Source: Candidatus Poriferisocius sp. (GTDB lineage Bacteria > Actinomycetota > Acidimicrobiia > Acidimicrobiales > Bin134). Taken from it: a stretch of 64,000 nt of DNA. The stretch is taken from contig NZ_OZ244793.1 in assembly GCF_965219775.1 (NCBI RefSeq), positions 2,039,634 to 2,103,633 on the forward strand, given 5' to 3'. Position numbers and translations under genes: made by a program. Shown here one piece after another: positions 1 to 64,000 of the stretch; positions within the stretch are counted from its first letter, which is position 1, and each line of letters begins with the position of its first letter. The notes under the pieces were generated by a model. The model was not told the DNA's origin and searched no databases. It worked only from the letters and a program-made list of their open reading frames with translations.

Positions 1-2
1 GG

Positions 3-173
3 TTGGACGACGACCCCGGCGTGGCCCCGGTGACCCATGACGAGGTGTTCGAGTTCTTCGCCCAAAACCTGGACCGAATGCGAGCCCTGCTGTTCGGGGC
101 CATCCGAGCGGTGGGCGACAACGTGCCCGACTGCTCCGACCGCACCAACGGCATCGCCCCGCCGCTCCCCTGA
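3..173 (+). CDS. 3' end of an unidentified protein-coding gene (partial, starts before the window)
   Basis: The frame is open from the window edge to TGA at 171-173, with strong G/C third-position bias (LDDDPGVAPVTHDEVFEFFAQNLDRMRALLFG...). No family recognised. Confidence 0.4.
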   Translation: MDDDPGVAPVTHDEVFEFFAQNLDRMRALLFGAIRAVGDNVPDCSDRTNGIAPPLP

Positions 174-244
174 CCCCTTCCCCTGGCCGGCATCGGCGGC
201 TACGCTGAGCCCGCTTCCCCCACCGCACCCACCACGGTTGAATC

Positions 245-904
245 ATGCAGCCACGCCGAACGGCGGACAACGGGGACGAGACGGCCAACCAGCCCCTCAC
301 CTGGCGGGGATCCCTGCTCAGCCGACTGCCGGGCGGGCGGCGCAGCTACTGGATGGTGGTGGCCGCCGCCGCGGCCGTCACCGGACTGGCCGTGGCCATC
401 GTGGCCGGACTGGCCGGGGGCGGGCCGTCGCTGGGACCACTGGTGCCCGTGGTGGTGGCCACCCGGCCCATCACCGCAGGCGAGCCGCTGGGACCGGACA
501 ACACCGAGGCCCGTCGCTACCCCGCCCAAACCCTGCCCCTCGACGCCATTGCCGCTCTGGGGGGCGACGAGGTGGCGTCAGCCGCCCTCTACCGCGGCGA
601 CGTGGTGACCATTCCCCGTTTGGGTGGGTTGCCCATCGGGGACCGCACCGAGGTGGCCGTTCCCGCCCACGCCGCCCTGCCACCGCTGGCACCGGGCGAC
701 CGGGTGGACGTGCTGGTCACCCTGCCGATCACCGAGGCCGACGGCACCCGGACCCAGGTCACCCTCACCGTGGCCCGTACCGCGGTGGTCACCGACAGCG
801 CCGACCACGCCGTGACCATTGCCGTGACCGAGGACGAACTGCTCCCGGTGGCCTCCGCCGCCGTGCAGGGATCGATCACCCTGGCCCTGGTGCCGCCGGG
901 GTGA
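245..904 (+). CDS. SAF-domain protein, CpaB/RcpC-like (Flp pilus assembly-type)
   Basis: 219 aa. It has an N-terminal TM helix (YWMVVAAAAAVTGLAVAIVAGLAG), then a SAF-like segment (VVVATRPITAGEPLGPDN) and a beta-rich C-terminus typical of CpaB. Confidence 0.55.
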   Translation: MQPRRTADNGDETANQPLTWRGSLLSRLPGGRRSYWMVVAAAAAVTGLAVAIVAGLAGGGPSLGPLVPVVVATRPITAGEPLGPDNTEARRYPAQTLPLDAIAALGGDEVASAALYRGDVVTIPRLGGLPIGDRTEVAVPAHAALPPLAPGDRVDVLVTLPITEADGTRTQVTLTVARTAVVTDSADHAVTIAVTEDELLPVASAAVQGSITLALVPPG

Positions 905-976
905 GGGACTGACACCCATGACAAGCTTCGAGCGGGAAGCAGGCTCGCAACGGCCGTCGGGGTGACCGTCGGGCCC

Positions 977-1816
977 TCAGCGCACCGAGGCGGCGATCAG
1001 GGTGAGCACTGTGGCCGCCACCATCACCCGATACAGGGCGAAGGGGCCGAAGCTGTGACGGCGAACCAAGGCCAGCAACCCCTTGACGGTGGCGAACCCG
1101 GTGACCGCCGAGGCCACCGTGCCCCACAAGAACCCGGCGCGGGCATCGGCGGGAATGCCCGCCCACCCGCCGATGTCGATAAACGAGTAGAGGCCCGCCC
1201 CGGCGATCACCGGCAGGCTCATCAGCATGGCCAGCCGGGTGGCGGCCTCCCGGTCGAACCCCCGCAGTCGCCCGGCGGTCATGATCACCCCGGAGCGCGA
1301 CACCCCCGGCTGCAGCGAGCACGCCTGGGCCAGCCCCAACGCCAGCGCGTCGCCCACCCCGAAGCCGCCCATCTCCCGCCCACCCTCACGGCGGCGGTCG
1401 GCCCACCACAGCAGCACCCCGAAGCCGGCCAGCATGACGGCGGTGAGCCACACGTGGTCGTCGGCCTCGTCGATGACCGATCCCAAGCCCACCCCCACCA
1501 CCCCGGCGGGCACGGTGGCCAACACCAGGAGCCAACCCAGCCGGGCCTCGATGCTCAGGGGGCGATGTCGCCGGGCCGTGGCGCCCACCCCCTCGCGCAG
1601 CAACGCCACCACCTCGCGGCGCAGGCAGGCGGCCAGCCCCAGCAACGTCCCCAGATGGAGGGCCACGTCGAAGGCCCGCTTGAGGTCGTCTCGGCCCTCG
1701 AAGTCGTCCCAACCGGCCAGCCACGGGATGATCTGCAGGTGACCGCTGGAGGACACCGGCAGGAACTCGGTCAGCCCCTGGGCAATGCCCAGCAAGATGG
1801 CATGCAGGACCGACAC
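977..1816 (-). CDS. uppP: undecaprenyl-diphosphate phosphatase
   Basis: 279 aa polytopic membrane protein. The N-terminus GLTEFLPVSSSGHLQI is the BacA/UppP signature. Confidence 0.9.
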   Translation of the reverse strand: MSVLHAILLGIAQGLTEFLPVSSSGHLQIIPWLAGWDDFEGRDDLKRAFDVALHLGTLLGLAACLRREVVALLREGVGATARRHRPLSIEARLGWLLVLATVPAGVVGVGLGSVIDEADDHVWLTAVMLAGFGVLLWWADRRREGGREMGGFGVGDALALGLAQACSLQPGVSRSGVIMTAGRLRGFDREAATRLAMLMSLPVIAGAGLYSFIDIGGWAGIPADARAGFLWGTVASAVTGFATVKGLLALVRRHSFGPFALYRVMVAATVLTLIAASVR

Positions 1817-1843
1817 GGCCCGGTACCTACCTGGGGCCCGCCG

Positions 1844-3190
1844 TCACGCCCCGGACATGGTGACTTCGGCCACCACCAGGGTGACGCCCGCCGAGCTCAT
1901 GGGCAGCCAGGTGAGGTCGGACCCCACCGCGGTCACGTCCAGCAGCATGCGCTGCAGGGTGGAGGCGATGGTGATCTCCCGGATGGGCTCGGCCAACTGG
2001 CCGTTGCGAATGCGCAGCCCCTCGGCCCCGGTGGAGAAGTCGCCGCTCACCGGGTTGACGCCGGAGTGCAGCCCCGACACCCCCTGGATCAGCACCCCGT
2101 TGTCGATGCCGGCAATGAGTTCCGCCGGTGTACGGTCGCCCGGTACCAGCGACAGGGCCTGGCAGCCCACGCCGGGGGTGCCTGCGTAGCTCCGCACCGC
2201 CGACCCGGTGGACGCCGACCCGGAACGCCGGCCGGTGTAGCTGTTGTGCAGGAACCGCTCGAGCGTGCCCCCGCCGATGAGCTGGTTGCGGCGGGTGGCC
2301 AAGCCCTCGCCGTCGGCGTCGGTGGCCGAGAAGGCGGCCGGGTTGGTGGGATCGTCCACCAGGGTGACCGCACTGGCCGCCACCTGGTCGTCCAGCCGGT
2401 CGGCGAACAACGAGCGGCCCTTGAGCACCGCCTCGCCCGACAGGGTGCCGCCGATGATGCTGAGGAACTGGGCGGTGACCATCGGATCGAGCACCACGGT
2501 GACACGCTCGGTCGGAGGCTGGGTGGCCCCCAACATGCGGGTGGCCCGGTCCACCGCGTCGGTGGCCGCCTCCTCCACGCTCAAGGAGGCGGGCTCGCGG
2601 CCCACCGAGAATCCGAAACCGGTTTGCGTCTCGTCGCTTTCCGAGGCCAAGGAGTAGGCGGTGAGGTAGCACGATGTGTCCCGCCCCGAACTGCGTATGC
2701 CGGTGGTGGTGGCGATGGCGTCGGCCCCCACCACGTCGCCGTAGTCGGCCGACTCCACCCCCACGATCCGGGAATCGCCCGCCCGCACCGCCCGTTCCAG
2801 TTCGAGGGCCAGGTCGATCTTGGCCTCGGTGCCGAACGCCAACAGCGACTCGTGGTAGAGGTCGAGTTCCGGGTGGGTAACCCCGTCGGGCTCGGCCAAC
2901 CCGAAGAACTCGTCGGGTGAGCCGAACCGGGCGTTGTCGCGGGCCTCGGCCAGGGTCTCCTCCAGCACGTCGGCATCCAGGGTGCCCGCGTGGGCGAAAC
3001 CCTGGCGACCGTCGGTGATGACCCGGATGCCCACCCCCTGCGACTCGGCCACCGAGAGCGATTCGATCTCCCCCTCGTAGACCCGCACGTCAGTTTCCCG
3101 GCTGTGGCCCACCACCGCTTCGATCTGCTCGCCAGGGCCACCCCAGCCCACGATCCGCTCGGCGATGGCCAGTAGCTCCTCGGGGTTCAC
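1844..3190 (-). CDS. pmbA: PmbA/TldE-family metalloprotease modulator
   Basis: 448 aa with TldD/PmbA family features (GVGIRVITDGRQGFAHAG; C-terminal GVNPVSGDFS). It lies immediately downstream of the tldD-like gene. Confidence 0.85.
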   Translation of the reverse strand: MNPEELLAIAERIVGWGGPGEQIEAVVGHSRETDVRVYEGEIESLSVAESQGVGIRVITDGRQGFAHAGTLDADVLEETLAEARDNARFGSPDEFFGLAEPDGVTHPELDLYHESLLAFGTEAKIDLALELERAVRAGDSRIVGVESADYGDVVGADAIATTTGIRSSGRDTSCYLTAYSLASESDETQTGFGFSVGREPASLSVEEAATDAVDRATRMLGATQPPTERVTVVLDPMVTAQFLSIIGGTLSGEAVLKGRSLFADRLDDQVAASAVTLVDDPTNPAAFSATDADGEGLATRRNQLIGGGTLERFLHNSYTGRRSGSASTGSAVRSYAGTPGVGCQALSLVPGDRTPAELIAGIDNGVLIQGVSGLHSGVNPVSGDFSTGAEGLRIRNGQLAEPIREITIASTLQRMLLDVTAVGSDLTWLPMSSAGVTLVVAEVTMSGA

Positions 3191-3212
3191 CGGCCTGGCC
3201 TGCCGCCGTCGC

Positions 3213-4607
<1,395 letters not shown>

Positions 4608-4639
4608 CGCCTCAGCGTACCGCCTCCCCTCCCCGTTGC

Positions 4640-6256
4640 TCACCCCAGGTTGGAGCGGCGGGGGTAGGCATGTTCGGGGTCGCAGATGACGTTCACCAGG
4701 TAGGGCACACCGGCGTCGAGGGCCCGCTGGAGGGCGGGGGCGATGTCGTCGGGCCGGTGCACCGTCTCCCCGGCACCGCCGAGGGCGGCCACCACTTGGT
4801 CGTAGCGGCAGCCCGGCTGGAGATCGGCGGCCACGTCGTAGCCGTAGATTTGGCGCATGGGGTGTTTCTCCAGGCCCCAACAGCCGTTGTTGCCCACCAC
4901 GATGGCCACCGGCAACCGGTGGCGCACCAGCGAGTCGGCGTCCATCAGGGAGAAGCCGGCCGCCCCGTCGCCCAACAGCAGCACCACCTGGCGGTCGGGG
5001 TGGACCACCCGGGCGGCCAGGGCGTAACCCAATCCGGTGCCCAAGCAGCCGTAGGGGCCGGGGTCCAGCCAGTGACCGGGCCGGTACGACGACACGAACC
5101 GCCCGGCGTAGGACACGAAGTCGCCGCCGTCACCGATGACCACCGCGTCGCGGTCCAGCACCCGGCGCAGCTCCCCGTACACCCGCGTGGGCAGGATCGG
5201 ATCGGCGGCGGCCAGCAGGACGGCTTCCTCGGACGCTCGGGCGTCCTCCTCGGCCTCCCGAAGCCGCGTCACCCACCGGTGGCGCTCTGCGGGGTCGGCC
5301 GGGGCGGGCCCGTTGGCCAGCGCCGACATCATCTTGGTCAGGTCGCCCGCCAGCGACGCCGCGGGCTGGGCATGGCCCGACACCGACTCGGCGCTGTCGG
5401 TGAGGTGCACCACCTGGGCGTCGCCGAACCGACCGAACGACAAGCGGAAGTCCAGCGGGGTGCCCGCCACGATCACCAGGTCGGCGTCGGTGCGCAACAG
5501 CCCCCGAGTGCGGCTGAAGAACAGCTCGTGGTCGGCGGGCAGACACCCCCGCCCCAGCCCGTTGGCGAACGTGGGCAGTCGCTGGGCCTCCACCCACCCG
5601 GTCAACGCCTCCCAGGCGCCGTCCCAGTACACGTCGGAGCCCACCATCACAGCCGGGCGGCGGGCGGCGGCCACCAGGGCGGCCACCTGCTCGATCCCCT
5701 CGGCGTCGGGGGCCGCGCCCCCCGGCAGGGGCTCGTCGGGCACTGTGCCCTCGCCCTCGGCGAACAGCACGTCCATGGGGTAGTCCACGAACACCGGCCC
5801 CCGGTGGGGGGTCATGGCCGCCTGCGCAGCCCGGTAGGTGACCTCGGCCAGGTCGTCGCCCCCGGCAGCGGTGAGCGACCGTTTGGTGACCGGGGCCAGG
5901 ATGGGCACGTGGTCCAGCTCCTGCAGCGAGCCCGATCCCCAGCGGGCCTCCGGCGCCCGCCCGCCCAACACCACCACCGGCGCCCCGTTGAGCCACGCGG
6001 TGGTGACCGCGCTCACCGAGTTGGTCACCCCCGGCCCGGCGGTCACCGCCGCCACCCCCGGCCGCCGGGTGAGCTTGGCCAGGGCCTCGGCGGCGAACAC
6101 CGCGGTCTGCTCGTGGCGGACGTCGTAGAGGGCGACGTCGCCCCGTTTCACCGCCGCGTCGTACAGCGGGAAGATGTGGCCCCCCGACAGGGTGAACAGC
6201 TCCTGCACACCGAAGGGCGCCAGGGCCGCCAGCACCTGATCGCCCCCGTGGCCCAT
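4640..6256 (-). CDS. thiamine-diphosphate-dependent enzyme (acetolactate synthase large subunit / oxalyl-CoA decarboxylase-like)
   Basis: The N-terminal TPP-pyrimidine domain (RHEQTAVFAAEALAKLTRRPGVAAVTAGPGVTN) and the C-terminal TPP motif (GDGAAGFSLMDADSLVRHRLPVAIVVGNNGCWG) are both present. The start was set at ATG 6256 (MGHGGDQVL). Confidence 0.8.
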   Translation of the reverse strand: MGHGGDQVLAALAPFGVQELFTLSGGHIFPLYDAAVKRGDVALYDVRHEQTAVFAAEALAKLTRRPGVAAVTAGPGVTNSVSAVTTAWLNGAPVVVLGGRAPEARWGSGSLQELDHVPILAPVTKRSLTAAGGDDLAEVTYRAAQAAMTPHRGPVFVDYPMDVLFAEGEGTVPDEPLPGGAAPDAEGIEQVAALVAAARRPAVMVGSDVYWDGAWEALTGWVEAQRLPTFANGLGRGCLPADHELFFSRTRGLLRTDADLVIVAGTPLDFRLSFGRFGDAQVVHLTDSAESVSGHAQPAASLAGDLTKMMSALANGPAPADPAERHRWVTRLREAEEDARASEEAVLLAAADPILPTRVYGELRRVLDRDAVVIGDGGDFVSYAGRFVSSYRPGHWLDPGPYGCLGTGLGYALAARVVHPDRQVVLLLGDGAAGFSLMDADSLVRHRLPVAIVVGNNGCWGLEKHPMRQIYGYDVAADLQPGCRYDQVVAALGGAGETVHRPDDIAPALQRALDAGVPYLVNVICDPEHAYPRRSNLG

Positions 6257-6326
6257 GACTTCTCTTGCCGGCATTCGCCTCACCGTAATATCCAACGGGC
6301 TGCGTCGGGACAATAGCCTTGGCCGG

Positions 6327-7394
6327 ATGACCCCGAGGCCGCCTCCGACTGCGACGCGTGCCCAGAACCAGGCCACCGCCGCCACCGGCGGCCTGGGAAC
6401 GACCGACAAGCACCCCGTACGCCGGATGCTCGGCGTGGTCATGCGGGTGGGCATCAGCGGGGTGCTGTTGGTGCTGTTGATCTGGCGGGCCCCGTCGTTC
6501 GACGCCGACGAAATGTGGCCCGACTTCAATTCGGCCACCCCCTTCTGGCTGGTGGCCGCGTTCGCCCTCACCGTGGCCGGCAACGTGGTGGCCACCGCCC
6601 GGTGGTACGAGGTGGCCTCGGCCCTGGGACTGCGGGTGAAGCCCCGGCGCTTGTTCTCCCACTACATGGCGGGAATGTTCATCTCCAATTTCGTCCCCAC
6701 CACGGTGGGGGGCGACGTGTTGCGCATGACCCGGCTGGCCAACGACACCGACGACGGCCCCCACAGCTTCGCCTCGGTGCTGCTGGAGCGGCTGAGCGGC
6801 TGGATCGTGCTGCCGGTGTTCACCTTGCTCGGGCTGGCCCTGGACGAGGAGCTGCGGGGGCTGGGCGCCCCCACCCGGGTGGCGGCCAGCACCGCCGGAC
6901 TCACGCTGCTGGCCTTGGTGCTGATCCTGATCCTGGTGGGCAACCAACGCTTCGGCCGATGGGTGAGCAAGCACAACGGTTGGGTCCGCTTCGTGAACGG
7001 GCTGCACACCGGCATCGACGAGCTGCGGGCCAAGCCCCGCGACGCCGGCCGGGTGCTGCTCACCGCCTTTGCCTACCAGGCGGTCATGCTGACCGCCGCC
7101 GGGTGCGCGGCCAAGGTGGTGGGCATCAACGGGCTGGGACCCACCGAGTTGATGGCCTTCATTCCGGCCATGCTCATCATCCAGGTGCTGCCCATCTCCC
7201 TGGGCGGGCTCGGACTCCGGGAAGGGGCCCTGGTGCTGTTCCTCCACGAGCTGGGGGTCATCGACGAACGGGCCATCGCCATGGGACTGCTGCTCTATTT
7301 CCTGACCGTGGCCGGCAGCCTGATGGGGCTGCCGACTTTGGTGTTCGGCGGCCGCCGATGGCAAAAGGCGGCGCGTTCCCGCCGGGCGCCCTGA
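6327..7394 (+). CDS. flippase-like / lysylphosphatidylglycerol-synthase TM-domain family membrane protein
   Basis: Polytopic membrane protein with the family-typical FISNFVPTTVGGDVLRMTRL segment. The start is uncertain (ATG 6327 or a later Met at MLGVVMRVG). Confidence 0.65.
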   Translation: MTPRPPPTATRAQNQATAATGGLGTTDKHPVRRMLGVVMRVGISGVLLVLLIWRAPSFDADEMWPDFNSATPFWLVAAFALTVAGNVVATARWYEVASALGLRVKPRRLFSHYMAGMFISNFVPTTVGGDVLRMTRLANDTDDGPHSFASVLLERLSGWIVLPVFTLLGLALDEELRGLGAPTRVAASTAGLTLLALVLILILVGNQRFGRWVSKHNGWVRFVNGLHTGIDELRAKPRDAGRVLLTAFAYQAVMLTAAGCAAKVVGINGLGPTELMAFIPAMLIIQVLPISLGGLGLREGALVLFLHELGVIDERAIAMGLLLYFLTVAGSLMGLPTLVFGGRRWQKAARSRRAP

Positions 7395-7419
7395 ACGACC
7401 CCACTAGCGCGCTCCCGCC

Positions 7420-8193
7420 TTGAGCACCGAGACCCGTCCATCCCGCCAGGGCCGACTGCGGCCCCGCTGGTACCTGGAGTTGGCGGTCATCGGGGCCTTC
7501 TACGGCATCTACTCCTGGGTGCGCAACCAGTTCGGGTCGGCGGCGGTGTCGCCGTCAGAGGCCCAGGCCAACGCCGAGCTGGTCATCGACTGGGAGCGCA
7601 GCATCGGGCTGTACTTCGAGCGCGACCTGCAGGATCTGTTCATCGGCTGGGTGTCGTTCATCCAGTTCTGGAACCTGTTCTACGGCCTCTTCCACTTTGC
7701 GGTCACCGCCATCACCCTCATCTGGCTCTACTACCGGTTTCCCCGGCACTACCCGTTCTGGCGCACCACCGGACTGTTGACCACCGGGTCGGCCCTGGTG
7801 GGCTTCGCCCTGTTCCCGCTGATGCCGCCCCGCCTGCTGTCCGTGGGAGGCACCTACGGCGGCGACCTGCCCGACACCGGCTACGTGGACACGGTGGCCG
7901 ACCTGGGCGGGCTGTGGTCGTTCACCTCGGGAGCGGCCGAGCAGCTCTCCAACCAGTACGCGGCCATGCCCAGCCTGCACTTCGCCTGGAGCCTGTGGTG
8001 CTTCCTGGCCCTGCGCAAGCACCTCACCAACCCGGTGGCCAAGTGGTCCCTGGCCGCCTACCCGTGGCTCACCCTGTTCGCCATCGTGGTGACGGCCAAC
8101 CACTACTGGATCGACGCCGTCGGGGGGCTCGGCGCGCTGGGGGTGGGCTGGGCCGCGGCCAAGGGCTACCACCGGCTGCGGGACCGCCGGTAG
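7420..8193 (+). CDS. PAP2-superfamily membrane phosphatase/phosphotransferase (PAP2_3-like)
   Basis: 257 aa with a TTG start and multiple TM helices. Acid-phosphatase C2/C3-like motifs are present (MPSLHFAWS ... ANHYWIDAVGG). Confidence 0.7.
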   Translation: MSTETRPSRQGRLRPRWYLELAVIGAFYGIYSWVRNQFGSAAVSPSEAQANAELVIDWERSIGLYFERDLQDLFIGWVSFIQFWNLFYGLFHFAVTAITLIWLYYRFPRHYPFWRTTGLLTTGSALVGFALFPLMPPRLLSVGGTYGGDLPDTGYVDTVADLGGLWSFTSGAAEQLSNQYAAMPSLHFAWSLWCFLALRKHLTNPVAKWSLAAYPWLTLFAIVVTANHYWIDAVGGLGALGVGWAAAKGYHRLRDRR

Positions 8194-8322
8194 GCTCATT
8201 TGCAGTCTCGAATCGACTCGTACCAGGTGGTGTGGCCGACGGCGCTCCGGGCGACCGCTCCGGGCTATCGCCCCGGTCGATTCCGCGGTTAGCCTGGATA
8301 CCCCCAAGCAATGGGAAGGGAC

Positions 8323-10170
8323 ATGGATACCAGTCTTCTTGAGAGAATCACCTGCCCCGCCGACCTTCGCCGTCTGGACGCCGACGAACTGGGCGAGCTG
8401 GCCGAGGAGATCCGCCAGTTCATCGTGGAGACGGTCCAGGCCACCGGTGGCCACCTGGGCTCCAACCTGGGTGTGGTGGAGTTGACCCTGGCCCTGCACC
8501 GGGTGTTCGACTCGCCCCGGGACATCATCCTGTGGGACACCGGCCACCAGGCGTACGTCCACAAGATGCTCACCGGGCGGACCGGGGACTTCAAGACGCT
8601 GCGCCAGCCGGGAGGGTTGTCGGGCTACCCCAGTCGGGAGGAGTCCCCCCACGACTGGATCGAGAACAGCCACGCCTCCACCGTGCTGGGCTACGCCCAC
8701 GGGCTGGCCACCGCCCAGCAGGCCTCGGGGGGCGACCAGCGACGGGTGATCGCGGTGGTGGGCGACGGCTCCCTCACCGGGGGGGTGGCCTTCGAGGGGC
8801 TGAACAACCTGGGGCACTCGGGCCGCAGCGTGACCATCGTGCTCAACGACAACGGTCGGTCCTACGCCCCCACCATCTCCCGATTGTCGGAAAGCCTCAT
8901 CCGGGTGCGCATGGATCCCCGCTACATCCGCACCGACAACCAGCTCCGCAAAGTGCTGAAGGACATTCCCTGGGTGGGCAACCTGGCCGGACGGGCCCTG
9001 GGGGCCACCAAGGCGGCGGTGCGGGAGATGTGGGAATCCCGCACGTTCTTCGACGAGCTGGGTATCCGCTACTTCGGGCCCTTCGACGGACACGACCTGG
9101 CCGAACTGGAACGGGTGTTCGGTCGGGTGGCCGGGCTGGACGGGCCCTGCCTGGTCCACGTGCTGACCCAGAAAGGCCGGGGCTACGCCCCCGCCGAGAA
9201 CGACCCGGTCAAGAACATGCACGACACCTCCTACGCCAAGCCGGGGAGCTACACCGAGGCGTTCACCGAGGCCCTGATCAAAGAAGCCGAGTCCCGCCCC
9301 GACCTGGTGGCCATCACCGCGGCCATGCCCGACTCCACCGGTCTTCTGCCCTTCTCCGAACGCTTCCCCGATCGGTGCATCGACGTGGGCATCGCCGAGC
9401 AGCACGCCGTCACCGCGGCGGCGGGCATGGCCATGGGCGGTCTGCGCCCGGTGGTGGCCATCTACTCCACCTTCTTGACCCGAGCCATGGATCAGGTGAA
9501 CCTGGACGTGGGCCTCCACGGCCAGCCGGTGGTGTTCTGTTTGGATCGGGCGGGCATCACCGGCGACGACGGCCCGTCCCACCACGGCGTGCTCGACATG
9601 GTGTTGCTCACCAAGGTTCCGGGCATGACCGTGCTGGCCCCGTCGTCCTACCAGGAACTCCAGCAGATGCTGCACGACGCCCTGGAGATCACCTCGGGGC
9701 CGGTGGCCCTGCGCTGGGCCAAAACGGCGGCGCCCTGGGTGTCCGAGGACCAGGTGGGCTACGGCCTGCGGGGCCGCAAGGTCCGAGAGGGTACCGAGGT
9801 GTGCCTGTTGGCCGTGGGCAAGATGCTGGCCCCCGCCGTGGAGGCGGCCGAGGCGCTGGAGGCCGAGGGCGTGTCGGCCACCGTGTGGGACGTGCGCTGC
9901 GTGAAGCCCCTCGACGAGGACATGCTGGCCGACGCCGCCGGCCACCGGGCGGTGGTCACCATCGAGGACGGTTGGCGCGAAGGCGGGGCGGGCAGCTCCG
10001 TCGCCGACCGGCTGGCCCATTCCGGTCGCGAGGGCCCGGTGCCCGCCATCCGGGTGCTGGGCGTGCCCAACCAGTACATCCCCCACGGCAAGCCCGACGA
10101 GATTCTGGCCGACTGCGGTCTCGACCCCACCGGCATCGCCACCGCCGCCCGCCAAGCCCTCGGGGATTGA
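8323..10170 (+). CDS. dxs: 1-deoxy-D-xylulose-5-phosphate synthase
   Basis: Family features are MDTSLLERITCPADLRRL..., GGHLGSNLGVVELTLALH, the TPP motif GDGSLTGGVAFEGLNN and a transketolase-like C-terminus. ATG 8323 is preceded by GGGAAGGGA; an in-frame ATG at 8311 is an alternative start. Confidence 0.95.
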   Translation: MDTSLLERITCPADLRRLDADELGELAEEIRQFIVETVQATGGHLGSNLGVVELTLALHRVFDSPRDIILWDTGHQAYVHKMLTGRTGDFKTLRQPGGLSGYPSREESPHDWIENSHASTVLGYAHGLATAQQASGGDQRRVIAVVGDGSLTGGVAFEGLNNLGHSGRSVTIVLNDNGRSYAPTISRLSESLIRVRMDPRYIRTDNQLRKVLKDIPWVGNLAGRALGATKAAVREMWESRTFFDELGIRYFGPFDGHDLAELERVFGRVAGLDGPCLVHVLTQKGRGYAPAENDPVKNMHDTSYAKPGSYTEAFTEALIKEAESRPDLVAITAAMPDSTGLLPFSERFPDRCIDVGIAEQHAVTAAAGMAMGGLRPVVAIYSTFLTRAMDQVNLDVGLHGQPVVFCLDRAGITGDDGPSHHGVLDMVLLTKVPGMTVLAPSSYQELQQMLHDALEITSGPVALRWAKTAAPWVSEDQVGYGLRGRKVREGTEVCLLAVGKMLAPAVEAAEALEAEGVSATVWDVRCVKPLDEDMLADAAGHRAVVTIEDGWREGGAGSSVADRLAHSGREGPVPAIRVLGVPNQYIPHGKPDEILADCGLDPTGIATAARQALGD

Positions 10171-10233
10171 CAACCGGCCCGCGGGCTCACCACGATGCTC
10201 CCACGAGTGCATGGGCCGCGGTGACGACTCCGG

Positions 10234-13029
10234 CTACGAGTCGCTGAATCGACGCAGGACTTCTTTGACCGAATCTCCGTAGGCGGCCAGTTTGGCGGGA
10301 CCGATACCGCGGACGGCCCGCAGCCCGGCATCGGTGGTGGGTCGGCGGGTGGCCAATTCGATGAGGGTGGCGTCGCCGAACACGATGTACGCGGGCACGT
10401 CGTCGGCCCGGCTGCGTTGGAGCCGCCAGGCCTTCAACGCGTCGAAGGCGGCCGCGCCGACAGGATCGGTGGGCGGTTGTCGGTTCGGGCGCCGGGCTGC
10501 CGCGGCCGCCGGCGGTTTGGTCGTCTGACCTGAACCCCCGGCCCTTGGCGTGGAGTACACGGCCGAGTCTGCAGCCCGTTCCGGTTCCGACGGAGGCTGG
10601 TAGCGGGTGACCAATTCGTCGGCGAATTCGGTGGGTGGGTCTCCGCAGATGAGCGTGACCGATTCCGAGCAGCGGGTGATGGCCACGTGGAACACCCGTC
10701 GCTCCTCTTCGAGGTCGCCGGCCAGGCGATGGGGCATCAATCCCTTCGACGCCTCGTACACGATCACATGGGGCCATTCCCGTCCCTTCACCCGGTGAAC
10801 CGTGGCCAGTTGGACGCCGCTGGTGCCGGGATCAACCTCGTGTTCGTCGGAGAGCCATCCGGCCAGCCACCCCCGGAACCCCACCGGGTCGGGGTGCAGG
10901 TGGGCCACCGAGATGAGGGCCCGTAGGTCGTCACCGTGCGCCGACCGGTCCACCGAGCGACGGGAGGCGTCCAGTCGGGTGTCGAGGCTGCCGCCGAGAC
11001 CCAACTCGTCCCGCACGGTTTCCAGCAACACTTGCGTCGTGGCACCGCCGTCTCCGTCGGCCTTCGTCCACAACCGCCTCACATCGTCGGCGAACTCTCC
11101 CACTTTGTTCGACGTGCGTTCATCCTTGATTCGATCGGCCAAGGCCTTGATCTGGGAGATGCTCCGCTGCTCGGCAATCCACTCGATGACCCGAGGAGAA
11201 ATGCCTCGGGGAGGACGACGAGCCGCCGCGGCCAGCGCTCGGGCGGGAAGGGCGCGCTCGGGGGCGGTGGCAATGTCCAGCCAAGCCAGGGCGGCCGCCA
11301 CCCCGGTACGGTTCAAGAACATGGGGCCCACCGGCTGGTTGGCCGGTACCCCCAACTCGCCGAGGACGATCTGGGGAACCAACAGCGTGCTGTTCACCCT
11401 GGTCAACACGGCCAGGTGGCGGGGATGAGCGCCCTCCTGCAACAGGGACTCGACAACCCGCCGCAGCTCCGGGGCCCCGTTGGCGGTGTTTCTCACCGTG
11501 ATGGCTGCACGCGATCCCCCCACCGGTTTGGTCGCCAGCCCACCGCCATGGGCCTGTCCAACCGTGATCGCCGAACCAGCGGGGTCGTGGCGCAGGGGGG
11601 ACGAGGTGATCTGCTTTTCGATTCGGCGGCGGTTGTGGCTGAGCAGGTTCGAGGCCGCGCCCACCACTTCGGGGGGACAGCGGTAGTTGACGTGCAGCTC
11701 ATGGCGCTGCGCACCGGGAAAGTACTTGCCAAAGTCGATGAGCCACTCGGGGGAGGCGCCGGAGTAGCCGTAGATGGTCTGGTCGTCGTCACCCACCCCG
11801 AAGACGTCGGAACGGGGACCGGCCAGCAGCCGCACCAGCAGGAGATGCGCCGGCGTGAGGTCCTGAAACTCGTCCACCAACAGCAGGCCGCACACCCGCC
11901 GGGCCGCGGCCCGGGCCTCGGGATCGCTCAGCAAGATGTCGATGGCCCGGATGATCTGCTGGTCGAAGTCCACCAGTCCTTGCGCATCGAGGGTCTCCAC
12001 GTAGTGCGGGGCGATCACCGAGAAGTCGGGTACGTCGGGATGAAAGTCGCGTTCGACCTCTTCGGGATTCCGCAATCCCAGCCGGGACGAGCCCAGCGCC
12101 TCCAGCCAGGGAGCAAGTTGGTCGGTCATGGCTCGCCGTTTGCGGCGGACCATCCCGTCGAGCAGGTCCCGCACCCCCCGTTCATCAACCACTTCCACCC
12201 GGTGGTGATGGCGAGGCCGGGCAAACGGTCCGGTGCCGTTGCACACGGCCAAGGCCAGGCTGTTCAGCGTGCGGACCTGCAGGCCGGGGATGTCCACCGT
12301 GCGTTCCTGCATCTCCGCCCGGGCCCGCACGTTGAACGCCACCAGGCATACCGCCCGGGGATCCACACCCAAGTGGCGCACCAAATGGCGGGCCCGCTCG
12401 GTGAGGACACGAGTCTTGCCCGACCCGGCAGGGGCCACGATGCAGGCGGGCCCTCCCCGATGGCCCACCGCCGCCCGTTGGTCGTCGGCCAGATCAGCTT
12501 GAGGAGAAGTCGCAGTGGCCACGGCCAGGCTGCCGACGGCCACATTGGCCGCCGGGATCACCCCGAGGCCGCCGGAGCCCAGTTCTTCCGGCCCGAAGGC
12601 GTCGAGGGGACCGCCGTCGCACCACGCCGGGCCTCCGTCGGTGATCACGTCGCCGGGCCCACCCGGGGCTGAGGGCCGCCCCCCTGCCTCCACGGCGAGG
12701 CGGAGCGGCTCGAATGAGAGGGGACCAGGGTCGCGTCCGTCCACCGCATTGGCCATGAGCAGATGACGGAGCACCTCGGCGGTCATGGTCAATCCCGGCG
12801 AGAGGTCCCACCACGAGGTGTGCATCACCGGATCGGCCAGGGGCACATCGCCGTCCACCTCGATCACCAACGGGATGCGCTCCACCCATATCCGCCGCAG
12901 TTCCCGCATCGCTTCGAGACGGGGTTCGGAGGGGCGAACCGTCAGCCGTCGACAATCCCCCCACTCCTCGGGCGCCTCCTGCCCCGGCCGTACCAAGACG
13001 CTCCGCCCCAGGGAGACCGGTCCCCTCAC
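10234..13029 (-). CDS. UvrD/Rep-family ATP-dependent DNA helicase with C-terminal HRDC-like domain
   Basis: Walker A is APAGSGKTRVL and Walker B is LLVDEFQDLTP. The C-terminal AFDALKAWRLQRSRADDVPAYIVFGDATLIELA...GIGPAKLAAYG is HRDC-like. About 190 aa of N-terminal extension belongs to no recognised family. Confidence 0.85.
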   Translation of the reverse strand: MRGPVSLGRSVLVRPGQEAPEEWGDCRRLTVRPSEPRLEAMRELRRIWVERIPLVIEVDGDVPLADPVMHTSWWDLSPGLTMTAEVLRHLLMANAVDGRDPGPLSFEPLRLAVEAGGRPSAPGGPGDVITDGGPAWCDGGPLDAFGPEELGSGGLGVIPAANVAVGSLAVATATSPQADLADDQRAAVGHRGGPACIVAPAGSGKTRVLTERARHLVRHLGVDPRAVCLVAFNVRARAEMQERTVDIPGLQVRTLNSLALAVCNGTGPFARPRHHHRVEVVDERGVRDLLDGMVRRKRRAMTDQLAPWLEALGSSRLGLRNPEEVERDFHPDVPDFSVIAPHYVETLDAQGLVDFDQQIIRAIDILLSDPEARAAARRVCGLLLVDEFQDLTPAHLLLVRLLAGPRSDVFGVGDDDQTIYGYSGASPEWLIDFGKYFPGAQRHELHVNYRCPPEVVGAASNLLSHNRRRIEKQITSSPLRHDPAGSAITVGQAHGGGLATKPVGGSRAAITVRNTANGAPELRRVVESLLQEGAHPRHLAVLTRVNSTLLVPQIVLGELGVPANQPVGPMFLNRTGVAAALAWLDIATAPERALPARALAAAARRPPRGISPRVIEWIAEQRSISQIKALADRIKDERTSNKVGEFADDVRRLWTKADGDGGATTQVLLETVRDELGLGGSLDTRLDASRRSVDRSAHGDDLRALISVAHLHPDPVGFRGWLAGWLSDEHEVDPGTSGVQLATVHRVKGREWPHVIVYEASKGLMPHRLAGDLEEERRVFHVAITRCSESVTLICGDPPTEFADELVTRYQPPSEPERAADSAVYSTPRAGGSGQTTKPPAAAAARRPNRQPPTDPVGAAAFDALKAWRLQRSRADDVPAYIVFGDATLIELATRRPTTDAGLRAVRGIGPAKLAAYGDSVKEVLRRFSDS

Positions 13030-13127
13030 CTCGCCCCCACAGAGGGCGCGGTTCCCGCCCCGCGTGCCGGCACGGGCACACCGGACCTCTCACCACGCCG
13101 TCGGCAACGGCCGCAGGAGGACAACGG

Positions 13128-14825
13128 CTAGTTGCGGATGAGGGTGCCGGGGCGGGCGCCGGTGGTTTGTCCGTTTCGGAAAGTCACCTCGCCCGCACAA
13201 ATGGTGGCGTCGTAGCCGCTGGCGGTCTGCAGTAGGCGTCGGGCGCCGGTGGGCAGGTCTCCCACCATCTCGGGCAGGTCCAGGCGCAGGCCCTCAAGGT
13301 CGATGACGTTGATGTCGGCACGCTTGCCGGTGTCGAGGACGCCCCGATCGTCGAAGCCGTACAGCTCGGCCGGCTCGGAGGTGAGCATCTTCACCGCCTC
13401 GGCCACCGACAGCTTGGGCCCTCGACGGCGGTCGCGCACCCAGTGCTCGAGCATGAACGTGGGCAGACTGGCATCGGAGATCACCCGGCAATGGGCCCCT
13501 CCGTCGGCCAGTCCGACCACCGACATGGGGTGCACCATCATCTCCCGCAGGTCCTCCAGATCGCCGTGGCGATAGCCGGTGAAGAACACCTGGAGCATGC
13601 CCCGTTCGCACATCAGGTCGTACAGCAACCCCAGCCGGTCCTCATCGGTGCGGTCGGCCATGGCGGCCACCGACTGGGACGGGTCGGGTTCGAACACCGG
13701 GCCACCGTCGAACGGGAACGTGGCGTGCAGGGAGTGCCGCAGGATGCCCATGGCCGGATCGCCTGGGATGTCCTCGGCCAGGATCTCCGTCCGCACCTCC
13801 GGGCGACGAAGCTCCACCAGCCGCTCCTCCAGCGGGAGGTGGTCGTGTCGACGGTACGCGGACCGCTTGGCGAACGGATTGAACTGGTCCCACCCGGCCA
13901 AGAGCCCACCGGGCCGCCCCTGCACCTGGGGAACCAACTTGGCTCCCGCCGCGTTGGCTTGCTCCACCAGCTCCATCTGCCGACGCCACTGATCGGGATT
14001 GGCGTGAACCTGGACCATGGTGAAGGTGATGGCCCGCCCGGCCTCCTCGCTCAGCCTGCGGAACAGCTCCACCTCCCGAATGGGGGCGTCGGGATCCTCG
14101 CCCATCGAACCGGCGGGCACCACCTCCACCAGGGATCGGCCGGACAGCTCGTCCATCATGGCGGCCAACTCCCGGTGGTCGGCAAACGTGCCCGGCACCG
14201 GCACCCCCGACAACGAGGTGTGCAGCGGCAGCCGATTGGTGGAGAAGGCCACCGCCCCGGCTTCGGTCCCCTCGGCCACGATGCGGGCCATCTCGGCCAG
14301 TTCGGTCTCGGTGGCCGGGCCGGTGGTCGCCCCTCGATCCCCCATCACGTAGGCCCGGACCGCCCCGTGCGGCACCTGGGCGGCCACGTCAATGGTGCGC
14401 CCCAGCCGTTCCAGCTCGTCCAGGTACTCGGGGAACGTCTCCCATTGCCAGGTGATTCCCTCCGAGAGGGCCGCACCGGGGATGTCCTCCACCCCCTCCA
14501 TCAATTCGATGAGCCAGCCGTGGCGACTGGGATCGGCGGGGGCGAACCCCACCCCACAGTTGCCCATCACCGCGGTGGTGACCCCGTGCCACGCCGACGG
14601 GGCCATGATCGGATCCCACGTGGCCTGTCCGTCGTAATGGGTGTGGACGTCCACAAAGCCGGGGGTCACGTGACGACCGGTGGCGTCGATGACCTCGGCA
14701 GCGTCGGCGTCGATTCGGCGTTCGATGGCCGCCACCCGCCCCTCGGAAACGGCCACGTCGGCTTGAAAGGGGGCCGCCCCGGTTCCGTCCACCACGGTGC
14801 CCGCACGGATCAACAGATCAATCAT
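13128..14825 (-). CDS. N-acyl-D-amino-acid deacylase family amidohydrolase
   Basis: 565 aa. The N-terminus MIDLLIRAGTVVDGTG...GFVDVHTHYDG carries the metal-binding HxH and matches the D-aminoacylase family layout. Confidence 0.85.
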   Translation of the reverse strand: MIDLLIRAGTVVDGTGAAPFQADVAVSEGRVAAIERRIDADAAEVIDATGRHVTPGFVDVHTHYDGQATWDPIMAPSAWHGVTTAVMGNCGVGFAPADPSRHGWLIELMEGVEDIPGAALSEGITWQWETFPEYLDELERLGRTIDVAAQVPHGAVRAYVMGDRGATTGPATETELAEMARIVAEGTEAGAVAFSTNRLPLHTSLSGVPVPGTFADHRELAAMMDELSGRSLVEVVPAGSMGEDPDAPIREVELFRRLSEEAGRAITFTMVQVHANPDQWRRQMELVEQANAAGAKLVPQVQGRPGGLLAGWDQFNPFAKRSAYRRHDHLPLEERLVELRRPEVRTEILAEDIPGDPAMGILRHSLHATFPFDGGPVFEPDPSQSVAAMADRTDEDRLGLLYDLMCERGMLQVFFTGYRHGDLEDLREMMVHPMSVVGLADGGAHCRVISDASLPTFMLEHWVRDRRRGPKLSVAEAVKMLTSEPAELYGFDDRGVLDTGKRADINVIDLEGLRLDLPEMVGDLPTGARRLLQTASGYDATICAGEVTFRNGQTTGARPGTLIRN

Positions 14826-14901
14826 GGCGCCATTCTGTCAGGCGCCGGCGACCACACCGGGGCCGAGGCCCGGACCTCGCGGTCGCGGCCGGCCGACGTG
14901 C

Positions 14902-15525
14902 TCAGGTGCGGGCGAAGTAGGGGTTGTCGCCCGCGGCGTGGTCGGTGGCGTCCACCACGTCGGTGATCTGGGGGATGGCTTCGGTGATCATCACGGTGAT
15001 GCCCTCCCGCAGCGTGGCCTGGCTCATGGCGCAGCCCTGGCAGCCCCCGCCCATGGTGATGTAGGCGGTGGCCCCGTCCACCCCCAACAGGGTGGCGAAC
15101 CCCCCGTGGGAGGCCAGCGATGGGTTGATGTGCTGATCGAGAAGCTGCTGGAGCTGCTCGGGGACGGTGCCGGAGAGTTCCAGATCGGCCCCGGCCAACA
15201 GATCGGGTTTGTTGGGATTGCGGATGACCAGCCCGCCCTGCATGGGGTTGTTGGGCAAATCCAGGGTGGCGCCGGTCAGCGACTCCACCGAATCCTCCGG
15301 GATCATCACGGTGAGATCGTCGACCGTGATGTGGCGGTGGCCCTCGGCACAGTTGGCGATCTCCTCGAAGGCCAGGTCGTAGGTGTAGTCGGCACCGCTG
15401 GTGCCGGTGATCTCGATGCGCAGGCCGAGGGCCTGCGGATCATCCTCGTTGTCACGGATCTCGAGCACCTTGGCAACTGCTGCTTCGGTGACCTCGAACA
15501 GTTGGGCTTCAATGGTTTCGCTCAC
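14902..15525 (-). CDS. NfuA-type Fe-S cluster carrier (HesB-like N-domain + NifU C-domain)
   Basis: The C-terminal Nfu motif GGGCQGCAMS is present, and the N-terminal IscA/HesB-like fold lacks the Cys triad. The start was set at GTG 15525 (VSETIEAQLFEV); the ORF extends to 15573. Confidence 0.75.
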   Translation of the reverse strand: MSETIEAQLFEVTEAAVAKVLEIRDNEDDPQALGLRIEITGTSGADYTYDLAFEEIANCAEGHRHITVDDLTVMIPEDSVESLTGATLDLPNNPMQGGLVIRNPNKPDLLAGADLELSGTVPEQLQQLLDQHINPSLASHGGFATLLGVDGATAYITMGGGCQGCAMSQATLREGITVMITEAIPQITDVVDATDHAAGDNPYFART

Positions 15526-15633
15526 GTCGGCCAGCCTACCCGAGGCGAGCCCCGGCCACCACGGCTCGGACACCGGTTTGGCGCCCGGCGGATCAGCCGA
15601 GTCGGATGCGGCCTCGGATTGGGGCCCGATGGA

Positions 15634-16461
15634 TCAGCCGCGGCGGATGCGGCCCCGCAGGGACCGGAAGGCCAGCGTTTGCGCGAGTAGGGCCACCGAG
15701 CCCACGGCCAGCAGGGCCCGAGCCAACGCCCAGCCGTCCCAACCGGTGAACAGCGAGCGCATGCCCTCCAGGGCGTACGTCATGGGATTGAACCAGGTGA
15801 TGGCGGCCAGCCAGTCGGTCATCACGTCGCGGCTCACCCAGGCAGTGGTCAAGAACATGAACGGGAAGAACAGCAGGAAGCTGGAGTTCACCGCCGAGGG
15901 ATTCCCGGTGCGCAGGGCAATGGCGTAGGGGAAGCCGGTGTAGGCCAGCCCCCACAGGGCCCCGAAGAGCACGAACACCACCAGGCCCAGGAACCCGGTG
16001 GCCCCGAAGCTCACGCCGATCACAAAGCCCACCACGATCACCGGGATCGCCATGACCATGAACAGGGTGAAGTCGGCCACCATCAGGCCCAGCAGCAGGG
16101 CGTAGCGATTGATCGGGGTCATCAGCAGGCGGTCGAAGTAGCCCTCGGAGATGTCGATCACCAGCGAGTTGGCCCTCGACATGCCGGTCACCGCGGTCAT
16201 GATGGCCACCGGCAACTGGAAGGCCTTGTAGTCGATGCCCGTCACCGATTGATCCACCAGATTCTGGATGGCGCCGATGGTCACCACCAGGAAGAACAGG
16301 GGGATCACCATGGCGGGCAGGATGGCCTCAAGATCCCGGGGCAGCAGCCGCAGCGCCCGGTTGGACACCGACGCCATGTCGCGGAAGAAGCCCGACGGTT
16401 GGGCCCGCACCACGTCGGCCGGATTCGAAGCAGTAGCAGCAGTGGGGGCGGTGGCGGTCAT
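15634..16461 (-). CDS. ABC-2 type exporter permease
   Basis: 275 aa six-TM protein. It overlaps the upstream ATPase gene by 4 nt, giving DrrB-like architecture. Confidence 0.8.
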   Translation of the reverse strand: MTATAPTAATASNPADVVRAQPSGFFRDMASVSNRALRLLPRDLEAILPAMVIPLFFLVVTIGAIQNLVDQSVTGIDYKAFQLPVAIMTAVTGMSRANSLVIDISEGYFDRLLMTPINRYALLLGLMVADFTLFMVMAIPVIVVGFVIGVSFGATGFLGLVVFVLFGALWGLAYTGFPYAIALRTGNPSAVNSSFLLFFPFMFLTTAWVSRDVMTDWLAAITWFNPMTYALEGMRSLFTGWDGWALARALLAVGSVALLAQTLAFRSLRGRIRRG

Positions 16462-17423
16462 TCCTCCACCTCGATCCGGGCGCCGGTCAACTCCAGGAAC
16501 ACGTCGTCCAGCGTGGTGGGGTGGATCGACAATTCGATCACCTCGACGCCCGCGGCCGCCAGCGCCACCGCCACCGGGCTGACCACCGAGGCCCCGTCAC
16601 CGGTGGCCGCGCTCACCTCGTTGCCGTACACCTCGGTGCTGGTAATGCCCGCCACCGTTTCGACGGCCTGCCGGGCGGTGTCGGGATCGCCCGCCACCCG
16701 GGCCACCACCACGTCGGACCCCACCGTGCGCTTGAGTTCGTCGGGGGTACCCTCGGCCACCAGGCGGCCCTCGTTGAGGATGCCCACCCGATGGGTCAAG
16801 GCGTCGGCCTCCTCCAGGTACTGGGTGGTCAAGAAGATGGTCATGCCCAGTTCCCGGTTCAAGCGGCGAATCTGCTCCCACACGGTGGCCCGGCTGATGG
16901 GGTCGAGGCCGGTGGTGGGCTCGTCCAGAAACAGCACCTCGGGGTTGTGCATCAGGGCGGCGGCCAGGTCCAAGCGGCGCTTCATGCCTCCCGAGTAGGT
17001 GGACACCCGGCGGTCGATGGCGCCCATCTCCAGCAGGGGGGCCAACTCGTCGATGCGGCGGTTGATGGCGGGCTTGGCCAACCCGTAGTAGCGGCCCTGG
17101 AGGGTGAGGGTCTCCCGCCCGGTGAGCTTGCCGTCCAGCGCGGCGTCCTGCAGGGCCACCCCGATGCTCAACCGCACCAGATCACCCTGGGCGACCACGT
17201 CGTAGCCCGCCACCGAGGCCGTACCCGCGGTCATCGTGGCCAACGTACACAGCATCCGCACCGCCGTGGACTTGCCCGCGCCGTTGGGCCCGAGAAAGCC
17301 GTAGACCTCGCCCGCGTCCACCTCGAGGTCGAGCGAGTCCACCGCCACCACGTCGCCGTAGGTGCGGCGCAGCCCACGGGCGGAGATTGCAGGAGGCACG
17401 GCGGTCAATGCTACCAACGCCAT
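16458..17423 (-). CDS. ABC transporter ATP-binding protein (DrrA/daunorubicin-resistance-like)
   Basis: Walker A is GPNGAGKST, the signature is YSGGMKRRLDLA and Walker B is VLFLDEPTTGLD. A C-terminal accessory domain is present. Confidence 0.9.
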   Translation of the reverse strand: MALVALTAVPPAISARGLRRTYGDVVAVDSLDLEVDAGEVYGFLGPNGAGKSTAVRMLCTLATMTAGTASVAGYDVVAQGDLVRLSIGVALQDAALDGKLTGRETLTLQGRYYGLAKPAINRRIDELAPLLEMGAIDRRVSTYSGGMKRRLDLAAALMHNPEVLFLDEPTTGLDPISRATVWEQIRRLNRELGMTIFLTTQYLEEADALTHRVGILNEGRLVAEGTPDELKRTVGSDVVVARVAGDPDTARQAVETVAGITSTEVYGNEVSAATGDGASVVSPVAVALAAAGVEVIELSIHPTTLDDVFLELTGARIEVEE

Positions 17424-17486
17424 CGGCCCTTCACCGCGGCTGCTGCTTCATGGCTGTCGCCGCTCGATGGGATAACCTCGTCGCCG

Positions 17487-18203
17487 ATGTCGCAAGCAAT
17501 CAGCACCCCGGTGAGCTACGAAACGGCCGGGGAGGTCGCCCTGGTCCGACTGGACGACGGCAAGGTGAACGCCCTGTCCCACGAGGTCATCACCGCGTTG
17601 CACCAGGCGCTCGACCGGGCCGAACAGGAGGCCAAGGTCGTGGTCATGATCGGCCGGCCGGGCACGTTCAGCGCCGGATTCAACCTCAAGATCATGCAAG
17701 CCGGACCCGAATCGGCCCGCGATCTGTTCCGAGCGGGCATGGACCTGTTCCTCCGGCTGTACGAATTTCCCATCCCGGTGGTGGCCGCCTGTACGGGGCA
17801 CGCCTTGGCGGCCGGGGCCATCTGGTTGATGAGTTGCGACGTGCGCATCGGTGCCGACGTGGACGCCAAGATCGGGCTGAACGAGGTCGCCATCGGCATG
17901 GTGTTGCCCCCGTCGGTGGTGACGTTGGCCCGCGACCGGCTGTCGGTGCGCCACGTCCAGGCTTCGGTGCTGCTGGCTCGGTTGTTCTCGCCGGCGTCAG
18001 CCGCCGATGCCGGCTACTTGGACCGGGTGGTGCCCCCCGAGGACGTGGAGGACGCCGCCTTGGCCGAGGCCGCCGGGCTGGCCGAGGGGCTCTCACTGGC
18101 GGCGTTCGCCGGCACCCGTCAGGTGATCCGCGGTCCGGTGGCCCAGTCGATCCGCCAGATGCTCGACGGCGACACCCGGTCGTTCACCGTCGGCCTGTCC
18201 TGA
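17487..18203 (+). CDS. enoyl-CoA hydratase/isomerase (crotonase) family protein
   Basis: Crotonase fold features are present (VALVRLDDGKVNALS..., GRPGTFSAGFNLK, ACTGHALAAGA). The real start is ATG 17487, inside a longer artefactual ORF (16521..18203). Confidence 0.8.
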   Translation: MSQAISTPVSYETAGEVALVRLDDGKVNALSHEVITALHQALDRAEQEAKVVVMIGRPGTFSAGFNLKIMQAGPESARDLFRAGMDLFLRLYEFPIPVVAACTGHALAAGAIWLMSCDVRIGADVDAKIGLNEVAIGMVLPPSVVTLARDRLSVRHVQASVLLARLFSPASAADAGYLDRVVPPEDVEDAALAEAAGLAEGLSLAAFAGTRQVIRGPVAQSIRQMLDGDTRSFTVGLS

Positions 18204-18288
18204 GGAGCGGGGCCATGAGCGGCGGTCGCCCACCCATTGGACGCCGAGGAAAGCGCCGAGGAAGGCAACGCGCAGGAGGAGGGGAAAC

Positions 18289-19086
18289 ATGAGCGATCCG
18301 GTCGTCGGTCTGTTGGAAGAAGTGTGGGCGTCCATCGGGAGCTTGGGCGCCGACTTGAGCGAGGAGCAGTGGGACACCCCCACCGAGTGCCCCGGCTGGT
18401 CGGTGCGTGATCAGGTGAGCCACATCATCGGCATCGAGCAGATGCTGCTCGGCGTGGACACCGAGCCTCCCGTCGCCGAGGGCGGGCTCGACGGGATCGC
18501 CGCCTTCAACGAAGCGCAGATCGCCCCCCGGCGGGGGCGTCCCGGGGCCGAGGTGCTGGCCGAGATGCGCGACGTCTGCGCCCAACGGTTGGAGATGCTG
18601 CGGACACTACCGGCGGAGAAATGGGACGAGGTGGGCTTCACCCCCATCGGCGAGGCCCCGTACCGCACGTTCATGCAGATCCGGGTGTTCGACTGCTGGG
18701 TCCACGAACAGGACATGCGCCGAGCCCTGGGCATCCCCGGCCACCTGGGCGGCCCGGTGGCTCAGCACTGCCTCGACTGGCACGCCCGCAACATGGGCTA
18801 CGTGGTGGGCAAGAAGGCGGGCGCCCCCGACGGCACCACGGTGGTGTTCGACGTGGACGGCGACGCCGACGGCCCTCGGGCGGTGGCGGTGACCGACGGA
18901 CGGGCCAAGCTGTCCGCGGTGCCCGCCGACCCCACCGTCACCGTGCATGCCGACGTGGACACCTACAACGCCGTGTGCTGCGGGCGCACCGACCCCGCCG
19001 GCGCCCTGGCCGACGGGCGGGTGACGCTTTCCGGCGACCAGGACCTCGGCCGGCGGGTGGTCTCGGCCCTCCCCTACGTCACCTGA
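18289..19086 (+). CDS. mycothiol-dependent maleylpyruvate-isomerase-N (DinB-like) family protein with SCP2-like C-terminus
   Basis: The N-terminus is LSEEQWDTPTECPGWSVRDQVSHI (TIGR03083-type). The C-terminus is TYNAVCCGRTDPAGALADGRVTLSGD. Confidence 0.75.
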   Translation: MSDPVVGLLEEVWASIGSLGADLSEEQWDTPTECPGWSVRDQVSHIIGIEQMLLGVDTEPPVAEGGLDGIAAFNEAQIAPRRGRPGAEVLAEMRDVCAQRLEMLRTLPAEKWDEVGFTPIGEAPYRTFMQIRVFDCWVHEQDMRRALGIPGHLGGPVAQHCLDWHARNMGYVVGKKAGAPDGTTVVFDVDGDADGPRAVAVTDGRAKLSAVPADPTVTVHADVDTYNAVCCGRTDPAGALADGRVTLSGDQDLGRRVVSALPYVT

Positions 19087-19922
19087 CCCCGGCCACGGTT
19101 CGCCACCCCGTCGCCCACTCCGTCCAGCACCTCCCGGTCGTCGTTGTGGCTGTGGGTGAAACCCAGTTGGCGCTCGGTGGCAATGGTGGCCTGCGACCGG
19201 AAGGCCAGGACGTAGGCCCGGCGGAACCCACCGGTGAAGTTGCCCCCCGAGCCGTGCATCACCCGCTCATTGTGAACGGTGACGTCACCGCGAGAGATCG
19301 GCACCGGCACCACCTGATCGTCGGGCAGGAGTTCGGTCCCCAGCGCGTGGGATTCACCGCGATCACCGTATTGGGGTTGGTGGGGTCGTAACGCCGCTTC
19401 CTCGACCGTGCCGGGCACAAAGCGCATGCAGCCGTTGTCGAGCGTGGAGTCGTCGATGGCCAACCACAGGGTGGCGGTTCGGGTGTCGGGCGTGTTCGGC
19501 CAATAGGCCAGGTCTTGGTGCCAGGCGAACACGGCGTCGTGCTTGTAGGGCTGCTTGGCCAGCAGTTGGTCGTAGTCGATGGCCATTCCCTCACCGCACA
19601 ATTGGGTGCTGACCGAAGCAGCCCGCCGCTCGAACACGTTGTTCTGCCATTCGGGGTGGTAGCGGCGGGGCAACATCACGTTGATGATGGAGAAGTCGGC
19701 AGGATCACGCCCGTAGTCACCCGCCATGTCGCAGTAGTCCTTTCCGGGTACCTCGATCTCACGGCGCAGAAACCGGTCGTACACCACCTCCAACTCGGCC
19801 ACTTCCGCTTCGGTGAGCAGGCCACGGAGATGCACATAGCCCCGAGTGGCGAAGTGTTCCTTCTCCTCGGCGGTCACCTGGTAGACGTCGCCGCGAATGC
19901 GATTGCTGATCTGGGGGTTCAT
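19074..19922 (-). CDS. phytanoyl-CoA dioxygenase (PhyH) family Fe(II)/2-oxoglutarate oxygenase
   Basis: The HxD facial-triad region is WHQDLAYWP and a distal His lies in VTVHNERVMHGSGGN. Its start overlaps the GH10 stop by 4 nt. Confidence 0.8.
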   Translation of the reverse strand: MNPQISNRIRGDVYQVTAEEKEHFATRGYVHLRGLLTEAEVAELEVVYDRFLRREIEVPGKDYCDMAGDYGRDPADFSIINVMLPRRYHPEWQNNVFERRAASVSTQLCGEGMAIDYDQLLAKQPYKHDAVFAWHQDLAYWPNTPDTRTATLWLAIDDSTLDNGCMRFVPGTVEEAALRPHQPQYGDRGESHALGTELLPDDQVVPVPISRGDVTVHNERVMHGSGGNFTGGFRRAYVLAFRSQATIATERQLGFTHSHNDDREVLDGVGDGVANRGRGQVT

Positions 19923-21325
19923 GGTGTGGTGGCCAATCCGTGCAGGAACGCGTAGTAGGCGGGCTTGGGTTCGAGGTTCCGATCAAACAGCAACGGCTGG
20001 TTGGGGGCAGCGGCGTCGAACGGCGGGAAGTGATCCAGCCAGGTGTCGGTGTCGGCTGCTCCCCAGAACATGACGGCCCGAACCGCGGGCACCGACGCCA
20101 AGACCTCGGCGCAGCGGTGGTAGGCCTCGGCTTGGGCGCCCAGCGGATCGTCCCGGTCGGCGAACAGGCCGATGCGCATGTCCATCTCGGTGATCTCGAT
20201 GAACACGCCCAGATCCTCGATGCGGCGAAGGTAGTCGCGCAGCTCGACGGGATCGGGCACCGACATGAGTTGGTGGCCCTGAATCCCGATGCCGTCGATG
20301 GGCACCCCTTGGCCGATGAGCTTCTCGGCGAACCGGTGGAACTGCTCGCCGCCAACGTCGTTGTACTGATTGGCCGGGATCTGCTCGTTGAGCACGAGGT
20401 CGACCTCGGTGTCCACCGATCGGGCCATGGCGAACGCTTCGGCCACGTAGTCGTCACCCAGGTGATCGGAGAAGACGTTGCGGTCGAGGCCCTCGCCCCC
20501 GTAGGCCATGGGCTCGTTCACCACATCCCAGGCGGCCACTTGGCCGCGGTAGCGGTTGAGCACCGTATCGATGTGCTCCCCCATGAGCTGTCGCAGCGTG
20601 GCCGTGGGGTCGGAGGCGGCCCGAATGGTGGCCTCCAGATCGGTGGGGCGCCCGGCCCGGCCCCAGATCAACGTGTGGCCCCGCAGGCGCAAGTCGTGGC
20701 GTTGCGCGTAGCGGACGAAGGCGTCGGCCACCGAAAAGTCGTACTCCCCCACCCGCTTGGCCAGCGTCCCCCACTTGAAGGCGTTCTCGGCTCCCACCTG
20801 GTTGAACTCCCGGGGCACCAGCGCGTCGGCGCTGGGCAGGCTCGGGGTGGCGATGGCCGCCCCCACATGGAGGCCCCGGTCGGCGGCCACCTGCCGCAGC
20901 GGCCGCCCTTCGGATGCCTCCAGGGCCTGCTCACGCCACCACTCGTGCGAGGGGGACTCGGCCGGCGCCAGGTAGCCCACCCGCGGGTGGGCCGGTGGGC
21001 CGCCGGTCGAGCGCGTGCCGCCCGCGGTGAACTGGGTCAGCACCGACATGGCCATCAGATCGCCCTCGATCCGCATCCGGCCCTCCATGAAGGCCTTCAT
21101 CGAGTCGGCCTTGCCCGAGAAGATCAGCACGGCATCGTCGGCGTCGGCCACCACCGTGGAGACCGCCTCTCCGGCACCCACCCGCAGGTCGCACTGCCCG
21201 TCCACCACCACCAGGCGGTACGTACCCTCCGGCTCGCACACGAACTGAAAGGTGGCGGTGAAGTCGGCGTCGGACGCGTTGACGGCCTGCTCGACCTGCT
21301 CGAGGATGGCTCGCACGGTGGTCAC
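19919..21325 (-). CDS. SCP2 sterol-binding domain fused to GH10 endo-1,4-beta-xylanase domain, no signal peptide
   Basis: The start was set at GTG 21325, which forms a GTGA overlap with the GH3 stop. The N-terminus is SCP2-like (FQFVCEPEGTYRLVVVDGQ...SMKAFMEGRMRIEGDLMAMSVL). GH10 catalytic motifs are WDVVNEP (acid/base) and IEITEMD (nucleophile). Confidence 0.8.
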   Translation of the reverse strand: MTTVRAILEQVEQAVNASDADFTATFQFVCEPEGTYRLVVVDGQCDLRVGAGEAVSTVVADADDAVLIFSGKADSMKAFMEGRMRIEGDLMAMSVLTQFTAGGTRSTGGPPAHPRVGYLAPAESPSHEWWREQALEASEGRPLRQVAADRGLHVGAAIATPSLPSADALVPREFNQVGAENAFKWGTLAKRVGEYDFSVADAFVRYAQRHDLRLRGHTLIWGRAGRPTDLEATIRAASDPTATLRQLMGEHIDTVLNRYRGQVAAWDVVNEPMAYGGEGLDRNVFSDHLGDDYVAEAFAMARSVDTEVDLVLNEQIPANQYNDVGGEQFHRFAEKLIGQGVPIDGIGIQGHQLMSVPDPVELRDYLRRIEDLGVFIEITEMDMRIGLFADRDDPLGAQAEAYHRCAEVLASVPAVRAVMFWGAADTDTWLDHFPPFDAAAPNQPLLFDRNLEPKPAYYAFLHGLATTP

Positions 21326-23778
21326 GGGATCGTGACTCTCTCGCTCGAGCGCACGTCGACCGCCGACGCGGCCACCACGACTCGGTACTCGCCCGGATCG
21401 ACCACCCAGCCATGGTGTTCGGGATCCCAGCGGGCAAAGGCCCGCCGGCGTAGCCGGATCACCGCCGTGACGGTGGCCCCCGGCTCGACGTGGACTTTGG
21501 CGAACCCGGCCAACTCCTTGGGCGGACGCGACACCACCGGGTCGATGGCCCCGACGTACACCTGCACCACGTCGCTGCCCGCCCGACCGCCGGTGTTGGT
21601 GACCGGCACCTCCACGGTGAGGTCGGTCCATTCACCGGTGATGTTGGGCGCGCCCCAGTAGAAGGTGGTGTACGACCCCCCGTGCCCGAACGGGATCATC
21701 GGCTCGACCCCCCGGGCGTCGTAGGACCGGTAGCCCACGAACACCCCTTCGCCGTAACGGACCACACCCGCCTCGCCCGGATAGTTGAGGTAGGCCGGGG
21801 TGTGCCGCTCGTCGGCCGCCCAGCTCGTGGGCATACGACCGCCGGGCTCAGCGGCGCCCAGCAGCACGTCGGCAATGGCCGGTCCGGCCTCTTGGCCCGG
21901 ATACCACGCAATCAGCGTGGCGGCGGCGTCATCGAGCCAGGGCAGGGTCATGGGCGCACCGCAGTTCAGCACCACCACCGTTTGCGGGTTGGCGGCCATG
22001 ACCCGCTGCACCAGCTCGTCTTGACCGTTGGGCAGCGAGATGGCGTCTCGGTCCGCTCCCTCCGACTCCCACTCCGCGGTGCTCCCCACCACCACCACGG
22101 CGGTGTCGGCGCGCCCGGCAAGGTGCTCCGCTTCGACCAGCCGCGCGTCGCGATTGTCCCCGGCGAGTTCAGCCCCCACGTCCACCAGGCAGACCCACTG
22201 CCCTCCTTCTCGGGGGAAATGGTCGAGGCGGACCCGGTAGGTGACGCCCGCTTCCAGATCCACGTAGCCCTCACCGCCCTTCAGCCCGAGACCGGCAGAA
22301 AACGGGCTCTCCTGGTTGTCAGCCACCAAGGTGTCGTCGACAAAGAGCTGGGCATGAGCGAAACCGATGGCGCACAACCGGTGACGGCCGCCGGTGGGCG
22401 GCGTGAGGGAAAAGCTCATGCGGACGCTCATCGCATCATGGCCCTCGGGCCAGCTCTCACCGAACCACACGTTGAACACCCCGTCCCGCTCTTCGACGGC
22501 GAAGGGTTCCCCGCTGACCTCGAAGCCGTCGTGGAGTTCGATGCGCACCCTCTCGCTCCCGATCCAATCGGCCGGCACCGACGCCGCCGAACGAGCCATG
22601 TCGATACCCGGAGCGACGCCGACGAGCCGATCGCCCAGGCGTTGCCCCATTTCCTCGAGCACGGTGGTGGTCCGGTGCGGGGACAAACTGGCGGAGCCGC
22701 CGCCCAGAACGGCCGTTTCGGCAACCCCGGCCCCGATCAGGGCCACCGTGCCCTCGCCGTCGAGGGGGAGCACACCGTCGGCGTTGGCCACCAACACCAT
22801 TGATTCCGTCGCCGCCCGGCGGGCCAGGGCGCGGTGCTCGGGCCGCTCCACGGTCGCTTCGTCGTGGCTGGTGGGGGTGTCGAGGCGTCCCGCCCACTCG
22901 AGAAAACGAAGGATGCGCCGGACCTTGTCGTCCACGTCGGCATCGTCCACCTCACCGGCGCGAACGGCCCGGAGCAACTGGTCCCGGCCCCAATACCGAC
23001 CGGGGCCGGGCATCTCCAGGTCGAGCCCCCACCGGGCCGGGGCCACGGTCTCCTTGAGCGACCCCCAATCGGACACCACAAAACCCGCAAAGCCCCATTC
23101 ACGCTTGAGAAGGTCGACCAGCAACTCGGGGTGGGCACAGGCGTGGTGCCCGTTGACGAAGTTGTAGGCCCCCATGACCGACCGGACCTCGGCCTCGATC
23201 ACGGCCGCCTCAAAGGGGGGGAGGTAAATCTCCCGAAGAGTGCGCTCGTCCACCTGCACGTCAATGGTGAAGCGCTCGTGTTCCTGGTCGTTGGCCACGA
23301 AGTGCTTGACACAGGCCCCCACCCCCTGGCTCTGCACACCGATGATGTAGGCCACCGCGATACGAGAACTCAGCTCGGGGTCTTCGCTGTAGGACTCGAA
23401 GTGGCGTCCGCCGCGGGGTGAGCGGTGCAGGTTGACCGTCGGGCCCAGAACCACGTCCACCTTGCGGTCGTTGGCCTCGACCCCGAGCGCCTGGCCTACC
23501 TGCTCCACGAGAGCGGGGTTCCACGTGGCGGCCAACGCCGTCGGGCCCGGTACCACCAGGCCCGGACCAACCGTTCGCCCCCGGACTCCGACCGGCCCGT
23601 CGCTGAGACACCAGTCGGGGATGCCCAGGCGGGCACAACCCGGCACGGTCCACGCGTCGGCCCCGTGCACCATCATGCACTTCTCCTCGAGCGTCAATGC
23701 CGACAGGCGGTGCTCGATGGTTTCTTCGGCACTGCTTTCGCCAGCGGAGGCGGTGGGTTCATCTGGAGTGGTGGCCAT
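21322..23778 (-). CDS. GH3 family beta-glucosidase/beta-xylosidase, no signal peptide
   Basis: The start is ATG 23778 (MATTPDEPT...LSALTLEEKCMMVHG). The GH3 nucleophile region is GFVVSDWGSL, and a C-terminal fibronectin-like/PA14-like region is present. The upstream 293 codons of the ORF are low-complexity and were excluded. Confidence 0.9.
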   Translation of the reverse strand: MATTPDEPTASAGESSAEETIEHRLSALTLEEKCMMVHGADAWTVPGCARLGIPDWCLSDGPVGVRGRTVGPGLVVPGPTALAATWNPALVEQVGQALGVEANDRKVDVVLGPTVNLHRSPRGGRHFESYSEDPELSSRIAVAYIIGVQSQGVGACVKHFVANDQEHERFTIDVQVDERTLREIYLPPFEAAVIEAEVRSVMGAYNFVNGHHACAHPELLVDLLKREWGFAGFVVSDWGSLKETVAPARWGLDLEMPGPGRYWGRDQLLRAVRAGEVDDADVDDKVRRILRFLEWAGRLDTPTSHDEATVERPEHRALARRAATESMVLVANADGVLPLDGEGTVALIGAGVAETAVLGGGSASLSPHRTTTVLEEMGQRLGDRLVGVAPGIDMARSAASVPADWIGSERVRIELHDGFEVSGEPFAVEERDGVFNVWFGESWPEGHDAMSVRMSFSLTPPTGGRHRLCAIGFAHAQLFVDDTLVADNQESPFSAGLGLKGGEGYVDLEAGVTYRVRLDHFPREGGQWVCLVDVGAELAGDNRDARLVEAEHLAGRADTAVVVVGSTAEWESEGADRDAISLPNGQDELVQRVMAANPQTVVVLNCGAPMTLPWLDDAAATLIAWYPGQEAGPAIADVLLGAAEPGGRMPTSWAADERHTPAYLNYPGEAGVVRYGEGVFVGYRSYDARGVEPMIPFGHGGSYTTFYWGAPNITGEWTDLTVEVPVTNTGGRAGSDVVQVYVGAIDPVVSRPPKELAGFAKVHVEPGATVTAVIRLRRRAFARWDPEHHGWVVDPGEYRVVVAASAVDVRSSERVTIP

Positions 23779-23890
23779 GGGCTTCCCGCCTACAACAGTT
23801 CTGGACGACGTGAGATACCAACGGTACATTTGTCGCGCAGTCGCCGCACTGACCAACGCGGCGCACCCAGGACAACAGGAGGGGGCAACC

Positions 23891-25399
23891 ATGCGCCACC
23901 AACGCCTCGGGCTCGCCGCCGTCGCACTCGTCACCGGTCTCGCGCTGGTGGCGGGAGCGTGCAGCACCGGCAATGACGAGTCCGGTACCGCCGATCCCCC
24001 GACGGAGGCCACGGCCGCCCCGGCTCCCGCACCGCCCGACGAGGCCCCGGCGGACGAAACCCCATCCGACGCCGGCGAGCCGACCGAGGACGGGGCAGAG
24101 GTCGAAGCACCCGCCGCAGCCGACGACGTCACCGAGGCGCCGGCGGCCGCGGACCCCGACCAACCGGATCCCGAGCCGGAACCGGAGCCGGAGGTCGAGC
24201 GGACGGCCAGCTTCCGAGGGGTCACCGCCGACACCATCGACATCGGGGTCGGCTTCTGGGACACCACGGTGTTCGGGTTCGGCTTCTTCGGCGATACCGA
24301 GGCCGTTTGGGCGGCGCTCACCGACGCCGTCAACGCCCGGGGAGGGGTGAACGGCCGCAGCCTCGTGCCGACCATCGCCGGGTTCAACCCCGCCGACAAC
24401 GCGGGCATGCTCGAGGCCTGCATCGCGCTCACCGAGGATGCCGAGGTCTTTGCCGTGCTCGGCGGCATGCGGGGCGACGCCAACTTCTGTGTCTTCGAAC
24501 AGCACGAGACCATCCATCTGGGATCGCAGGTGTACGTCGGCGAGGAGGCGCTGGAGCGGGCCAGGGCACCGATCGCGGGGTTCTTCCCCAGCGGGGACGG
24601 CCGGGAAGCGGCATTCATCGCCGCCCTCGATGATCGAGGCTGGTTCGATGATGCCACCGCGGTCGGGGTCCACTACGACGGAGCCGACGTCGAGGAGCAG
24701 TTGGGCGACGCCGTCAACGGTGCGCTGACCGCCGCCGGCGTCGATCTCGACCTGGTGCTCAGCCTCGATGATCTGGGCGTGGACGCAGACACCATGGAAG
24801 CCCAGATAGAGGTCATGCAGGAACTGGCCCGGTCCAACAACATCAGCCATATGGTGATCATCGGGCCCGCGGCCACCGCCCTCATCACTTATGGCGATCT
24901 GGATATGGACCTGGCGGCGGTGGATTCGCAGAACTTCACCACCGCCATCATGCAGGGCATCGATCCCGCCCAACTCGACGGCACCGTGTCCAGCGCGCTG
25001 CGAGCCGACTCGCCGACCGACCCCATCGACCCGATCTCCCAACAGTGCCTCGACGACGTGCAGGCCGCCCTGCCCGATGCCCGCTTCGAGCGACCCGGTC
25101 CGGGGGTGGAGAATTCCGCCGACGACCCCAACTACTGGCCCTACACCATCCTGGCCTGCCGCGACCTGGAGCTGTTCGTGCAATCGGCCACCGCGGCGGG
25201 GGTCCACCTCACCAACGACTCCTTCCGGGTCGGCTTGGAGTCGCTCACCAATTTGGCCCTGCCCGAGATTCCCTACGCGTCCTACGGGCCGGGCAAGTAC
25301 AACGGCAGCGACACGTTCCGGTTGGTCCTCTTCGACGCCGACGCCGACGAGGACGGCGAGCTCGTGCCGCTGGGAGACCCCATCGACCTGACCCCGTGA
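23891..25399 (+). CDS. lipoprotein, type-1 periplasmic-binding-protein (LivK-like) ABC substrate-binding protein
   Basis: ATG 23891 is preceded by CAGGAGGGGG. A signal peptide and lipobox are present (LALVAGAC). A long acidic Pro/Ala/Glu linker is followed by a PBP1-like body (DIGVGFWD..., FAVLGG). Confidence 0.75.
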   Translation: MRHQRLGLAAVALVTGLALVAGACSTGNDESGTADPPTEATAAPAPAPPDEAPADETPSDAGEPTEDGAEVEAPAAADDVTEAPAAADPDQPDPEPEPEPEVERTASFRGVTADTIDIGVGFWDTTVFGFGFFGDTEAVWAALTDAVNARGGVNGRSLVPTIAGFNPADNAGMLEACIALTEDAEVFAVLGGMRGDANFCVFEQHETIHLGSQVYVGEEALERARAPIAGFFPSGDGREAAFIAALDDRGWFDDATAVGVHYDGADVEEQLGDAVNGALTAAGVDLDLVLSLDDLGVDADTMEAQIEVMQELARSNNISHMVIIGPAATALITYGDLDMDLAAVDSQNFTTAIMQGIDPAQLDGTVSSALRADSPTDPIDPISQQCLDDVQAALPDARFERPGPGVENSADDPNYWPYTILACRDLELFVQSATAAGVHLTNDSFRVGLESLTNLALPEIPYASYGPGKYNGSDTFRLVLFDADADEDGELVPLGDPIDLTP

Positions 25400-25433
25400 T
25401 GCACCGCGGCACCGCCCCATAGCCGGACCGGGC

Positions 25434-27755
25434 ATGGATCAACGCGACCTGTCGGACATCTCCCAGGCCCTGCTGGCCGAGCAGGCTCAGCGGGAGGCCG
25501 AGGGCGCCGCCACCGACCACGTCGAGGTCCGACGAGACGAGGAACTCCCCGGAGTGGGCGATGCCCCCCTGACGTTTCGGGCGGGTATCGCCGCGGGCGG
25601 GTTCGGGGTCATCGGCGTGCTGGGCACCCTAGACGCGGTGGACGCCCTGCAGATCGCCATCCCGTCGCTGCTCGGTCCCGAAATCCAGGACAGCCTGAAC
25701 GTCTCCGACGCCGGCTTGGCCGTCATCGGGGTCGGCGGGCTGATCTCCTCCACGCTGTTCGCCGTTCCCATGGGCCGGCTGGCCGACCGGGTGAACCGGA
25801 TGCGGCTGGTGGGTGTGGCCACCCTGCTGTGGAGCCTGGCCATGTTCACCCGGGGCTTCCAGGCCACCGCCCTGGGGTTCTTCCTGGTCGGGGTGCTCAT
25901 CGGCGTGGGCACGTCCAACACGTTCCCGGTGCAGGGCGCGGTCCTGGCCGACGCCTACCCCATTGCCGCCCGAGGCCGCATCTACGCGGTCAAGAACGTG
26001 CTCGGGCGGGCCGGGGAACGCATCGCCCCCCTGCTGGTCGGCGGCCTGATGCTGCTGGTGGACGACAACTGGCGCTGGGCCTACTGGGTGTTCGCCTGGC
26101 CCACGGTGGCTCTCGGGATATGGGCGCTGTTCGTGAAGGATCCCCCGCGGGGCCAGTACGAACAGTTGTCCACGATCGGCGAGGTCATGGCCGAGGACCC
26201 CGATCAGCCCCGGGTCTCGCTGGCGGCAGTGTGGCAACGGCTCATGGCCATCCGCACCCTGAAGCTGGCCTGGATCGCCTTCAGCGTCATCGTCTTCTCC
26301 CAGATCGGGGCGGGCTTTCTGGTGAACCTCTTCCTTGAGGACCGCTGGGGCCTGTCCCCGTTCGAGCGGGCGATGATCGCCTTCGTGCCCGGCATGCTCG
26401 CCTTCGCCGCCGCGCCGTGGGCCGCGGGCAAGTACGACCGCCTCTACAGCCAGAGCCCGGCCAAGGCGCTGGCCTGGGTGGGGGCGCTGTTCTTTCCCAT
26501 CGCGGTGGCCGTGCCCATTCAGTTCTTCATGCCCCACCCGGTGGCGTTCGCCGCGGTGGGCATCATCCCGTCGGTGCTCGGCGTGGTGGTTTTCGGCATG
26601 ATCTCGCCGTTGTTCGTGGGCATCGTGCCCTATCGCCTCCGGGCTCAGGCCACGGCGCTGTCGATGATGGTGATCTTCCTGGGCGGCGGGGTGCTGGGGC
26701 CCATCGTGGCCGGGTTGTTGTCCGACGCGACCGACGAGCGCACCGCCATCCTCATCGTGGCCGTGCCGTTCAAGATTCTCGGGGGGATCCTGCTCATCTG
26801 GGGGGCACGCCACATCCGCCGCGACCTGTCGCTGGTCGTGGACGAGATCGAAAAGGACAAGGCCGACCGGCAGTGGCGCCAAGACCACCCTGACGAGCTT
26901 CCGGCGGTGTCGCTGCGCGACGTCGATTTCTCCTACGGCCCCGTGCAGGTGCTCTTCGGCATCGACCTCCACGTCGACCGGGGGGAGGCCCTGGCGCTGC
27001 TCGGCACCAACGGGGCCGGAAAATCCACCATCCTGCGGGTCATCAGCGGCTTGGCCGTGCCCTCCCGGGGAGTGGTCTGGCTCCACGGCCGCGACATCAC
27101 CCTGACGTCGCCCCAGACCCGGGTGGACCTCGGCATACAGCAACTGCCCGGCGGCAAGGCCGTGTTTCCGACCCTGTCGGTCATCGACAACCTCCGTACC
27201 GCCGGGTGGACGCTCCGCAAGGACCGCCGCCGGTTGGCCGACCGGATCGAGGGCGTCCTGGAGTCGTTCCCCGTGCTGGCCGAACGACACCACGATCCCG
27301 CCGGCTCCCTGTCGGGCGGTCAACAGCAGATGCTGGCGTTGGCCATGGTGCTGATCCACGAGCCCGACGTGCTGCTCATCGACGAACTCTCCTTGGGGTT
27401 GGCCCCTGCGGTGGTGGGCGATCTGCTCGATCTGGTGGAACAGCTCAAGGCCCGAGGTCAAACCATGATCATCGTGGAGCAGTCGCTGAACGTGGCGGCC
27501 GCCATCGCCGATCGGGCGGTGTTCATCGAAAAGGGTCACGTGCGCTTCGACGGTCCCACCGCCGAACTGGCCGCCCGGGGCGACATTGCCCGGGCCGTGT
27601 TCCTCGGAGGGGCGAGCCAGGCCACCGGCGCCGGCAGTCCCGACCCCGCGGGTGAGCCAGGCCCCGCCGGCAGTCCCGACCCCGCGGGTGAGCCCGACCT
27701 CGGAGGCGACTCCGACAACGGAGGTGACCTCGACAACGGAAGTAGCGGCCGGTGA
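25434..27755 (+). CDS. fusion protein: MFS-type 12-TM domain + LivF-like ABC ATPase domain + repetitive acidic tail
   Basis: One uninterrupted 773-codon frame. MFS motif A is GRLADRVNRMR, followed by many TM helices. The nucleotide-binding domain then carries GTNGAGKST, LSGGQQQMLAL and LLIDELSLGLAP. Confidence 0.8.
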   Translation: MDQRDLSDISQALLAEQAQREAEGAATDHVEVRRDEELPGVGDAPLTFRAGIAAGGFGVIGVLGTLDAVDALQIAIPSLLGPEIQDSLNVSDAGLAVIGVGGLISSTLFAVPMGRLADRVNRMRLVGVATLLWSLAMFTRGFQATALGFFLVGVLIGVGTSNTFPVQGAVLADAYPIAARGRIYAVKNVLGRAGERIAPLLVGGLMLLVDDNWRWAYWVFAWPTVALGIWALFVKDPPRGQYEQLSTIGEVMAEDPDQPRVSLAAVWQRLMAIRTLKLAWIAFSVIVFSQIGAGFLVNLFLEDRWGLSPFERAMIAFVPGMLAFAAAPWAAGKYDRLYSQSPAKALAWVGALFFPIAVAVPIQFFMPHPVAFAAVGIIPSVLGVVVFGMISPLFVGIVPYRLRAQATALSMMVIFLGGGVLGPIVAGLLSDATDERTAILIVAVPFKILGGILLIWGARHIRRDLSLVVDEIEKDKADRQWRQDHPDELPAVSLRDVDFSYGPVQVLFGIDLHVDRGEALALLGTNGAGKSTILRVISGLAVPSRGVVWLHGRDITLTSPQTRVDLGIQQLPGGKAVFPTLSVIDNLRTAGWTLRKDRRRLADRIEGVLESFPVLAERHHDPAGSLSGGQQQMLALAMVLIHEPDVLLIDELSLGLAPAVVGDLLDLVEQLKARGQTMIIVEQSLNVAAAIADRAVFIEKGHVRFDGPTAELAARGDIARAVFLGGASQATGAGSPDPAGEPGPAGSPDPAGEPDLGGDSDNGGDLDNGSSGR
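27630..27694 (+). repeat. two copies of a 29-nt unit (GCCGGCAGTCCCGACCCCGCGGGTGAGCC) with 36-nt period, inside the coding tail of the MFS::ABC gene
   Basis: Copy 1 is 27630-27658 and copy 2 is 27666-27694, identical by eye. They encode AGSPDPAGEP twice. Confidence 0.85.
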
Positions 27756-30574
27756 TCCTGGCGTTGACGGTGAGCCGCCAGTTCGTGTTCATCGGCGCCA
27801 TCGAAGGGTTGGCCTACGCCTTGCTGGCGTTGGGGGTGATCCTCATCTACCGCTCCAGCCGCACCATCAACTTCGCCGTGGGCGCCGCCGGGGTGTTGGC
27901 CGCCCAGGTCATGTCCCAGGTGGTGATCCGTTACGGCGCCCCCTACTGGGCGGGGTTCGCGGTGGCCCTGGCCACCGGCGCGGCCTTCCTGGCCGTGGCC
28001 GAGTTGACGGTGGTACGGCGGTTGTTCACCGCCCCTCGGGTGATTCTGTTGGTGGCCACCATCGGGCTCTCCCAGTTGGCCGAGGCACTCATGTTCGCCC
28101 TGCCCGAGCCGTCGGTGGAAGAGAACCGGCGCGACTTCCCCTCGCCGTGGACCACCGAGTACGAGTGGCTGGGCGTGCGCATCGTGGGGAGCGAGCTGTT
28201 GCTGCTCGTGGCGTCGGCCACCGCGGTGGTGGCGCTGGCCCTGTGGATGGCGCGATCGGCGTGGGGTCGAGCCATCCGGGCCTCGGCTGCCGATCCCGAC
28301 CGTGCCCGTCTGGCCGGGATCAACCCCGGCACCGTCTCCACCATCGTGTGGACGCTCACCGGCACGTTTGCCGCTTTGGTCACCGTGCTGCTGGAGGCGG
28401 GCAGCACCCGGGCCTTCATCGGTGCCAGCCCCGGCTACTCGCTCATGACCCGGGTGCTGGTGGTGGCGGTGTGCGCGTCGTTCCTGCATTTCGGCCGGGC
28501 CGTGACCGCGGGGATCATCTTCGGGATCATCGAGGCCATCGTGCGGGTGAACTACCCCCTCGACTTGGGGCGGTTCGAAGCCGTACTCCTGGTGGCCGCA
28601 GTGATCGCGGTGTTCGTGACCACCCGGCGGGACTCCGGCGACGAACGGGAGTCGTTCAGCTTCGCCCCCCGGGTCCGACCCATCCCGCCGTCGGTGCGCG
28701 AGGTGTGGTGGGTGCGCCACCACACCCGCATCCTGGGCACCGTCGCGGTGGCCGTCGCCGCCATCATCCCGGTGATCATCACCGCGGCCAGCCGGACTTT
28801 CCGCTTCAGCGAGATCATCCTGGTGGCCCTGGCCGCCCTGTCGCTGGTGGTGCTCGGAGGCTGGAGCGGTCAGATCTCCCTCGGCCAGGGCGCCTTCGCC
28901 GGGCTGGGGGCGCTGACCACCGCCGCCCTGGTTTCCGGTCGGGATCTGGGCCTGGGTGCCGCCGGCCTCGACGTGTCGGTGCCGATTCCCGAACTGCATT
29001 TCCTCTTGGCGGTGGTGGTGGCCACGGCGGCCACCGCCGTGGTGGCGGTGATCATCGGGCTGGGGGCGTTGCGGGTACGCGGCCTGTTGCTGGCGGTCAT
29101 CACCCTGGCGTTCGCGGTGAGCGCCGAGAAGTTCTTTTTCCGACGGCCGTTCCTGAGCGACAACAGCACCACCTCGGCCCTGCTCGAGCGAGCCTCCCTC
29201 GGGCCGGTGGACCTGGCCCCCCAGCGCACCTACTACTACCTGGCCCTGGGCGCCCTCATCGTGGGCATCGTGTTTGTGGCCCGCCTGCGACGAACCGGTG
29301 TGGGACGGAGGATCATCGCCACCCGGGAGAATCCCGACGGTGCGGCCTCGTTCACCGTCTGGCCGACCGGGGCCAAGATCACCGCTTACGCGGTGAGCGG
29401 CGGCATCGCCGGATTCGCCGGGGCGCTCCTCGGTGGGTTGTACGCCACCATCCTGTTCTCGTTCTTCTCGGCCGGACGGTCCATCGAGATTCTGGCGGTG
29501 GCGGTGATCGGTGGCATCGGCTCGGTGGCCGGGCCGGTGCTGGGGGCGTTGTGGGTGGTGGGCCTGCCCGCGTTCTGGCCGGACTCCCCGACCGTCGCCC
29601 TGCTCACCAGCAGCCTCGGCATCCTGATCCTGCTGATGTACGTGCCCGGAGGGTTCGTGCAGCTTTGGTACTTGGCTCGTGACGGCTTGTTGCGGTGGTA
29701 CGCCCAGCGACGACCCGAACAGCCCGCGCCTGCGATCACGATCCCCCGACGGGATCCGGTTCCGGCCCCGCCCCACGACACTGCCCTGGCCGCCACCGGG
29801 GTCGCGGTGCGATTCGGGCCCCGGGTTGCCGTGAACCAGGTGGATTTGCGGGTGGCCCACGGCGAGATCGTCGGTCTGATCGGCACCAACGGTGCGGGCA
29901 AGACCACGTTCATGAACGCGGTGGCCGGTCTGGTACCCGCCCGGGGAACGGTCATGATCTACGGCACCGACGTGTCGTCGCTCCCCTCCCACCGCCGCCA
30001 CGCGCTCGGGTTGGGACGGACGTTCCAGGCGGCGCCGCTGTTTCCCGACCTCACCGTGCAGGAAACCGTCCAGGTGGCCCTGGAGTCCGGCCAAACCACC
30101 CGGTTTGTGCCCGCGGCCGTGCCCGGTTTGGGCGGGGCCGCCCACGAGCGCCGCCAGGCAGCCGCTGCTCGTGACCTGATCGACTTCCTCGGCCTGGGCG
30201 ACTACGCCAACTCCTTCGTGGCCGAGCTGTCCACCGGCACCCGACGCATCGTGGAGCTCACCTGTCTGGTGGCCGGAGGGAACCGCCTCTTGTGCCTCGA
30301 CGAGCCCACCGCCGGCGTGGCCCAGCGCGAAGCCGAAGCCCTGGTGCCGCTGTTGCACGGCATTCGGCGGGAACTGGACGCCTCGGTGCTGATCATCGAG
30401 CACGACATGCCCATGATCACCGCCATCAGCGACCGCATCTATTGCCTGGAACAAGGGACCGTCATTGCTGAGGGTCTCCCGGAGGACGTGCGCGACAATC
30501 CCCAGGTGATCGCCGCCTATCTGGGAACCGACGAACGGGCCATCGCCCGCTCCGACGTCGGGGCGGCCCCGTGA
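27752..30574 (+). CDS. triple fusion: LivH-like permease + LivM-like permease + LivG-like ABC ATPase
   Basis: A GTG start forms a GTGA overlap with the upstream stop. The LivH-like N-terminus is GAIEGLAYALLALGVILIYR. The LivM-like core is GWSGQISLGQGAFAGLGA. The nucleotide-binding domain carries GTNGAGKTT, LSTGTRRIVEL and LLCLDEPTAGVA. Confidence 0.85.
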   Translation: MILALTVSRQFVFIGAIEGLAYALLALGVILIYRSSRTINFAVGAAGVLAAQVMSQVVIRYGAPYWAGFAVALATGAAFLAVAELTVVRRLFTAPRVILLVATIGLSQLAEALMFALPEPSVEENRRDFPSPWTTEYEWLGVRIVGSELLLLVASATAVVALALWMARSAWGRAIRASAADPDRARLAGINPGTVSTIVWTLTGTFAALVTVLLEAGSTRAFIGASPGYSLMTRVLVVAVCASFLHFGRAVTAGIIFGIIEAIVRVNYPLDLGRFEAVLLVAAVIAVFVTTRRDSGDERESFSFAPRVRPIPPSVREVWWVRHHTRILGTVAVAVAAIIPVIITAASRTFRFSEIILVALAALSLVVLGGWSGQISLGQGAFAGLGALTTAALVSGRDLGLGAAGLDVSVPIPELHFLLAVVVATAATAVVAVIIGLGALRVRGLLLAVITLAFAVSAEKFFFRRPFLSDNSTTSALLERASLGPVDLAPQRTYYYLALGALIVGIVFVARLRRTGVGRRIIATRENPDGAASFTVWPTGAKITAYAVSGGIAGFAGALLGGLYATILFSFFSAGRSIEILAVAVIGGIGSVAGPVLGALWVVGLPAFWPDSPTVALLTSSLGILILLMYVPGGFVQLWYLARDGLLRWYAQRRPEQPAPAITIPRRDPVPAPPHDTALAATGVAVRFGPRVAVNQVDLRVAHGEIVGLIGTNGAGKTTFMNAVAGLVPARGTVMIYGTDVSSLPSHRRHALGLGRTFQAAPLFPDLTVQETVQVALESGQTTRFVPAAVPGLGGAAHERRQAAAARDLIDFLGLGDYANSFVAELSTGTRRIVELTCLVAGGNRLLCLDEPTAGVAQREAEALVPLLHGIRRELDASVLIIEHDMPMITAISDRIYCLEQGTVIAEGLPEDVRDNPQVIAAYLGTDERAIARSDVGAAP

Positions 30575-31125
30575 CCGCCTTCGCCGACCCTCCGATCACG
30601 GCCAAAGCGGAGGCCACCCGCAGCCACCTCCTGGGTCTGGCCACCGAGCTGTTCGTCCGACGGGGCTATGCCGCGGTGACGCTGGATGACATCGCCGGGG
30701 CCGCCGAGCTGACCAAGGGCGCCATCTACGGTCACTTCCGGTCCAAAGGGCAGTTGCTGGTGGAGGTGATCCGCCGCCTCCAGGGCCAGCTCGACGACAA
30801 CATCCGCTTCGGGGACGACTACCAGCTCTTCCTGCGCCCCGAGAGCGCCGATCTGCGACTGCTACTGGTGGACGCCGCGTCGGCGGCCCGCCATGACCCC
30901 GACGTGGCCGCGGGAATCGAGGAGATCTACTCGGCCCGCAACCGCTGGCTGCTCGACAACCTGGCCCACGCCTACCACGACCCCGACACCGTCTTGTTCA
31001 TCATCAGCGCCTTGTCCAACGGCATCGGGGTCGAGGAGGCCTTCGCCCGCCCGACCCCCAGCACCGACGTCTTCCGCCGTACGCTGCACACCATGCTGGA
31101 CGCCGTGGTCAAGAAACCCGCGTGA
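30571..31125 (+). CDS. TetR/AcrR family transcriptional regulator
   Basis: The N-terminal HTH is TRSHLLGLATELFVRRGYAAVTLDDIAGAAELTKGAIYGHFRSKGQLL. A GTGA overlap links it to the upstream gene. Confidence 0.8.
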   Translation: MTAFADPPITAKAEATRSHLLGLATELFVRRGYAAVTLDDIAGAAELTKGAIYGHFRSKGQLLVEVIRRLQGQLDDNIRFGDDYQLFLRPESADLRLLLVDAASAARHDPDVAAGIEEIYSARNRWLLDNLAHAYHDPDTVLFIISALSNGIGVEEAFARPTPSTDVFRRTLHTMLDAVVKKPA

Positions 31126-31126
31126 C

Positions 31127-32647
31127 ATGCGCTTTTGCTACATCGACATCGACACGCTGCGCGCCGACCATCTGGGGTGCTACGGCTACCACCGCAACAC
31201 GTCGCCCAACATCGACGCCATTGCTGCCGACGGCGTCCGCTTCGACAACGTGTACGCCTCCGACGTGCCCTGCCTGCCGTCGCGCACGGCCCTGGCCACC
31301 GGCTTGTTCGGCATCCGCAACGGGGTGGTCAACCACGGCGGCGCGGCGTCGGACCTACGGGCCGAGGGGGCGTCGCGGGCGTTCATCGGCAAGATCGCGG
31401 CCCTCTCCTGGGCGTCGAAGTTCTACTACGCCGGTTGGCACACGGCGTCGATCTCCAGCTTCCCGTTCCGCCACTCGGCCTCCTGGTGGAACCACGGGGT
31501 GATGGAGTCGCTCAACCTCATGCGGGGCATGGGCGGGGAGCGGGCCGACCAGGTGCTCCCCGGTGCCCTCGACTGGCTGGACCGCCGCGGCCGGGCCGAC
31601 CAGTGGTTCCTGCACATCCACCTGTGGGATCCCCACACCCCCTACAACACCCCGACCGCCTACGGGGACCCCTTTGCCGATGATCCCGCCCCGGCCTGGC
31701 ACACCGAGGAGATCCGTCTGCGCAACTGGGACTGGGCGGGGCCGCACTCGGCCCAGGAACCGTGGGGCTTCACCCCCGACGAGTGGGGTCCGCCGCCGGC
31801 CCGCCACCCGTGGAATGCCGACTCGATGGAATCGGTGAAGGGCATCTTCGACGGCTACGACACCGGCATCCGTTACGCCGACGACGCCGTGGGCGCCGTC
31901 ATGAACAAGCTGGACGATCTCGGCGTGCTCGACGACACCGCGGTGCTTATCTCTTCGGACCACGGCGAGGCCTTCGGCGAGTTGGGGGTGTACGCCGACC
32001 ACCAGGGTGCCGATGAGGCCACCTGCCACATTCCCTCCATCCTCCGCTGGCCCGGCCTGGCCCCGCGATCGTACGCCGGGCTGCATTACCACTTGGACGT
32101 GGCCGCCACCGTGGTGGACCTCGCCGACATCTCGGTGCCGGAGGGCTGGTGGAGCGGCCGGTCGGTCAGACCCGCCCTGGAGGCCGGTTCCGAGGCGGGC
32201 CGGGACCACCTGGTGCTTTCGCAGGGCGCGTGGTCGTGCCAGCGGGGTGTTCGCTGGGGCGACCATCTCTACCTGAGGACGTGGCACAACGGCTACCACC
32301 CCCACTGGAACGACGAGATGCTGTTCGACGTGGCCGCCGATCCCCACGAGGTCGATGATCTGGCCGGCGACCGGCCCGAGCTGGTGGCACTGGGTCGGTC
32401 GAAGCTCGAGGCCTGGACGGCCGAGCAACTCGAACTCGGCCTCGGCGACCGATCCGACCCCATGGAGACCGTGCTGGCCGAGGGCGGGCCCTACCACGTG
32501 CGGGGCCACCTCCCGGCCTACCTGGACCGCCTGCGCACCACCGGCCGCAGCCACTGGGCCGACCAGCTTGTCGAGCACTTTCCCGGCGACACCGACGGTG
32601 CGCCTGCTGGTCCCAAATGGGACGGGTCCGGCTTCGACTACTCCTAG
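31127..32647 (+). CDS. Cys-type (formylglycine) sulfatase, alkaline-phosphatase superfamily, no signal peptide
   Basis: ATG 31127 lies 1 nt after the tetR stop. The sulfatase signature is SDVPCLPSRTALATGLF (CxPSRxxxxTG). Metal-site regions are DTLRADHLGCYG and ISSDHGEAFGE. Confidence 0.85.
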   Translation: MRFCYIDIDTLRADHLGCYGYHRNTSPNIDAIAADGVRFDNVYASDVPCLPSRTALATGLFGIRNGVVNHGGAASDLRAEGASRAFIGKIAALSWASKFYYAGWHTASISSFPFRHSASWWNHGVMESLNLMRGMGGERADQVLPGALDWLDRRGRADQWFLHIHLWDPHTPYNTPTAYGDPFADDPAPAWHTEEIRLRNWDWAGPHSAQEPWGFTPDEWGPPPARHPWNADSMESVKGIFDGYDTGIRYADDAVGAVMNKLDDLGVLDDTAVLISSDHGEAFGELGVYADHQGADEATCHIPSILRWPGLAPRSYAGLHYHLDVAATVVDLADISVPEGWWSGRSVRPALEAGSEAGRDHLVLSQGAWSCQRGVRWGDHLYLRTWHNGYHPHWNDEMLFDVAADPHEVDDLAGDRPELVALGRSKLEAWTAEQLELGLGDRSDPMETVLAEGGPYHVRGHLPAYLDRLRTTGRSHWADQLVEHFPGDTDGAPAGPKWDGSGFDYS

Positions 32648-33486
32648 CGGGTGATCGGTACTGGTTCGTCCGAAGCCATCACCGGCCGGCCATCCCGCAG
32701 CACCTCCACCCAATCCTGATTCCAGGCCCGATGACCCACGCTGGCCGCGGCGGCGTAGTGGTAGACCATTGCGGCCCGGCTGGTGGCCGACCGGTTGTCG
32801 GTGGAACGGTGACGCAGGTGCGAGTGAAACACCAGCACGTCACCGGGCTCCATCAACACGGGTATCTCCCGGGAGACATCGGCGCCGACGATCTCCACGT
32901 AGCCCAGGTTGGCGTGTTCACGGCTGTCGGGCACCGCATCATGGATCGCCTCTCGATGCGAACCGGGGGCCACCCACAGGGGCCCGTTGTCGAGGGTGGC
33001 GGCGGTGCAAGCCAGCCACACCCCCACCTGAGGCGTGGGTTCCAGTCGAAAGTAGTAGTTGTCCTGATGCCACGGCTGACCCAGCGCACCGGGGTGCTTG
33101 AAGATGAACTGCGACAAGAAGCAGTCCACGTCCGTCCCCAGTAGGTCACCCACGATGGCCAGCAACCGGGGATCGGTGGCAAAGGACCGGAAGACCTCCT
33201 CGGTCCGCATCAACCGGAACACCTTCGAGAGCCGATCGGCGGGGTCCGGTCGGTCGGCGAGGGCACCCTCCCCGTTGACCCAGAGATCCGGCCGGTGGTC
33301 GCCGTCGGCCACCTCCCGGGCGATCTCGCTCACCCGACCGACCATGGCGTCCAGCGTCGCCCCATCCACAAACCCTGGCAGGAAGAAGAACCCCTGTTCC
33401 TCCCACGCCTCCCGCTGCCCCGCGCTCACCCCCACACCCCGGAAATCTACCGACCACCCATTCCCCCATCCACCCCACCCCGCCAC
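32644..33486 (-). CDS. phytanoyl-CoA dioxygenase (PhyH) family oxygenase
   Basis: Family features are WEEQGFFFLPGFV..., the HxD region PWHQDNYYF and the distal His in VLVFHSHLRHRS. The true start is probably a GTG near 33429-33435, because the first ~18 codons are Gly/Trp-rich. Confidence 0.75.
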   Translation of the reverse strand: MAGWGGWGNGWSVDFRGVGVSAGQREAWEEQGFFFLPGFVDGATLDAMVGRVSEIAREVADGDHRPDLWVNGEGALADRPDPADRLSKVFRLMRTEEVFRSFATDPRLLAIVGDLLGTDVDCFLSQFIFKHPGALGQPWHQDNYYFRLEPTPQVGVWLACTAATLDNGPLWVAPGSHREAIHDAVPDSREHANLGYVEIVGADVSREIPVLMEPGDVLVFHSHLRHRSTDNRSATSRAAMVYHYAAAASVGHRAWNQDWVEVLRDGRPVMASDEPVPITR

Positions 33487-33517
33487 TGTTTTGCCCCCGA
33501 AGCCATAGGATGGCGTT

Positions 33518-34519
33518 GTGGTTGTACTCGATGTTCAGCCGGCCCCGACGATGGAGGACGCCCATCGAGCGGCCGAGGTGATTTGTCGTGCGCTGAACCC
33601 GGCCGAGGTCATGGTGTTCGGTTCGGTCGCCCGAGGCCTCCAGCACCCTCTCTCCGACATTGACCTGGTGGTGCTGTTTGACGATCTTGGGGACTACAAG
33701 AGGCGCGGCGAGTTGGCAAGGCGCGCGGAGGCGGCCGTCACCGAAGCCACTGGCTTTCCCGCCAACGTCAAGGTGACGGACAGGCCGGAATGGAAAGTGC
33801 GGACGGAGTTGGTGAAGTCGTCCTTCGAGGCCCACATTGCGTCGCACGCAGTGCGGCTGGTGACTCGGCCCTCCAATGCACAAATCGATTGGAACAAGGA
33901 GATTGGTTTGGCCCCCAGCGATGCGCAGCAGGCAGAGAACTCCTTGGGCAACACGTTGAATTCCCTGGACAACCTCCGAGGGATCCTCAGCCCCTACGAA
34001 CACGAGGTGGGAGCTCTGGAGGCTGGAGACGCAGTGACGGCGCGAGAGGTGCTGCAGAATCGGATGCTGCGGGTTTGTTCCCTGTCGCAAGAGGTGATGG
34101 AGAACGCCCTGAAGTCCCTGATTCACGCCTTGAGAGGAGAACACCCGAGGAGGGTCCACAGCATCGAAGGGCTGATGGATTTTGCTCAAGCCCAGTTGGA
34201 TGCATCCACGGGCGCCCTCCTTCTCTCGGCCTTGGACGGATTGCAGGAGGGCAAGATCTCGGGTTGGCGCCAGGGGGCGAGCTATCCCGACGACATGGAC
34301 ATGGCTGTCAGTCGCGAAGATGCGACACCGGAGTACGCCTGGGCCATGGCCACCGCGGCCGCGCGGGTGGCCCAGAGGTGCGCCGAGACGATCGAAGCCC
34401 AGTTCGGCCATCCCACAACGCGAACCGCCGAAGTCATCACTCGGTGCAATGACCTGACCAAATGGATGGCCACCAGAGCCACCCCCGGCCAAGACCCCGA
34501 CCACCACCCCACCCCGTAG
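33518..34519 (+). CDS. single-chain minimal nucleotidyltransferase (MNT) - HEPN domain fusion protein
   Basis: The N-terminal pol-beta NTase motif is VFGSVARGLQHPLSDIDLVVLFDD (GS...DxD). The C-terminal helical HEPN-like region is ENALKSLIHALRGEHPRRVHSIEGLMDF (compare the xxTHDLxxL motif of PF05168-type HEPN). An alternative start is ATG 33551. Confidence 0.7.
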   Translation: MVVLDVQPAPTMEDAHRAAEVICRALNPAEVMVFGSVARGLQHPLSDIDLVVLFDDLGDYKRRGELARRAEAAVTEATGFPANVKVTDRPEWKVRTELVKSSFEAHIASHAVRLVTRPSNAQIDWNKEIGLAPSDAQQAENSLGNTLNSLDNLRGILSPYEHEVGALEAGDAVTAREVLQNRMLRVCSLSQEVMENALKSLIHALRGEHPRRVHSIEGLMDFAQAQLDASTGALLLSALDGLQEGKISGWRQGASYPDDMDMAVSREDATPEYAWAMATAAARVAQRCAETIEAQFGHPTTRTAEVITRCNDLTKWMATRATPGQDPDHHPTP

Positions 34520-34574
34520 ACCAGGCTGCCTTCTAGGGCCGCCCCCTTGAGCGGTGGGGTCTCGGGATGGTTGC

Positions 34575-34601
34575 GGGGTCCCACCGAGAGGATGGAACCC
34601 C
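34575..34601. terminator. possible weak bidirectional hairpin between convergent genes
   Basis: GGGGTCC (34575-34581) pairs with GGAACCCC (34594-34601) with one bulge and a 12-nt loop. A modest T-containing stretch follows. This was hand-folded only. Confidence 0.2.
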
Positions 34602-34627
34602 CCGAATTCTTGTATCGGACAATTGAG

Positions 34628-37153
34628 TCACGTTTCGATCACGACTGGGACTTCGGCTTCGATCGCAACCGGAGTCCAGAGGTCCACCTCGACATCCGGT
34701 GAGTCGATCGACACGATCAGCGCGTACCGCACACCGGCCTCGCTACGGTCGCGGGCGCTTCGTTCCTTCCACCAGCCGGTGACCGGATAGACGGCAATCG
34801 CCCCTCGGGCCGCAAGTTCGGCTGCGGGTCCAGTCCAGTGATCCACATGCAGGGATCCTCGGACCCGCTCTCGCGGACCGAGCAGCCACTGATCAGCGTC
34901 GCTGTCCGAGCTGGGTCGCTGCTCGTCCTCCGACCGGGCGAGCCTGTTGATTCGCTTGCAAAACTCGCCGTTGCCTTCAGTGGCACGCCGCACATCAAAT
35001 CGGAGACCATGCGACGCGTATCGGAAGCGTTGCGCCCAACCTCGACGAGCCGGGCTCGGCTGAATGAAGTACGACAGCACGACTCGCATCTGCAACTCAA
35101 CCTCGCCAAGATCGCCCAGGGCATCAGCGGGCCATGGGAGGTTGTGAAGGTGCATCTCACGCATCTTGCCGTCGAGGTAGGGACGGATCCGGTGCTGCCC
35201 GATCAGCGTGACCGAGTCGTTTGCGGAGCGTAGCGCCCGGTTCATGTCGGGCACGCCCCATCCGTAGCGCCGCAGGCTCGCCACGGCTCCTTGCCGGTTG
35301 GTCCCGCTGAAATGCTTCGTCATGGAGTCGGTCCAGCGGGCCGAATGAACAATGAGTCCACGAAGTGCCTCCGGCCACAAGTGCGGGTACTCCGTCGCCA
35401 GGCGTTGGGCCAGATACGCTGCTTGCGCCGTTGCTGGGCTCGTACCGGTGACAGTCGTAAGTGGTCGACCGCCTAGCGCGGGTGCTCGGGTAGTGAGGAT
35501 TTGCAGATCTGGAGGGGTGTCGATGGAGCGATCGATTGGTGACACCGCTGCGTTTCCCCCTTCGAGAACGACCTCCGGCTTGTGGGGCCATTGGGAGCGA
35601 AAACCAACTGAGGTCCGACTGAAGGGCGACAGTTCCCCCGCTGATGCAAGAGGCACCCACCCCTCGAAGTCCTCGTGAACAATGTGGGAAAACTGGGTGA
35701 AGGCACCGACGGTCAAGGCGTTCCAAGCCTGACCTGGATCCTCAACTGGTTCGACGTCACTACGATCGAGATGATCTTCATCCAGAGGCACGCGGACGTT
35801 GCCCGCTGAGATGATGAACAGCCGTTCCGCTCCGCCGTCGGGTTCATCTATGTAGACAAGATCGCCATCGGCGGAAGACACTGCGCGGCCTGCCGCCAGA
35901 GCGTCGACCGCGGCCGACCACGCGGAAGGCTGACCGAGGTCCGATGGGTCTGCGGCGGAGTTCGGGGCCGTCACCGCGAGCGCGAAGGACCGGCGTCGCT
36001 GAGGGTGTTCGATCTCGATAATCGATGTCGCCTGGGCGGTGATGGCGCCGTACAGCTCAGGGTCGTTCTTGCCCGAGTCTGGAAGAATCTTGACCGACTC
36101 GATGCGGCCCTGGACCTGGATTGGCCCGTCGACCAAGAAGCACTCAGCAAGATCCCCGTGAATTGCGAGACCGGCCATCTCGGTGCCGTGCCCTCGACGA
36201 TCATCGCTGCCCCACCGAGGATCCACGCTGTGAGCGTCATTCGGCGCAATCGCGATCCGGAGCAGCGGGTGTTCTGTCGTCACTCCTGTGTCCAGCAGGC
36301 ACGTCACTGCACGATCATCGGCTGGCACGACCAGTCGCCCAGCCAACTCGTCCACAAACTCGCCTTGTTCGGATGCTGGCAGATCCGCCAAGAACTGTGC
36401 AGGGTCCACAGGGTGACGAAGCTCAGAAATGTCGTCAAGTAGATTGAGGGCTGAGCCGAGCTGTCCGGATGTGGCTCGCACGAGGACCACCAAGCGATCT
36501 TCCAAGACCAGTCGTTGGCGCCCGATCGTAACCCCGATGATTTCGGCGAAGTCTTGGAGTCGTGAGTTCACTCCTTCCCGATTCCGAAGCCATACCTCCC
36601 ACCACACTGCCTTCTCACTGTCGGGAAAAGCGTCTTCGTCGTCGGTCCAGAGGGCACGAAGTGTCGCCAGTCGCAACTCTGCAATTCTCTCCACCAGATT
36701 CTTGTTCTTGGGATTGCCGCGATTCGTGTCTTCGGAGACGTAGTCCTCGAATCGCTTTGTGAACCTCCCAATCCAACCCTCGGGAACGAAGACTGTTGCC
36801 AATTGCACAGACTCCCCCTCGACCTCACGTGTCGTCACTGCGCACAGCTCGGGGTGAACGGATCCCTGCTGAGGCTCAAGTGAGGTCAGTGCAAGCTCGA
36901 AACCAGGATGCGACTGGAACTGCACATAGATGCCCTCCAAGGCACCTTCGACTTGAATGGCGTCGTGATCTTCCTTACGCCTCTGGGCCGCTTCCGCCGC
37001 GGCGTCCAGTTGATCGATGAGTTTGCGGCCGTGCTGTATTCGGTCGGCAGGTGATGGCGGGGCTCCCGACTCGCGTCCCGATGTCGGCGGGGCGTAGTCA
37101 TCAACCCAAGGAGCCCGCGTGACGATGACGTGGCGCCTGTTCCGTTCTGCCAT
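34628..37153 (-). CDS. cytoplasmic S8 (subtilisin-like) serine peptidase with ~280-aa N-terminal domain of unknown family (IetS-like)
   Basis: The catalytic set is CLLD288TG (codon 36290-36292), GH322GTEMAG, SAGN452 and GTS572PATAQ (codon 35438-35440). There is no signal peptide or TM helix. The start lies 9 nt downstream of the AAA ATPase stop. Confidence 0.85.
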   Translation of the reverse strand: MAERNRRHVIVTRAPWVDDYAPPTSGRESGAPPSPADRIQHGRKLIDQLDAAAEAAQRRKEDHDAIQVEGALEGIYVQFQSHPGFELALTSLEPQQGSVHPELCAVTTREVEGESVQLATVFVPEGWIGRFTKRFEDYVSEDTNRGNPKNKNLVERIAELRLATLRALWTDDEDAFPDSEKAVWWEVWLRNREGVNSRLQDFAEIIGVTIGRQRLVLEDRLVVLVRATSGQLGSALNLLDDISELRHPVDPAQFLADLPASEQGEFVDELAGRLVVPADDRAVTCLLDTGVTTEHPLLRIAIAPNDAHSVDPRWGSDDRRGHGTEMAGLAIHGDLAECFLVDGPIQVQGRIESVKILPDSGKNDPELYGAITAQATSIIEIEHPQRRRSFALAVTAPNSAADPSDLGQPSAWSAAVDALAAGRAVSSADGDLVYIDEPDGGAERLFIISAGNVRVPLDEDHLDRSDVEPVEDPGQAWNALTVGAFTQFSHIVHEDFEGWVPLASAGELSPFSRTSVGFRSQWPHKPEVVLEGGNAAVSPIDRSIDTPPDLQILTTRAPALGGRPLTTVTGTSPATAQAAYLAQRLATEYPHLWPEALRGLIVHSARWTDSMTKHFSGTNRQGAVASLRRYGWGVPDMNRALRSANDSVTLIGQHRIRPYLDGKMREMHLHNLPWPADALGDLGEVELQMRVVLSYFIQPSPARRGWAQRFRYASHGLRFDVRRATEGNGEFCKRINRLARSEDEQRPSSDSDADQWLLGPRERVRGSLHVDHWTGPAAELAARGAIAVYPVTGWWKERSARDRSEAGVRYALIVSIDSPDVEVDLWTPVAIEAEVPVVIET

Positions 37154-37162
37154 AGTCCGGCC

Positions 37163-38140
37163 TCATTCAGGCGGACTGTCCGACCGATTTCGCCACCTGA
37201 GCGCCTCCACGAGAAAATCTGTCCTGACCTGGAGGGTGCCAGCCAAGATCGAATCCTTGGCTGCCTGTTCAGCAGCGGCCGTGACCTCCGAGTGGCTCAG
37301 CCCCTTGGCAGCGGTGGACACTCCACGCCAGTCCACCGCCCGAAGGTCGAGCGACGCAAGGCGAGCGCGTATCACTTGCTTTGCGATGGCCCCAGTCGGC
37401 ATCGGGTAGTCGAGGGTTGCATCGAATCGTCGATACAGCGCTCGGTCGAGATGCTCAGGCAGGTTCGACGTGGCGACGATAACGCTGTCGGACACATCTT
37501 GCTCGAGGAACTGCAGGAAGGAGTTCAGCACTCTTCGGATCTCACCGACATCATTGCTCAGACCACGCGCACCGGCGAGTGCGTCGACTTCATCGAACAG
37601 GTATACGCCTGCGATCTCCGCAACCTGGTCAAAGATGAGGCGTAGTTTCGCCGCAGTCTCTCCCATGAACTTCGTAATCAAGCCCTCTAGTCGGACCGTG
37701 AAGAGCGGAAGATGCAGCTCGCCAGCCAGCACCTTGGCCGTCAGCGTCTTACCCGTCCCCGGAGGGCCCACGAGCAGCAGACGGCGCTGAGGCGCGAAGC
37801 CCGTTGCCCGAAGGCGATCCCGTTGCCGCTGTTCCAGCAACACTCGACGCAGCAACGACAGGACGTCGTTGTCCAGCGACAGGTCTGACAACCGCTGTTC
37901 CGGGTACTCCACGGAAAGCAAGGCCGCCAGATCACCGCGCGGCGAAGCCACCGGCGTCGGTCCGGGTCTCGGCACTCGCCCCTTCGACGCGTCGATCAGA
38001 TCTCGCAGTTGCTGCGCGTACCCTGCGTGGCCGCTGCGCGCTTCCCGAGCAGCCATCTGGAGCGCCACGGCGTAGAACTGGTCGTCGTCACCCGCGGCGT
38101 GACTCTTGATCAGGGCCTTCACTTGAGCCGCAGTCGCCAT
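37163..38140 (-). CDS. AAA+ family ATPase (IetA-like)
   Basis: 325 aa. Walker A is GPPGTGKT (residues 125-132) and Walker B is VYLFDEVD (about residues 179-186). A sensor/arginine region follows (VIVATSNLPEHLDRALYRRFD). An N-terminal helical region of about 110 aa precedes these. Confidence 0.85.
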   Translation of the reverse strand: MATAAQVKALIKSHAAGDDDQFYAVALQMAAREARSGHAGYAQQLRDLIDASKGRVPRPGPTPVASPRGDLAALLSVEYPEQRLSDLSLDNDVLSLLRRVLLEQRQRDRLRATGFAPQRRLLLVGPPGTGKTLTAKVLAGELHLPLFTVRLEGLITKFMGETAAKLRLIFDQVAEIAGVYLFDEVDALAGARGLSNDVGEIRRVLNSFLQFLEQDVSDSVIVATSNLPEHLDRALYRRFDATLDYPMPTGAIAKQVIRARLASLDLRAVDWRGVSTAAKGLSHSEVTAAAEQAAKDSILAGTLQVRTDFLVEALRWRNRSDSPPE

Positions 38141-38518
38141 CTCCTACACCTCACCTCGTCCGTACACGGGTGGCGGCACCCCCTGACCCATCACCGTAGT
38201 TCAGGCCTCCGGGCTGCCAGAGGTCCAATCCATTGCCGACATCAAGGCCTCAGTCGTGTTCGCGGCCCCTCCAATATGAACCGCGTGGGCGACCGATTCC
38301 TGCACGGCCAGTTCGAGCCTGGCCCCGGGAACACCACGCCTGCCGCGCACAAGGCCTCCTTGCACGGCAAACCCGTTCCCATCCGGCCATCTCCCCCTGT
38401 AGCGTTCGGTGGCTCCCCCCCCGCCGCATTCTGCCCTCCGAGGTTGCTCCTGCCTGTCACCGGTGTCGGTATGCTGTTGGCAGAGAAGCCCCAGTTCACA
38501 GCCCCTGGGCTTACCACG

Positions 38519-38524
38519 AAGGAG
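38519..38524 (+). promoter_or_regulatory. Shine-Dalgarno AAGGAG, 6 nt upstream of GTG 38531
   Basis: A canonical AAGGAG with a 6-nt spacer (ATCGAA) precedes an in-frame GTG that opens the small ORF ending at 38722. Confidence 0.4.
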
Positions 38525-38530
38525 ATCGAA

Positions 38531-38722
38531 GTGGAGACTCAGACTGTCCCTCGAGAGGACATCGTTGAGATGTTGCGATGGAATGCCGAAGCGACCGGTC
38601 TGGGACTGCGCGATTTCTACGAACTCGGCAAGGATGACCGCCTCGACCACCCCCTGCTCAGAGACCTCTGGCTCATCTGGGGCGACGTCCTGACAGAATC
38701 CGACCTGCTCTCGGCAGCGTGA
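38531..38722 (+). CDS. small hypothetical protein (63 aa; 83 aa if ATG 38471 is used), first gene of a three-gene cassette
   Basis: The sequence is VETQTVPREDIVEMLRWNAEATGLGLRDFYELGKDDRLDHPLLRDLWLIWGDVLTESDLLSAA. Its stop overlaps the next gene's GTG (GTGA). No family recognised. Confidence 0.4.
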   Translation: METQTVPREDIVEMLRWNAEATGLGLRDFYELGKDDRLDHPLLRDLWLIWGDVLTESDLLSAA

Positions 38723-39369
38723 ACGACACACTCAAATCACACCCCTCTGCGGGGGCCTACTTGGGCCGTGGAATCTACGATGTTGCAGAGGTCGCGCGCC
38801 TCACAAAGTGCAGTAGGCGTCGGGTGGAAGGGTGGACCAGGACCGGTGCCGTGAGGGAACCCCTGCTGTCGGGAGAACTGGACGGCCTGTTCAGCTTTTG
38901 GGACCTGCTCAGCCTCCGCGTCATCGGTGAACTTGTGGATCGAGGAGTGCCACGAGCTGAAATCGCCGAGGGGGCCAACTACCTGGCCGTTAGGCTGGGT
39001 ACTCACAGGCCATTCGCCCATCAGGGTCTTGCCACGGTTGGCCGGGGGTTCTTTGCCGACATTGGGAGTTGGGTAGATGTCGGCAGGGGCGGTCAACAGG
39101 CCTTCCAGGTTGTGATTGAACCCCTACTTAAGCCAATCACATTCAATGAATCGGGTATGGCAGCCATTTGGAGACCGCATCTGGGAGTCTGGGTGAACCC
39201 AGAGGTCCAAGCAGGGGCACCCTGTGTCGATGGCACGAGGACACCCACGGCCACACTCGCTCAATTGCATAACTCTGGGTTGAGCATAGAGGACTTGTCG
39301 GATGACTACCGACTCCAATATGAACAAGTGCAAGCTGCCATTGATTTTGAAGCCAGCATGGCGGCGTGA
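38719..39369 (+). CDS. HTH + DUF433 domain protein (VapB45-like putative antitoxin/regulator)
   Basis: The N-terminal HTH-like segment is GIYDVAEVARLTKCSRRRVEGWTRTG. The C-terminal DUF433 signature is NPEVQAGAPCVDGTRTPTATLAQLHNSGLSIEDLSDDYRLQYEQVQAAIDF. Confidence 0.75.
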   Translation: MNDTLKSHPSAGAYLGRGIYDVAEVARLTKCSRRRVEGWTRTGAVREPLLSGELDGLFSFWDLLSLRVIGELVDRGVPRAEIAEGANYLAVRLGTHRPFAHQGLATVGRGFFADIGSWVDVGRGGQQAFQVVIEPLLKPITFNESGMAAIWRPHLGVWVNPEVQAGAPCVDGTRTPTATLAQLHNSGLSIEDLSDDYRLQYEQVQAAIDFEASMAA

Positions 39370-39896
39370 GCCCTCAACCGACAAAACCCAGACTACGCCC
39401 TAAGATTCGACTCCTATTCGACGAAAATCTGCCTTGGAGAGTGGCTGCAGCCTTGGAGACACTCAACTTTCACTCTACCTATGTCGGGGATAAGAACCAC
39501 CCTGATGTTCCAACTAGGGGCTCATCAGATGAGGAAGTTCTGAGGTATACTGAAGGGGTAAATCGAACTATTGTGACTTCCAACTACGACATGATCTTGC
39601 TGTGCACTGAGCGCAAGCAATCGGTGATTTGGATAGATGCACGAGGCCGTGACTTTCGATTTGAAGAACTTGTTCTGCTAGTCTTTAAGAATATCTCCGA
39701 CTGGAATGACAGGCTCAAACAAGCTTCACTTCCAATATGCCTTCAGGCTATGAGGACGAAGACTGTCACGCTGACTATGGAAGAGGCCGCGCAGCGTGCC
39801 CACTCGAGGATGCTTCGCAGCTCCGCCAAAAAACGGAGAAACAAGTCCCATACACCGCTGGGCCCTCTCCTGTCCCCTGAAGATGAATCGAAGTGA
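39366..39896 (+). CDS. DUF5615 (PIN-like/Mut7-C-like) putative toxin nuclease with extended basic C-terminal tail
   Basis: A GTGA overlap links it to the DUF433 gene. IRLLFDENLPWRVAAAL ... IVTSNYDM matches the DUF5615 core. This gene has the lowest G+C in the window (30/60 and 31/60 in two hand-counted lines). Confidence 0.7.
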   Translation: MSPQPTKPRLRPKIRLLFDENLPWRVAAALETLNFHSTYVGDKNHPDVPTRGSSDEEVLRYTEGVNRTIVTSNYDMILLCTERKQSVIWIDARGRDFRFEELVLLVFKNISDWNDRLKQASLPICLQAMRTKTVTLTMEEAAQRAHSRMLRSSAKKRRNKSHTPLGPLLSPEDESK

Positions 39897-40037
39897 TGCC
39901 CAACGACCGCTGACTGCCATGAGCAGGTCAAGGTCCCAGTGTGGGCTGGCTCTCCGGCAACGGACTCGGCCCACATCAGTCATGCTCCAATCTGCTGCGG
40001 CCACCAATGGAGCTTGCCGTGGCCAGGCGGAGACGGG

Positions 40038-41894
40038 TTAGTCGGGGGGTGGGAGTTGGCGTTCCAGGGTTTGGGCTCGGGGGCTGATGGACAGGTCGAA
40101 GTCGGTGCTGCCGAGGGTGGAGGGGTTCCACACCTCTTGGTTCCGCATCCATTGGGCCCAACCGGAGAACCAGCCCGTGTGGTAGGAGTCGAGTTGGGGA
40201 GCCCACCAGTCCCGCAGTGGTAGGCGGGTGGTCTGGTAGTCGGCGAGCTGGGGGGCGGCCGAGGCAAAATCGCTCTCGGGCAGGTGGAGCACGAAGTCGG
40301 CGGTGACCTGAGGGGCGGTGTCCCGGTTGGCCCAGGTGAGCCCCGGATAGTCGCGGAGATACCACAGGTTGGGCACCGACATGGCGGTGTCCACCGCCAC
40401 GGTCACCGGTCCCTCGCCAACGGACACGCTGTAGCGGTTGAGGGCCTCGATGCGCTCCACCGTGCCCACATAGTCGTCAGTGGTGTGGACCTGGGTGAGC
40501 AGCTCCCGGGGATCGCGCTGGTTCACGTAGTTGGCCCGCCACGACACGAACAGCGTGGTGGCCACCAACCCGGCCATCACCACCCACACCGGGACCATCG
40601 CCACGTTCCTCCGGGCTCGCCACAGCACCTCCACGCCGTAGCCCGCCAAGAACGCCATGGGCACCAGGATGTGCAGGGCCAACCACGGGAACCGCTCGCT
40701 GGCCCAGGAGTACGACAGCCAACTGGCCACCGCCGACCACACCATGAACTTCCCCAGCAGGGTGGGACGGAGAAAGACCCGCACCGTGCCGATCGCCGCC
40801 AGGATGCACACCAGGTACTCGTACGCCGGGATGGTGTAAAGGTAGTAGTGCCACGGCTCGCCGCCCCGATTGGTGTCCTGCTCGCCCCGCCAGTAGGTGA
40901 TGCCCTCGGTGAAGCCGTCAAGGAAACTCCCCGGCCGGGTGAAGAACTCCGTGAACCACAGGGCGAAGAAGAACAGAAAGACCGCCGCGGCCAGAATCCA
41001 GCCCCACGCAGGCACCCGTCGGGCCATCCGCACCACTGGCAGCTCCCAGATCGTCCGGGGGTCGGCCAACAGCAAGAGGACCTCCAGCATCAACACGCCG
41101 TAGATGCCCAGCGTGAGGAAGACCTCCACGTCGTAGTACGCGCTGACGCCAAAGGCGATGCCCATGGGCAACAACCCCAACGGCAGCATCCACGACCACC
41201 CCGGCGGCCCCGCGCCACGCTCGGTTTCGCCGGTCGGGGCCCTCTGGTGGACGGCCTGTTCGATCAGCAGGGCCAGGAAGAACCCTCCGAAGATGAACAC
41301 GGCGATGAACGTGGACTCCTTGACGGCGAATCCCGCGGCCAGCAAGAACCCGAACAGCGCGGGCAAGAGCAACCGGGGGCGGTCCAGGAACCGCACGATC
41401 ACCACCATCATGGCCAAGATGAGAAAGGCGGTGAGCGAGTCCTCACGGCCCAGCCGGGTCATGTAGAGGGAAATGGGGCTGAACGCCAGCACCGCGGCGG
41501 CGGTCAAGGTGGCCACCGGGCCGAGCGACCGGCGCAGGAACCACGGCAGAATGATCAGCCCCACGCCGGCCAGCACCGCCACCATGCGAGCGGTGGTGGG
41601 CGACTCCCCGAACACCCAGAAGAACCCAGCCGTCAGGTAGAACCGCAGCGGCCCGTGGTACACCGGGTCGTAGCCCTCGAAGGTGCCCTCCAGGAACCGC
41701 CACGAGAACCACGCGTCCAGGCTCTCGTCGTGATGCAACGGGCGCTCGGCCAGCTCCACCAGCCGCACCACCAACCCGGCCACCGCCAGCACCCCCACCG
41801 CCACGGCCAGCGTCCGCTCCGGGTGTCGGCGCCACAACTCGGGGGTCCACCACCTGGCCGCCCCCAGCCCACGACCATGCGTCATCGTCGACAA
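40038..41894 (-). CDS. GT-C fold membrane glycosyltransferase-like protein (TIGR03663 / GT39-like)
   Basis: 618 aa polytopic membrane protein. The first-loop acidic motif is ERPLHHDESLDAWFSWRF, and the many TM helices followed by a C-terminal soluble domain are typical of ArnT/PMT-like enzymes. Confidence 0.7.
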   Translation of the reverse strand: MSTMTHGRGLGAARWWTPELWRRHPERTLAVAVGVLAVAGLVVRLVELAERPLHHDESLDAWFSWRFLEGTFEGYDPVYHGPLRFYLTAGFFWVFGESPTTARMVAVLAGVGLIILPWFLRRSLGPVATLTAAAVLAFSPISLYMTRLGREDSLTAFLILAMMVVIVRFLDRPRLLLPALFGFLLAAGFAVKESTFIAVFIFGGFFLALLIEQAVHQRAPTGETERGAGPPGWSWMLPLGLLPMGIAFGVSAYYDVEVFLTLGIYGVLMLEVLLLLADPRTIWELPVVRMARRVPAWGWILAAAVFLFFFALWFTEFFTRPGSFLDGFTEGITYWRGEQDTNRGGEPWHYYLYTIPAYEYLVCILAAIGTVRVFLRPTLLGKFMVWSAVASWLSYSWASERFPWLALHILVPMAFLAGYGVEVLWRARRNVAMVPVWVVMAGLVATTLFVSWRANYVNQRDPRELLTQVHTTDDYVGTVERIEALNRYSVSVGEGPVTVAVDTAMSVPNLWYLRDYPGLTWANRDTAPQVTADFVLHLPESDFASAAPQLADYQTTRLPLRDWWAPQLDSYHTGWFSGWAQWMRNQEVWNPSTLGSTDFDLSISPRAQTLERQLPPPD

Positions 41895-41973
41895 CGGTCC
41901 ACCTCCATCGCCTCAATTCTCTTCCTGTCGGCTGCCTTCGCGCCCGTTGCCATCGTCATCTTCGCTACGGCCC

Positions 41974-43896
41974 TCAATTCACCCGGTACACGGTGTAGGA
42001 ACCCTGGGCGAACGCCGGGGTGCCCCGTGACGCCCAAAACGCCTCGTTCACCCCGACACGACGCTCGATGGGTCCGACCACCACGTAATCCACCCCGTAG
42101 GCGGCCAACAACTCCTCTGACCCCCCGGCCCCGGCCAACATGGTGCGTGCCTGTTCATGGCGCGTTGCCCAGTCGAGCACCCCGAGATCGTTGATCCACC
42201 CGGCGAAACCGACCACCGTCTGGCGGCCACTCAACGCGGGCACCGGATGGGTGTGTTCGAAGCCCACCAGGAACACGCTGTCGGCCGGGGTCTCGTCCCG
42301 GGCCCATTCTCCGGCGGCCAACCCGTCGCCCGAGGTGATGGGGTGCGGCCACACGTTCACCTCCGGGTCCACCGCCTTCCAGATGTCCAAGGCCCCCGAC
42401 AACGTGAGGACCAGGAACAGCACCACCGCCCCCAACGCGGCCAATCCTCCGGTGGCGGCCAGCCGCACCAGCACCGCGGCCACCAGGAACGAGCCCAACA
42501 GAATCACCAGGATGAACCAGTGGGTGTTGTTCCACGGGTGTGAGGGTGCCACCCGAGCGGCGTTGGGCACGAAGAACCACAGCCACACCGGCAGAGAAGC
42601 CCACAGCAGCAGCCGGGGCAGGGTGCCCCGCCACCACTGCGCCACCGCCATCAGCACCAGGAAGGGCCCGGCATTCCGCCACCAGAACTCGAACAAGCCG
42701 TCCCGGTCGGCCGAGTAACCCGGCGCCTGCAGCCACTCGCCCCGCACCCAATTCTCCACCACCACCTCGGTGTTGAACGGCTCGATCCACAGGGCCGCGG
42801 GCAGCGACAACACCACCGCCGGGAGGGCGAACAACACCCACTGCCAGCGCAGATCCATCACCGCCCAGATCAGGCCCAACCCCAGGGCCACCACGAAGGA
42901 ATACACGTGGAACACCGGCATCAGCCCCACCAGTACCCCGGCGATGGCGAACAGCTTGCGGGATCTCGCTTGGTGGGCTTCCCGCAACAGCACCACGGCG
43001 ACCAAGAGCAACGAGAAACCAGCCAGGGTGGGCCGCTGGGGAAACAGGTTCCCGGTGACCGCGTTCTCCATGAGAATGTTCCCGGCGTGATGGCGGGTGT
43101 AGTCGGTGGGCAGATCCCCGATCACGCCCCAGCCGCCGGCCGACCGGTCGTCGAAGAAGCGGAGCCAGCCCCAGCCGCCGAACAAGGTGAAGACCAACAC
43201 CGACACCGCTCCCACTGCTCGGCTGGCGAACAACCGCACCCCCGCCGAGTACATGGTGGGCACGAAGGCAAACGCCAGGTAGCCCGACGACACCTCCAGC
43301 CCGCCGAAGGCGCTCAGCCCGGCCCGATCCAGCATGGCGGCGAAGTAGTCGATGCCGAAGTGGTAGGGCAGTCGTTCGACCCCGAACGCCGTGGGCAGCG
43401 TCGGGGGGAAATTCTCGGCATGGGCGAACGACGAGGCGTAGGTCAGGTGGGCCTGCCAGTCGGTCCACGACGACAGGTGGCCGGCCAGCATCCCCCCCGA
43501 GCCGTCGGGCACATAGGCCTGGTTGAGAATCCACACGGTGAGCAGATACGCCGGGACGCACAGCATGAGCAGGGGCGCGGGGCTCTCCGGGGAGCTGACC
43601 GGCCCCCGGAGTCGCTGCCAGAAGTCGCGGCACTCGGGGCCGATCCGGGTAACGCCGGTCCACCACCCGGTCACCGAAAGGGCGGTGGCCACCACAGCCG
43701 ACGCCAGCGCCACCGGCCCGCTCAACCGGCCCACCGCCCAACCGACGCCGTAGCCCACCAGCGTGACCGTCATGAAGCCGACCACCGCGCCGTAGGCCAC
43801 CCGCTCCTCCAAGCGGAGCTTCAACCCGGTCAGGTAGGTGAGGCCCACGCCGACCGCCACGCAGTCGGCCAACAGCAGCACCACCCACAACTTCAT
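41974..43896 (-). CDS. large polytopic membrane protein, probable GT-C-like glycosyltransferase
   Basis: 640 aa with more than 12 predicted TM helices and a C-terminal soluble domain (YGVDYVVVGPIERR...). It lies in tandem with the preceding GT-C-like gene. The family was not firmly recognised. Confidence 0.55.
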   Translation of the reverse strand: MKLWVVLLLADCVAVGVGLTYLTGLKLRLEERVAYGAVVGFMTVTLVGYGVGWAVGRLSGPVALASAVVATALSVTGWWTGVTRIGPECRDFWQRLRGPVSSPESPAPLLMLCVPAYLLTVWILNQAYVPDGSGGMLAGHLSSWTDWQAHLTYASSFAHAENFPPTLPTAFGVERLPYHFGIDYFAAMLDRAGLSAFGGLEVSSGYLAFAFVPTMYSAGVRLFASRAVGAVSVLVFTLFGGWGWLRFFDDRSAGGWGVIGDLPTDYTRHHAGNILMENAVTGNLFPQRPTLAGFSLLLVAVVLLREAHQARSRKLFAIAGVLVGLMPVFHVYSFVVALGLGLIWAVMDLRWQWVLFALPAVVLSLPAALWIEPFNTEVVVENWVRGEWLQAPGYSADRDGLFEFWWRNAGPFLVLMAVAQWWRGTLPRLLLWASLPVWLWFFVPNAARVAPSHPWNNTHWFILVILLGSFLVAAVLVRLAATGGLAALGAVVLFLVLTLSGALDIWKAVDPEVNVWPHPITSGDGLAAGEWARDETPADSVFLVGFEHTHPVPALSGRQTVVGFAGWINDLGVLDWATRHEQARTMLAGAGGSEELLAAYGVDYVVVGPIERRVGVNEAFWASRGTPAFAQGSYTVYRVN

Positions 43897-43974
43897 TGAG
43901 GGATGAACCTAGTGGAGAGTCGGGGGAGCAATGGCGCGTGTCCTGTGGAACACAGCCGGGTCACCCAGTCAGGG

Positions 43975-44886
43975 TCATCGGGTCCAGGGCTGGGGCAGCC
44001 ACCGTCCGCAGTAGTCCACGGGCCAGGGCTGGGAGCCCCGTCGGGAGTAGAGCAGTCGGGCCCGGGCGTCCTGCTCCTCGGGGGGCGCGTGCGCCGGGTT
44101 CCCGGTGCCACCCACGGTTCTCCAGGTGCGGGGCTCGAACTGATAGGCGCCGTAGAACAGGCCGTTGGAACTCTCGACGCTGTAGTTGTTGGTGGACTCG
44201 CACCATCGGAGGTTGAACCACTGTTGCTCGGTGGGCTCGATGAATCGGTTCTTGGCCAGTTCCCGGTCGGCCAGGTCGTTGATCTCCGCGATGTACACCA
44301 CCCACTCGGCCGCTTCCACCGATTGACCGGTGTCGGACAGCCGGCTGTTCAGGTAGGGAATGGCGTCGTTGAGCCGCCCGATGCGAGCGGCGGTGCGCTC
44401 GCGCTCCCCGGACACGTCCTCCACGGAACTCAACGCCTGGTCCATCAAATCGGCCATCTCCAAAAGCAGCGCCTCCCGCCAGAGGGCGTCGGTGGCTTCG
44501 GTCACCCCCAAGATGAACTCCAGGTCCTCGATCTCGCTGCCGTGGATGTACTCCTGCACCACCAACGACTCCGCCTCTTGGCGCAACAGCCGTTCTCCGG
44601 CGTCGATGGCGTTGAGCTGATCCAGCCGGCCCAGCTCACGATGCAGTTCCTCCACCGTGGCGTCGAGGGCCGCCTGTGCGCTCGCACGGGCGGCCTGGGC
44701 CACCTCCAGATCGTGTTGGGCCCGTTCCAGGTCGCGCCACGGCGGGTTGGCCGACTCCACGGCCACCGGCTCCACGGCCTCGGATTGCCCGTCAGCCTGT
44801 CCGAAGGCGACGCCGCCCACCGCCGCCGAGATGGACGCCACGGCCACGACCAGGACCGTCCAACGACTTCGCTTGTGAGCCCGCAA
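43975..44886 (-). CDS. secreted coiled-coil protein with C-terminal Rpf-like (resuscitation-promoting-factor) transglycosylase domain
   Basis: A TTG start is preceded by GGGAGAGAG. A signal/TM segment is present (WTVLVVAVASISAAVGGVAFG). The C-terminus is WFNLRWCESTNNYSVESSNGLFYGAYQFEPRTW...EEQDARARLLY...PWP. Confidence 0.75.
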   Translation of the reverse strand: MRAHKRSRWTVLVVAVASISAAVGGVAFGQADGQSEAVEPVAVESANPPWRDLERAQHDLEVAQAARASAQAALDATVEELHRELGRLDQLNAIDAGERLLRQEAESLVVQEYIHGSEIEDLEFILGVTEATDALWREALLLEMADLMDQALSSVEDVSGERERTAARIGRLNDAIPYLNSRLSDTGQSVEAAEWVVYIAEINDLADRELAKNRFIEPTEQQWFNLRWCESTNNYSVESSNGLFYGAYQFEPRTWRTVGGTGNPAHAPPEEQDARARLLYSRRGSQPWPVDYCGRWLPQPWTR

Positions 44887-44997
44887 TCTCTCTCCCTGGT
44901 TCGGCTACTCTCGAAACGGCAACCCTCGAAGTGACGTCGCCACGACATCGCTCGAGGCCGCCATTCCCTTCAGCCCCGTGGGGCAACCCTACCGACT

Positions 44998-45981
44998 ATG
45001 TCCACTACGCCCTCAACCGCCTGCGGTCCGTCGGCCTCGCCCGCCGACGGGCCGGAAGCCATCCTGATCGTGTCGTTCGGCGGCCCGGAGGGGCCCGACG
45101 ACGTGATGCCGTTTCTGCGCAACGTGACCCGGGGTCGGGGCATCAGCGACGAACGCCTGGCCACCGTGGCCGAGCACTACCACCTGTTCGGCGGCGTCAG
45201 CCCCATCAACCAGGCCAACCGTGACCTGATGGCGGCGCTGGCCGACGAGCTGGCCGGGCGCCAGAAGTCGGTGCCGGTCTACTGGGGAAACCGGAATTGG
45301 ACGCCGCTGTTGGCCGACACGGTGGCCGCCATGCGCGCCGACGGGATCGGTCGGGCCACCGCCTTCGTCACCTCGGCCTACGGCTCCTACTCCGGGTGTC
45401 GCCAGTACGCCGAGGACATCGAGCGGGCCCGGGCGACGGTCGGCCCCGACGCCCCGGTGATCGACAAGCTGCCCCCCTTTTGGGATCAGGAGGGCTTTCT
45501 GGCCGCCATGGTCGAGCACCTGCGCGCCGCCCGACGCGCCGAGCCCGCCGCCCCGGTGGTGTTCACCGCCCACAGCATTCCGCTGGCCATGGCGGCGGCC
45601 GCCCCCTACGAGGCCCAACTCCTCCAGGCCTGCGAGTCGGTGGCCACCCGAGCCGGAGCCCCCCAGTGGTCGCTGGCCTACCAGAGCCGCAGCGGTCCGC
45701 CTCAGGTGCCGTGGCTGGAACCCGATATCGGCGACGAACTCGACCGGTTGTCAGGCGACGGGGCCGACGGGGTGATCGTGGTTCCCATCGGCTTCGTGGC
45801 CGACCACATGGAGGTGGTCTACGACCTCGACACCGAGGCCCGCCTGCGCGCCGAGCAACTGGGGTTGCGGTTCAGCCGGGTGCCCACCGTGGGCACCCAC
45901 CCCGCGTTCGTGGCCATGATCGCCGACTTGGCCCTCGGTCCGCCGCCGGCCCCCTGCCCTCCGAACTGTTGCCGATACTGA
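44998..45981 (+). CDS. hemH: ferrochelatase / coproporphyrin ferrochelatase, actinobacterial type with C-terminal Cys cluster
   Basis: Family features are ILIVSFGGPEGPDDVMPFLRNV and HYHLFGGVSPIN. The C-terminal CPPNCC is consistent with [2Fe-2S]-type actinobacterial enzymes. Confidence 0.9.
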   Translation: MSTTPSTACGPSASPADGPEAILIVSFGGPEGPDDVMPFLRNVTRGRGISDERLATVAEHYHLFGGVSPINQANRDLMAALADELAGRQKSVPVYWGNRNWTPLLADTVAAMRADGIGRATAFVTSAYGSYSGCRQYAEDIERARATVGPDAPVIDKLPPFWDQEGFLAAMVEHLRAARRAEPAAPVVFTAHSIPLAMAAAAPYEAQLLQACESVATRAGAPQWSLAYQSRSGPPQVPWLEPDIGDELDRLSGDGADGVIVVPIGFVADHMEVVYDLDTEARLRAEQLGLRFSRVPTVGTHPAFVAMIADLALGPPPAPCPPNCCRY

Positions 45982-45997
45982 CCAGCTACTGACCAGC
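45976..45997. repeat. perfect 11-nt tandem duplication (TACTGACCAGC x2) spanning the hemH stop codon
   Basis: Read directly from the sequence: 45976-45986 equals 45987-45997. Confidence 0.9.
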
Positions 45998-46065
45998 CCT
46001 ACGCCCGGAAGCCCAATTCGGTGGGCCCGACCGCAACCTGCCACACGGCCATAGGGCGACGAGAA

Positions 46066-46749
46066 CTACTCCCGGGAGCCGATTTCGGTATTGATCCAAG
46101 CGATGAGCTGTTGTTGATTGCGGGTTTGGGTCAAGATGTCGCCGGGGCCGGTGAAATGGAACACCAAACCCTCGCCCGACTTCATCGACTGGATGGAGCG
46201 GCCCTCCACCGCCCGACGCAGCTCGAAGGTCACGGTGTCGGGAAAGGCCAGCATGTGGTTGGTGTCCACCACCACCGTCTCACCCGCCCCCAGGGAGATC
46301 ACGTCGATGGCGCCGTAGGAGGCCACCAGCAGCTTGCCCACCCCCTCGGCGTGAACCATGAAGCCGCCTTCGCCGCCCACCAGCGACTTGAACCCGCTCC
46401 ACTTGGCGTCGATGTCCACCGCGGCATCGGAAGCCAGCCAATTGCCCCGCTCCACGATCCACGACTGGGAACCGTCCAACTCGATCACCCGCAGATCGCC
46501 GGGGAGCTTGGCGGCCACGTCCACCCACCCCCCTTGAGCGGGAGCGGTGAAGGTGGACATGAACAGCGACTCACCCCCCAGCACGCTTCGCTTCAGCCCC
46601 TTGAGCACGCCGCCTTCGATCTTGGCCTCCAGCGCCATCCCGACGGAGTGGGCCATCATGGCCCCGGCTTCGACCTTGACGGCTTCTGAGGCGCGCAACC
46701 GGCAACGGGCCACCCCGAAACTGGGGGCATGACGAATCTCTACATCCAT
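46066..46749 (-). CDS. AIM24 / TIGR00266 (DUF124) family protein
   Basis: The start is ATG 46749 (MDVEIRHAPSFGVARCRL...). The repetitive beta architecture, with GGEGGFMVHAEG and SGEGLVFHFTGPG, is typical of the family. Confidence 0.8.
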   Translation of the reverse strand: MDVEIRHAPSFGVARCRLRASEAVKVEAGAMMAHSVGMALEAKIEGGVLKGLKRSVLGGESLFMSTFTAPAQGGWVDVAAKLPGDLRVIELDGSQSWIVERGNWLASDAAVDIDAKWSGFKSLVGGEGGFMVHAEGVGKLLVASYGAIDVISLGAGETVVVDTNHMLAFPDTVTFELRRAVEGRSIQSMKSGEGLVFHFTGPGDILTQTRNQQQLIAWINTEIGSRE

Positions 46750-46820
46750 GCCCGGCACCCTACCGGCCCGCGTCCCAAAACCGACGGCCCTGGCCGCGGG
46801 TCGGGCCCGGCCAGGCCCCG

Positions 46821-48389
46821 CTAGCCGATCTTCTTGTCCTGGCCCTCCCAGTAGGGGGCCCGCAGGTCGCGCTTGAGCACCTTCATGGCCCCCGACAACG
46901 GCAGCGGCTCGGCCCGGAACTCCACCGACTTGGGCACCTTGTAGCCCGCGATCAACTCCCGAGCGTGATCGCACACCTCCGCCTCGGTCAGCTCGTGACC
47001 GGGCGCGGGCACCACCACCGCGTGAACCGCTTCGCCCCACACCGGGTCGGGGATGCCGATCACCGCCACCTGCGCCACCCCCGGATGGGTGGAGATGGCG
47101 CTCTCCACCTCGGTGGAGTACACGTTCTCGCCCCCGGAGACGATCATGTCCTTCACCCGGTCCACCAGGAACAGATACCCGTCCTCGTCAAGGTACCCGG
47201 CGTCACCGGAGTGGTACCAGCCCCCCTCGAACACCTCGGCGGTGGCCTCGGGCTTGTTCCAGTACTCCCGCATGAAGTTGCCCGCTCGGGCGCACACCTC
47301 GCCGATCTCCCCCGGCCCCTGGACATTGCCGTCCTCGTCCTGGATGCACAGGTTCACACCGAACACCGGGCGGCCCACCGATCGCAGCCGGTCGCTGCCC
47401 GCCACGTGGTCTTCGGGCCCCAACAGCGTGAGCACCGAAGAGCACTCGGTCATGCCGTAGCCCTGGTGCAGGTTCACCTCGGGCAGGTGTTCCAACAGGT
47501 GGTTCAAGATGGCCTCGGGCATGGGCGAGGCCCCGTAGACCAGACTGCGCAGCGAGGCCAACCGCTCGGGACGGTAGTCGGGGTGCTGGATGCACAGGCC
47601 GATCATGGTGGGCACCATCACCGTCTGGGTGATGCCCTCGGCCTCGATCAGATTCATCACCCCGGCCGGGTCGAAGGCGGGAATGGTCACCAATTTGGCC
47701 CCCGTGGCCGGGATCAACAGCAGGCTGGCCATGGAAGCGGCGTGGAACAGCGGGGTCTGGCTCAAGAACACCTCGTCGTGGTTCAAGCCGCCCAGCCCGA
47801 TGGCCACGTGGTAGGCGTTCAGCATCTCGGCCCGCTGCTGGACCACCACCCCCTTGGGCAGGCCGGTGGTGCCTCCCGTGTACATGAGCACCACGGGATC
47901 GTCCTCCTCGGGCTCCGGGGGCGTCTCGTTGCTGCCCGCGGCCACCAAGTCCTCGTAGGCCACGTCGTGGGGCCCGTCACCCGCGCCGATGAGCACCACC
48001 GTGCGGATGGGGCTGTCGCCCGCGGCCTCGAGGGCCTTGGCGAAAGGCTCGGCGAAGAAGGCGTCCACGAAGGCCACCTCGGTGCCCGAGTCCCGCACGA
48101 TGTAGTCCAGTTCCGGCCCGGCCAGCCGCAGGTTCAGGGGGTTGACGATCCCCGCCCCCAGGTAGCAGGCGTGGTACAGCTCCAGGTAAGCGGCGCTGTT
48201 GAGGGCCATGATGGCCACCCGGTCGCCCCGGCCCACCCCCAGTTCGGTACCCATGGCGTTGGCCAGTCGGGTCACCCGCTCCCCGTGCTCGGCGAAGGTC
48301 GCCCGGTAGCCGCCGTCCACGATGGCCTCGTCATTGGCGTACCGTTCCATTGCCGGATAGAACAGCCGGTGATAGATCAGCTCTTTCAT
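46821..48389 (-). CDS. AMP-dependent acyl-CoA synthetase/ligase
   Basis: The start is ATG 48389 (MKELIYHRLF...). The AMP-binding motif is MYTGGTTGLPKGV. Also present are YGMTE, SGDAGYLDEDGYLFLVDRVKD and the C-terminal GKVLKRDLR-like lysine. Confidence 0.9.
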   Translation of the reverse strand: MKELIYHRLFYPAMERYANDEAIVDGGYRATFAEHGERVTRLANAMGTELGVGRGDRVAIMALNSAAYLELYHACYLGAGIVNPLNLRLAGPELDYIVRDSGTEVAFVDAFFAEPFAKALEAAGDSPIRTVVLIGAGDGPHDVAYEDLVAAGSNETPPEPEEDDPVVLMYTGGTTGLPKGVVVQQRAEMLNAYHVAIGLGGLNHDEVFLSQTPLFHAASMASLLLIPATGAKLVTIPAFDPAGVMNLIEAEGITQTVMVPTMIGLCIQHPDYRPERLASLRSLVYGASPMPEAILNHLLEHLPEVNLHQGYGMTECSSVLTLLGPEDHVAGSDRLRSVGRPVFGVNLCIQDEDGNVQGPGEIGEVCARAGNFMREYWNKPEATAEVFEGGWYHSGDAGYLDEDGYLFLVDRVKDMIVSGGENVYSTEVESAISTHPGVAQVAVIGIPDPVWGEAVHAVVVPAPGHELTEAEVCDHARELIAGYKVPKSVEFRAEPLPLSGAMKVLKRDLRAPYWEGQDKKIG

Positions 48390-48441
48390 GGGGCAACCGT
48401 ATCGCGAAACCGGCGGTGCCCGATCGAAGCGAGGAGGCGAC

Positions 48442-48930
48442 ATGGACATCGAATCCACCGTGCGATGGCTCAAGGACCGGGAGCTGATCAAGGAACTCCC
48501 CCTGCGCTACGCCCGGGGCATCGACCGCATCGACTTCGACTTGGTGCGGTCCAATTTCCACCCCGATTGCCAGGTCTTCGGGACGGTGGTGTCCGGGCCG
48601 CTCGACCCCTACCTGGACTGGACGGAAAACGAACTGCGCAAGTACGAGTCCACCCTGCACGTGATGGGCAACCAGTACGTGGACCTGGAAGAAGGCGCCG
48701 ACGAGGGCCACGTGGAGACCTACGCCGTGGCCTACCAGATGCAGACGGAGGAGTCGGGCCTCGAGGACCTCATCTTGGGCCTGCGCTACTGCGACGACGT
48801 GGCCCGATTCGACGAGGGCTGGCTGATCACCGCCCGCACCGCCGTGCCCCAGTGGGTCCGGGGTCCGGTTCCCCACGCTCCCGACGAGCTGCGCAGCACG
48901 TGGCACGGAAAGACCCTCCGCAATGAATGA
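48442..48930 (+). CDS. NTF2-like / SnoaL_4 family protein
   Basis: ATG 48442 is preceded by GAGGAGG. IKELPLRYARGIDRIDFDLVRSNFHPD... is typical of SnoaL-like folds. Confidence 0.6.
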   Translation: MDIESTVRWLKDRELIKELPLRYARGIDRIDFDLVRSNFHPDCQVFGTVVSGPLDPYLDWTENELRKYESTLHVMGNQYVDLEEGADEGHVETYAVAYQMQTEESGLEDLILGLRYCDDVARFDEGWLITARTAVPQWVRGPVPHAPDELRSTWHGKTLRNE

Positions 48931-48983
48931 GCGAACGGTGATCCCCACATCCGGCCCGGCAACCCCAAAGGAGCACCGCCGCA

Positions 48984-49916
48984 ATGAATGACCGTCCCGT
49001 TGCCTTCGTGACCGGGGCCAGCCGGGGCATCGGCAAGGCCTGCTCGGTGTATCTGGCCCGGGCGGGCTTCGACGTGGCCGTCTCCGCCCGTACCGTGCAG
49101 GAGGGGGAGCAGCGCGAGCACTCCTCCACCGTGAAGAGTTCGGACACCTCGCCGTTGCCCGGCAGCCTGTCGTCCACCGCCGCGCTGGTGGCCGAGGCCG
49201 GAGCCGAGGCCATGGTGGTGGCCGCCGACCTGCTGGATGACGCCTCCCTGGGGGCGGCCGCGGCCACCGTGTTGGAACGCTGGGGCCGGGTGGACGTGCT
49301 GGTGAACAACGGTCGCTACATCGGCCCCGGCCACATGGACCGCCTGCTGGACACCCCCATCGAGCTGTTGGACCGGCACCTGCGGGCCAACTGCCTGGCC
49401 CCTTTGGTGCTGACCAAGGCCTTCCTGCCCCAGATGATCGAGCGGGGCTCGGGCACCATCGTCAACATCACCTCGGCCTCGGGCTACGCCGACCCCACCT
49501 CGGCAGCGGGCGACGGGGGCTGGGGCATGGGGTACGGCATCAGCAAGGGCGCCTTTCACCGGGTGGCCGGATTCCTGGCCGTGGAGCACGGCGACCACGG
49601 CATCAGGGCCTTCAACGTGCAGCCCGGCTACATCTCCACCGAGCGCATCGCCCAGGACATGGCCCGGTTCGGCTTCGAGGACAACGGGGAGCCCCCCGAG
49701 GTGATCGGCGCGGTGGTGGCCTGGCTGGCCACCGACTCGGAAGCCGCCACCCTGAGCGGCACCAACATCGAGGCCCAGTTCTTCTGCCATGAGCGGGGCC
49801 TGTTGCCCGGCTGGGAGGGGCCGAAGCCCAATACCCACGCCATCTCCTACGACCTGAGCGGCGCCATCCTGGCCGACAAGGAGGCCCAACTGCTGGCCCA
49901 GAGCGCCGGCGAGTGA
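48984..49916 (+). CDS. short-chain dehydrogenase/reductase (SDR)
   Basis: The cofactor motif is TGASRGIGKA. The catalytic residues are in SASGY...YGISKGA (YxxxK). Confidence 0.85.
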   Translation: MNDRPVAFVTGASRGIGKACSVYLARAGFDVAVSARTVQEGEQREHSSTVKSSDTSPLPGSLSSTAALVAEAGAEAMVVAADLLDDASLGAAAATVLERWGRVDVLVNNGRYIGPGHMDRLLDTPIELLDRHLRANCLAPLVLTKAFLPQMIERGSGTIVNITSASGYADPTSAAGDGGWGMGYGISKGAFHRVAGFLAVEHGDHGIRAFNVQPGYISTERIAQDMARFGFEDNGEPPEVIGAVVAWLATDSEAATLSGTNIEAQFFCHERGLLPGWEGPKPNTHAISYDLSGAILADKEAQLLAQSAGE

Positions 49917-50680
49917 CCGACCCGGTCGAGCCGACCCACACCATCGAGCCGACCGGCGCCGACCGGCGCCGGGAGCTGTGCGCCGTCATGCCGGTGTACA
50001 ACGAGGCCGAGATCGTGGCCGAGGTGGCCCGGAGCTGGCTGGCCGAGTTCGACGGTCTGGGGATCGACTACGAGCTGGTGGCCATCGTGGACGGGGCCAC
50101 CGACGCCAGCGAGCAGATCCTGCGCTCGGTGGCCGAGCAGCACCCCCGCCTGGTGGTCGATGTCAAGCCCAACCATGGCCACGGTCCCACCATCCTGCGG
50201 GGCTACCGGCGGGGGGTGATCACCGCCGATTGGGTGTTCCAAACCGACTCCGACAACGAGATGCCCGCGGCCTCGTTCGGTCGACTGTGGGAGCTTCGCC
50301 CCGACGCGGACGCGGTGGTGGGGATACGCACCGGTCGGAAGCAATCGCCTGCTCGCCGGTTCGTCACCCACGGGGCCCGGCTCACCGCTCGGGCGGCCTT
50401 CGGCTGCCGCCTGGCCGACGTCAACTGCCCCTATCGCCTGATGCGCTCTTCGGCCCTGGCCCCGCTGCTCACCCCCATCCCCGACGACACCTTCGCTCCC
50501 AACGTGGTGCTGGCCGGGATGCTGGCCCGCTCCGGGGCCCGCCTGGCCGAGGTGCCCGTGCCCCACCGCAGCCGCACCACCGGCGAGGTCTCGATCCTCG
50601 GTACCCGTGCGCTGATGGCCGCCATCCGCTCGTTCGGCCAGACCGTTCGGCTCAGCCGCACCCCGCTCCCCGGAGACTGA
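49913..50680 (+). CDS. family 2 glycosyltransferase (polyprenol-phosphate glycosyltransferase-like)
   Basis: Family features are CAVMPVYNEAEIV, IVDGATD and the DxD-like QTDSDNE. A GTGA overlap links it to the SDR gene. Confidence 0.8.
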   Translation: MTDPVEPTHTIEPTGADRRRELCAVMPVYNEAEIVAEVARSWLAEFDGLGIDYELVAIVDGATDASEQILRSVAEQHPRLVVDVKPNHGHGPTILRGYRRGVITADWVFQTDSDNEMPAASFGRLWELRPDADAVVGIRTGRKQSPARRFVTHGARLTARAAFGCRLADVNCPYRLMRSSALAPLLTPIPDDTFAPNVVLAGMLARSGARLAEVPVPHRSRTTGEVSILGTRALMAAIRSFGQTVRLSRTPLPGD

Positions 50681-50801
50681 CGGAAATCCCCTCCTATCTG
50701 GGGGAGTGTCCCGAATCTGTCATCGCAAGCGAGTACCGTCGCACCAGGGAAGACCACCCGATCCTTCCCCGCAAATCCCCGAAAACCCCATCGAACCGAC
50801 C

Positions 50802-53221
50802 ATGCCCCAACCATCCAAAACCTTGTTCGACGCCCACCAGGACGACGCCGGTACCGACACCGAGGTGAGCTTCGCCCGCGAACTGGTGAACGTCCCGGTG
50901 GACGAGGAGATGTCGGAGTCGTTTCTGGCCTACTCCCTGTCGGTCATCACCTCCCGGGCCATTCCCGACGCCCGTGACGGGCTCAAGCCGGTGCAGCGCC
51001 GGATCCTCTACTCCATGCTCAACATGGGGATCCGCCCCGACCGGCCCCACCGCAAGAGCGCACGGGTGGTGGGCGACACCATGGGCAAGTACCACCCCCA
51101 CGGGGACGCCGCCATCTACGACGCCTTGGTGCGACTGGCCCAGGAGTTCTCCCGGCCCGTTCCGCTGATCGATCCCCACGGCAACTTCGGCACCCTGGAC
51201 GATCCCCCCGCCGCCCCCCGCTACACCGAGTGCCGCCTGGCCGAGGCGGCCATGGAGATACTGGCCGAGATCGACGAGGACACCGTCGAGCACCGGGCCA
51301 CCTACGACGGGGAGGGCACCGAACCCGAGTACCTGCCCGGTCGGCTGCCCAACCTGCTGGTGAACGGCACCACCGGAATCGCCGTGGGCATGGCCACCAA
51401 CATGGCCCCCCACAACCTGGCCGAGGTGGCCCAGGCCATCCGGCTGGTGATGGAGCAGCGCCGCCCCAAGCCCACCATCGACCAGCTATTGGAGAGGCTG
51501 CCCGGGCCCGACTTTCCCACCGGGGGCATCATCGTCGATTCCCAGGAGGGGGGTCTGCGGCAGGCCTACGCCACCGGGCGGGGCTCCATCCGGATGCAGG
51601 CCAAGATGGCGCCGGTCCGCCTCACCCGCAGCCGCTGGGGAATCGAGGTGACCGAGCTGCCCTACATGGTCGGCCCGGAGAAAGCGGTGAAGCGCATCAA
51701 CGATCTGATCGTCGACGGCAAGCTGCCCGGCGTCCACGACGCCCGCAACCTGTCCGACCGCCATCACGGGCTGCGCATCCTCATCGAGTGCGAACCCCAC
51801 GTGGCCCCCGAGAAGCTCTACTACGACCTCTTCCGTCTCACCCCCCTGGAGGAGACGTTCGCCCTCAACAACGTGGTGCTGGTCGACGGCGTTCCCACCA
51901 CCGTGGGCCTCTACGACCTCTGCGTCCACTACGTCGACCATCGCCTCGACGTGGTGGTGCGCCGCACCCGCTTTCGGCTGGCCCGAGCCCGTGATCGCCA
52001 CCACATCCTGGAGGGTCTCATCACCGCGCTGGACAACATCGACGAGGTGGTCGCCATCATCCGGGGCTCCGACGATGCCACCGTCGCCCGCCAGCGGTTG
52101 CAGGACGCCCTGGAACTCAGCGAGACCCAGGCCGCCCACATCCTGGAGCTGCAGCTCCGGCGGCTCACCGCCCTGGAGAAGCAGAAGATCATCGACGAGC
52201 GCGACCAGCTCATCACCCTGATCGCCGAGCTGGAGAAGCTGCTGGGGTCCGAGCGGCGCCAACGCACCCTGGTGCTCAAGGAGCTGGACGACCTGGTGGA
52301 GCGCTTCGGCCGCCCACGCCGCACACAGATTCTGGGTCATCAGGACGCCCCGGTGTACGAGGCCACCCCGGTCGCCGACCTCACCCCCCAGGCCGAGGGG
52401 CCCTGCGTGGTCACCCTGTCCACCACCGGGGTGGTGGGCCGGGCCGCCGCCGGTGGCCGTCGCCGATCCCAGTTCGGCCGCCACGACGTGCTCACCGCCT
52501 CGGTGGAGGCCGACCCCGGCCATGCCATTCTGGCCGTGACCTCGGGGGGGCGGATCATCTCGTCGGCGGTGTCGGCGCTGCCCGAAGTGTCGGGCCGCAG
52601 CCGGGGGGCGGCCGCCTCCGAGGTGTTCGGAACCATGCGCAGCGAGGCGGTGCTGACCTTGGTGACCGCCGGTGGCGACCCGCTGGTGATCGTGACCGCC
52701 GCGGGCACGGTCAAGCGGGTCGACCTGTCCGACGCCGACAAGGGCCGGGCCACCAAGCAGGTCATCAAGCTGAAGCCCAACGACAAGGTGGTAGCCGCCT
52801 TCTGCGCCCCCGCCTCGGCCGAGATGGTGCTGGTCAGCGCCCAGGGACGGGCCCTGCGCGCCCCGGTGGAGTCGGTGCGGGTGCAGGGGCGGAGTGCGGC
52901 CGGGGTGGTGGGCATGAAGCTGCGCAACGGCGACCGCCTCATCGCCGCCGACGGCGTGAGCGGTGACGAGGCGGTGATCTCGGTGGGCACCACCGGTTCG
53001 GTGGACATCACGCCGGTGACCGACATTCCGGCCACCGCCCGGGGAGGTCTCGGTACCGCCCTGGTCGGTCGCGACCCGCTGGCCCTGGCGGTGATCGCCC
53101 CGCCGGCCGACCTTCTGGCCGAGGTGGACGACAACGGCCGCCCGGCCAAGGCCCCGGTGCCCTTCCCGCCGGCCGACGGTGCGGGCCACCACGGGGTGGT
53201 CGTGGGCGTGGGGATGCCCCG

Positions 53222-53228
<7 letters not shown>
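50802..53228 (+). CDS. type IIA DNA topoisomerase subunit A (ParC/GyrA-like paralogue)
   Basis: Family features are AIPDARDGLKPVQRRILY, YHPHGDAAIYDALVRLAQ and the catalytic Tyr region AAPRYTECRL. I found no canonical GyrA-box (QRRGGKG) by eye in the C-terminal domain. Confidence 0.9.
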
Positions 53229-55315
<2,087 letters not shown>

Positions 55316-55343
55316 CCGCCAAGCCAGAATCGGAGAGTCTGAG

Positions 55344-56306
55344 ATGACCATGACCGACGCCGCTCCCCGGGCCGAAGCCACCGCCGAGCCCGTGGCCGAC
55401 AAGCTGGTGGAGATCCCCGAACGCTACGTGCCCAAGTACTTGTCGCCCTCCAGCGCCTCGTCCTACCGGGAATGCGCCCGCCGCTGGAAGTTCCGCTACG
55501 TCGACCGCCTGCCCGACCCGCCCGGCGAGTCGGCGGTGACCGGCACCTTCGCCCACATGGTGCTGGAGAAGCTGATGCAGGAGCCGGAACCGGAACGCAC
55601 GGTGGACCGGGCCAAGAAGCTGGCCCGCGAATTGTGGCCCACCATGGAGCGTCACCCCGACTATGTGGGGCTGGAGTTGGACGAGCGGGGTGGGTTGGAC
55701 TTCCGCATCAACGGTTGGCGGGCCATCGAGGGTTTGTGGGATCTGGAGGATCCCCGTCAGGTGCAGGTGGCGGCCACCGAACAGGACGTCCGGGTGGAGA
55801 TCAACGGGGTGCCGTTTCGGGGCATCATCGACCGCCTCGACGAGACCGACCAAGGTTTGGTGGTCACCGACTACAAGTCGGGCAAGGCCCCGTCGGCTCG
55901 ATTCTCGGCCAACTACGCCACCCAGATGCTGCTGTACGCCGCTGCGCTGACCGAATTGGAGGGCCGCAAGCCGGTCAAGGCCCAGTTGCACTACCTGGGC
56001 CAGAAGGTGGTGACCGTGGAGATCACCGACGAGAACCTGGCCGAGGCGGTGGACGAACTCCGGACCACCTGGCTGGCCATCATGGAGAGCTGCATCACCG
56101 AGGAGTTCGCGGCCTCCACCGGCCCGTTGTGCGGGTGGTGCCCGTTCGTCGCCCAGTGTCCCGAGGGCACCGACGAGGTGCTCCGCCGCGACGAGGCCGG
56201 GCGGTTGCGATCCGATGCTCCTGCCCTGGAGCGAATCGCCCAAGCCAACGCCGAGGCCTCCGCGCCGGAGCCAAGTGCCCAAACCAACCCGGGCGACCCC
56301 GACTAG
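55344..56306 (+). CDS. PD-(D/E)XK (RecB/Cas4-like) nuclease with 4-Cys cluster
   Basis: ATG 55344 is preceded by GGAGAG. The first Cys is in YRECARRWKF, the nuclease core is GIIDRLDE...VVTDYKSGK, and the C-terminal Cys residues are in CGWCPFVAQC. Confidence 0.8.
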   Translation: MTMTDAAPRAEATAEPVADKLVEIPERYVPKYLSPSSASSYRECARRWKFRYVDRLPDPPGESAVTGTFAHMVLEKLMQEPEPERTVDRAKKLARELWPTMERHPDYVGLELDERGGLDFRINGWRAIEGLWDLEDPRQVQVAATEQDVRVEINGVPFRGIIDRLDETDQGLVVTDYKSGKAPSARFSANYATQMLLYAAALTELEGRKPVKAQLHYLGQKVVTVEITDENLAEAVDELRTTWLAIMESCITEEFAASTGPLCGWCPFVAQCPEGTDEVLRRDEAGRLRSDAPALERIAQANAEASAPEPSAQTNPGDPD

Positions 56307-56356
56307 GCCTGTTTGAGCCTGTTGGAGCGCAACCGACGCTGGGACAGAGGGAAGCG

Positions 56357-57553
56357 ATGAGCGGACCGGAGGCGTTGACCCAGTGGATCGAGGGGTGCTG
56401 TGGCCAACCGGTGACGGCCACCGCGCGCATCCCCGGCGGCGCCTCCCGCCAGGCCTGGGTGGTGACACTGGCCGACGACACTCGCCGCTTCCTGCGGGTG
56501 GACACCGGCTCGTCGCCCCTGTCGGAGCAGGGCTACGACTTGGCCCGCGAGGCCGAGGTGTACGCGTGGTTGGCCACCACGCCGGTTCGGGCCGCGGGGC
56601 TGTGGGGCGTCAGCCCCGACGGGCAGGCCTTACTGCTCGACTACGTGGCCGGATCGCCCGGCCCGATGGACGACCCGGCGTTGGCCCGGGACTTCATGGA
56701 CCAGGTGAACACCCTCCACGCCTTGGCGCCCCCCGATCATCTGGTGACCGACGACTTGGGCGTATGGACCCGGATCTACCGAACCCATTGCCGCCGGCCC
56801 GATCCGCTCATCGACCTGGGCTTGCGCCTGCTGGCCCGATCGGCCCCCGAACCACCGGGGCGGACGGTGCTGGTCCACGGTGACCTGGGACCGGGCAACG
56901 TGCTCCACGACGGCGGCCGGGTCACCGGGCTGTGCGACTGGGAGCTGGCCCACGTGGGCGACCCGATGGAGGATCTGGCCTGGATCACGGTGCGGGCCAT
57001 GCTCACCCCCTTTGTCAACCTGCCCACCGCGTTGGGGTGGTACGAAGGCGCAGTGGACGTCGAGCGGGTGCGCTACTGGCAACTCGCCTGCCAGGTCCGC
57101 AACCTGATCGGCCTGGGCGCAGCAGGAGCGGCCGACGGCGACCAGGGCATGGTGAAACTCTTCACCACCCTGCACCGCCGGGTCACCGCCGAGGTGGTGT
57201 GCGAGGCGTTGGGCGTGACAGTGGAGCCCCCCGAGGTGCCCGAACCCCGCGACACCCCGGCGAGCGAGCACTATTCCGCCGTCCTGCACGATCTGCACAC
57301 GGTGATCACCCCGGCCCTGGACGGCTACGCCGCCGCTCGGGCCAAGTCCACCGCCCGGCTGGTGCGCCACCTGGACATGGTGGACCGCATCGGACCGGAA
57401 CTGGCCGAGCAGGACCGGTCCGACCGGAAGCGGTTCGACCTGGACTCCGACGCCGGGCTGGCCGCCTACCTGGCCCGCCAGTCCCTGCGGGACCAGGCCC
57501 TGATGGCCCCGGCCATGGGCCGGCTGGCCCACTCCAAGCTCTTCCGGCCCTGA
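56357..57553 (+). CDS. phosphotransferase (APH / choline-kinase-like) family protein
   Basis: The start is ATG 56357. The Brenner-type catalytic loop is VLVHGDLGPGNVL and the metal-binding motif is CDWELAHVGDPMEDLAW. Confidence 0.75.
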   Translation: MSGPEALTQWIEGCCGQPVTATARIPGGASRQAWVVTLADDTRRFLRVDTGSSPLSEQGYDLAREAEVYAWLATTPVRAAGLWGVSPDGQALLLDYVAGSPGPMDDPALARDFMDQVNTLHALAPPDHLVTDDLGVWTRIYRTHCRRPDPLIDLGLRLLARSAPEPPGRTVLVHGDLGPGNVLHDGGRVTGLCDWELAHVGDPMEDLAWITVRAMLTPFVNLPTALGWYEGAVDVERVRYWQLACQVRNLIGLGAAGAADGDQGMVKLFTTLHRRVTAEVVCEALGVTVEPPEVPEPRDTPASEHYSAVLHDLHTVITPALDGYAAARAKSTARLVRHLDMVDRIGPELAEQDRSDRKRFDLDSDAGLAAYLARQSLRDQALMAPAMGRLAHSKLFRP

Positions 57554-57654
57554 CCGTCCGACACCCCGCTTCGAGACCCGCCCCCGGCTGGACCGAGCAA
57601 CCCTCGTAGCCCGATTCGGAGATACTGTCATCGGTGGTCTCTAGAGTCTTGCCC

Positions 57655-60600
57655 ATGACCATCACCGTTGTCGGGAGCGCCTACGGAGCGCCCGCCACCC
57701 AGCGTCTGGCCGAGCAGATTTCGGCATTCAAGGCAGGCAATCCCTTGGCTCCGGTGACCGTGGTGGTGCCCACCAACATCGCAGGCCTGGCCACCCGACG
57801 GGCCCTCGCCACCCAGGGCCCCGGTATCGCCGCGGTGGACTTCCTCAAGCTGTTCGACATGGCCGAGCGCCTGGCCGGCCGAGCCATGGCCGACGACCAT
57901 CAACGCAAGCCGCTGTCCGATTCGATCATTCGAGCCACCGTTCGCCAGGCACTGAGCGATCGGCCCGGTGTGTTTCGGGAGTCGGCTCAGCACCCGGCAA
58001 CCGAACAAGCCCTGGTGCGCTCCTACCACGACCTGCGCGACCTGTCCGACGAGCAACAGGCCAAGCTGGCCGAACAGAGCGAGCGGGCCGCCGATGTGGT
58101 GCGCATCTGCGGCCAGGTCAGAGAACAACTGCAGCACCAGTGGTACGACGGTCAGGATCTGGTCGACCTGGCTGCCAAGTCCCTGCCCACCGAGTCGGGC
58201 CGGGCGGTGGCCGCCGGCTTCGGCCCGGTGATCGTCCACCTGCCGCAGCGGATCACCCGTCCTCAGGCTCGATTGCTGGCCGCGCTGGCCGGCGTCACCC
58301 CCATGGCCGTGCTGATCGGCCTCACCGGCGACGACAAAGCCGACGCCCCGGTGTTGGCGTCCGCTCGCCGCATGGGCGTCGAACCCGAAGGCCTGCCGGA
58401 GATCGACCGGCCCCACGCCGAGCGGGTGATCAGCACGGTCAGCACCGACGAGGAGGTCCGGGTGGCGGTCCGCGAGGTGGTCAACGCCGCACGCGGTGGC
58501 ACACCCCTGGCCCGAATCGCCGTGCTGTGCGGCGGTGGGCCGACGGTGGTCCGCCGGTTGCACAGCCAACTCGAAGCCGCCGGCATCGTCTACAACGGTC
58601 CCAGTGGGCTGACCCTGGCCGACTCCCTTGTGGGTCGCGGGCTGGGGGCATTGCTCCACCTGCCGGGCCGGGACTTTCGCCGCGACGAGGTGTTCGCCCT
58701 GTTGTCGGTGGCGCAACCCACGGTGGCCGCCCCCGACGGATCCGGCAATGGTGAGGCCGCGGTCCCCGCGCCGGTGATGGCCTGGGAACGAGCCTCGCGG
58801 GACGCGGGCGTGGCCCGGGGAGCCGACCAATGGCAGGAACGACTGGGGAGGCACGCCGCCGAATTGCGGGCCGAGGCCGAAGCCGCCACTCAGGGCGACG
58901 ATCCCGACGAGGCCGACTTGCGCATCCAGGCCCTGAAGCGAGCAGCCGGTCACGCGGAGTCGTTGGCCGAATTCATGGCCGGGCTGATCACCGACCTGTC
59001 CCCCGTCCCCGCGCCGGACACCTGGTCTTCATGGAGCGACTGGGTCACCGACCTGGTGGAGACGTACCTGGGCGACCGGCAATCCCGGCGCCGTTGGCCG
59101 GAGCAGGAACAGGAGGCGGCCACCGCCGTACTCGGCATCCTCAGCCGCCTGCGGGGCCTGGACGAAGTCGAAGCCAAGCCTCGACCCTCCACCTTCCGCC
59201 AGACCTTGGTCTCGGAGTTGACCGCGGCCACCACCCGCATCGGGCAGGTCGGACGCGGGGTGCTGACCGGAACGATCGGTGAGTCCCTGGGCATGGAACT
59301 CGATCAGGTCGTCCTGCTCGGCTTGTCGGAGGGTGAGTTCCCCCACACCCTCCACGACGACCCCCTGCTGCCCGACCGGGAGCGTCAGGCCGCGGGCGAC
59401 GACCTGGCCCTACTCGGCGACCGGCCCGCCGAGCAACACCGTCAATTCCTGGCCGCGCTGGCCTCGTCACAGGGGGCCACCCTGATCTACGCCCGGGGAA
59501 ACTCCCGGCGAGCGGCCGAGCAGCATCCCTCCCGCTGGCTCCTGGACACCGCCACGGCCTTGGCCGGATCCCGGGTGGACAGCACCCATCTCGAAAGCCT
59601 GGCCAACGACAGCCACGCCCCTTGGTTCGAACACGTTCCCTCCTTCTGTTCACGGGTGATGCACGCCGAGTTCCCGGCCACCGTCCAGGAGTTTCGCCTG
59701 CAGGCCCTCGCCCTGGGCGACACCCCCGGAGACTCTGATCTCGGCCAAGACCCGGCGCTGGCCCGAGGCGTGGAGCTGATGCAGGCCCGAGCGTCGGATG
59801 GGTTCACCCGCTTCGACGGCAACCTGGCCGGGGTGGATCTCAGCCACACCATCGGCACGGTGATGTCGCCCACCAGTTTGGCGACGTGGGCCGAATGCCC
59901 CCTGCGCTACTTCTTCCGCCACGTCCTGCGGGTCGCCACCATCGAACAGCCGGAGGACGTGACGGAGATCACCGCGTCGGAGAAGGGATCGCTGATCCAC
60001 AACGCCCTGGACACCTTCCTGCAGGAGCAGCTTGCCCAGAACCAGGTCCCTGGTCCCGGACAACCCTGGACCGAAGAGCAGCGCAGTCGGCTCTTGGAGA
60101 TCGGCCAGGAGCTGTGCCAAGAAGCTGAGGACCGAGGCATCACCGGATCACCGGTGGTCTGGGGTGACCGTCGCGGCCGGATTCTGGCCGACCTGGTCCG
60201 CTTCATCGATGAGGACAATGACCTGCGAAGGGAGCTGAACACCGCCCCGGTGGCCAGCGAGCTGGCTTTCGGAATGGACGACAGTCCGCTGGATGAGGTG
60301 GCCGTCGAGCTGCCATCGGGCCGACGGGTGCGGTTCCGGGGTCGGGCCGACCGGATCGACCAGGGACCGGACGGCGAACTGGTGGCCCTCGACTACAAAT
60401 CTGGCAAGGCCGAGAAGTACACGGGGGTGAATCGCCCCAAAAGGGGCTCCAAAAAGGAGAAGGGTTGGGATCCCGTTTTGCAAGGCACCCGGTTGCAGCT
60501 CCCGGTCTACGGGCTGGCCGCCCGAGCCCAAGCGGGCAACCCGCGAGCGCCGGTGACCACCAGGTACTGGTTTGTCAACTCCGAGGAGGAGTTCAAGGCC

Positions 60601-60879
60601 TACGGCTATGCCCTCGACCAGCAAGTGATGGAGCGCTTCGGCCAGGCGGTGACCACCATTGTCGAGGGAGTGGACGCGGGCGTGTTCTGCGACCGGCCCC
60701 GGGAAGACACCATGGGCCGCTACAGCCAGCATTGCGAATATTGCAATGCCGATCGGGTCGGCACCCACGACCGGAGATGGGACTGGGACCGCCTGCGAGC
60801 CCAACCCGAGCTGCGCGATTATCGCGATTTGGTCGAGCCCCCCGACGACGACCCCGCGTCCAAGGAGGTTTCGCCATGA
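57655..60879 (+). CDS. AddB/AdnA-like helicase-nuclease subunit (degenerate helicase N-terminus, C-terminal PD-(D/E)XK nuclease with 4 Cys)
   Basis: No intact Walker A was seen at the N-terminus. The C-terminal nuclease is GRADRIDQ...LDYKSGK. The Cys pattern is WAECPLRYFF ... FCDRP ... CEYC (AddB-like Fe-S arrangement). An ATGA overlap links it to the next gene. Confidence 0.8.
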   Translation: MTITVVGSAYGAPATQRLAEQISAFKAGNPLAPVTVVVPTNIAGLATRRALATQGPGIAAVDFLKLFDMAERLAGRAMADDHQRKPLSDSIIRATVRQALSDRPGVFRESAQHPATEQALVRSYHDLRDLSDEQQAKLAEQSERAADVVRICGQVREQLQHQWYDGQDLVDLAAKSLPTESGRAVAAGFGPVIVHLPQRITRPQARLLAALAGVTPMAVLIGLTGDDKADAPVLASARRMGVEPEGLPEIDRPHAERVISTVSTDEEVRVAVREVVNAARGGTPLARIAVLCGGGPTVVRRLHSQLEAAGIVYNGPSGLTLADSLVGRGLGALLHLPGRDFRRDEVFALLSVAQPTVAAPDGSGNGEAAVPAPVMAWERASRDAGVARGADQWQERLGRHAAELRAEAEAATQGDDPDEADLRIQALKRAAGHAESLAEFMAGLITDLSPVPAPDTWSSWSDWVTDLVETYLGDRQSRRRWPEQEQEAATAVLGILSRLRGLDEVEAKPRPSTFRQTLVSELTAATTRIGQVGRGVLTGTIGESLGMELDQVVLLGLSEGEFPHTLHDDPLLPDRERQAAGDDLALLGDRPAEQHRQFLAALASSQGATLIYARGNSRRAAEQHPSRWLLDTATALAGSRVDSTHLESLANDSHAPWFEHVPSFCSRVMHAEFPATVQEFRLQALALGDTPGDSDLGQDPALARGVELMQARASDGFTRFDGNLAGVDLSHTIGTVMSPTSLATWAECPLRYFFRHVLRVATIEQPEDVTEITASEKGSLIHNALDTFLQEQLAQNQVPGPGQPWTEEQRSRLLEIGQELCQEAEDRGITGSPVVWGDRRGRILADLVRFIDEDNDLRRELNTAPVASELAFGMDDSPLDEVAVELPSGRRVRFRGRADRIDQGPDGELVALDYKSGKAEKYTGVNRPKRGSKKEKGWDPVLQGTRLQLPVYGLAARAQAGNPRAPVTTRYWFVNSEEEFKAYGYALDQQVMERFGQAVTTIVEGVDAGVFCDRPREDTMGRYSQHCEYCNADRVGTHDRRWDWDRLRAQPELRDYRDLVEPPDDDPASKEVSP

Positions 60880-63800
60880 GTTCCCCGGTTTCGGCCCACC
60901 CCGATCAGGCTGACCGGCAGGCCATAGCCGGCGACCTGGCAGCCACGTTGTTCGTGGAGGCCGGGGCTGGCTCGGGCAAGACCACTGCGCTGGTGGAGAG
61001 GATCGTGGCCTTGCTGGACAGCGGCATCGCCATGGAGAACATCGCCGCCATCACCTTCACCGAGAAGGCCGCCGAGGAGCTGAAGAACCGGCTGCGCCAA
61101 AGCCTCACCGCAACCGGCAAGCATCCCGAGGCCCTCGACCAACTGGACGGGGCGGCCATCACCACCCTGCACGGGTTCGCCCTGCGAATCCTGTCGCAGC
61201 ACGCTATCGAGGCCCGATTGCCCCCACGCATCGAGGTCACCCCCATGAGCGCCTTCAGCGAGCGGTGGGACCAGTTCCGTGACCGCCTCTGGCACGACCC
61301 CGACCATCAGGAACTCATGGCGTTGGCCCTGGCCATGGGCATCACCACCCAAAACCTGCGGGAATTGGCCAAAGGGCTGGACAGCAACTGGGACCTGGTG
61401 GTCGAGCGCGCGGTGGCCGGAGCGCCTCCCACGACGCCCATCGAATTACCCAACTTCCACCGCCTGTTGGCGGACTGCCGAGATGTGGCCGACCTCGAAC
61501 GATTCTGTGCTGCGGCCCCCAGCGACGGCGGCGCAGGCGACGGCATGGCGAACCGGCTCCAAGAGATTGGCAACAAGGCCGATGAGCTGAGCAATACCCA
61601 CGGCGATTGGCTGCAACCGGTCCGCGTCCTGTTCAGGGATTGGCCCAGCTTCAAGGTGGGCAATACCGGCAATAGGAAGAACTGGACCGACAAGCACACG
61701 ATTGATGAGGTGCGCACCCAGGTGATGGCCCTGGGGGCGCAGGTCGCCGCCATCAAGGACGGATTGGCCGACGCCGTCATCAACCGGCTGGCCGGGGTGC
61801 TGGGGTCCTTTGTGCTACAAGCGGCCGAGGAGCGTCGACGCCGGGGAGTCCTGGAGTTCCACGACCTGCTGGTGCTGGCCCAACTCCTGTTGCGAGACGG
61901 CGAGCACGGGGCCCAAGTTCGGGCCGCGCTGGCCGAACGCTACCCGCGACTGCTGCTCGACGAGTTCCAGGACACCGACCCCATCCAAGTCGACCTGGCC
62001 AAACTCATCGCCACCGATCCGGATGATCGCCGGCCCTGGCCCGAGCTGGAAGACGACGCCGGTCGGCTGTTCTTCGTCGGTGACCCCAAGCAGTCGATCT
62101 ACCGATTCCGCCGAGCCGACCTCGGCGTGTACACCCAAGCGGCCGCAGCGGCCACGGTCACCCGAAAATCGCTCACCCGCAACTTCCGGTCGGCGGCACC
62201 CATCCTGGAGTGGGTCAACCAGCTCTTCGATAGCCTGATGGCTCCGCCCGGCCCCGATCAGGAGCACGTCCAGCCCCTCTACCAGTCCCTGGAGCCGATA
62301 CGCGACGGCCCACCGGTGGGTGCGCCGGTGGCCGTGCTCGACCGAGCCCACCCCCAGGGAACCAAGGTCGACGTCATACGCGAAGCCGAAGCCGAGGACG
62401 TGGCCGCGGCCATCCTGACCGCCGTCTCCAAGGGTTGGTCGGTGGGCGACGGCACCGACGAGCAGGGTGGGGACCGCTGGCGTCCCGCCCGGCTGGAGGA
62501 CATCTGCATCCTGGTGCCCGACCGCATCTCGCTACCCCAGCTCCAACAGACCCTGGAACGCCACCGCATACCCTTCCGGTTGGAGGCGGGCTCCCTGATC
62601 TGGGCCGACCGGACCATCCGGGACGTGATCACCGTCGTCCGGTCCCTGGCCGATCCCACCGATGAGGTGGCTCTGGTCAATGCGCTGCGATCACCGGCCC
62701 TTGGCTGTGGTGACGACGACCTGTTCAACTACAGGGTCACCTATCACGGGCAGTGGAACTACTTGGCGCGACACCCGGAGTCCTTGCCCAGTGACCATCC
62801 GGTGGCCGACGCCTTGGCCTGGCTGCGAGGCCTCCACCGCCAATGCCGCTGGCTGAGCCCCAGCCAGTTGCTCGAGCACATCGTGCGGGAGCGGCGGCTG
62901 ATGGAATCCCACTGCTTCGGTCGCGGTCGAGCCCGTGATGCGTGGCACATCCTGCAGGTGGTGATCGATCAGGCTCGACAGTTCGAGGAGACCGGGGGAC
63001 GGGGCCTGCGAGAGTTCATTTCCTGGGTGGACCTCAAGGTGGCCGAGGAGGCCAGGGAGACCGACGTGGACGTGTCGGACACCGACGACCACGCCGTGCG
63101 CATCGCCACCATCCACGCCGCCAAGGGCCGGGAGTTCCCCATCGTCATCCTCTCGGGCACCTCCGCGAAGCCCAAGGCTTCAAAAGCCACGCTCATGTGG
63201 CCTGCCGAGGGTGGCTTTGCCGTGCAGTTCAACGAGAGTTTGCGGACCGAAAACGCGGCTGAACAGAAGAAAGTAGAGGGAGCATTCGACGCCGCCGAGC
63301 GCGTTCGTCTGCTGTACGTGGCCACGACTCGGGCCATGGATCATCTGGTGGTTTCCGCTCATCGAGAGGCACCGCCCAAGGGCGGGCGGAAGAACCCCTC
63401 GATGGCCGACCTGATCGTCGACCATGCCCCGCCCGCGTCCGAGGACACCCCGCCAACGACCGAAGTCGCCTTGGAGCTAGATCCGTTGCCCGTGGTAGCC
63501 GCCCTGCGCCCACAATCCGGTGAGGCCTCACCCTCACTGTCCGATTGGCAAGACGAGCGGAACGCAGTTCTGACCGCCGCTGACCGACACCTGGCGGTGG
63601 GGGCCTCGGCCCTCCCCGGCCTCCTCCTGCCCCCCGACGAATCCTCGGCTGAAAGCGATCCGGGCTTGAGCAAGGACCGGCCCGCCGACGGTGACGACCG
63701 GCGAGCACCCTGGAACAAGGGTCGCTACGGCACCAAGGTGGGCGCCGCCGTCCACGGTGTGCTGCAAACGGTGGCCCTGGATGCCGAACCCGACCAGATC

Positions 63801-64000
63801 CAACCGGTGGCCGCCGCCCAAGCCGAGGCCGAGGGGGTCCTCCGGGACCAGAGCGCCGTCGGCAAGCTGGCCCGATCGGTCTTGGCGGCCAGCACCGTGC
63901 AGGAGGCAGCCGCCGCCGAGCACTGGAAGGAGGTGTACGTGGCCACCACCGTGGGCGACACCGTGCTGGAGGGCTACATCGACCTGCTCTACCGCAGCCC
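60876..64000 (+). CDS. AddA/AdnB-like UvrD-family helicase-nuclease subunit (partial, continues past window end)
   Basis: I translated the first ~410 codons by hand and found no stop. No other forward ORF in the track occupies this frame, which is consistent with it staying open to the window end. Walker A is EAGAGSGKTTALVER. Also present are LLDEFQDTDP, FFVGDPKQSIYRFRRAD and later IHAAKGREFP. Confidence 0.85.
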   Translation, partial: MSSPVSAHPDQADRQAIAGDLAATLFVEAGAGSGKTTALVERIVALLDSGIAMENIAAITFTEKAAEELKNRLRQSLTATGKHPEALDQLDGAAITTLHGFALRILSQHAIEARLPPRIEVTPMSAFSERWDQFRDRLWHDPDHQELMALALAMGITTQNLRELAKGLDSNWDLVVERAVAGAPPTTPIELPNFHRLLADCRDVADLERFCAAAPSDGGAGDGMANRLQEIGNKADELSNTHGDWLQPVRVLFRDWPSFKVGNTGNRKNWTDKHTIDEVRTQVMALGAQVAAIKDGLADAVINRLAGVLGSFVLQAAEERRRRGVLEFHDLLVLAQLLLRDGEHGAQVRAALAERYPRLLLDEFQDTDPIQVDLAKLIATDPDDRRPWPELEDDAGRLFFVGDPKQSIYRFRRADLGVYTQAAAAATVTRKSLTRNFRSAAPILEWVNQLFDSLMAPPGPDQEHVQPLYQSLEPIRDGPPVGAPVAVLDRAHPQGTKVDVIREAEAEDVAAAILTAVSKGWSVGDGTDEQGGDRWRPARLEDICILVPDRISLPQLQQTLERHRIPFRLEAGSLIWADRTIRDVITVVRSLADPTDEVALVNALRSPALGCGDDDLFNYRVTYHGQWNYLARHPESLPSDHPVADALAWLRGLHRQCRWLSPSQLLEHIVRERRLMESHCFGRGRARDAWHILQVVIDQARQFEETGGRGLREFISWVDLKVAEEARETDVDVSDTDDHAVRIATIHAAKGREFPIVILSGTSAKPKASKATLMWPAEGGFAVQFNESLRTENAAEQKKVEGAFDAAERVRLLYVATTRAMDHLVVSAHREAPPKGGRKNPSMADLIVDHAPPASEDTPPTTEVALELDPLPVVAALRPQSGEASPSLSDWQDERNAVLTAADRHLAVGASALPGLLLPPDESSAESDPGLSKDRPADGDDRRAPWNKGRYGTKVGAAVHGVLQTVALDAEPDQIQPVAAAQAEAEGVLRDQSAVGKLARSVLAASTVQEAAAAEHWKEVYVATTVGDTVLEGYIDLLYRS

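What the first reader, a model, noticed from the sequence alone, without database searches (positions are those of the whole stretch)
33487..40037. Compositionally distinct ~6.5-kb island made only of conflict-system modules, with no visible mobility gene
**Seen in the sequence.**
- G+C drops sharply between the phyH-like gene and the GT-C gene.
- Hand counts of single 60-nt lines inside the island:
  - line 39421 (DUF5615 gene): 30/60;
  - line 39601 (DUF5615 gene): 31/60;
  - line 36541 (S8 gene): 33/60;
  - line 33841 (MNT-HEPN gene): 35/60.
- Flank lines give 45/60 (line 33241) and 43/60 (line 40561).
- All seven ORFs inside are defence/toxin-antitoxin-type: an MNT-HEPN fusion, an AAA+ ATPase, an S8 protease, a small ORF, an HTH-DUF433 protein and a DUF5615 protein. 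Both flanks are ordinary metabolic or envelope genes.
- I found no integrase, transposase, tRNA or obvious terminal repeat at either edge.

**Inference.**
- This is a horizontally acquired defence islet.
- It is possibly mosaic, because the three transcription units differ in G+C.
- The insertion mechanism is not evident.
Basis: partly seen in the sequence, partly recalled or inferred. Interest (0 to 1): 0.7.

Follow-up and report, generated by a model that had tools for sequence, protein, structure and literature searches.

The report
Mosaic defence islet beside phyH
A 6.5-kb low-G+C patch in a sponge-symbiont chromosome is a patchwork of three independently travelling toxin-antitoxin or anti-phage cassettes, parked in a slot next to the phyH gene that related bacteria fill with other defence genes; it is a real but ordinary example of a known kind of "defence hotspot".

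Summary
The compositional observation holds. Window 33487-40037 has 61.2% G+C against 69.2% elsewhere and is the strongest G+C, tetranucleotide and dinucleotide outlier in the 64 kb. There is no tRNA, integrase, transposase or terminal repeat.

It holds six genes, not seven:
- an MNT-HEPN-like nucleotidyltransferase;
- IetS and IetA (S8 protease and AAA+ ATPase, a known toxin-antitoxin and anti-phage pair);
- an 83-aa orphan;
- an HTH-DUF433 / DUF5615 pair (the known PIN-COG2442, VapBC-type toxin-antitoxin).

The host is Candidatus Poriferisocius sp. (sponge-associated Acidimicrobiia). Each cassette sits alone at other loci in relatives, and DNA homology ends at the cassette edges, so the islet is mosaic.

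In about 22 related genomes the same slot, just 5' of the phyH promoter, is either empty or holds PhdYefM-PIN, ZacABC, Type ISP restriction-modification or DUF222-HNH genes. One relative carries IetAS plus BREX on the other side of phyH.

phyH and the GT-C gene are never neighbours elsewhere. The islet lies at a synteny breakpoint.

Verdict: a horizontally acquired mosaic defence/toxin-antitoxin islet in a lineage-wide hotspot. It is a new member of a known kind. The insertion mechanism remains unresolved. Interest is low to moderate.

The parts
32644..33486 (-). phyH (phytanoyl-CoA dioxygenase family). This is the conserved left anchor of the slot. The true start is probably near 33435-33454.
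   Evidence: Pfam PhyH, 3e-34. Homologs at 62-76% identity occur in about 40 Acidimicrobiia loci. DNA homology to relatives ends at 33454.
33455..33550 (.). Left boundary. It is a divergent intergenic region holding a degenerate copy of the conserved phyH promoter-like motif.
   Evidence: The 24-nt motif GAGAATCGACCGTTGGTATATTTC is present as a single copy directly 5' of phyH in about 27 relatives, whatever fills the slot. The window keeps ...GGTCGGTAGATTTCC.
33551..34519 (+). MNT-HEPN-like two-domain nucleotidyltransferase (WP_420639150; NCBI's PGAP annotation pipeline starts it at 33518).
   Evidence: Pfam NTP_transf_2, 2e-10, and HEPN at 22.3 bits against a cut-off of 22. PADLOC candidate PDC-S09. 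A family profile hits MNT structures 1wot and 5yep, and the HEPN structure 1ufb at E = 0.003. The AlphaFold2 model has pLDDT 93.7. The best Foldseek matches are ANT(4'), KNTase, AadA and HalB, with MntA for the N-terminal domain.
34628..37153 (-). IetS, the S8 subtilase-type toxin or effector of IetAS (WP_420639151).
   Evidence: Pfam Peptidase_S8, 8e-51. PADLOC IetS, 5.5e-37. It is 41% identical over its full length to the pTiC58 S8 partner. The D288/H322/S570 motifs are intact.
37163..38140 (-). IetA, the AAA+ ATPase (antitoxin-like partner) of IetAS (WP_420639152).
   Evidence: PADLOC IetA, 5.8e-64. Pfam AAA, 7e-28. It is 55% identical to the pTiC58 partner. Walker A and Walker B motifs are present. 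A 9-nt gap separates it from ietS.
38141..38470 (.). Spacer between the divergent ietA and small-ORF starts. It has no homolog in any fetched locus.
   Evidence: blastn and tblastn found nothing for 38155-38742. There is no Rfam match and no consensus promoter.
38471..38722 (+). An 83-aa protein of unknown function (WP_420639153). Its stop overlaps the DUF433 start codon (GTGA).
   Evidence: The exact sequence is on record. There are 27 representative homologs, with a conserved LRDLWLIWGD motif. The homolog examined is solitary between a permease gene and RNase HII. No Pfam, PADLOC, NCBIfam or PDB match was found.
38719..39369 (+). MerR-HTH + DUF433 (COG2442) protein, the predicted antitoxin and regulator (WP_420639154).
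   Evidence: Pfam DUF433, 9e-15, and MerR_1, 5e-8. Homologs at 74-80% identity occur in many sponge-associated Acidimicrobiia. In two of the three neighbourhoods examined it is followed by DUF5615.
39366..39896 (+). DUF5615 (COG4634) PIN-like protein, the predicted toxin (WP_420639155). At 50% G+C it is the lowest in the window.
   Evidence: Pfam DUF5615, 5e-12. NCBI names it a 'DUF5615 family PIN-like protein'. Its start overlaps the DUF433 stop by 4 nt.
39897..40037 (.). Right boundary, a convergent intergenic region.
   Evidence: DNA homology to L081 and L082 resumes at 40075, inside GT-C. No repeat is shared with the left edge.
40038..41894 (-). GT-C-type glycosyltransferase (PMT_2), the right flank. 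It is host-like in composition (GC3 0.91).
   Evidence: Pfam PMT_2, 1.6e-11. It is 76% identical to the L081 and L082 homologs, where it lies next to the homolog of window gene 18289-19086.

Best explanation
**What it is.** The region is a horizontally acquired, mosaic defence/toxin-antitoxin islet. It occupies a variable slot immediately upstream of the phyH promoter in the chromosome of Candidatus Poriferisocius sp., a sponge-associated member of the Acidimicrobiia.

**What it is made of.** It consists of three independently circulating cassettes plus one orphan gene.
1. A solitary MNT-HEPN-like nucleotidyltransferase.
2. ietA-ietS. From the literature, the S8 protease is the toxic effector and is held in check by the AAA+ ATPase. 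The pair stabilises the replicons and islands that carry it and can block phage. The anti-phage trigger is unknown.
3. An HTH-DUF433 / DUF5615 pair of the PIN-COG2442 (VapBC) type. From the characterised VapBC10 system, the DNA-binding DUF433 protein neutralises the PIN-like toxin and regulates the operon, and proteolysis of the antitoxin frees the toxin.

**How it probably got there (inferred).**
- The cassettes arrived separately, or were reshuffled, without an integrase of their own.
- The most likely route is homologous or illegitimate recombination after plasmid, transduction or transformation delivery. Their addictive (toxin-antitoxin) character would then keep them in place.
- The slot also coincides with a chromosomal rearrangement junction.

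**What is shown.** The composition, the gene content, the cassette boundaries, and the variability of the slot among relatives are shown by tool results.

**What is inferred.** The direction and route of transfer, the activity of each module, and the role of recombination are inferred.
For: **Composition**
- The islet is the G+C, GC3, tetranucleotide and dinucleotide outlier of the window.

**Gene content**
- PADLOC IetA scores 5.8e-64 and IetS 5.5e-37.
- The pair is 55% and 41% identical over full length to the AAA/S8 pair of pTiC58, where IetAS was defined (PMC5006074).
- The catalytic triad and Walker motifs are intact.
- DUF433 and DUF5615 match Pfam above the gathering scores, and the two genes overlap.
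- PIN-COG2442 is a validated toxin-antitoxin system (PMC3834315).
- COG4634 and COG2442 are enriched in sponge symbionts (PMC5649159).

**Mosaic structure**
- DNA homology stops at the cassette edges.
- Close IetAS homologs (67-69%) sit next to NYN, PhdYefM-PIN or PLD-helicase genes, not next to MNT-HEPN or DUF433.
- DUF433-DUF5615 (about 79% identical) sits beside GmrSD, NERD and NYN genes, or after holB.
- MNT-HEPN paralogs are solitary among metabolic genes.
- The cassettes have lower G+C than at least one flank, by 2-10 points, in most of the other hosts examined.

**Hotspot**
- In about 22 relatives the interval between the conserved c5/c6 genes and phyH is either empty or filled. The fillings are PhdYefM with or without PIN, ZacABC, Type ISP restriction-modification, DUF222-HNH, or a small ORF. 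All have lower G+C than their flanks.
- L041 carries IetAS plus the BREX genes BrxL, PglZ and PglX on the 3' side of phyH.

**Plasmid link**
- IetAS-like DNA is found on 141 plasmids, 81 of them conjugative.

**No mobility signatures**
- None were found.

**Assembly support**
- An independent contig covers 36186-39596 at 99.9% identity.

**Concept**
- Core defence hotspots with conserved flanks, low G+C and no mobile-element marks are already described (PMC10250203).
Against: - No strain of the same species lacking the islet was available, so the empty site is inferred from relatives that are only 62-89% identical at protein level.
- Only the phyH side of the slot is conserved. On the other side the window has GT-C, unlike all other genomes examined. 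The islet could therefore have been carried in with, or created by, a rearrangement rather than inserted in place.
- The MNT-HEPN-like family and the DUF433 family are largely confined to the same lineage of Acidimicrobiia. Part of the 'foreign' composition may thus reflect circulation within the lineage rather than import from afar.
- No function was tested. The NCBIfam equivalog cut-offs are not reached for IteA (188 against 510 bits) or MntA (36 against 60 bits).
- The recombination route is conjecture.
Confidence: 0.8

Rival explanations
1. The islet is the decayed cargo end of a once-complete integrative element (prophage, integrative conjugative or mobilisable element, or transposon). 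Its integrase and att sites have been deleted or lie beyond the islet.
For: - IetAS-type pairs are carried on conjugative plasmids and on the integrative island SGI1, where they aid maintenance (PMC5006074).
- A 578-nt spacer (38141-38718) has no DNA homolog in any fetched locus and could be debris.
- In five relatives a DUF222-HNH gene sits between the cargo and phyH.
Against: - There is no integrase, transposase or relaxase domain, no tRNA and no flanking repeats in or near the islet.
- There is no remnant of the relatives' HNH gene or other slot genes in the window.
- No close relatives were found in IMG/VR, and only a 281-nt phage hit.
- The three cassettes have separate histories, which does not fit a single element.
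Confidence: 0.12
2. The islet did not insert between phyH and GT-C. A chromosomal rearrangement moved the roughly 14-kb carbohydrate-utilisation block (19.1-33.5 kb) together with a pre-existing phyH-side defence slot next to GT-C. The 'island' boundary on the right is therefore a rearrangement junction.
For: - In L081 and L082, GT-C is separated by only a 340-nt glutaredoxin-like gene from the homolog of window gene 18289-19086. Window 19080-40074 is therefore extra relative to them.
- The block 21322-33486 is syntenic in about 35 other relatives, with phyH at its end and a variable slot beyond it.
Against: - This explains the position, not the origin. The cassettes are still compositionally foreign and are found elsewhere in relatives.
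- The reading is compatible with, rather than exclusive of, the main explanation.
- The direction of the rearrangement cannot be set without an outgroup and whole genomes.
Confidence: 0.45
3. The low G+C is not a sign of transfer. It reflects relaxed or different selection on native, fast-evolving accessory genes of this lineage.
For: - The MNT-HEPN-like and DUF433 families are mostly found in the same sponge-associated Acidimicrobiia.
- The MNT-HEPN paralogs in relatives have nearly host-like G+C.
Against: - The six genes are absent from this locus in all relatives.
- IetAS and DUF433-DUF5615 occupy different loci in different genomes.
- DUF433 is 79-80% identical between genomes whose flanking core proteins are 62-89% identical.
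- DUF5615 at 50% G+C sits in a 69% genome.
Confidence: 0.05
4. The islet is an assembly or binning artefact: a chimeric join in a metagenome-assembled genome.
For: - The source is a metagenome-assembled genome.
- Six short-read contigs carrying a related IetAS all break 200-280 nt upstream of ietA. This shows that such regions are hard to assemble.
Against: - The source contig is a 3.45-Mb long-read chromosome.
- An independent contig from another sample reproduces 36186-39596 at 99.9% identity.
- The left junction keeps the lineage-specific phyH promoter motif right up to the islet.
Confidence: 0.03

Closest known systems
Core defence hotspots (for example cDHS1 of Pseudomonas aeruginosa; PMC10250203)
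   Same: Both are chromosomal slots next to conserved core genes with variable defence content between genomes. Both have lower G+C than the genome and no obvious mobile-element genes.
   Different: - The slot here is seen across genus- to family-level relatives (phyH 62-76% identical), not within one species.
- Only one flank (phyH and its promoter) is conserved with respect to the window.
- The islet is small (6.5 kb) and rich in toxin-antitoxin genes.
IetAS of pTiC58 and SgiAT of SGI1 (AAA+ ATPase with S8 protease, toxin-antitoxin and anti-phage system)
   Same: - The gene order is the same, with the ATPase first and a 9-nt gap.
- Identity to the pTiC58 pair is 55% and 41% over full length.
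- The catalytic residues are intact, and there are strong PADLOC IetA and IetS hits.
   Different: - The pair is chromosomal in an actinobacterial sponge symbiont.
- It scores below NCBIfam's IteA equivalog cut-off.
- There is no helicase partner, unlike the ietHAS variant (PMC13069673).
- Activity is untested.
PIN-COG2442 VapBC-type toxin-antitoxin systems (VapBC10 of Synechocystis; Makarova et al. 2009)
   Same: A DUF433/COG2442 protein lies upstream of, and translationally coupled to, a PIN-like protein. The pair is conserved as a unit in relatives.
   Different: - The antitoxin carries an extra N-terminal MerR-type HTH domain.
- The toxin is of the DUF5615/COG4634 PIN-like type.
- An 83-aa ORF of an uncharacterised family is coupled upstream in this genome only.
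MntA-HepT (MNT-HEPN, type VII toxin-antitoxin) and two-domain nucleotidyltransferases (ANT(4')/KNTase, AadA, Hailong HalB)
   Same: - The N-terminal minimal nucleotidyltransferase domain has the GS-x9-11-DxD motif.
- The C-terminal helical domain is HEPN-like.
   Different: - Both domains are fused in one chain.
- The canonical Rx4-6H motif is not conserved (a conserved R-x-H is present instead).
- There is no partner gene.
- Fold matches are weak (E about 1e-3, TM 0.3-0.4 over full length).
- The family is largely restricted to sponge-associated Acidimicrobiia.

Membership tests
IetAS | A two-gene operon with the AAA+ ATPase gene directly upstream of the S8 serine protease gene. | tested here: met
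   ietA is at 37163-38140(-) and ietS at 34628-37153(-), with a 9-nt gap.
IetAS | Profile matches to IetA and IetS models. | tested here: met
   PADLOC IetA scores 5.8e-64, covering profile positions 2-319 of 374. PADLOC IetS scores 5.5e-37.
IetAS | NCBIfam IteA equivalog cut-off. | tested here: not met
   The score is 188 bits against a cut-off of 510. The model is an E. coli-type equivalog, so this argues for a divergent subfamily rather than against homology.
IetAS | Full-length homology to the founding pTiC58 pair. | tested here: met
   Identity is 55% (IetA) and 41% over 836 aa (IetS). The validated SgiAT pair is 50% and 36% identical (PMC5006074).
IetAS | Intact protease triad and Walker A/B motifs. 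| tested here: met
   DTG at residue 288, HGT at 322 and GTS at 570; GPPGTGKT at 125 and the DE Walker B motif at 179.
IetAS | Toxicity of the protease neutralised by the ATPase, and phage protection. | not testable with these tools
   This needs expression and phage assays.
PIN-COG2442 (VapBC-type) toxin-antitoxin | A DUF433/COG2442 gene followed by, and coupled to, a PIN-like gene. | tested here: met
   Pfam DUF433 scores 54.8 bits (cut-off 23.6) and DUF5615 scores 46.2 bits (cut-off 23.8). The two genes overlap by 4 nt.
PIN-COG2442 (VapBC-type) toxin-antitoxin | The pair is conserved as a unit in other genomes. | tested here: met
   L092 and L096 carry DUF433 with DUF5615. In L093-L095 the toxin is degraded.
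PIN-COG2442 (VapBC-type) toxin-antitoxin | Growth arrest by the PIN protein, relieved by the DUF433 protein. | not testable with these tools
   This has been shown only for Synechocystis VapBC10 (PMC3834315).
MntA-HepT (type VII toxin-antitoxin) | A minimal nucleotidyltransferase with the GSxxRG...DxD motif. | tested here: met
   G24, S25, G29, D36 and D38 are invariant in 40 homologs. The family profile hits 1wot and 5yep.
MntA-HepT (type VII toxin-antitoxin) | A HEPN domain with a conserved Rx4-6H RNase motif. | tested here: inconclusive
   - Pfam HEPN scores 22.3 bits against a cut-off of 22.
- The HEPN structure 1ufb is hit at E = 0.003.
- The alignment conserves H203 within P-x-R-x-H, not Rx4-6H.
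MntA-HepT (type VII toxin-antitoxin) | Two separate, adjacent genes for antitoxin and toxin. | tested here: not met
   It is a single 322-aa chain, and its homologs are solitary genes. NCBIfam MntA scores 36 bits against a cut-off of 60.
Core defence hotspot | The same core-gene flank across genomes, with variable content between them. | tested here: met
   The phyH promoter motif marks the boundary in about 27 loci. The content ranges from empty to about 9 kb of toxin-antitoxin, Zac, Type ISP or HNH genes.
Core defence hotspot | Both flanks conserved. | tested here: not met
   The window has GT-C on the far side. Relatives have c5/c6 or other genes there.
Core defence hotspot | Lower G+C than the genome and no mobile-element hallmark genes. 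| tested here: met
   Some relatives do carry a DUF222-HNH gene in the slot.
Integrative mobile element (prophage, integrative conjugative or mobilisable element, or transposon) | A recombinase or transposase gene, a tRNA or other att target, and flanking direct or inverted repeats. | tested here: not met
   No such domains, no tRNA in the 64 kb and no edge repeats were found.

The most novel reading that the evidence does not exclude
The interval just upstream of the phyH promoter may be an ancient docking site for defence cargo, conserved at genus to family level in sponge-associated Acidimicrobiia. It would be served by an unrecognised, integrase-free insertion route. One candidate is breaks made by the DUF222-HNH endonuclease gene that sits between the cargo and phyH in five relatives.

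In addition, the single-chain MNT-HEPN-like protein and the 83-aa LRDLWLIWGD protein coupled to DUF433-DUF5615 may be new self-contained or tripartite conflict modules, rather than passengers.
Probability: 0.1. Interest if true: 0.6.

Novelty: new member of a known kind. Interest (0 to 1): 0.3.

Why it matters
- It adds a documented defence/toxin-antitoxin hotspot, anchored on phyH, to a little-studied and uncultured group of sponge symbionts.
- Hotspot organisation without mobile-element genes, known mainly from within-species comparisons in Pseudomonas, E. coli and Acinetobacter, is seen here across genomes whose core proteins are only 62-89% identical.
- The slot could be used as a lookup site for finding new defence genes in sponge-symbiont genomes assembled from metagenomes.
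- The components themselves are known families, so the individual finding does not change current understanding.

Tried and rejected
- **Edge repeats.** A search for direct and inverted repeats around both edges (seed 8) gave only chance-level matches.
- **tRNA, tmRNA and Rfam.** Nothing was found at gathering or at E <= 1, apart from a spurious togavirus frameshift hit.
- **Promoters and terminators.** The consensus scan found fewer sites than in shuffled sequence.
- **phyH-GT-C adjacency.** No relative has the two genes adjacent.
- **Remnants of the relatives' slot genes.** tblastn for HNH, PhdYefM, PIN, Zac, Type ISP, c5 and c6 in the window gave no hits.
- **An att-like second copy of the phyH promoter motif.** Each locus has a single copy. 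L009 and L024 have only a degenerate near-copy 66 nt upstream.
- **The two PhyH paralogs bracketing the 19-33.5-kb block as recombination substrates.** They are only 28% identical.
- **Phage carriage.** No close relatives were found in IMG/VR, and there was one 281-nt hit in the phage collection.
- **The 176-aa antisense ORF at 38201-38731.** It has no record and no homolog, so it was rejected as a gene.
- **Exact look-up of the source contig through P0121.** This failed.
- **PDB sequence searches for IetS and DUF5615.** Both were empty.
- **A glutaredoxin-like gene, present at the L081 and L082 junction.** It is absent from the window.

Full report
**1. The observation**

The region 33487-40037 has 61.2% G+C against 69.2% for the rest of the window. 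Of all 6.5-kb windows, the minimum lies at 33501. The 500-nt profile drops from 0.67-0.70 in the flanks to 0.57-0.65 inside, and to 0.48 at 39250-39749.

Third-position G+C is 0.53-0.77 in the islet genes. It is 0.82-0.91 in the neighbouring genes.

Measures independent of G+C agree. Tetranucleotide L1 distance to the rest of the window reaches z = 12.8, and Karlin's dinucleotide delta* reaches z = 4.6. The top eight tetranucleotide windows all overlap the islet, as do seven of the top eight delta* windows.

No mobility signature was found:
- There is no tRNA or tmRNA in the whole window.
- There is no Rfam family.
- No repeat pair brackets the edges beyond 20-31-nt matches at 70-77%.
- No recombinase or transposase domain appears in any ORF.

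**2. Gene content**

The source is Candidatus Poriferisocius sp. (taxid 3101276), on a 3,447,695-bp contig. RefSeq lists six consecutive proteins here, WP_420639150 to WP_420639155. The islet therefore has six genes, not seven. The 176-aa ORF at 38201-38731(-) has no database record and no homolog.

*(a) 33551-34519(+), an MNT-HEPN-like protein*
- It has an N-terminal minimal nucleotidyltransferase domain (Pfam NTP_transf_2, 2e-10).
- It has a borderline HEPN match, 22.3 bits against a cut-off of 22.
- G24, S25, G29, D36 and D38 are invariant in 40 homologs.
- A family profile hits the MNT structures 1wot and 5yep, and the HEPN protein 1ufb at E = 0.003.
- A confident AlphaFold2 model (pLDDT 93.7) most resembles two-domain nucleotidyltransferases (ANT(4'), KNTase, AadA, Hailong HalB). 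These matches are weak, with E about 1e-3 and TM 0.3-0.4. The N-terminal domain resembles MntA.
- The canonical HEPN Rx4-6H motif is not conserved. A P-x-R-x-H motif is conserved instead.
- The family is small (169 hits) and mostly from sponge-associated Acidimicrobiia. The nearest homolog is 47% identical. Its paralogs in a related genome are solitary genes among metabolic genes.
- I therefore treat "MNT-HEPN fusion" as a correct description of the architecture, but the function is open.

*(b) 37163-38140(-) and 34628-37153(-), IetA and IetS*
- PADLOC scores are 5.8e-64 for IetA and 5.5e-37 for IetS.
- Identity to the AAA/S8 pair of pTiC58 is 55% and 41% over full length. The system was defined on that plasmid (Yamamoto et al. 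2009, as cited in PMC5006074).
- The D288/H322/S570 triad and the Walker A and B motifs are intact.
- According to PMC13069673, the protease is the toxin and the ATPase the antitoxin. The anti-phage mechanism is unknown.
- The homologous SgiAT pair stabilises the genomic island SGI1.
- NCBIfam's IteA equivalog cut-off is not reached (188 against 510 bits). This is a divergent subfamily.

*(c) 38471-38722(+), an 83-aa protein*
- Its stop overlaps the next gene's start.
- It has 27 representative homologs with a conserved LRDLWLIWGD motif.
- The homolog examined is a solitary gene.
- No library names it.

*(d) 38719-39369(+) and 39366-39896(+), the DUF433-DUF5615 pair*
- The first gene encodes a MerR-HTH plus DUF433 protein. 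The second encodes a DUF5615 PIN-like protein.
- This is the PIN-COG2442 pair predicted by Makarova et al. and validated as VapBC10 in Synechocystis (PMC3834315).
- COG4634 and COG2442 were reported as a co-occurring network enriched in sponge symbionts (PMC5649159).

**3. Mosaic structure**

DNA-level homology to other genomes covers exactly 34663-38154 (IetAS, 68-69%) and 38758-39900 (DUF433-DUF5615, 69-76%). The 590 nt between them match nothing.

Each cassette has different neighbours elsewhere:
- The closest IetS homologs (67-71%) lie beside a small ORF plus NYN gene, or beside PhdYefM-PIN pairs and a PLD-helicase gene.
- DUF433-DUF5615 (74-80% identical) lies beside GmrSD, NERD and NYN genes, or directly after holB. 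In one case its toxin is degraded.

The cassettes have lower G+C than at least one flank, by 2-10 points, in most of the other hosts examined. Within the window there are two compositional classes, about 62-64% up to 38.7 kb, and 58% then 50% beyond.

IetAS-like DNA is detectable on 141 plasmids, 81 of them conjugative. These include Ti plasmids and Rhodococcus megaplasmids. Nothing comparable was found in the phage collections.

**4. Context in relatives**

A scan of species-representative genomes with phyH returned about 40 Acidimicrobiia loci at 62-76% identity. The left flank of the window (21322-33486) is syntenic in about 35 of them. It comprises a GH3 gene, two large genes, a sulfatase gene and phyH. 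Nothing from the right flank is ever found beyond phyH in those loci.

Two metagenome contigs carry the GT-C region at 75-89% identity. In them, GT-C is separated from the homolog of window gene 18289-19086 only by a 340-nt glutaredoxin-like gene. That gene is missing from the window.

Relative to those contigs, window 19080-40074 (21 kb) is extra. It consists of a host-like carbohydrate-utilisation block plus the islet. The islet therefore sits at a synteny breakpoint.

**5. The slot is a hotspot**

ORFs from 52 loci were clustered and profile-scanned. In the Poriferisocius clade the interval between two conserved genes (c5, c6) and phyH takes several forms:
- It is empty in about 8 loci.
- It holds a small membrane ORF in three loci.
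- It holds PhdYefM with or without PIN in about six loci.
- It holds ZacABC plus DUF222-HNH in two loci.
- It holds a Type ISP restriction-modification enzyme plus DUF222-HNH in two loci.

Most of this content has lower G+C than its flanks.

A 24-nt motif, GAGAATCGACCGTTGGTATATTTC, resembles an extended -10 promoter. It lies directly 5' of phyH in about 27 loci, whatever fills the slot, and the window keeps a degenerate copy. The slot boundary is therefore the phyH promoter, and there is no second, att-like copy.

In L041, which has the closest phyH (76%), the other side of phyH carries IetS and IetA (53% and 59% identical) followed by BrxL, PglZ and PglX. All are at 56-61% G+C.

This matches the published concept of core defence hotspots: conserved flanks, low G+C and no mobile-element marks. 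Transfer by transduction and homologous recombination has been proposed for them (PMC10250203).

**6. Assembly check**

An independent low-coverage contig from another sample matches 36186-39596 at 99.9% identity. This supports contiguity from ietS to the DUF5615 gene. The two outer junctions could not be checked.

**7. Conclusion**

Its inference, an acquired and mosaic islet with no visible insertion mechanism, is supported.

New points from this work:
- The host is identified.
- The left edge is a lineage-wide variable defence slot at the phyH promoter.
- The right edge is a rearrangement junction.
- The three cassettes circulate independently. IetAS is linked to plasmids, and DUF433-DUF5615 circulates widely among sponge Acidimicrobiia.

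All components belong to known families, and the organisation is a known kind (a core defence hotspot). The finding is therefore a new member of a known kind, of modest interest. The leads with the most residual novelty are the single-chain MNT-HEPN-like family, the small LRDLWLIWGD protein, and the recurrent DUF222-HNH gene at the slot in relatives.

Noticed in passing
window 19080-40074: Relative to the two closest GT-C-bearing contigs (L081 and L082, 75-89% aa identity), this whole 21-kb stretch is extra. It replaces a 340-nt glutaredoxin-like gene. It begins with a second PhyH paralog (19074-19922, 28% identical to the first) and an SCP2-GH10 gene (19919-21631).
   Followed up: partly
window 33455-33480; L002-L051 at about 9981-10009: A conserved 24-nt motif, GAGAATCGACCGTTGGTATATTTC, lies directly upstream of phyH in about 27 Acidimicrobiia loci. 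It looks like an extended -10 promoter or an operator. It marks the invariant edge of the variable slot.
   Followed up: partly
window 38471-38722 (+): This 83-aa ORF belongs to a small uncharacterised family (27 representatives) with an almost invariant LRDLWLIWGD motif. Elsewhere it is a solitary gene between a permease gene and RNase HII. Here it is translationally coupled to the DUF433 gene.
   Followed up: partly
L009 8532-9851, L010 8632-9903, L023 8588-9859, L024 8463-9851, L030 8485-9792: A DUF222-HNH endonuclease gene (the family of the mycobacterial REP13E12 elements, from my own knowledge) always lies between the larger defence cargo and phyH, in the same orientation. It may be a hotspot-associated mobility or break-making factor. 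No remnant is present in the window.
   Followed up: partly
L041 569-10515: The relative with the closest phyH carries IetS, IetA and the BREX genes BrxL, PglZ and PglX on the 3' side of phyH, all at 56-61% G+C. Both sides of phyH can therefore host defence cargo in this lineage.
   Followed up: partly
L010 1837-8179; L024 1858-8269: A complete ZacA, ZacB and ZacC trio (PADLOC scores 350, 469 and 1041 bits) occupies the phyH slot in two relatives. L023 keeps only ZacA next to a Type ISP enzyme, which suggests cargo replacement.
   Followed up: no
L083-L088 (six contigs from different samples): All six contigs carrying the closest multi-sample IetAS homolog end 200-280 nt upstream of ietA. This suggests a strain-variable junction that breaks short-read assemblies.
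   Followed up: no
L093-L095 7720-8365: Here the DUF433 gene is intact but DNA homology to the DUF5615 gene stops midway and no toxin gene is called. This is an antitoxin-only remnant of the cassette.
   Followed up: no
window 46021-46689 (+), 62691-63425 (-), 3165-4667 (+), 56630-57631 (-): These ORFs have GC3 below the window norm (0.64-0.76 against about 0.9) and no Pfam match. The first has a homolog in L081 and L082 (67%). They may be mis-called frames or minor accessory genes.
   Followed up: partly
window 38201-38731 (-): This 176-aa ORF, antisense to the small ORF, is probably spurious. It has no database record, no homolog and no domain.
   Followed up: yes

What the first reader, a model, noticed from the sequence alone, without database searches (positions are those of the whole stretch)
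34628..38140. Cytoplasmic AAA+ ATPase / S8 subtilase operon (IetAS-like): an ATPase-protease immune module with unknown trigger and substrate
**Seen in the sequence.**
- A 325-aa AAA+ protein carries GPPGTGKT and VYLFDEVD.
- Nine nt downstream lies an 841-aa protein with a complete subtilase set: D288, H322, N452 and S572.
- That protein has no signal peptide or TM segment.
- It also has ~280 N-terminal residues and a ~200-residue C-terminal region that I cannot assign to any family.

**Established knowledge.**
- An ATPase plus subtilase gene pair named ietAS was reported as an anti-phage system in the Gao et al. 2020 defence-gene screen.
- To my knowledge its sensing mechanism, protease target and the role of the ATPase remain undescribed.

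**Inference.**
- This is a diverged high-GC-host member of that class.
- An intracellular, ATPase-gated subtilase implies regulated proteolysis of a host or phage target, for example by abortive infection.
- The unassigned N-domain is a candidate sensor or autoinhibitory prodomain.
Basis: partly seen in the sequence, partly recalled or inferred. Interest (0 to 1): 0.72.

Follow-up and report, generated by a model that had tools for sequence, protein, structure and literature searches.

The report
Ordinary IetAS toxin–antitoxin defence gene pair
These two genes are a typical, intact copy of the already known IetAS module, in which a cytoplasmic subtilisin-like protease toxin is kept in check by an AAA+ ATPase; it sits in a small island of toxin–antitoxin genes in an uncultured actinobacterium and adds one more member to a very large family whose mechanism is still unsolved.

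Summary
On the minus strand, a 325-aa AAA+ ATPase (37163-38140) lies 9 nt upstream of an 841-aa signal-less S8 subtilase (34628-37153), with every quoted motif in place.

It is a genuine IetAS pair.
- **Profiles:** it matches the PADLOC models (IetA E=6e-64, IetS E=6e-37).
- **Founding pair:** it aligns end to end with the Agrobacterium Ti-plasmid pair (55% and 41% identity). It scores as well as that prototype does in the same models.
- **Gene order:** IetA lies directly upstream of IetS on the same strand in 80 of 82 other loci from many phyla.

So it is not unusually diverged. The "unassignable" N- and C-terminal regions are conserved, IetS-specific domains.

- IetAS was first defined as a toxin–antitoxin system, with the protease as toxin and the ATPase as antitoxin.
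- A Bacillus homologue acts by abortive infection, triggered by phage SPbeta YosG.
- Substrates and mechanism remain unknown as of 2026.

New here:
- The N-domain models as two ACT/ferredoxin-like modules, not a classical I9 propeptide.
- IetA keeps a canonical translocating pore loop.
- A conserved IetS N-terminal tail appears to dock onto the protease body.

Verdict: new member of a known kind, modest interest.

The parts
37163..38140 (-). ietA: a 325-aa classical-clade AAA+ ATPase and the predicted antitoxin. It has a conserved helical N-domain (about residues 1-95), Walker A K131, Walker B D183/E184, pore loop-1 K157-F158-M159-G160-E161, sensor-1 N226 and SRH arginines R237/R238.
   Evidence: PADLOC IetA PDLC02196 matches at E=5.8e-64 over residues 2-315. 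Pfam AAA covers 121-244. It is 55% identical to Ti-plasmid IetA. The best solved relatives are p97/Cdc48 D2, NSF and PAN. All listed motif residues are invariant, or always aromatic at position 158, in 81 of 81 homologues.
37154..37162 (-). The 9-nt ietA-ietS spacer. A GAGG Shine-Dalgarno (37161-37164) overlaps the ietA TGA stop, which suggests translational coupling.
   Evidence: Read directly from the sequence. The closest relative (69% identical IetS) has the same 9-nt spacing.
34628..37153 (-). ietS: an 841-aa cytoplasmic S8 subtilase and the predicted toxin/effector.
   Evidence: Pfam Peptidase_S8 matches at E=7.8e-51. PADLOC IetS matches at E=5.5e-37. It is 41% identical to Ti-plasmid IetS over residues 37-841. 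There is no signal peptide or transmembrane segment. The AF2 model has mean pLDDT 87.4.
37094..37153 (-). IetS N-terminal tail (residues 1-20) carrying the conserved motif R4-x-R6-x-H8-hydrophobic(3)...E18-x-Y20. It is predicted to dock as beta-strands on the catalytic or C-terminal body.
   Evidence: H8 is present in 82 of 82 non-gap sequences, E18 in 67 of 84, and Y/F20 in 82 of 84. Strands 4-7, 9-11 and 16-18 have pLDDT 83-89 in the full-length model. The same residues are coil with pLDDT 47-59 when residues 1-282 are modelled alone. The docking site itself was not seen because no coordinates were available.
36308..37153 (-). IetS-specific N-domain (residues 1-282). It consists of a long helix (38-62), two beta-alpha-beta-beta-alpha-beta ACT/ferredoxin-like modules (74-162 and 183-246) and a helical linker (251-273). 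It is a candidate regulatory or sensor domain.
   Evidence: The AF2 model has pLDDT 89 and pTM 0.81. Foldseek against PDB gives only weak ACT-domain pairs, with E about 1e-3 and TM 0.2-0.35. Foldseek against viral structures gives nothing. There is no Pfam hit. The domain family has 1366 clusters at 50% identity with E<=1e-3; in the 150 best-scoring clusters listed the domain is always N-terminal, and no other Pfam domain turned up in the six atypical ones checked.
35255..36307 (-). S8 catalytic domain (residues 283-633) with D288, H322, N452 (oxyanion) and S572.
   Evidence: The full model matches pro-subtilases in PDB, with 3afg at E=2e-17.
34631..35254 (-). Conserved IetS C-terminal, mainly beta domain (residues 634-841). 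Its motifs are LSYFIxPxP..RG, YASHGLRF, GSLHxDxW and PVxGWWKE.
   Evidence: It is conserved across phyla. PADLOC IetS models cover residues 470-816. There is no Pfam hit. Its fold was not searched separately because the structure jobs were exhausted.
38141..38530 (.). Divergent intergenic region that should hold the ietAS promoter.
   Evidence: No convincing ORF is present. No sigma-70 consensus was found, which is not informative for this phylum.
33518..39896 (.). Low-GC islet (GC 0.48-0.65 against about 0.69 in the flanks) that carries ietAS between two other toxin-antitoxin-like modules. These are an NTase+HEPN fusion (33518-34519, +) and an operon of a 63-aa ORF, a MerR-HTH/DUF433 gene and a DUF5615 gene (38531-39896, +). 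This is context, not part of the system.
   Evidence: GC profile. Domain hits. No tRNA, integrase or flanking repeats were found.

Best explanation
This is a canonical two-gene IetAS module: a toxin-antitoxin and abortive-infection system. It was probably acquired horizontally as part of a small toxin-antitoxin islet in the chromosome of an uncultured Acidimicrobiia bacterium.

- **IetS** is a cytoplasmic subtilase whose proteolytic activity is the toxic or effector function.
- **IetA** is a Cdc48/PAN-like AAA+ unfoldase made from the same, probably translationally coupled, transcript. It keeps IetS harmless.

Membership and anatomy are shown here. The next points are taken from experiments on homologues:
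- The protease is toxic and the ATPase neutralises it.
- The protease active site is needed for phage defence.
- Defence in a Bacillus homologue is abortive and is triggered by a single phage protein.

My proposed mechanism is inference. An IetA hexamer uses ATP and its conserved aromatic pore loop to hold or continually remodel IetS. It probably acts through the conserved IetS N-terminal tail and the ACT-like N-domain. A phage cue that binds the N-domain or IetA, or that interrupts IetA supply, frees the active protease. The protease then cleaves essential host and/or phage proteins and stops growth before phage release.
For: **Membership**
- PADLOC IetA matches at E=5.8e-64 and IetS at E=5.5e-37.
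- In the same models the Ti-plasmid prototype scores 239 and 85.6 bits, against 214.8 and 125.1 here.
- Full-length alignments to the Ti-plasmid pair give 55% and 41% identity.
- Alignments to an E. coli plasmid pair give 49% and 38% identity.

**Obligate pairing**
- IetA lies directly upstream on the same strand in 80 of 82 loci spanning at least 10 phyla.

**Competent enzymes**
- The catalytic tetrad is invariant in 84 of 84 homologues.
- In IetA, Walker A, Walker B, sensor-1 and the arginine fingers are invariant in 81 of 81 homologues.
- The IetA pore loop K/R-[F/Y]-[M/L]-G-E is aromatic in 81 of 81 homologues.
- The closest solved relatives of IetA are substrate-threading unfoldases.

**Location and coupling**
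- IetS is cytoplasmic.
- A 9-nt spacer with a Shine-Dalgarno overlapping the ietA stop suggests translational coupling.

**Tail docking**
- The IetS N-terminal tail is ordered only in the full-length model.

**Mobile context**
- The region shows a GC dip and has toxin-antitoxin neighbours.
- The closest relative has different flanking genes.

**Function in homologues**
- Toxin-antitoxin genetics are reported for pTiC58, SGI1 and Mycoplasma (PMC5006074, PMC8562856, PMC13069673).
- Abortive infection with the YosG trigger is reported in bioRxiv 10.1101/2022.08.27.505566.
- The protease is required for defence and ietA cannot be mutated alone (PMC13069673).
Against: - No experiment exists for this locus or this host.
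- The nearest characterised relatives (Ti plasmid, SGI1-like) were shown to stabilise replicons, not to block phage. Anti-phage data come from other IetAS family members that I could not compare with this pair.
- The NCBIfam equivalog 'IteA_antiphage' cut-off is not reached (188 against 510 bits). The Ti prototype fails it too (198.8 bits).
- How an unfoldase neutralises a protease is unknown. My tail/pore-loop model rests on conservation and on a difference between two AlphaFold models, without coordinates or a complex prediction.
- No promoter, trigger or substrate could be identified.
Confidence: 0.8

Rival explanations
1. The pair works here mainly as an addiction (post-segregational killing) module that stabilises the low-GC islet. 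It has no meaningful role in phage defence in this host.
For: - The closest experimentally studied relatives (Ti-plasmid IetAS at 55%/41% identity, and SGI1 SgiAT) were characterised as stability toxin-antitoxin systems (PMC5006074, PMC13069673).
- The family is abundant on plasmids: 472 records, of which 325 are conjugative.
- The neighbours in the window are other toxin-antitoxin modules.
Against: - Toxin-antitoxin and abortive-infection roles are not exclusive.
- IetAS homologues protect against phage in three independent studies (Gao 2020 as cited; bioRxiv 10.1101/2022.08.27.505566; PMC13069673).
- The islet shows no replication, integration or transfer genes that would need stabilising.
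Confidence: 0.3
2. IetA is an activator rather than an inhibitor. On a phage cue, the unfoldase strips or unfolds the autoinhibitory N-domain of IetS, in the manner of prodomain removal, and so switches the protease on. This is 'ATPase-gated' in the positive sense.
For: - The full IetS model resembles pro-forms of subtilases (3afg, EpiP, PCSK9).
- The N-domain precedes the catalytic domain, as a propeptide does.
- The conserved pore loop argues for real threading activity.
Against: - Genetics in pTiC58, SGI1, Mycoplasma and ietHAS all show the ATPase neutralising toxicity. Loss of the ATPase alone is lethal or cannot be cloned (PMC5006074, PMC8562856, PMC13069673).
- The N-domain on its own gives no I9 or propeptide match by Pfam or Foldseek.
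Confidence: 0.12
3. It is an ordinary exported or housekeeping subtilase that happens to lie next to an unrelated AAA+ chaperone.
For: S8 proteases are usually secreted, and AAA domains are common.
Against: - There is no signal peptide or transmembrane segment.
- Both proteins match IetA/IetS-specific profiles and the prototype over their full length.
- Adjacency is conserved in 80 of 82 loci across phyla.
Confidence: 0.02

Closest known systems
IetAS of Agrobacterium Ti plasmid pTiC58 (Yamamoto et al. 2009). Here it is represented by the pair on pTi1D1487 (NZ_CP119539.1, 45641-49141). That plasmid is 214,233 bp, which from memory is the length of pTiC58; sequence identity to pTiC58 was not checked.
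   Same: - Gene order and protein sizes match (328/836 aa against 325/841 aa).
- The genes are tightly spaced (3 nt against 9 nt).
- Identity is 55% for IetA and 41% for IetS, and the alignment is collinear over N-domain, S8 domain and C-domain.
- The catalytic and ATPase motifs are the same.
- Scores in the PADLOC IetA/IetS models are comparable.
   Different: - This copy is chromosomal in an Acidimicrobiia genome rather than on a conjugative plasmid.
- It lacks the DUF6088 gene found upstream of ietA on the Ti plasmid.
- The Ti IetS has small insertions (about residues 143-155 and 320-325) that are absent here.
SgiAT (S026/S025) of Salmonella Genomic Island 1, and the enterobacterial plasmid ATPase/S8 pairs
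   Same: - The architecture is the same two-gene ATPase-then-subtilase arrangement.
- SgiAT is experimentally a toxin-antitoxin system with the protease as toxin (PMC5006074).
- The E. coli plasmid pair pMNCRE44_5 is 49% (IetA) and 38% (IetS) identical to the window pair over nearly full length.
   Different: - Those pairs are flanked by IS elements on resistance plasmids or islands.
- In pMNCRE44_5 the two genes overlap by 23 nt.
Anti-phage ietAS as tested by Gao et al. 2020, Stokar-Avihail et al. (B. cereus m1293) and Wu et al. (ECOR52), and the three-gene ietHAS variant (PMC13069673)
   Same: - It belongs to the same defence-system class in PADLOC.
- The protease active site is intact.
- The ATPase is presumed to be the antitoxin.
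   Different: - The NCBIfam equivalog model for the anti-phage IetA ('IteA_antiphage') is matched only at 188 bits against a 510-bit cut-off, so this belongs to a different subfamily.
- There is no SNF2 helicase (ietH) next to the pair.
- The trigger known for the Bacillus system (SPbeta YosG) has no bearing on this host.
Classical-clade AAA+ unfoldases (p97/Cdc48 D2, NSF, PAN/Rpt, FtsH)
   Same: IetA shares the Walker A and B motifs, sensor-1, the second region of homology with arginine fingers, and the K-[F/Y]-x-G-E pore loop.
   Different: - IetA has a single AAA module with a short family-specific N-domain.
- It is not fused to or known to feed a compartmental protease. It is paired with a subtilase that it restrains rather than supplies.
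Secreted pro-subtilases with an I9 propeptide (for example Tk-SP 3afg, subtilisin E)
   Same: The catalytic fold and residue order D-H-N-S match, and N- and C-terminal accessory domains flank the catalytic domain.
   Different: - IetS has no signal peptide.
- Its N-domain is 282 residues, built from two ACT-like modules, and has no I9 match.
- No evidence of autoprocessing is available.

Membership tests
IetAS (PADLOC 'ietAS' / DefenseFinder 'Gao_Iet'; founding pair on pTiC58) | AAA+ ATPase matching IetA profile HMMs | tested here: met
   PDLC02196 matches at E=5.8e-64 (214.8 bits) over residues 2-315 of 325, and three further IetA models also hit. The Ti prototype scores 239 bits in the same model.
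IetAS (PADLOC 'ietAS' / DefenseFinder 'Gao_Iet'; founding pair on pTiC58) | S8 subtilase matching IetS profile HMMs | tested here: met
   PDLC02198 matches at E=5.5e-37 (125.1 bits), and three further IetS models also hit. The Ti prototype scores only 85.6 bits. The DefenseFinder HMMs themselves were not available.
IetAS (PADLOC 'ietAS' / DefenseFinder 'Gao_Iet'; founding pair on pTiC58) | Full-length collinear homology of both proteins to the founding Ti-plasmid pair, including the non-catalytic N- and C-domains of IetS | tested here: met
   IetA is 55% identical. IetS is 41% identical over residues 37-841.
IetAS (PADLOC 'ietAS' / DefenseFinder 'Gao_Iet'; founding pair on pTiC58) | Operon order ietA then ietS, same strand, adjacent | tested here: met
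   The gap is 9 nt. The same arrangement is found in 80 of 82 other loci.
IetAS (PADLOC 'ietAS' / DefenseFinder 'Gao_Iet'; founding pair on pTiC58) | Intact protease active site and intact ATPase motifs | tested here: met
   D288, H322, N452 and S572 are present in IetS. K131, D183/E184, N226 and R237/R238 are present in IetA. All are family-invariant.
IetAS (PADLOC 'ietAS' / DefenseFinder 'Gao_Iet'; founding pair on pTiC58) | Cytoplasmic protease (no signal peptide or transmembrane segment) | tested here: met
   The maximum 19-residue hydropathy mean is 1.28, and there is no N-terminal hydrophobic region. This is a hydropathy test only.
IetAS (PADLOC 'ietAS' / DefenseFinder 'Gao_Iet'; founding pair on pTiC58) | IetS is toxic and IetA neutralises it | not testable with these tools
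   This needs expression experiments. It has been shown for homologues (PMC5006074, PMC8562856, PMC13069673).
IetAS (PADLOC 'ietAS' / DefenseFinder 'Gao_Iet'; founding pair on pTiC58) | Protection against phage (abortive infection) | not testable with these tools
   This has been shown only for other IetAS homologues, whose similarity to this pair was not measured (bioRxiv 10.1101/2022.08.27.505566; PMC13069673).
NCBIfam NF042959 'anti-phage ATPase IteA' (equivalog) | Score at or above the curated cut-off of 510 bits | tested here: not met
   The window IetA scores 188 bits. The Ti-plasmid IetA also fails, at 198.8 bits. The model therefore covers a narrower subfamily, and the window protein should not be filed as that equivalog.
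ietHAS (three-gene variant with SNF2 helicase IetH) | SNF2-family helicase gene in the operon | tested here: not met
   No such ORF flanks the pair. The neighbours are an NTase-HEPN gene and a 63-aa ORF / DUF433 / DUF5615 operon.
Classical secreted pro-subtilases (I9 propeptide) | Signal peptide plus an Inhibitor_I9-type propeptide | tested here: not met
   There is no signal peptide. Residues 1-282 give no Pfam hit at E<=10. Foldseek on the N-domain returns ACT-domain proteins, not propeptides.
Classical-clade AAA+ unfoldases | Walker A and B, sensor-1, SRH arginines and an aromatic pore loop-1 | tested here: met
   

The most novel reading that the evidence does not exclude
IetAS may be an 'unfoldase-clamped protease'. 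In this reading the conserved IetS N-terminal tail (R4-x-R6-x-H8...E18-x-Y20) is either a pseudo-substrate lying on the protease or the handle gripped by the IetA pore loops. The tandem ACT-like N-domain would be the sensor, for a phage protein or a small molecule, that breaks the clamp. Bacterial immunity has no described precedent for a AAA+ unfoldase acting as a continuous, ATP-burning antitoxin of a subtilase. If this is right, the features mapped here give the point mutants needed to test it.
Probability: 0.15. Interest if true: 0.7.

Novelty: new member of a known kind. Interest (0 to 1): 0.27.

Why it matters
As a locus it matters little. It is one more intact copy of a module found in thousands of genomes and hundreds of plasmids, here in a sponge-symbiont-like Acidimicrobiia lineage.

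The wider family is worth attention because its mechanism is still open as of a 2026 paper (PMC13069673): how a AAA+ ATPase restrains a cytoplasmic subtilase, what the protease cuts, and what is sensed. This analysis adds three family-wide features that make that question more testable:
- a strictly conserved translocating pore loop in IetA
- an IetS-specific N-domain built from two ACT-like modules with no close solved relative
- an invariant histidine in a short N-terminal tail that is predicted to dock on the protease body

Tried and rejected
- **Sequence search of IetS against PDB:** no hit at E<=0.01.
- **Pfam on isolated IetS pieces** (1-282, 64-170, 175-282, 635-841) at E<=10: nothing. 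PF27160, precomputed for some homologues, is not in the local Pfam copy, so it could not be named.
- **Foldseek of the N-domain:**
  - Against PDB, only weak ACT-domain pairs.
  - Against viral structures, nothing meaningful.
  - I therefore rejected 'classical I9 prodomain'.
- **Alternative architectures carrying the N-domain:** the 150 best representatives all have it at the N-terminus. Odd-length ones are fragments or frameshifts with partial S8 domains and no other Pfam domain.
- **Island borders:** no tRNA, no flanking direct or inverted repeats beyond chance, and no integrase or transposase.
- **Promoter and terminator scan:** no promoter-like site, and one terminator-like site inside ietS on the wrong strand.
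- **Exact-sequence look-up of IetS in public assemblies:** not on record.
- **A conserved third gene:**
  - Clustering of neighbours in about 85 loci found only a type III R-M Mod-like gene upstream in 7 loci.
  - A DUF6088 gene lies upstream in 2 plasmid loci.
  - Neither is present in the window.
- **Phage carriage:** only 9 phage records have an IetA-like ATPase at E<=1e-20, and only one has good coverage.
- **Founding papers:** Yamamoto 2009 (PMC2704731) and Gao 2020 (PMC7985843) are not held. Their content is cited second-hand through papers that are held.

Full report
**1. What is in the sequence**

The two ORFs are real and lie on the minus strand.
- ietA is 37163-38140 and encodes 325 aa.
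- ietS is 34628-37153 and encodes 841 aa.

- GPPGTGKT at residues 125-132 (K131) and VYLFDEVD at 179-186 in the ATPase
- D288, H322, N452 and S572 in the protease

The genes are 9 nt apart. A GAGG Shine-Dalgarno overlaps the ietA stop codon, which suggests coupled translation.

Neither protein has a hydrophobic stretch long enough for a signal peptide or membrane helix. The highest 19-residue hydropathy mean is 1.28.

Pfam sees only an AAA module (121-244) and a Peptidase_S8 domain (283-633). The protease regions 1-282 and 634-841 hit no Pfam family, even when scanned alone at E<=10.

**2. Is it IetAS?**

Yes.
- **PADLOC:** its defence models give IetA at E=5.8e-64, nearly end to end, and IetS at E=5.5e-37.
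- **Plasmid hits:** a tblastn of the protease against plasmids hit 472 records. These include Agrobacterium Ti plasmids, where the match covers residues 37-826.
- **Ti-plasmid locus:** pTi1D1487 is 214,233 bp, the pTiC58 type. It carries a 328-aa 'ATP-binding protein' 3 nt upstream of an 836-aa 'S8 family peptidase'. This gene pair was originally named ietAS.
- **Identity to the prototype:** the window proteins are 55% (IetA) and 41% (IetS, residues 37-841) identical to that pair. The alignment is collinear through the N-domain, catalytic domain and C-domain.

Two controls calibrate these scores.
- The Ti-plasmid proteins score 239 bits (IetA) and only 85.6 bits (IetS) in the same PADLOC models. 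The window pair is therefore as good an 'IetAS' as the prototype.
- The NCBIfam equivalog 'IteA_antiphage' is matched below its cut-off (188 against 510 bits). The Ti prototype fails it equally (198.8 bits). That model describes a narrower subfamily and is not a test of family membership.

An E. coli plasmid pair is 49% and 38% identical to the window pair. For comparison, the experimentally validated SGI1 SgiAT toxin-antitoxin pair is 50%/36% identical to pTiC58 IetAS (PMC5006074). The window pair thus sits comfortably inside the characterised range and is not unusually diverged.

**3. Co-occurrence**

A scan of one genome per species recovered more than 580 relatives of IetS. The 80 best loci span:
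- Actinomycetota
- Myxococcota
- Cyanobacteria
- Planctomycetota
- Acidobacteriota
- Chloroflexota
- Bacteroidota
- several proteobacterial classes

In 80 of 82 loci (these plus two plasmid loci) an IetA homologue lies immediately upstream on the same strand. The apparent exceptions are a contig end and split alignments.

The closest relative (69% identical IetS, from a metagenome) keeps the 9-nt spacer but has quite different flanking genes. This behaviour is typical of a mobile two-gene cassette.

No conserved third gene exists across these loci.
- A type III R-M Mod-like gene lies upstream in 7 loci. This echoes the reported co-localisation of RM III with ietAS (bioRxiv 10.1101/2022.08.21.504612).
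- A DUF6088 gene lies upstream in two plasmid loci.
- Neither gene is in the window, and there is no SNF2 helicase as in the ietHAS variant (PMC13069673).

**4. Context**

The window is chromosomal. It carries genes for a topoisomerase A subunit, ferrochelatase and glycoside hydrolases.

It belongs to an uncultured Acidimicrobiia lineage near the sponge-associated Candidatus Poriferisocius/Poriferisodalis. The ferrochelatase is 75-80% identical to those genomes, and the best species-level IetS matches are in the same group at 56-60%.

ietAS sits in a 6.4-kb stretch whose GC falls to 0.48-0.65 against about 0.69 around it. The stretch contains only toxin-antitoxin-like genes:
- a nucleotidyltransferase-HEPN fusion, convergent with ietS
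- a divergent operon of a 63-aa ORF, a MerR-HTH/DUF433 protein and a DUF5615 PIN-like protein

I found no tRNA, integrase or flanking repeats. How the islet was acquired is therefore not defined.

**5. Anatomy of the proteins**

*IetA.* It is a classical-clade AAA+ protein. Its best solved relatives are p97/Cdc48 D2, NSF and PAN. Across 81 diverse homologues the following are invariant: Walker A lysine, Walker B D-E, sensor-1 asparagine and the two SRH arginines. The pore loop K/R-[F/Y]-[M/L]-G-E always keeps its aromatic residue. That is the signature of an enzyme that threads polypeptide, not merely a nucleotide switch. Its first ~75 residues (N-terminal region) are also conserved.

*IetS full-length model.* The AlphaFold model is confident (pLDDT 87.4, pTM 0.75). 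As a whole it resembles pro-forms of subtilases such as Tk-SP, EpiP and PCSK9.

*IetS N-domain.* Modelled alone, residues 1-282 give pLDDT 89 and pTM 0.81. The domain consists of:
- a long helix
- two beta-alpha-beta-beta-alpha-beta modules
- a helical linker

Its only structural matches are weak hits to pairs of ACT domains, namely acetolactate synthase small subunit and aspartate kinase regulatory domains (E about 1e-3, TM 0.2-0.35). There are no viral matches and no I9 propeptide signal. An exhaustive search found this N-domain in 1366 clusters at 50% identity (906 at E<=1e-10). Among the 150 best-scoring clusters listed it is always at the N-terminus, and the six atypical-length proteins checked carry no Pfam domain other than S8. 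It is therefore an IetS-specific domain.

*IetS N-terminal tail.* The extreme N-terminus carries a conserved motif. H8 is present in every sequence, and R4, R6, E18 and Y/F20 are common. It forms confident beta-strands in the full-length model but is disordered when the N-domain is modelled alone. I infer that the tail packs against the catalytic or C-terminal domain. Without coordinates I could not see where.

**6. What is known**

- **Origin of the name:** IetAS was first defined as a plasmid-stabilising toxin-antitoxin system with the protease as toxin and the ATPase as antitoxin (Yamamoto 2009, as summarised in PMC13069673, PMC5006074 and PMC8562856).
- **Independent confirmation:** the same toxin-antitoxin logic was shown for SGI1 SgiAT and for Mycoplasma pairs (PMC5006074, PMC8562856).
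- **Anti-phage work:** the protease activity is needed for defence, ietA cannot be mutated alone, and a three-gene variant needs an extra helicase (PMC13069673).
- **Trigger:** the B. cereus system acts by abortive infection, and expression of SPbeta YosG alone triggers it (bioRxiv 10.1101/2022.08.27.505566).
- **Still open:** the 2026 paper states that the anti-phage mechanism remains unknown. I found no structural or substrate study in the held literature.

**7. How it most likely works**

*Shown here:* membership, intact active sites, coupling of the two genes, cytoplasmic location and a mobile toxin-antitoxin context.

*Imported from homologues:* the protease is toxic, the ATPase neutralises it, and defence in the tested Bacillus homologue is abortive.

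*Inferred:* IetA hexamers spend ATP to hold or remodel IetS. They would act through the conserved tail and/or the ACT-like N-domain. A phage cue, or loss of IetA supply, releases an active protease that cleaves essential proteins.

The main rivals are:
- a purely addictive role in this host, which is compatible with the same biochemistry
- an activator role for IetA, which the toxin-antitoxin genetics contradict
- an exported protease, which is effectively refuted

**8. Verdict**

This is a new member of a known kind in an under-sampled host lineage, and its interest as a locus is modest. Its value lies in family-wide features that could guide mechanistic experiments on any IetAS system:
- the conserved IetA pore loop
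- the ACT-like N-domain
- the N-terminal tail with its invariant histidine

Noticed in passing
window 33518-34519 (+): A 333-aa fusion of a minimal nucleotidyltransferase (NTP_transf_2/Polbeta, residues 20-73) with a HEPN domain (183-259). It gives weak hits to MntA antitoxin and to PADLOC candidate PDC-S09. This looks like a single-chain MNT-HEPN toxin-antitoxin-like protein. It is convergent with ietS, 108 nt away, and lies inside the same low-GC islet.
   Followed up: partly
window 38531-39896 (+): A three-gene operon with overlapping stop and start codons, divergent from ietA. It comprises a 63-aa ORF (38531-38722, with a GAAGGAG Shine-Dalgarno and no family hit), a MerR-type HTH fused to DUF433 (38719-39369), and a DUF5615 PIN-like protein (39366-39896). 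GC falls to 0.48 here, the lowest in the window. It is probably a DUF433/DUF5615 toxin-antitoxin pair with an extra small gene.
   Followed up: partly
L051, L061, L062, L065, L066, L072, L079 (upstream of ietA); e.g. L072 4029-6947: In 7 of about 85 ietAS loci, a large same-strand gene directly upstream of ietA resembles type III restriction-modification Mod methyltransferases (PDB 6k0w and 4zcf). This fits a published statistical co-localisation of RM III with ietAS. The gene is not present in the window.
   Followed up: partly
L001 2057-2650 and L088 938-1528: A DUF6088 family gene lies about 250 nt upstream of ietA on both the Agrobacterium Ti plasmid and a P. aeruginosa plasmid whose IetS is only 24% identical to the window's. 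It may be an accessory or regulatory gene in some IetAS subfamilies. It is absent from the window.
   Followed up: no
window 25434-27755 (+) and 27752-30574 (+): Two unusual transporter fusions lie upstream of the islet. One is an MFS_1 domain fused to an ABC ATPase domain (773 aa). The other is a branched-chain amino-acid permease fused to an ABC ATPase (940 aa). The ORF boundaries come from a mechanical ORF list and were not verified.
   Followed up: no
P0241 (179 aa), protein representative library: A 179-aa metagenomic fragment is 99% identical to IetS residues 1-170. A near-identical strain has therefore been sampled elsewhere, although the full-length protein is not on record by exact match.
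   Followed up: no
homologues P0040, P0043, P0045 and others: Many IetS homologues carry a precomputed Pfam hit, PF27160, in addition to Peptidase_S8. That accession is newer than the local Pfam copy, so I could not learn its name or which region it covers. It may already describe the IetS N-domain.
   Followed up: partly

Follow-up and report, generated by a model that had tools for sequence, protein, structure and literature searches.

Three closely packed genes, here called A, B and C, probably form a mosaic operon that arose by recombination of two unrelated two-gene modules, and A is probably a small gene orphaned from its usual partner, X, and not a component of the toxin-antitoxin (TA) pair B-C. 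This reading is based on three observations: blocks of homology to the two modules abut one another, A and B-C occur together nowhere else among the loci compared, and all three open reading frames are intact. In the window (the whole 64-kb stretch of DNA that was analysed), gene A (63 aa) lies at 38531–38722, gene B (216 aa) at 38719–39369 and gene C (176 aa) at 39366–39896; these and all other features described here are on the forward (+) strand. The TGA of A (38720–38722) overlaps the GTG of B (38719–38721), and the TGA of B (39367–39369) overlaps the GTG of C (39366–39368), in both cases by 4 nt with the sequence GTGA. An earlier note on this DNA had described the same three forward frames and two overlaps, and its coordinates were confirmed. 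As an arrangement found once, the layout counts as a mosaic and not as a variant TA system.

Genes B and C belong to a TA type that has been characterized. B is a predicted antitoxin of the Rv2018/VapB45 type, in which Pfam finds a MerR-like helix-turn-helix (HTH) domain (MerR_1, residues 20–84, E=5e-8) and, towards the C-terminus, DUF433 (PF04255, residues 159–210, E=8.6e-15, with a score of 54.8 bits where the cut-off is 23.6). A profile of the B family matched the PDB entry of Rv2018 (5af3) over positions 60–211 with E=1.3e-11. More than 120 homologues of B, 202–240 aa in length, were obtained; B aligns over its full length with relatives from two-gene units, and no additional extension for chaperone addiction is present. 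C is a putative RNase toxin of the PIN-like Mut7-C group, with a DUF5615 domain (PF18480, residues 15–113, E=4.6e-12) and a weak match to PIN_10 (PF18478, E=0.013). All residues invariant among its close relatives are kept in C, including D19, E20, D55–E57, T71–S72–N73, D75 and D91, and the basic tail at the C-terminus is conserved as well. The literature on PIN domains suggests putative catalytic roles for the conserved acidic residues. The Pfam results bear out the domains that the first reading of the sequence had assigned to the second gene (HTH and C-terminal DUF433) and the third (DUF5615).

Makarova et al. (2009) have predicted COG2442/DUF433-PIN pairs and have noted the HTH fusion Rv2018 with Rv2019 (PMC2701414). 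Matelska et al. (2017) have assigned COG4634 and PIN_10 to the Mut7-C group (PMC5499597), and Sala et al. (2014) have given the Rv2018-Rv2019 pair the name VapBC45 (PMC3968373). Kim et al. (2016) have shown that Rv2019 is a toxic RNase that is neutralised by Rv2018 alone (PMC5175181). This naming and the profile match to 5af3 agree with the VapBC45 (Rv2018/Rv2019) type proposed earlier for genes B and C. Like VapBC45 of M. tuberculosis, the pair in the window consists of a protein with an N-terminal HTH and a C-terminal DUF433, followed by a PIN-like gene with a 4-nt overlap. It differs in that C scores best to DUF5615 and not to PIN_10, which places it on a sister branch of Rv2019, and in that the pair is without its native promoter box and about 7 foreign codons link B to an unrelated small gene. 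B-C adds a new member to a two-gene TA type that has been validated by experiment. By analogy with the Rv2018/Rv2019 experiments, the pair would work as an ordinary type II TA system, with C as the PIN-like RNase toxin and B as the DNA-binding antitoxin that neutralises it.

Gene A encodes a conserved small helical protein. A search of 5.8 billion proteins yielded 45 relatives of A, nearly all of 62–63 aa. They come from Acidimicrobiia associated with sponges (Ca. Poriferisocius, Spongiisocius, and Aldehydirespirator), with distant ones in Demequina. Two starts had been proposed for A, GTG 38531 (63 aa) and ATG 38471 (83 aa), and the lengths and N-termini of the homologues support the former. 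The 63-aa form is taken as real because the N-termini of the homologues (M[AT]S[LI]TVPRE) are in register with GTG 38531 and because a Shine-Dalgarno sequence, AAGGAG (38519–38524, read directly from the sequence), lies 6 nt before it; homologous A loci carry AGGAGG at the equivalent position. The 83-aa form was rejected, as the homologues are shorter and its ATG falls within a conserved −10-like box, TATGCT. Comparison of A with 13 relatives gave dN/dS values of 0.05–0.14 at saturated dS (>1), with means of 0.078 for copies accompanied by X and 0.127 for copies without X. These ratios mark A as a genuine gene under strong purifying selection, with or without X.

The AF2 model of A (pLDDT 89) has helices at residues 8–21, 26–34, 41–53, and 56–61. 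Foldseek found no significant fold neighbours for it in the PDB (best E=1.5), and A matched no family in Pfam, NCBIfam, PADLOC, PHROGs or the PDB sequence profiles. An apparent resemblance of the stretch TVPREDIVEML..A..G to Arc/CopG ribbon-helix-helix (RHH) proteins gained no support from the tests, and none of the tests run found SecB-like, RHH or HTH signatures in A. Alignment of A with the B family by hhalign (probability 1.4%) led to rejection of A as a distant DUF433-like three-helix bundle. Matches to Gemin5 and PA0617 in the identity search for A and X (E ~0.03–0.04) were treated as chance. The term orphan, applied to A in the earlier note, does not hold in the sense of a gene without relatives; A is an orphan by loss of its usual partner.

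A promoter-like motif, TGTCAC-N9-TATGCT (38455–38475), is located 5′ of A. It has one match in the 64-kb window, where none is expected (0), and is found equally far upstream of A in six other loci (L002, L006, L008, L009, L012, and L017). In its general form, TGTCAC-N9-TAYRCT, the motif occurs upstream of A-X modules and is present before the A of the window. A genome-wide search for TGTCAC-N9-TATGCT with strict N9 spacing gave 18 copies, and the other 17 are found by genes of the DUF222-HNH family, 1–7 nt 5′ of the gene start (7 nt in 16 of the 17). A scan for generic sigma-70 promoters and terminators returned no matches. The motif is a putative promoter.

Nucleotide comparison with A-X loci delimits a block of A-type homology at ~38452–38740 that contains the motif, the Shine-Dalgarno sequence, A, the GTGA junction and a stub of ~7 codons of X. 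Alignment with these loci assigns the stretch 38719–38740, now the 5′ end of B (MNDTLKS), to the inherited junction and stub. The GTGA overlap is identical in 8/8 aligned A-X loci, and similarity fades 10–25 nt into B; positions 38731–38739 (CTCAAATCA) share 8/9 identity with the X stubs of loci L005 and L016. The N-terminus MNDTLKS resembles the X N-termini MSDLLET and MNNRLRS, a likeness that is based on ~20 nt. A second block, 38756–39900, is homologous to native two-gene B-C modules without their promoter box. Searches with blastn against four such loci (L089, L047, L090, and L092) gave 69–73% identity from 38756/38758 to 39791/39900, and the outer end, 39900, is 4 nt past the C stop. Native B loci carry TGTCAT-N9-TAC(G/A)CT 5–11 nt before the B start, a place occupied in the window by the 3′ end of A. 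The A-type and B-C-type blocks abut within ~15 nt. On these alignments, B appears to be an in-frame chimera, with ~7 codons from X in front of the body of B, and the translational coupling of A and B appears to be a reused A/X junction. The crossover would lie within codons 1–8 of B; its exact point is ambiguous because the native leader of B is variable and equal in length to that in the window.

The partner lost from A, X, is a conserved protein of ~230 aa whose gene is usually found downstream of A and joined to it via a 4-nt overlap. The A loci compared were 44 from species-representative genomes and 12 from metagenomes (56 in all). Full-length X overlapping the A stop by 4 nt was present in 23/44 genome loci, and X was fragmentary or frameshifted in 9/44 and absent in 12/44; among the metagenome loci, X was found in 5/12 and a stub in 1/12. 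Strongly conserved motifs of X are …RPVFRIEYDR…AHIHLHAES…HFPVGGRRFRPTVEE…, and its family comprises at least 117 protein clusters, every one annotated as hypothetical. X matched no family in Pfam, NCBIfam, PADLOC, PHROGs or PDB, and its AF2 model (pLDDT 87.6, pTM 0.85) had no significant match in a Foldseek search of the PDB. A distant relationship of X to B or C was dismissed after hmmsearch with filters off found nothing. Searches of the 64-kb window with tblastn and an HMM detected no X, and no remnant of it was found beyond the end of C or at any other place in the window. The source genome has a single X-like gene, a distant copy that lies 0.9 Mb away and is preceded by a small ORF of its own. 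This copy is beside a solo DUF433 gene; a link between X and DUF433 was rejected, as 0/56 A loci show such a pairing, and the neighbourhood was judged to be a coincidence of TA-rich islands.

Where X has been lost, A stays intact, and what replaces or interrupts X is an IS element, unrelated DNA or, in L006, L013, L110, and L111, a gene for a CoiA-like nuclease. Breaks in loci that lost X independently, through IS insertion, a CoiA-like gene, deletions or frameshifts, fall −12 to +45 nt around the A stop. By the same comparison, the window would represent one more X-loss event with an unusual replacement. A survey of the genus found A in 14/40 genomes, a patchy distribution. Retention of the small, coupled upstream gene, repeated decay of the large gene that follows it and the patchy occurrence point, as does the gene order, to A as the probable antitoxin or immunity protein and to X as its probable harmful partner. 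The loci add evidence that the A-X pair is a widespread TA-like module of Acidimicrobiia and other Actinobacteria with no named family. The window resembles this module in its motif, Shine-Dalgarno sequence, A gene, stop/start overlap and short X stub, and differs from it in the absence of the ~230-aa X gene. The A-X module, of which the window holds just the small gene, is more novel than the A-B-C cassette and is a more interesting experimental target.

Homologues of B or C were found in the flanks of none of the A loci (0/44 genome, 0/12 metagenome). The earlier note had suggested that A is a third TA component, and had proposed as a check that its homologues be sought upstream of DUF433-DUF5615 pairs. 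The homologues of A are conserved, but none precedes such a pair elsewhere (0/56), and they usually precede X; the suggestion was not upheld. Its statement that DUF433-DUF5615 pairs are normally two-gene units agrees with ~13 native B-C loci, all without A, including those of the closest relatives of B (75–80% identity). In these native loci, read at L047–L057 from members of the order and at L089–L093 for the closest relatives, the DUF5615 gene follows B with a 4-nt overlap as in the window. The A-B-C arrangement is a singleton, found in one of 14 A-bearing congeners, the source genome itself (G000), and recurrent three-gene synteny was not encountered. The congener G165 has A and a B-C pair on separate contigs, and the X that accompanies its A carries an internal deletion.

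According to the mosaic reading, the left part of the cassette (~38452–38740) would derive from an A-X module and would have brought the promoter-like motif, the Shine-Dalgarno sequence, A, the overlap and ~7 X codons, and the right part (~38741–39900) would be a complete B-C pair minus its own promoter box. Because the native box of B-C is lost, the A promoter would now drive transcription of B-C, and B would be translated by coupling or reinitiation at the inherited overlap. The clean in-frame junction could be explained by addiction logic: a recombinant having C without expressed B would be killed, and only an in-frame junction would be kept. The A/B junction fits this prediction. A would persist as an orphan, as it does at ~20 other loci, and most likely does nothing to B-C. 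The locus offers a case, at near-nucleotide resolution, of a TA operon being rebuilt by a swap of the gene that follows a small, retained first gene.

A different role for A is conceivable. It may be a portable leader, a small regulator or antitoxin that carries its own promoter and can be combined with various downstream effectors, and it would here work as the first component of the operon, for example by repressing the shared promoter. Several observations are consistent with this: A and its motif are kept intact before at least three cargos (X, the CoiA-like nuclease, and B-C), constraint on A persists in the absence of X, L117 and L118 have an A-like segment joined to HTH repeats, and conserved palindromic elements surround the A promoter and 5′UTR. 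In the window, moreover, A is intact, has its own Shine-Dalgarno sequence and is tightly coupled to B, and B-C, without a promoter box of its own, must depend on that of A. The role is nevertheless unlikely, as A has no HTH/RHH family match or fold neighbour, A-B-C has been seen once only, and B has its own HTH, which makes a separate regulator unnecessary. The CoiA-type loci also speak against it; they are uncoupled, and their gaps of 40–110 nt and altered A C-termini make them look like collateral replacement and not design. It is a slightly more doubtful proposition that the promoter and A form a reusable front end that captures effectors (X, the CoiA-like nuclease or a whole B-C pair) through recombination at the stop/start overlap, with A now acting as a regulator or co-antitoxin of B-C. 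If this were true, the cassette would be a three-component TA system caught shortly after birth.

A physical action of A on B and/or C, as a chaperone, adaptor or co-antitoxin of a tripartite TA system, is very improbable. Three intact genes with tight translational coupling are what such a system would show, but the coupling goes back to the A-X junction, and A and B-C were not found together at any other locus compared. Nor do the proteins fit: A, with 63 aa and an all-helical model, does not resemble the SecB-like chaperones of toxin-antitoxin-chaperone (TAC) systems, and B is without a chaperone-addiction extension; the Rv2018-Rv2019 pair, for its part, works without a third gene (PMC5175181). 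The least credible explanation, to which we give hardly any weight, is that the junction arose as an artefact when two separate loci were joined during assembly. A MAG as the source and an arrangement without parallel would suit an artefact, but the genome was assembled as a single 3.45-Mb contig, and the fusion is in frame with an intact start codon. In addition, a Logan contig (L066, run ERR13605531) made with a different assembler is 100% identical to 38590–39634 and crosses the A/B junction, although it is possibly from the same sample as the MAG. The mosaic operon is retained as the preferred explanation.

Well-known three-gene TA systems provide a further comparison. TAC (HigB-HigA-SecB-like chaperone), omega-epsilon-zeta and paaR-paaA-parE systems resemble the cassette in having three co-oriented, packed genes with the toxin last, and a portable-leader role for A would make the window resemble omega-epsilon-zeta or paaR-paaA-parE. 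Those systems keep their synteny across many genomes and have a third protein with a defined role, either as a SecB-like chaperone or as an RHH/HTH repressor. The window differs in that its synteny is unique to one genome and A has no SecB-like, RHH or HTH signature. Since there is neither conserved three-gene synteny nor a recognisable third protein, the cassette is not regarded as a tripartite TA system. This removes a false lead, namely that a hidden third component exists in DUF433-DUF5615 systems.

Two observations concern the setting of the cassette. It adjoins an IetAS-like pair, in which an S8 protease accompanies an IteA-like AAA ATPase. An ancestral syntenic site by IetAS was considered in two relatives (G292 and G303) and discarded, as the homology covers IetAS alone and ends at 38152/38158. 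The GC content decreases from ~0.68 in the surrounding genome to 0.60 in A, 0.58 in B, and 0.50 in C.

The small gene A (63 aa) has elsewhere been found with X, a usual partner of about 230 aa that is absent from the window. The A-X pair, in which the two genes overlap by 4 nt, occurs at L002:5001-5884 and at about 27 further loci (for example L018, L028, L036, and L044), and constitutes a two-gene module widespread in actinobacteria. The X family comprises at least 117 clusters and carries the signature AHxHLHAES / HFPVGGRRFRPTVEE; the A-X pair showed no match to any known family or fold. X is often inactivated and A retained, a pattern that suggests a new TA-like system. In several sponge-symbiont genomes the place of X is taken by a gene for a CoiA-like nuclease (CoiA_N, E=6e-6; L006:5248-5982, L013:5270-6025, L110:684-1424, and L111:3275-4030). 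At these four loci the gene follows A after a gap of 40-110 nt, and the final few codons of A are altered.

A second, distant copy of the A-X module is present in the source genome, G000, at L095 (G000:C1:2980500-2988500). It consists of a 61-aa ORF (2879-3064) ending in …LRRAWFVIEGL, which is weakly A-like (hhalign P=15%), overlapping a 243-aa X-like gene (3031-3762; E=2.8e-30 against the X profile). Convergent to this pair runs a solo DUF433 gene (3923-4612, minus strand) that lacks a PIN-like partner; the pair also adjoins IS21-like istA/istB (4975-7184).

The sequence 5' of A in the window contains the motif TGTCAY-N9-TAYRCT (38455-38475). This motif occurs at 18 sites in the 3.45 Mb of G000 with a strict N9 spacing, and variants with N8, N12, N15 or N17 spacing have zero copies there. 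The remaining 17 copies lie 1-7 nt (7 nt in 16 of them) 5' of the starts of multicopy, 13E12-like DUF222+HNH genes. In other genomes the motif precedes A (L002, L006, L008, L009, L012, and L017) and also stands directly 5' of B, the HTH-DUF433 antitoxin-type gene, in two-gene B-C loci that lack A (L089, L090, and L092). It looks like a lineage-specific promoter of selfish modules with leaderless or short-leader transcripts. The presumed 5'UTR of A contains a short palindrome, CCAG-N10-CTGG (38488-38510; CCCAGTTCACAGCCCCTGGG), conserved at the equivalent place in L002, L008, and L014, which is possibly an operator or an RNA hairpin.

Further upstream, the IetAS-like pair (34632-38158) is a separate mobile unit of its own. 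Homology to this region in the genomes G292 and G303 (67-73% nucleotide identity) covers both IetAS genes plus 12-18 nt only and ends at 38152/38158, leaving an unassigned spacer of about 290 nt (38159-38450) before the promoter-like motif.

A-like segments also occur in larger proteins. Two activated-sludge contigs encode 246-314-aa proteins (L117:36-776 and L118:263-1207) with an A-like C-terminus (48% identity) and repeated HTH-like units.
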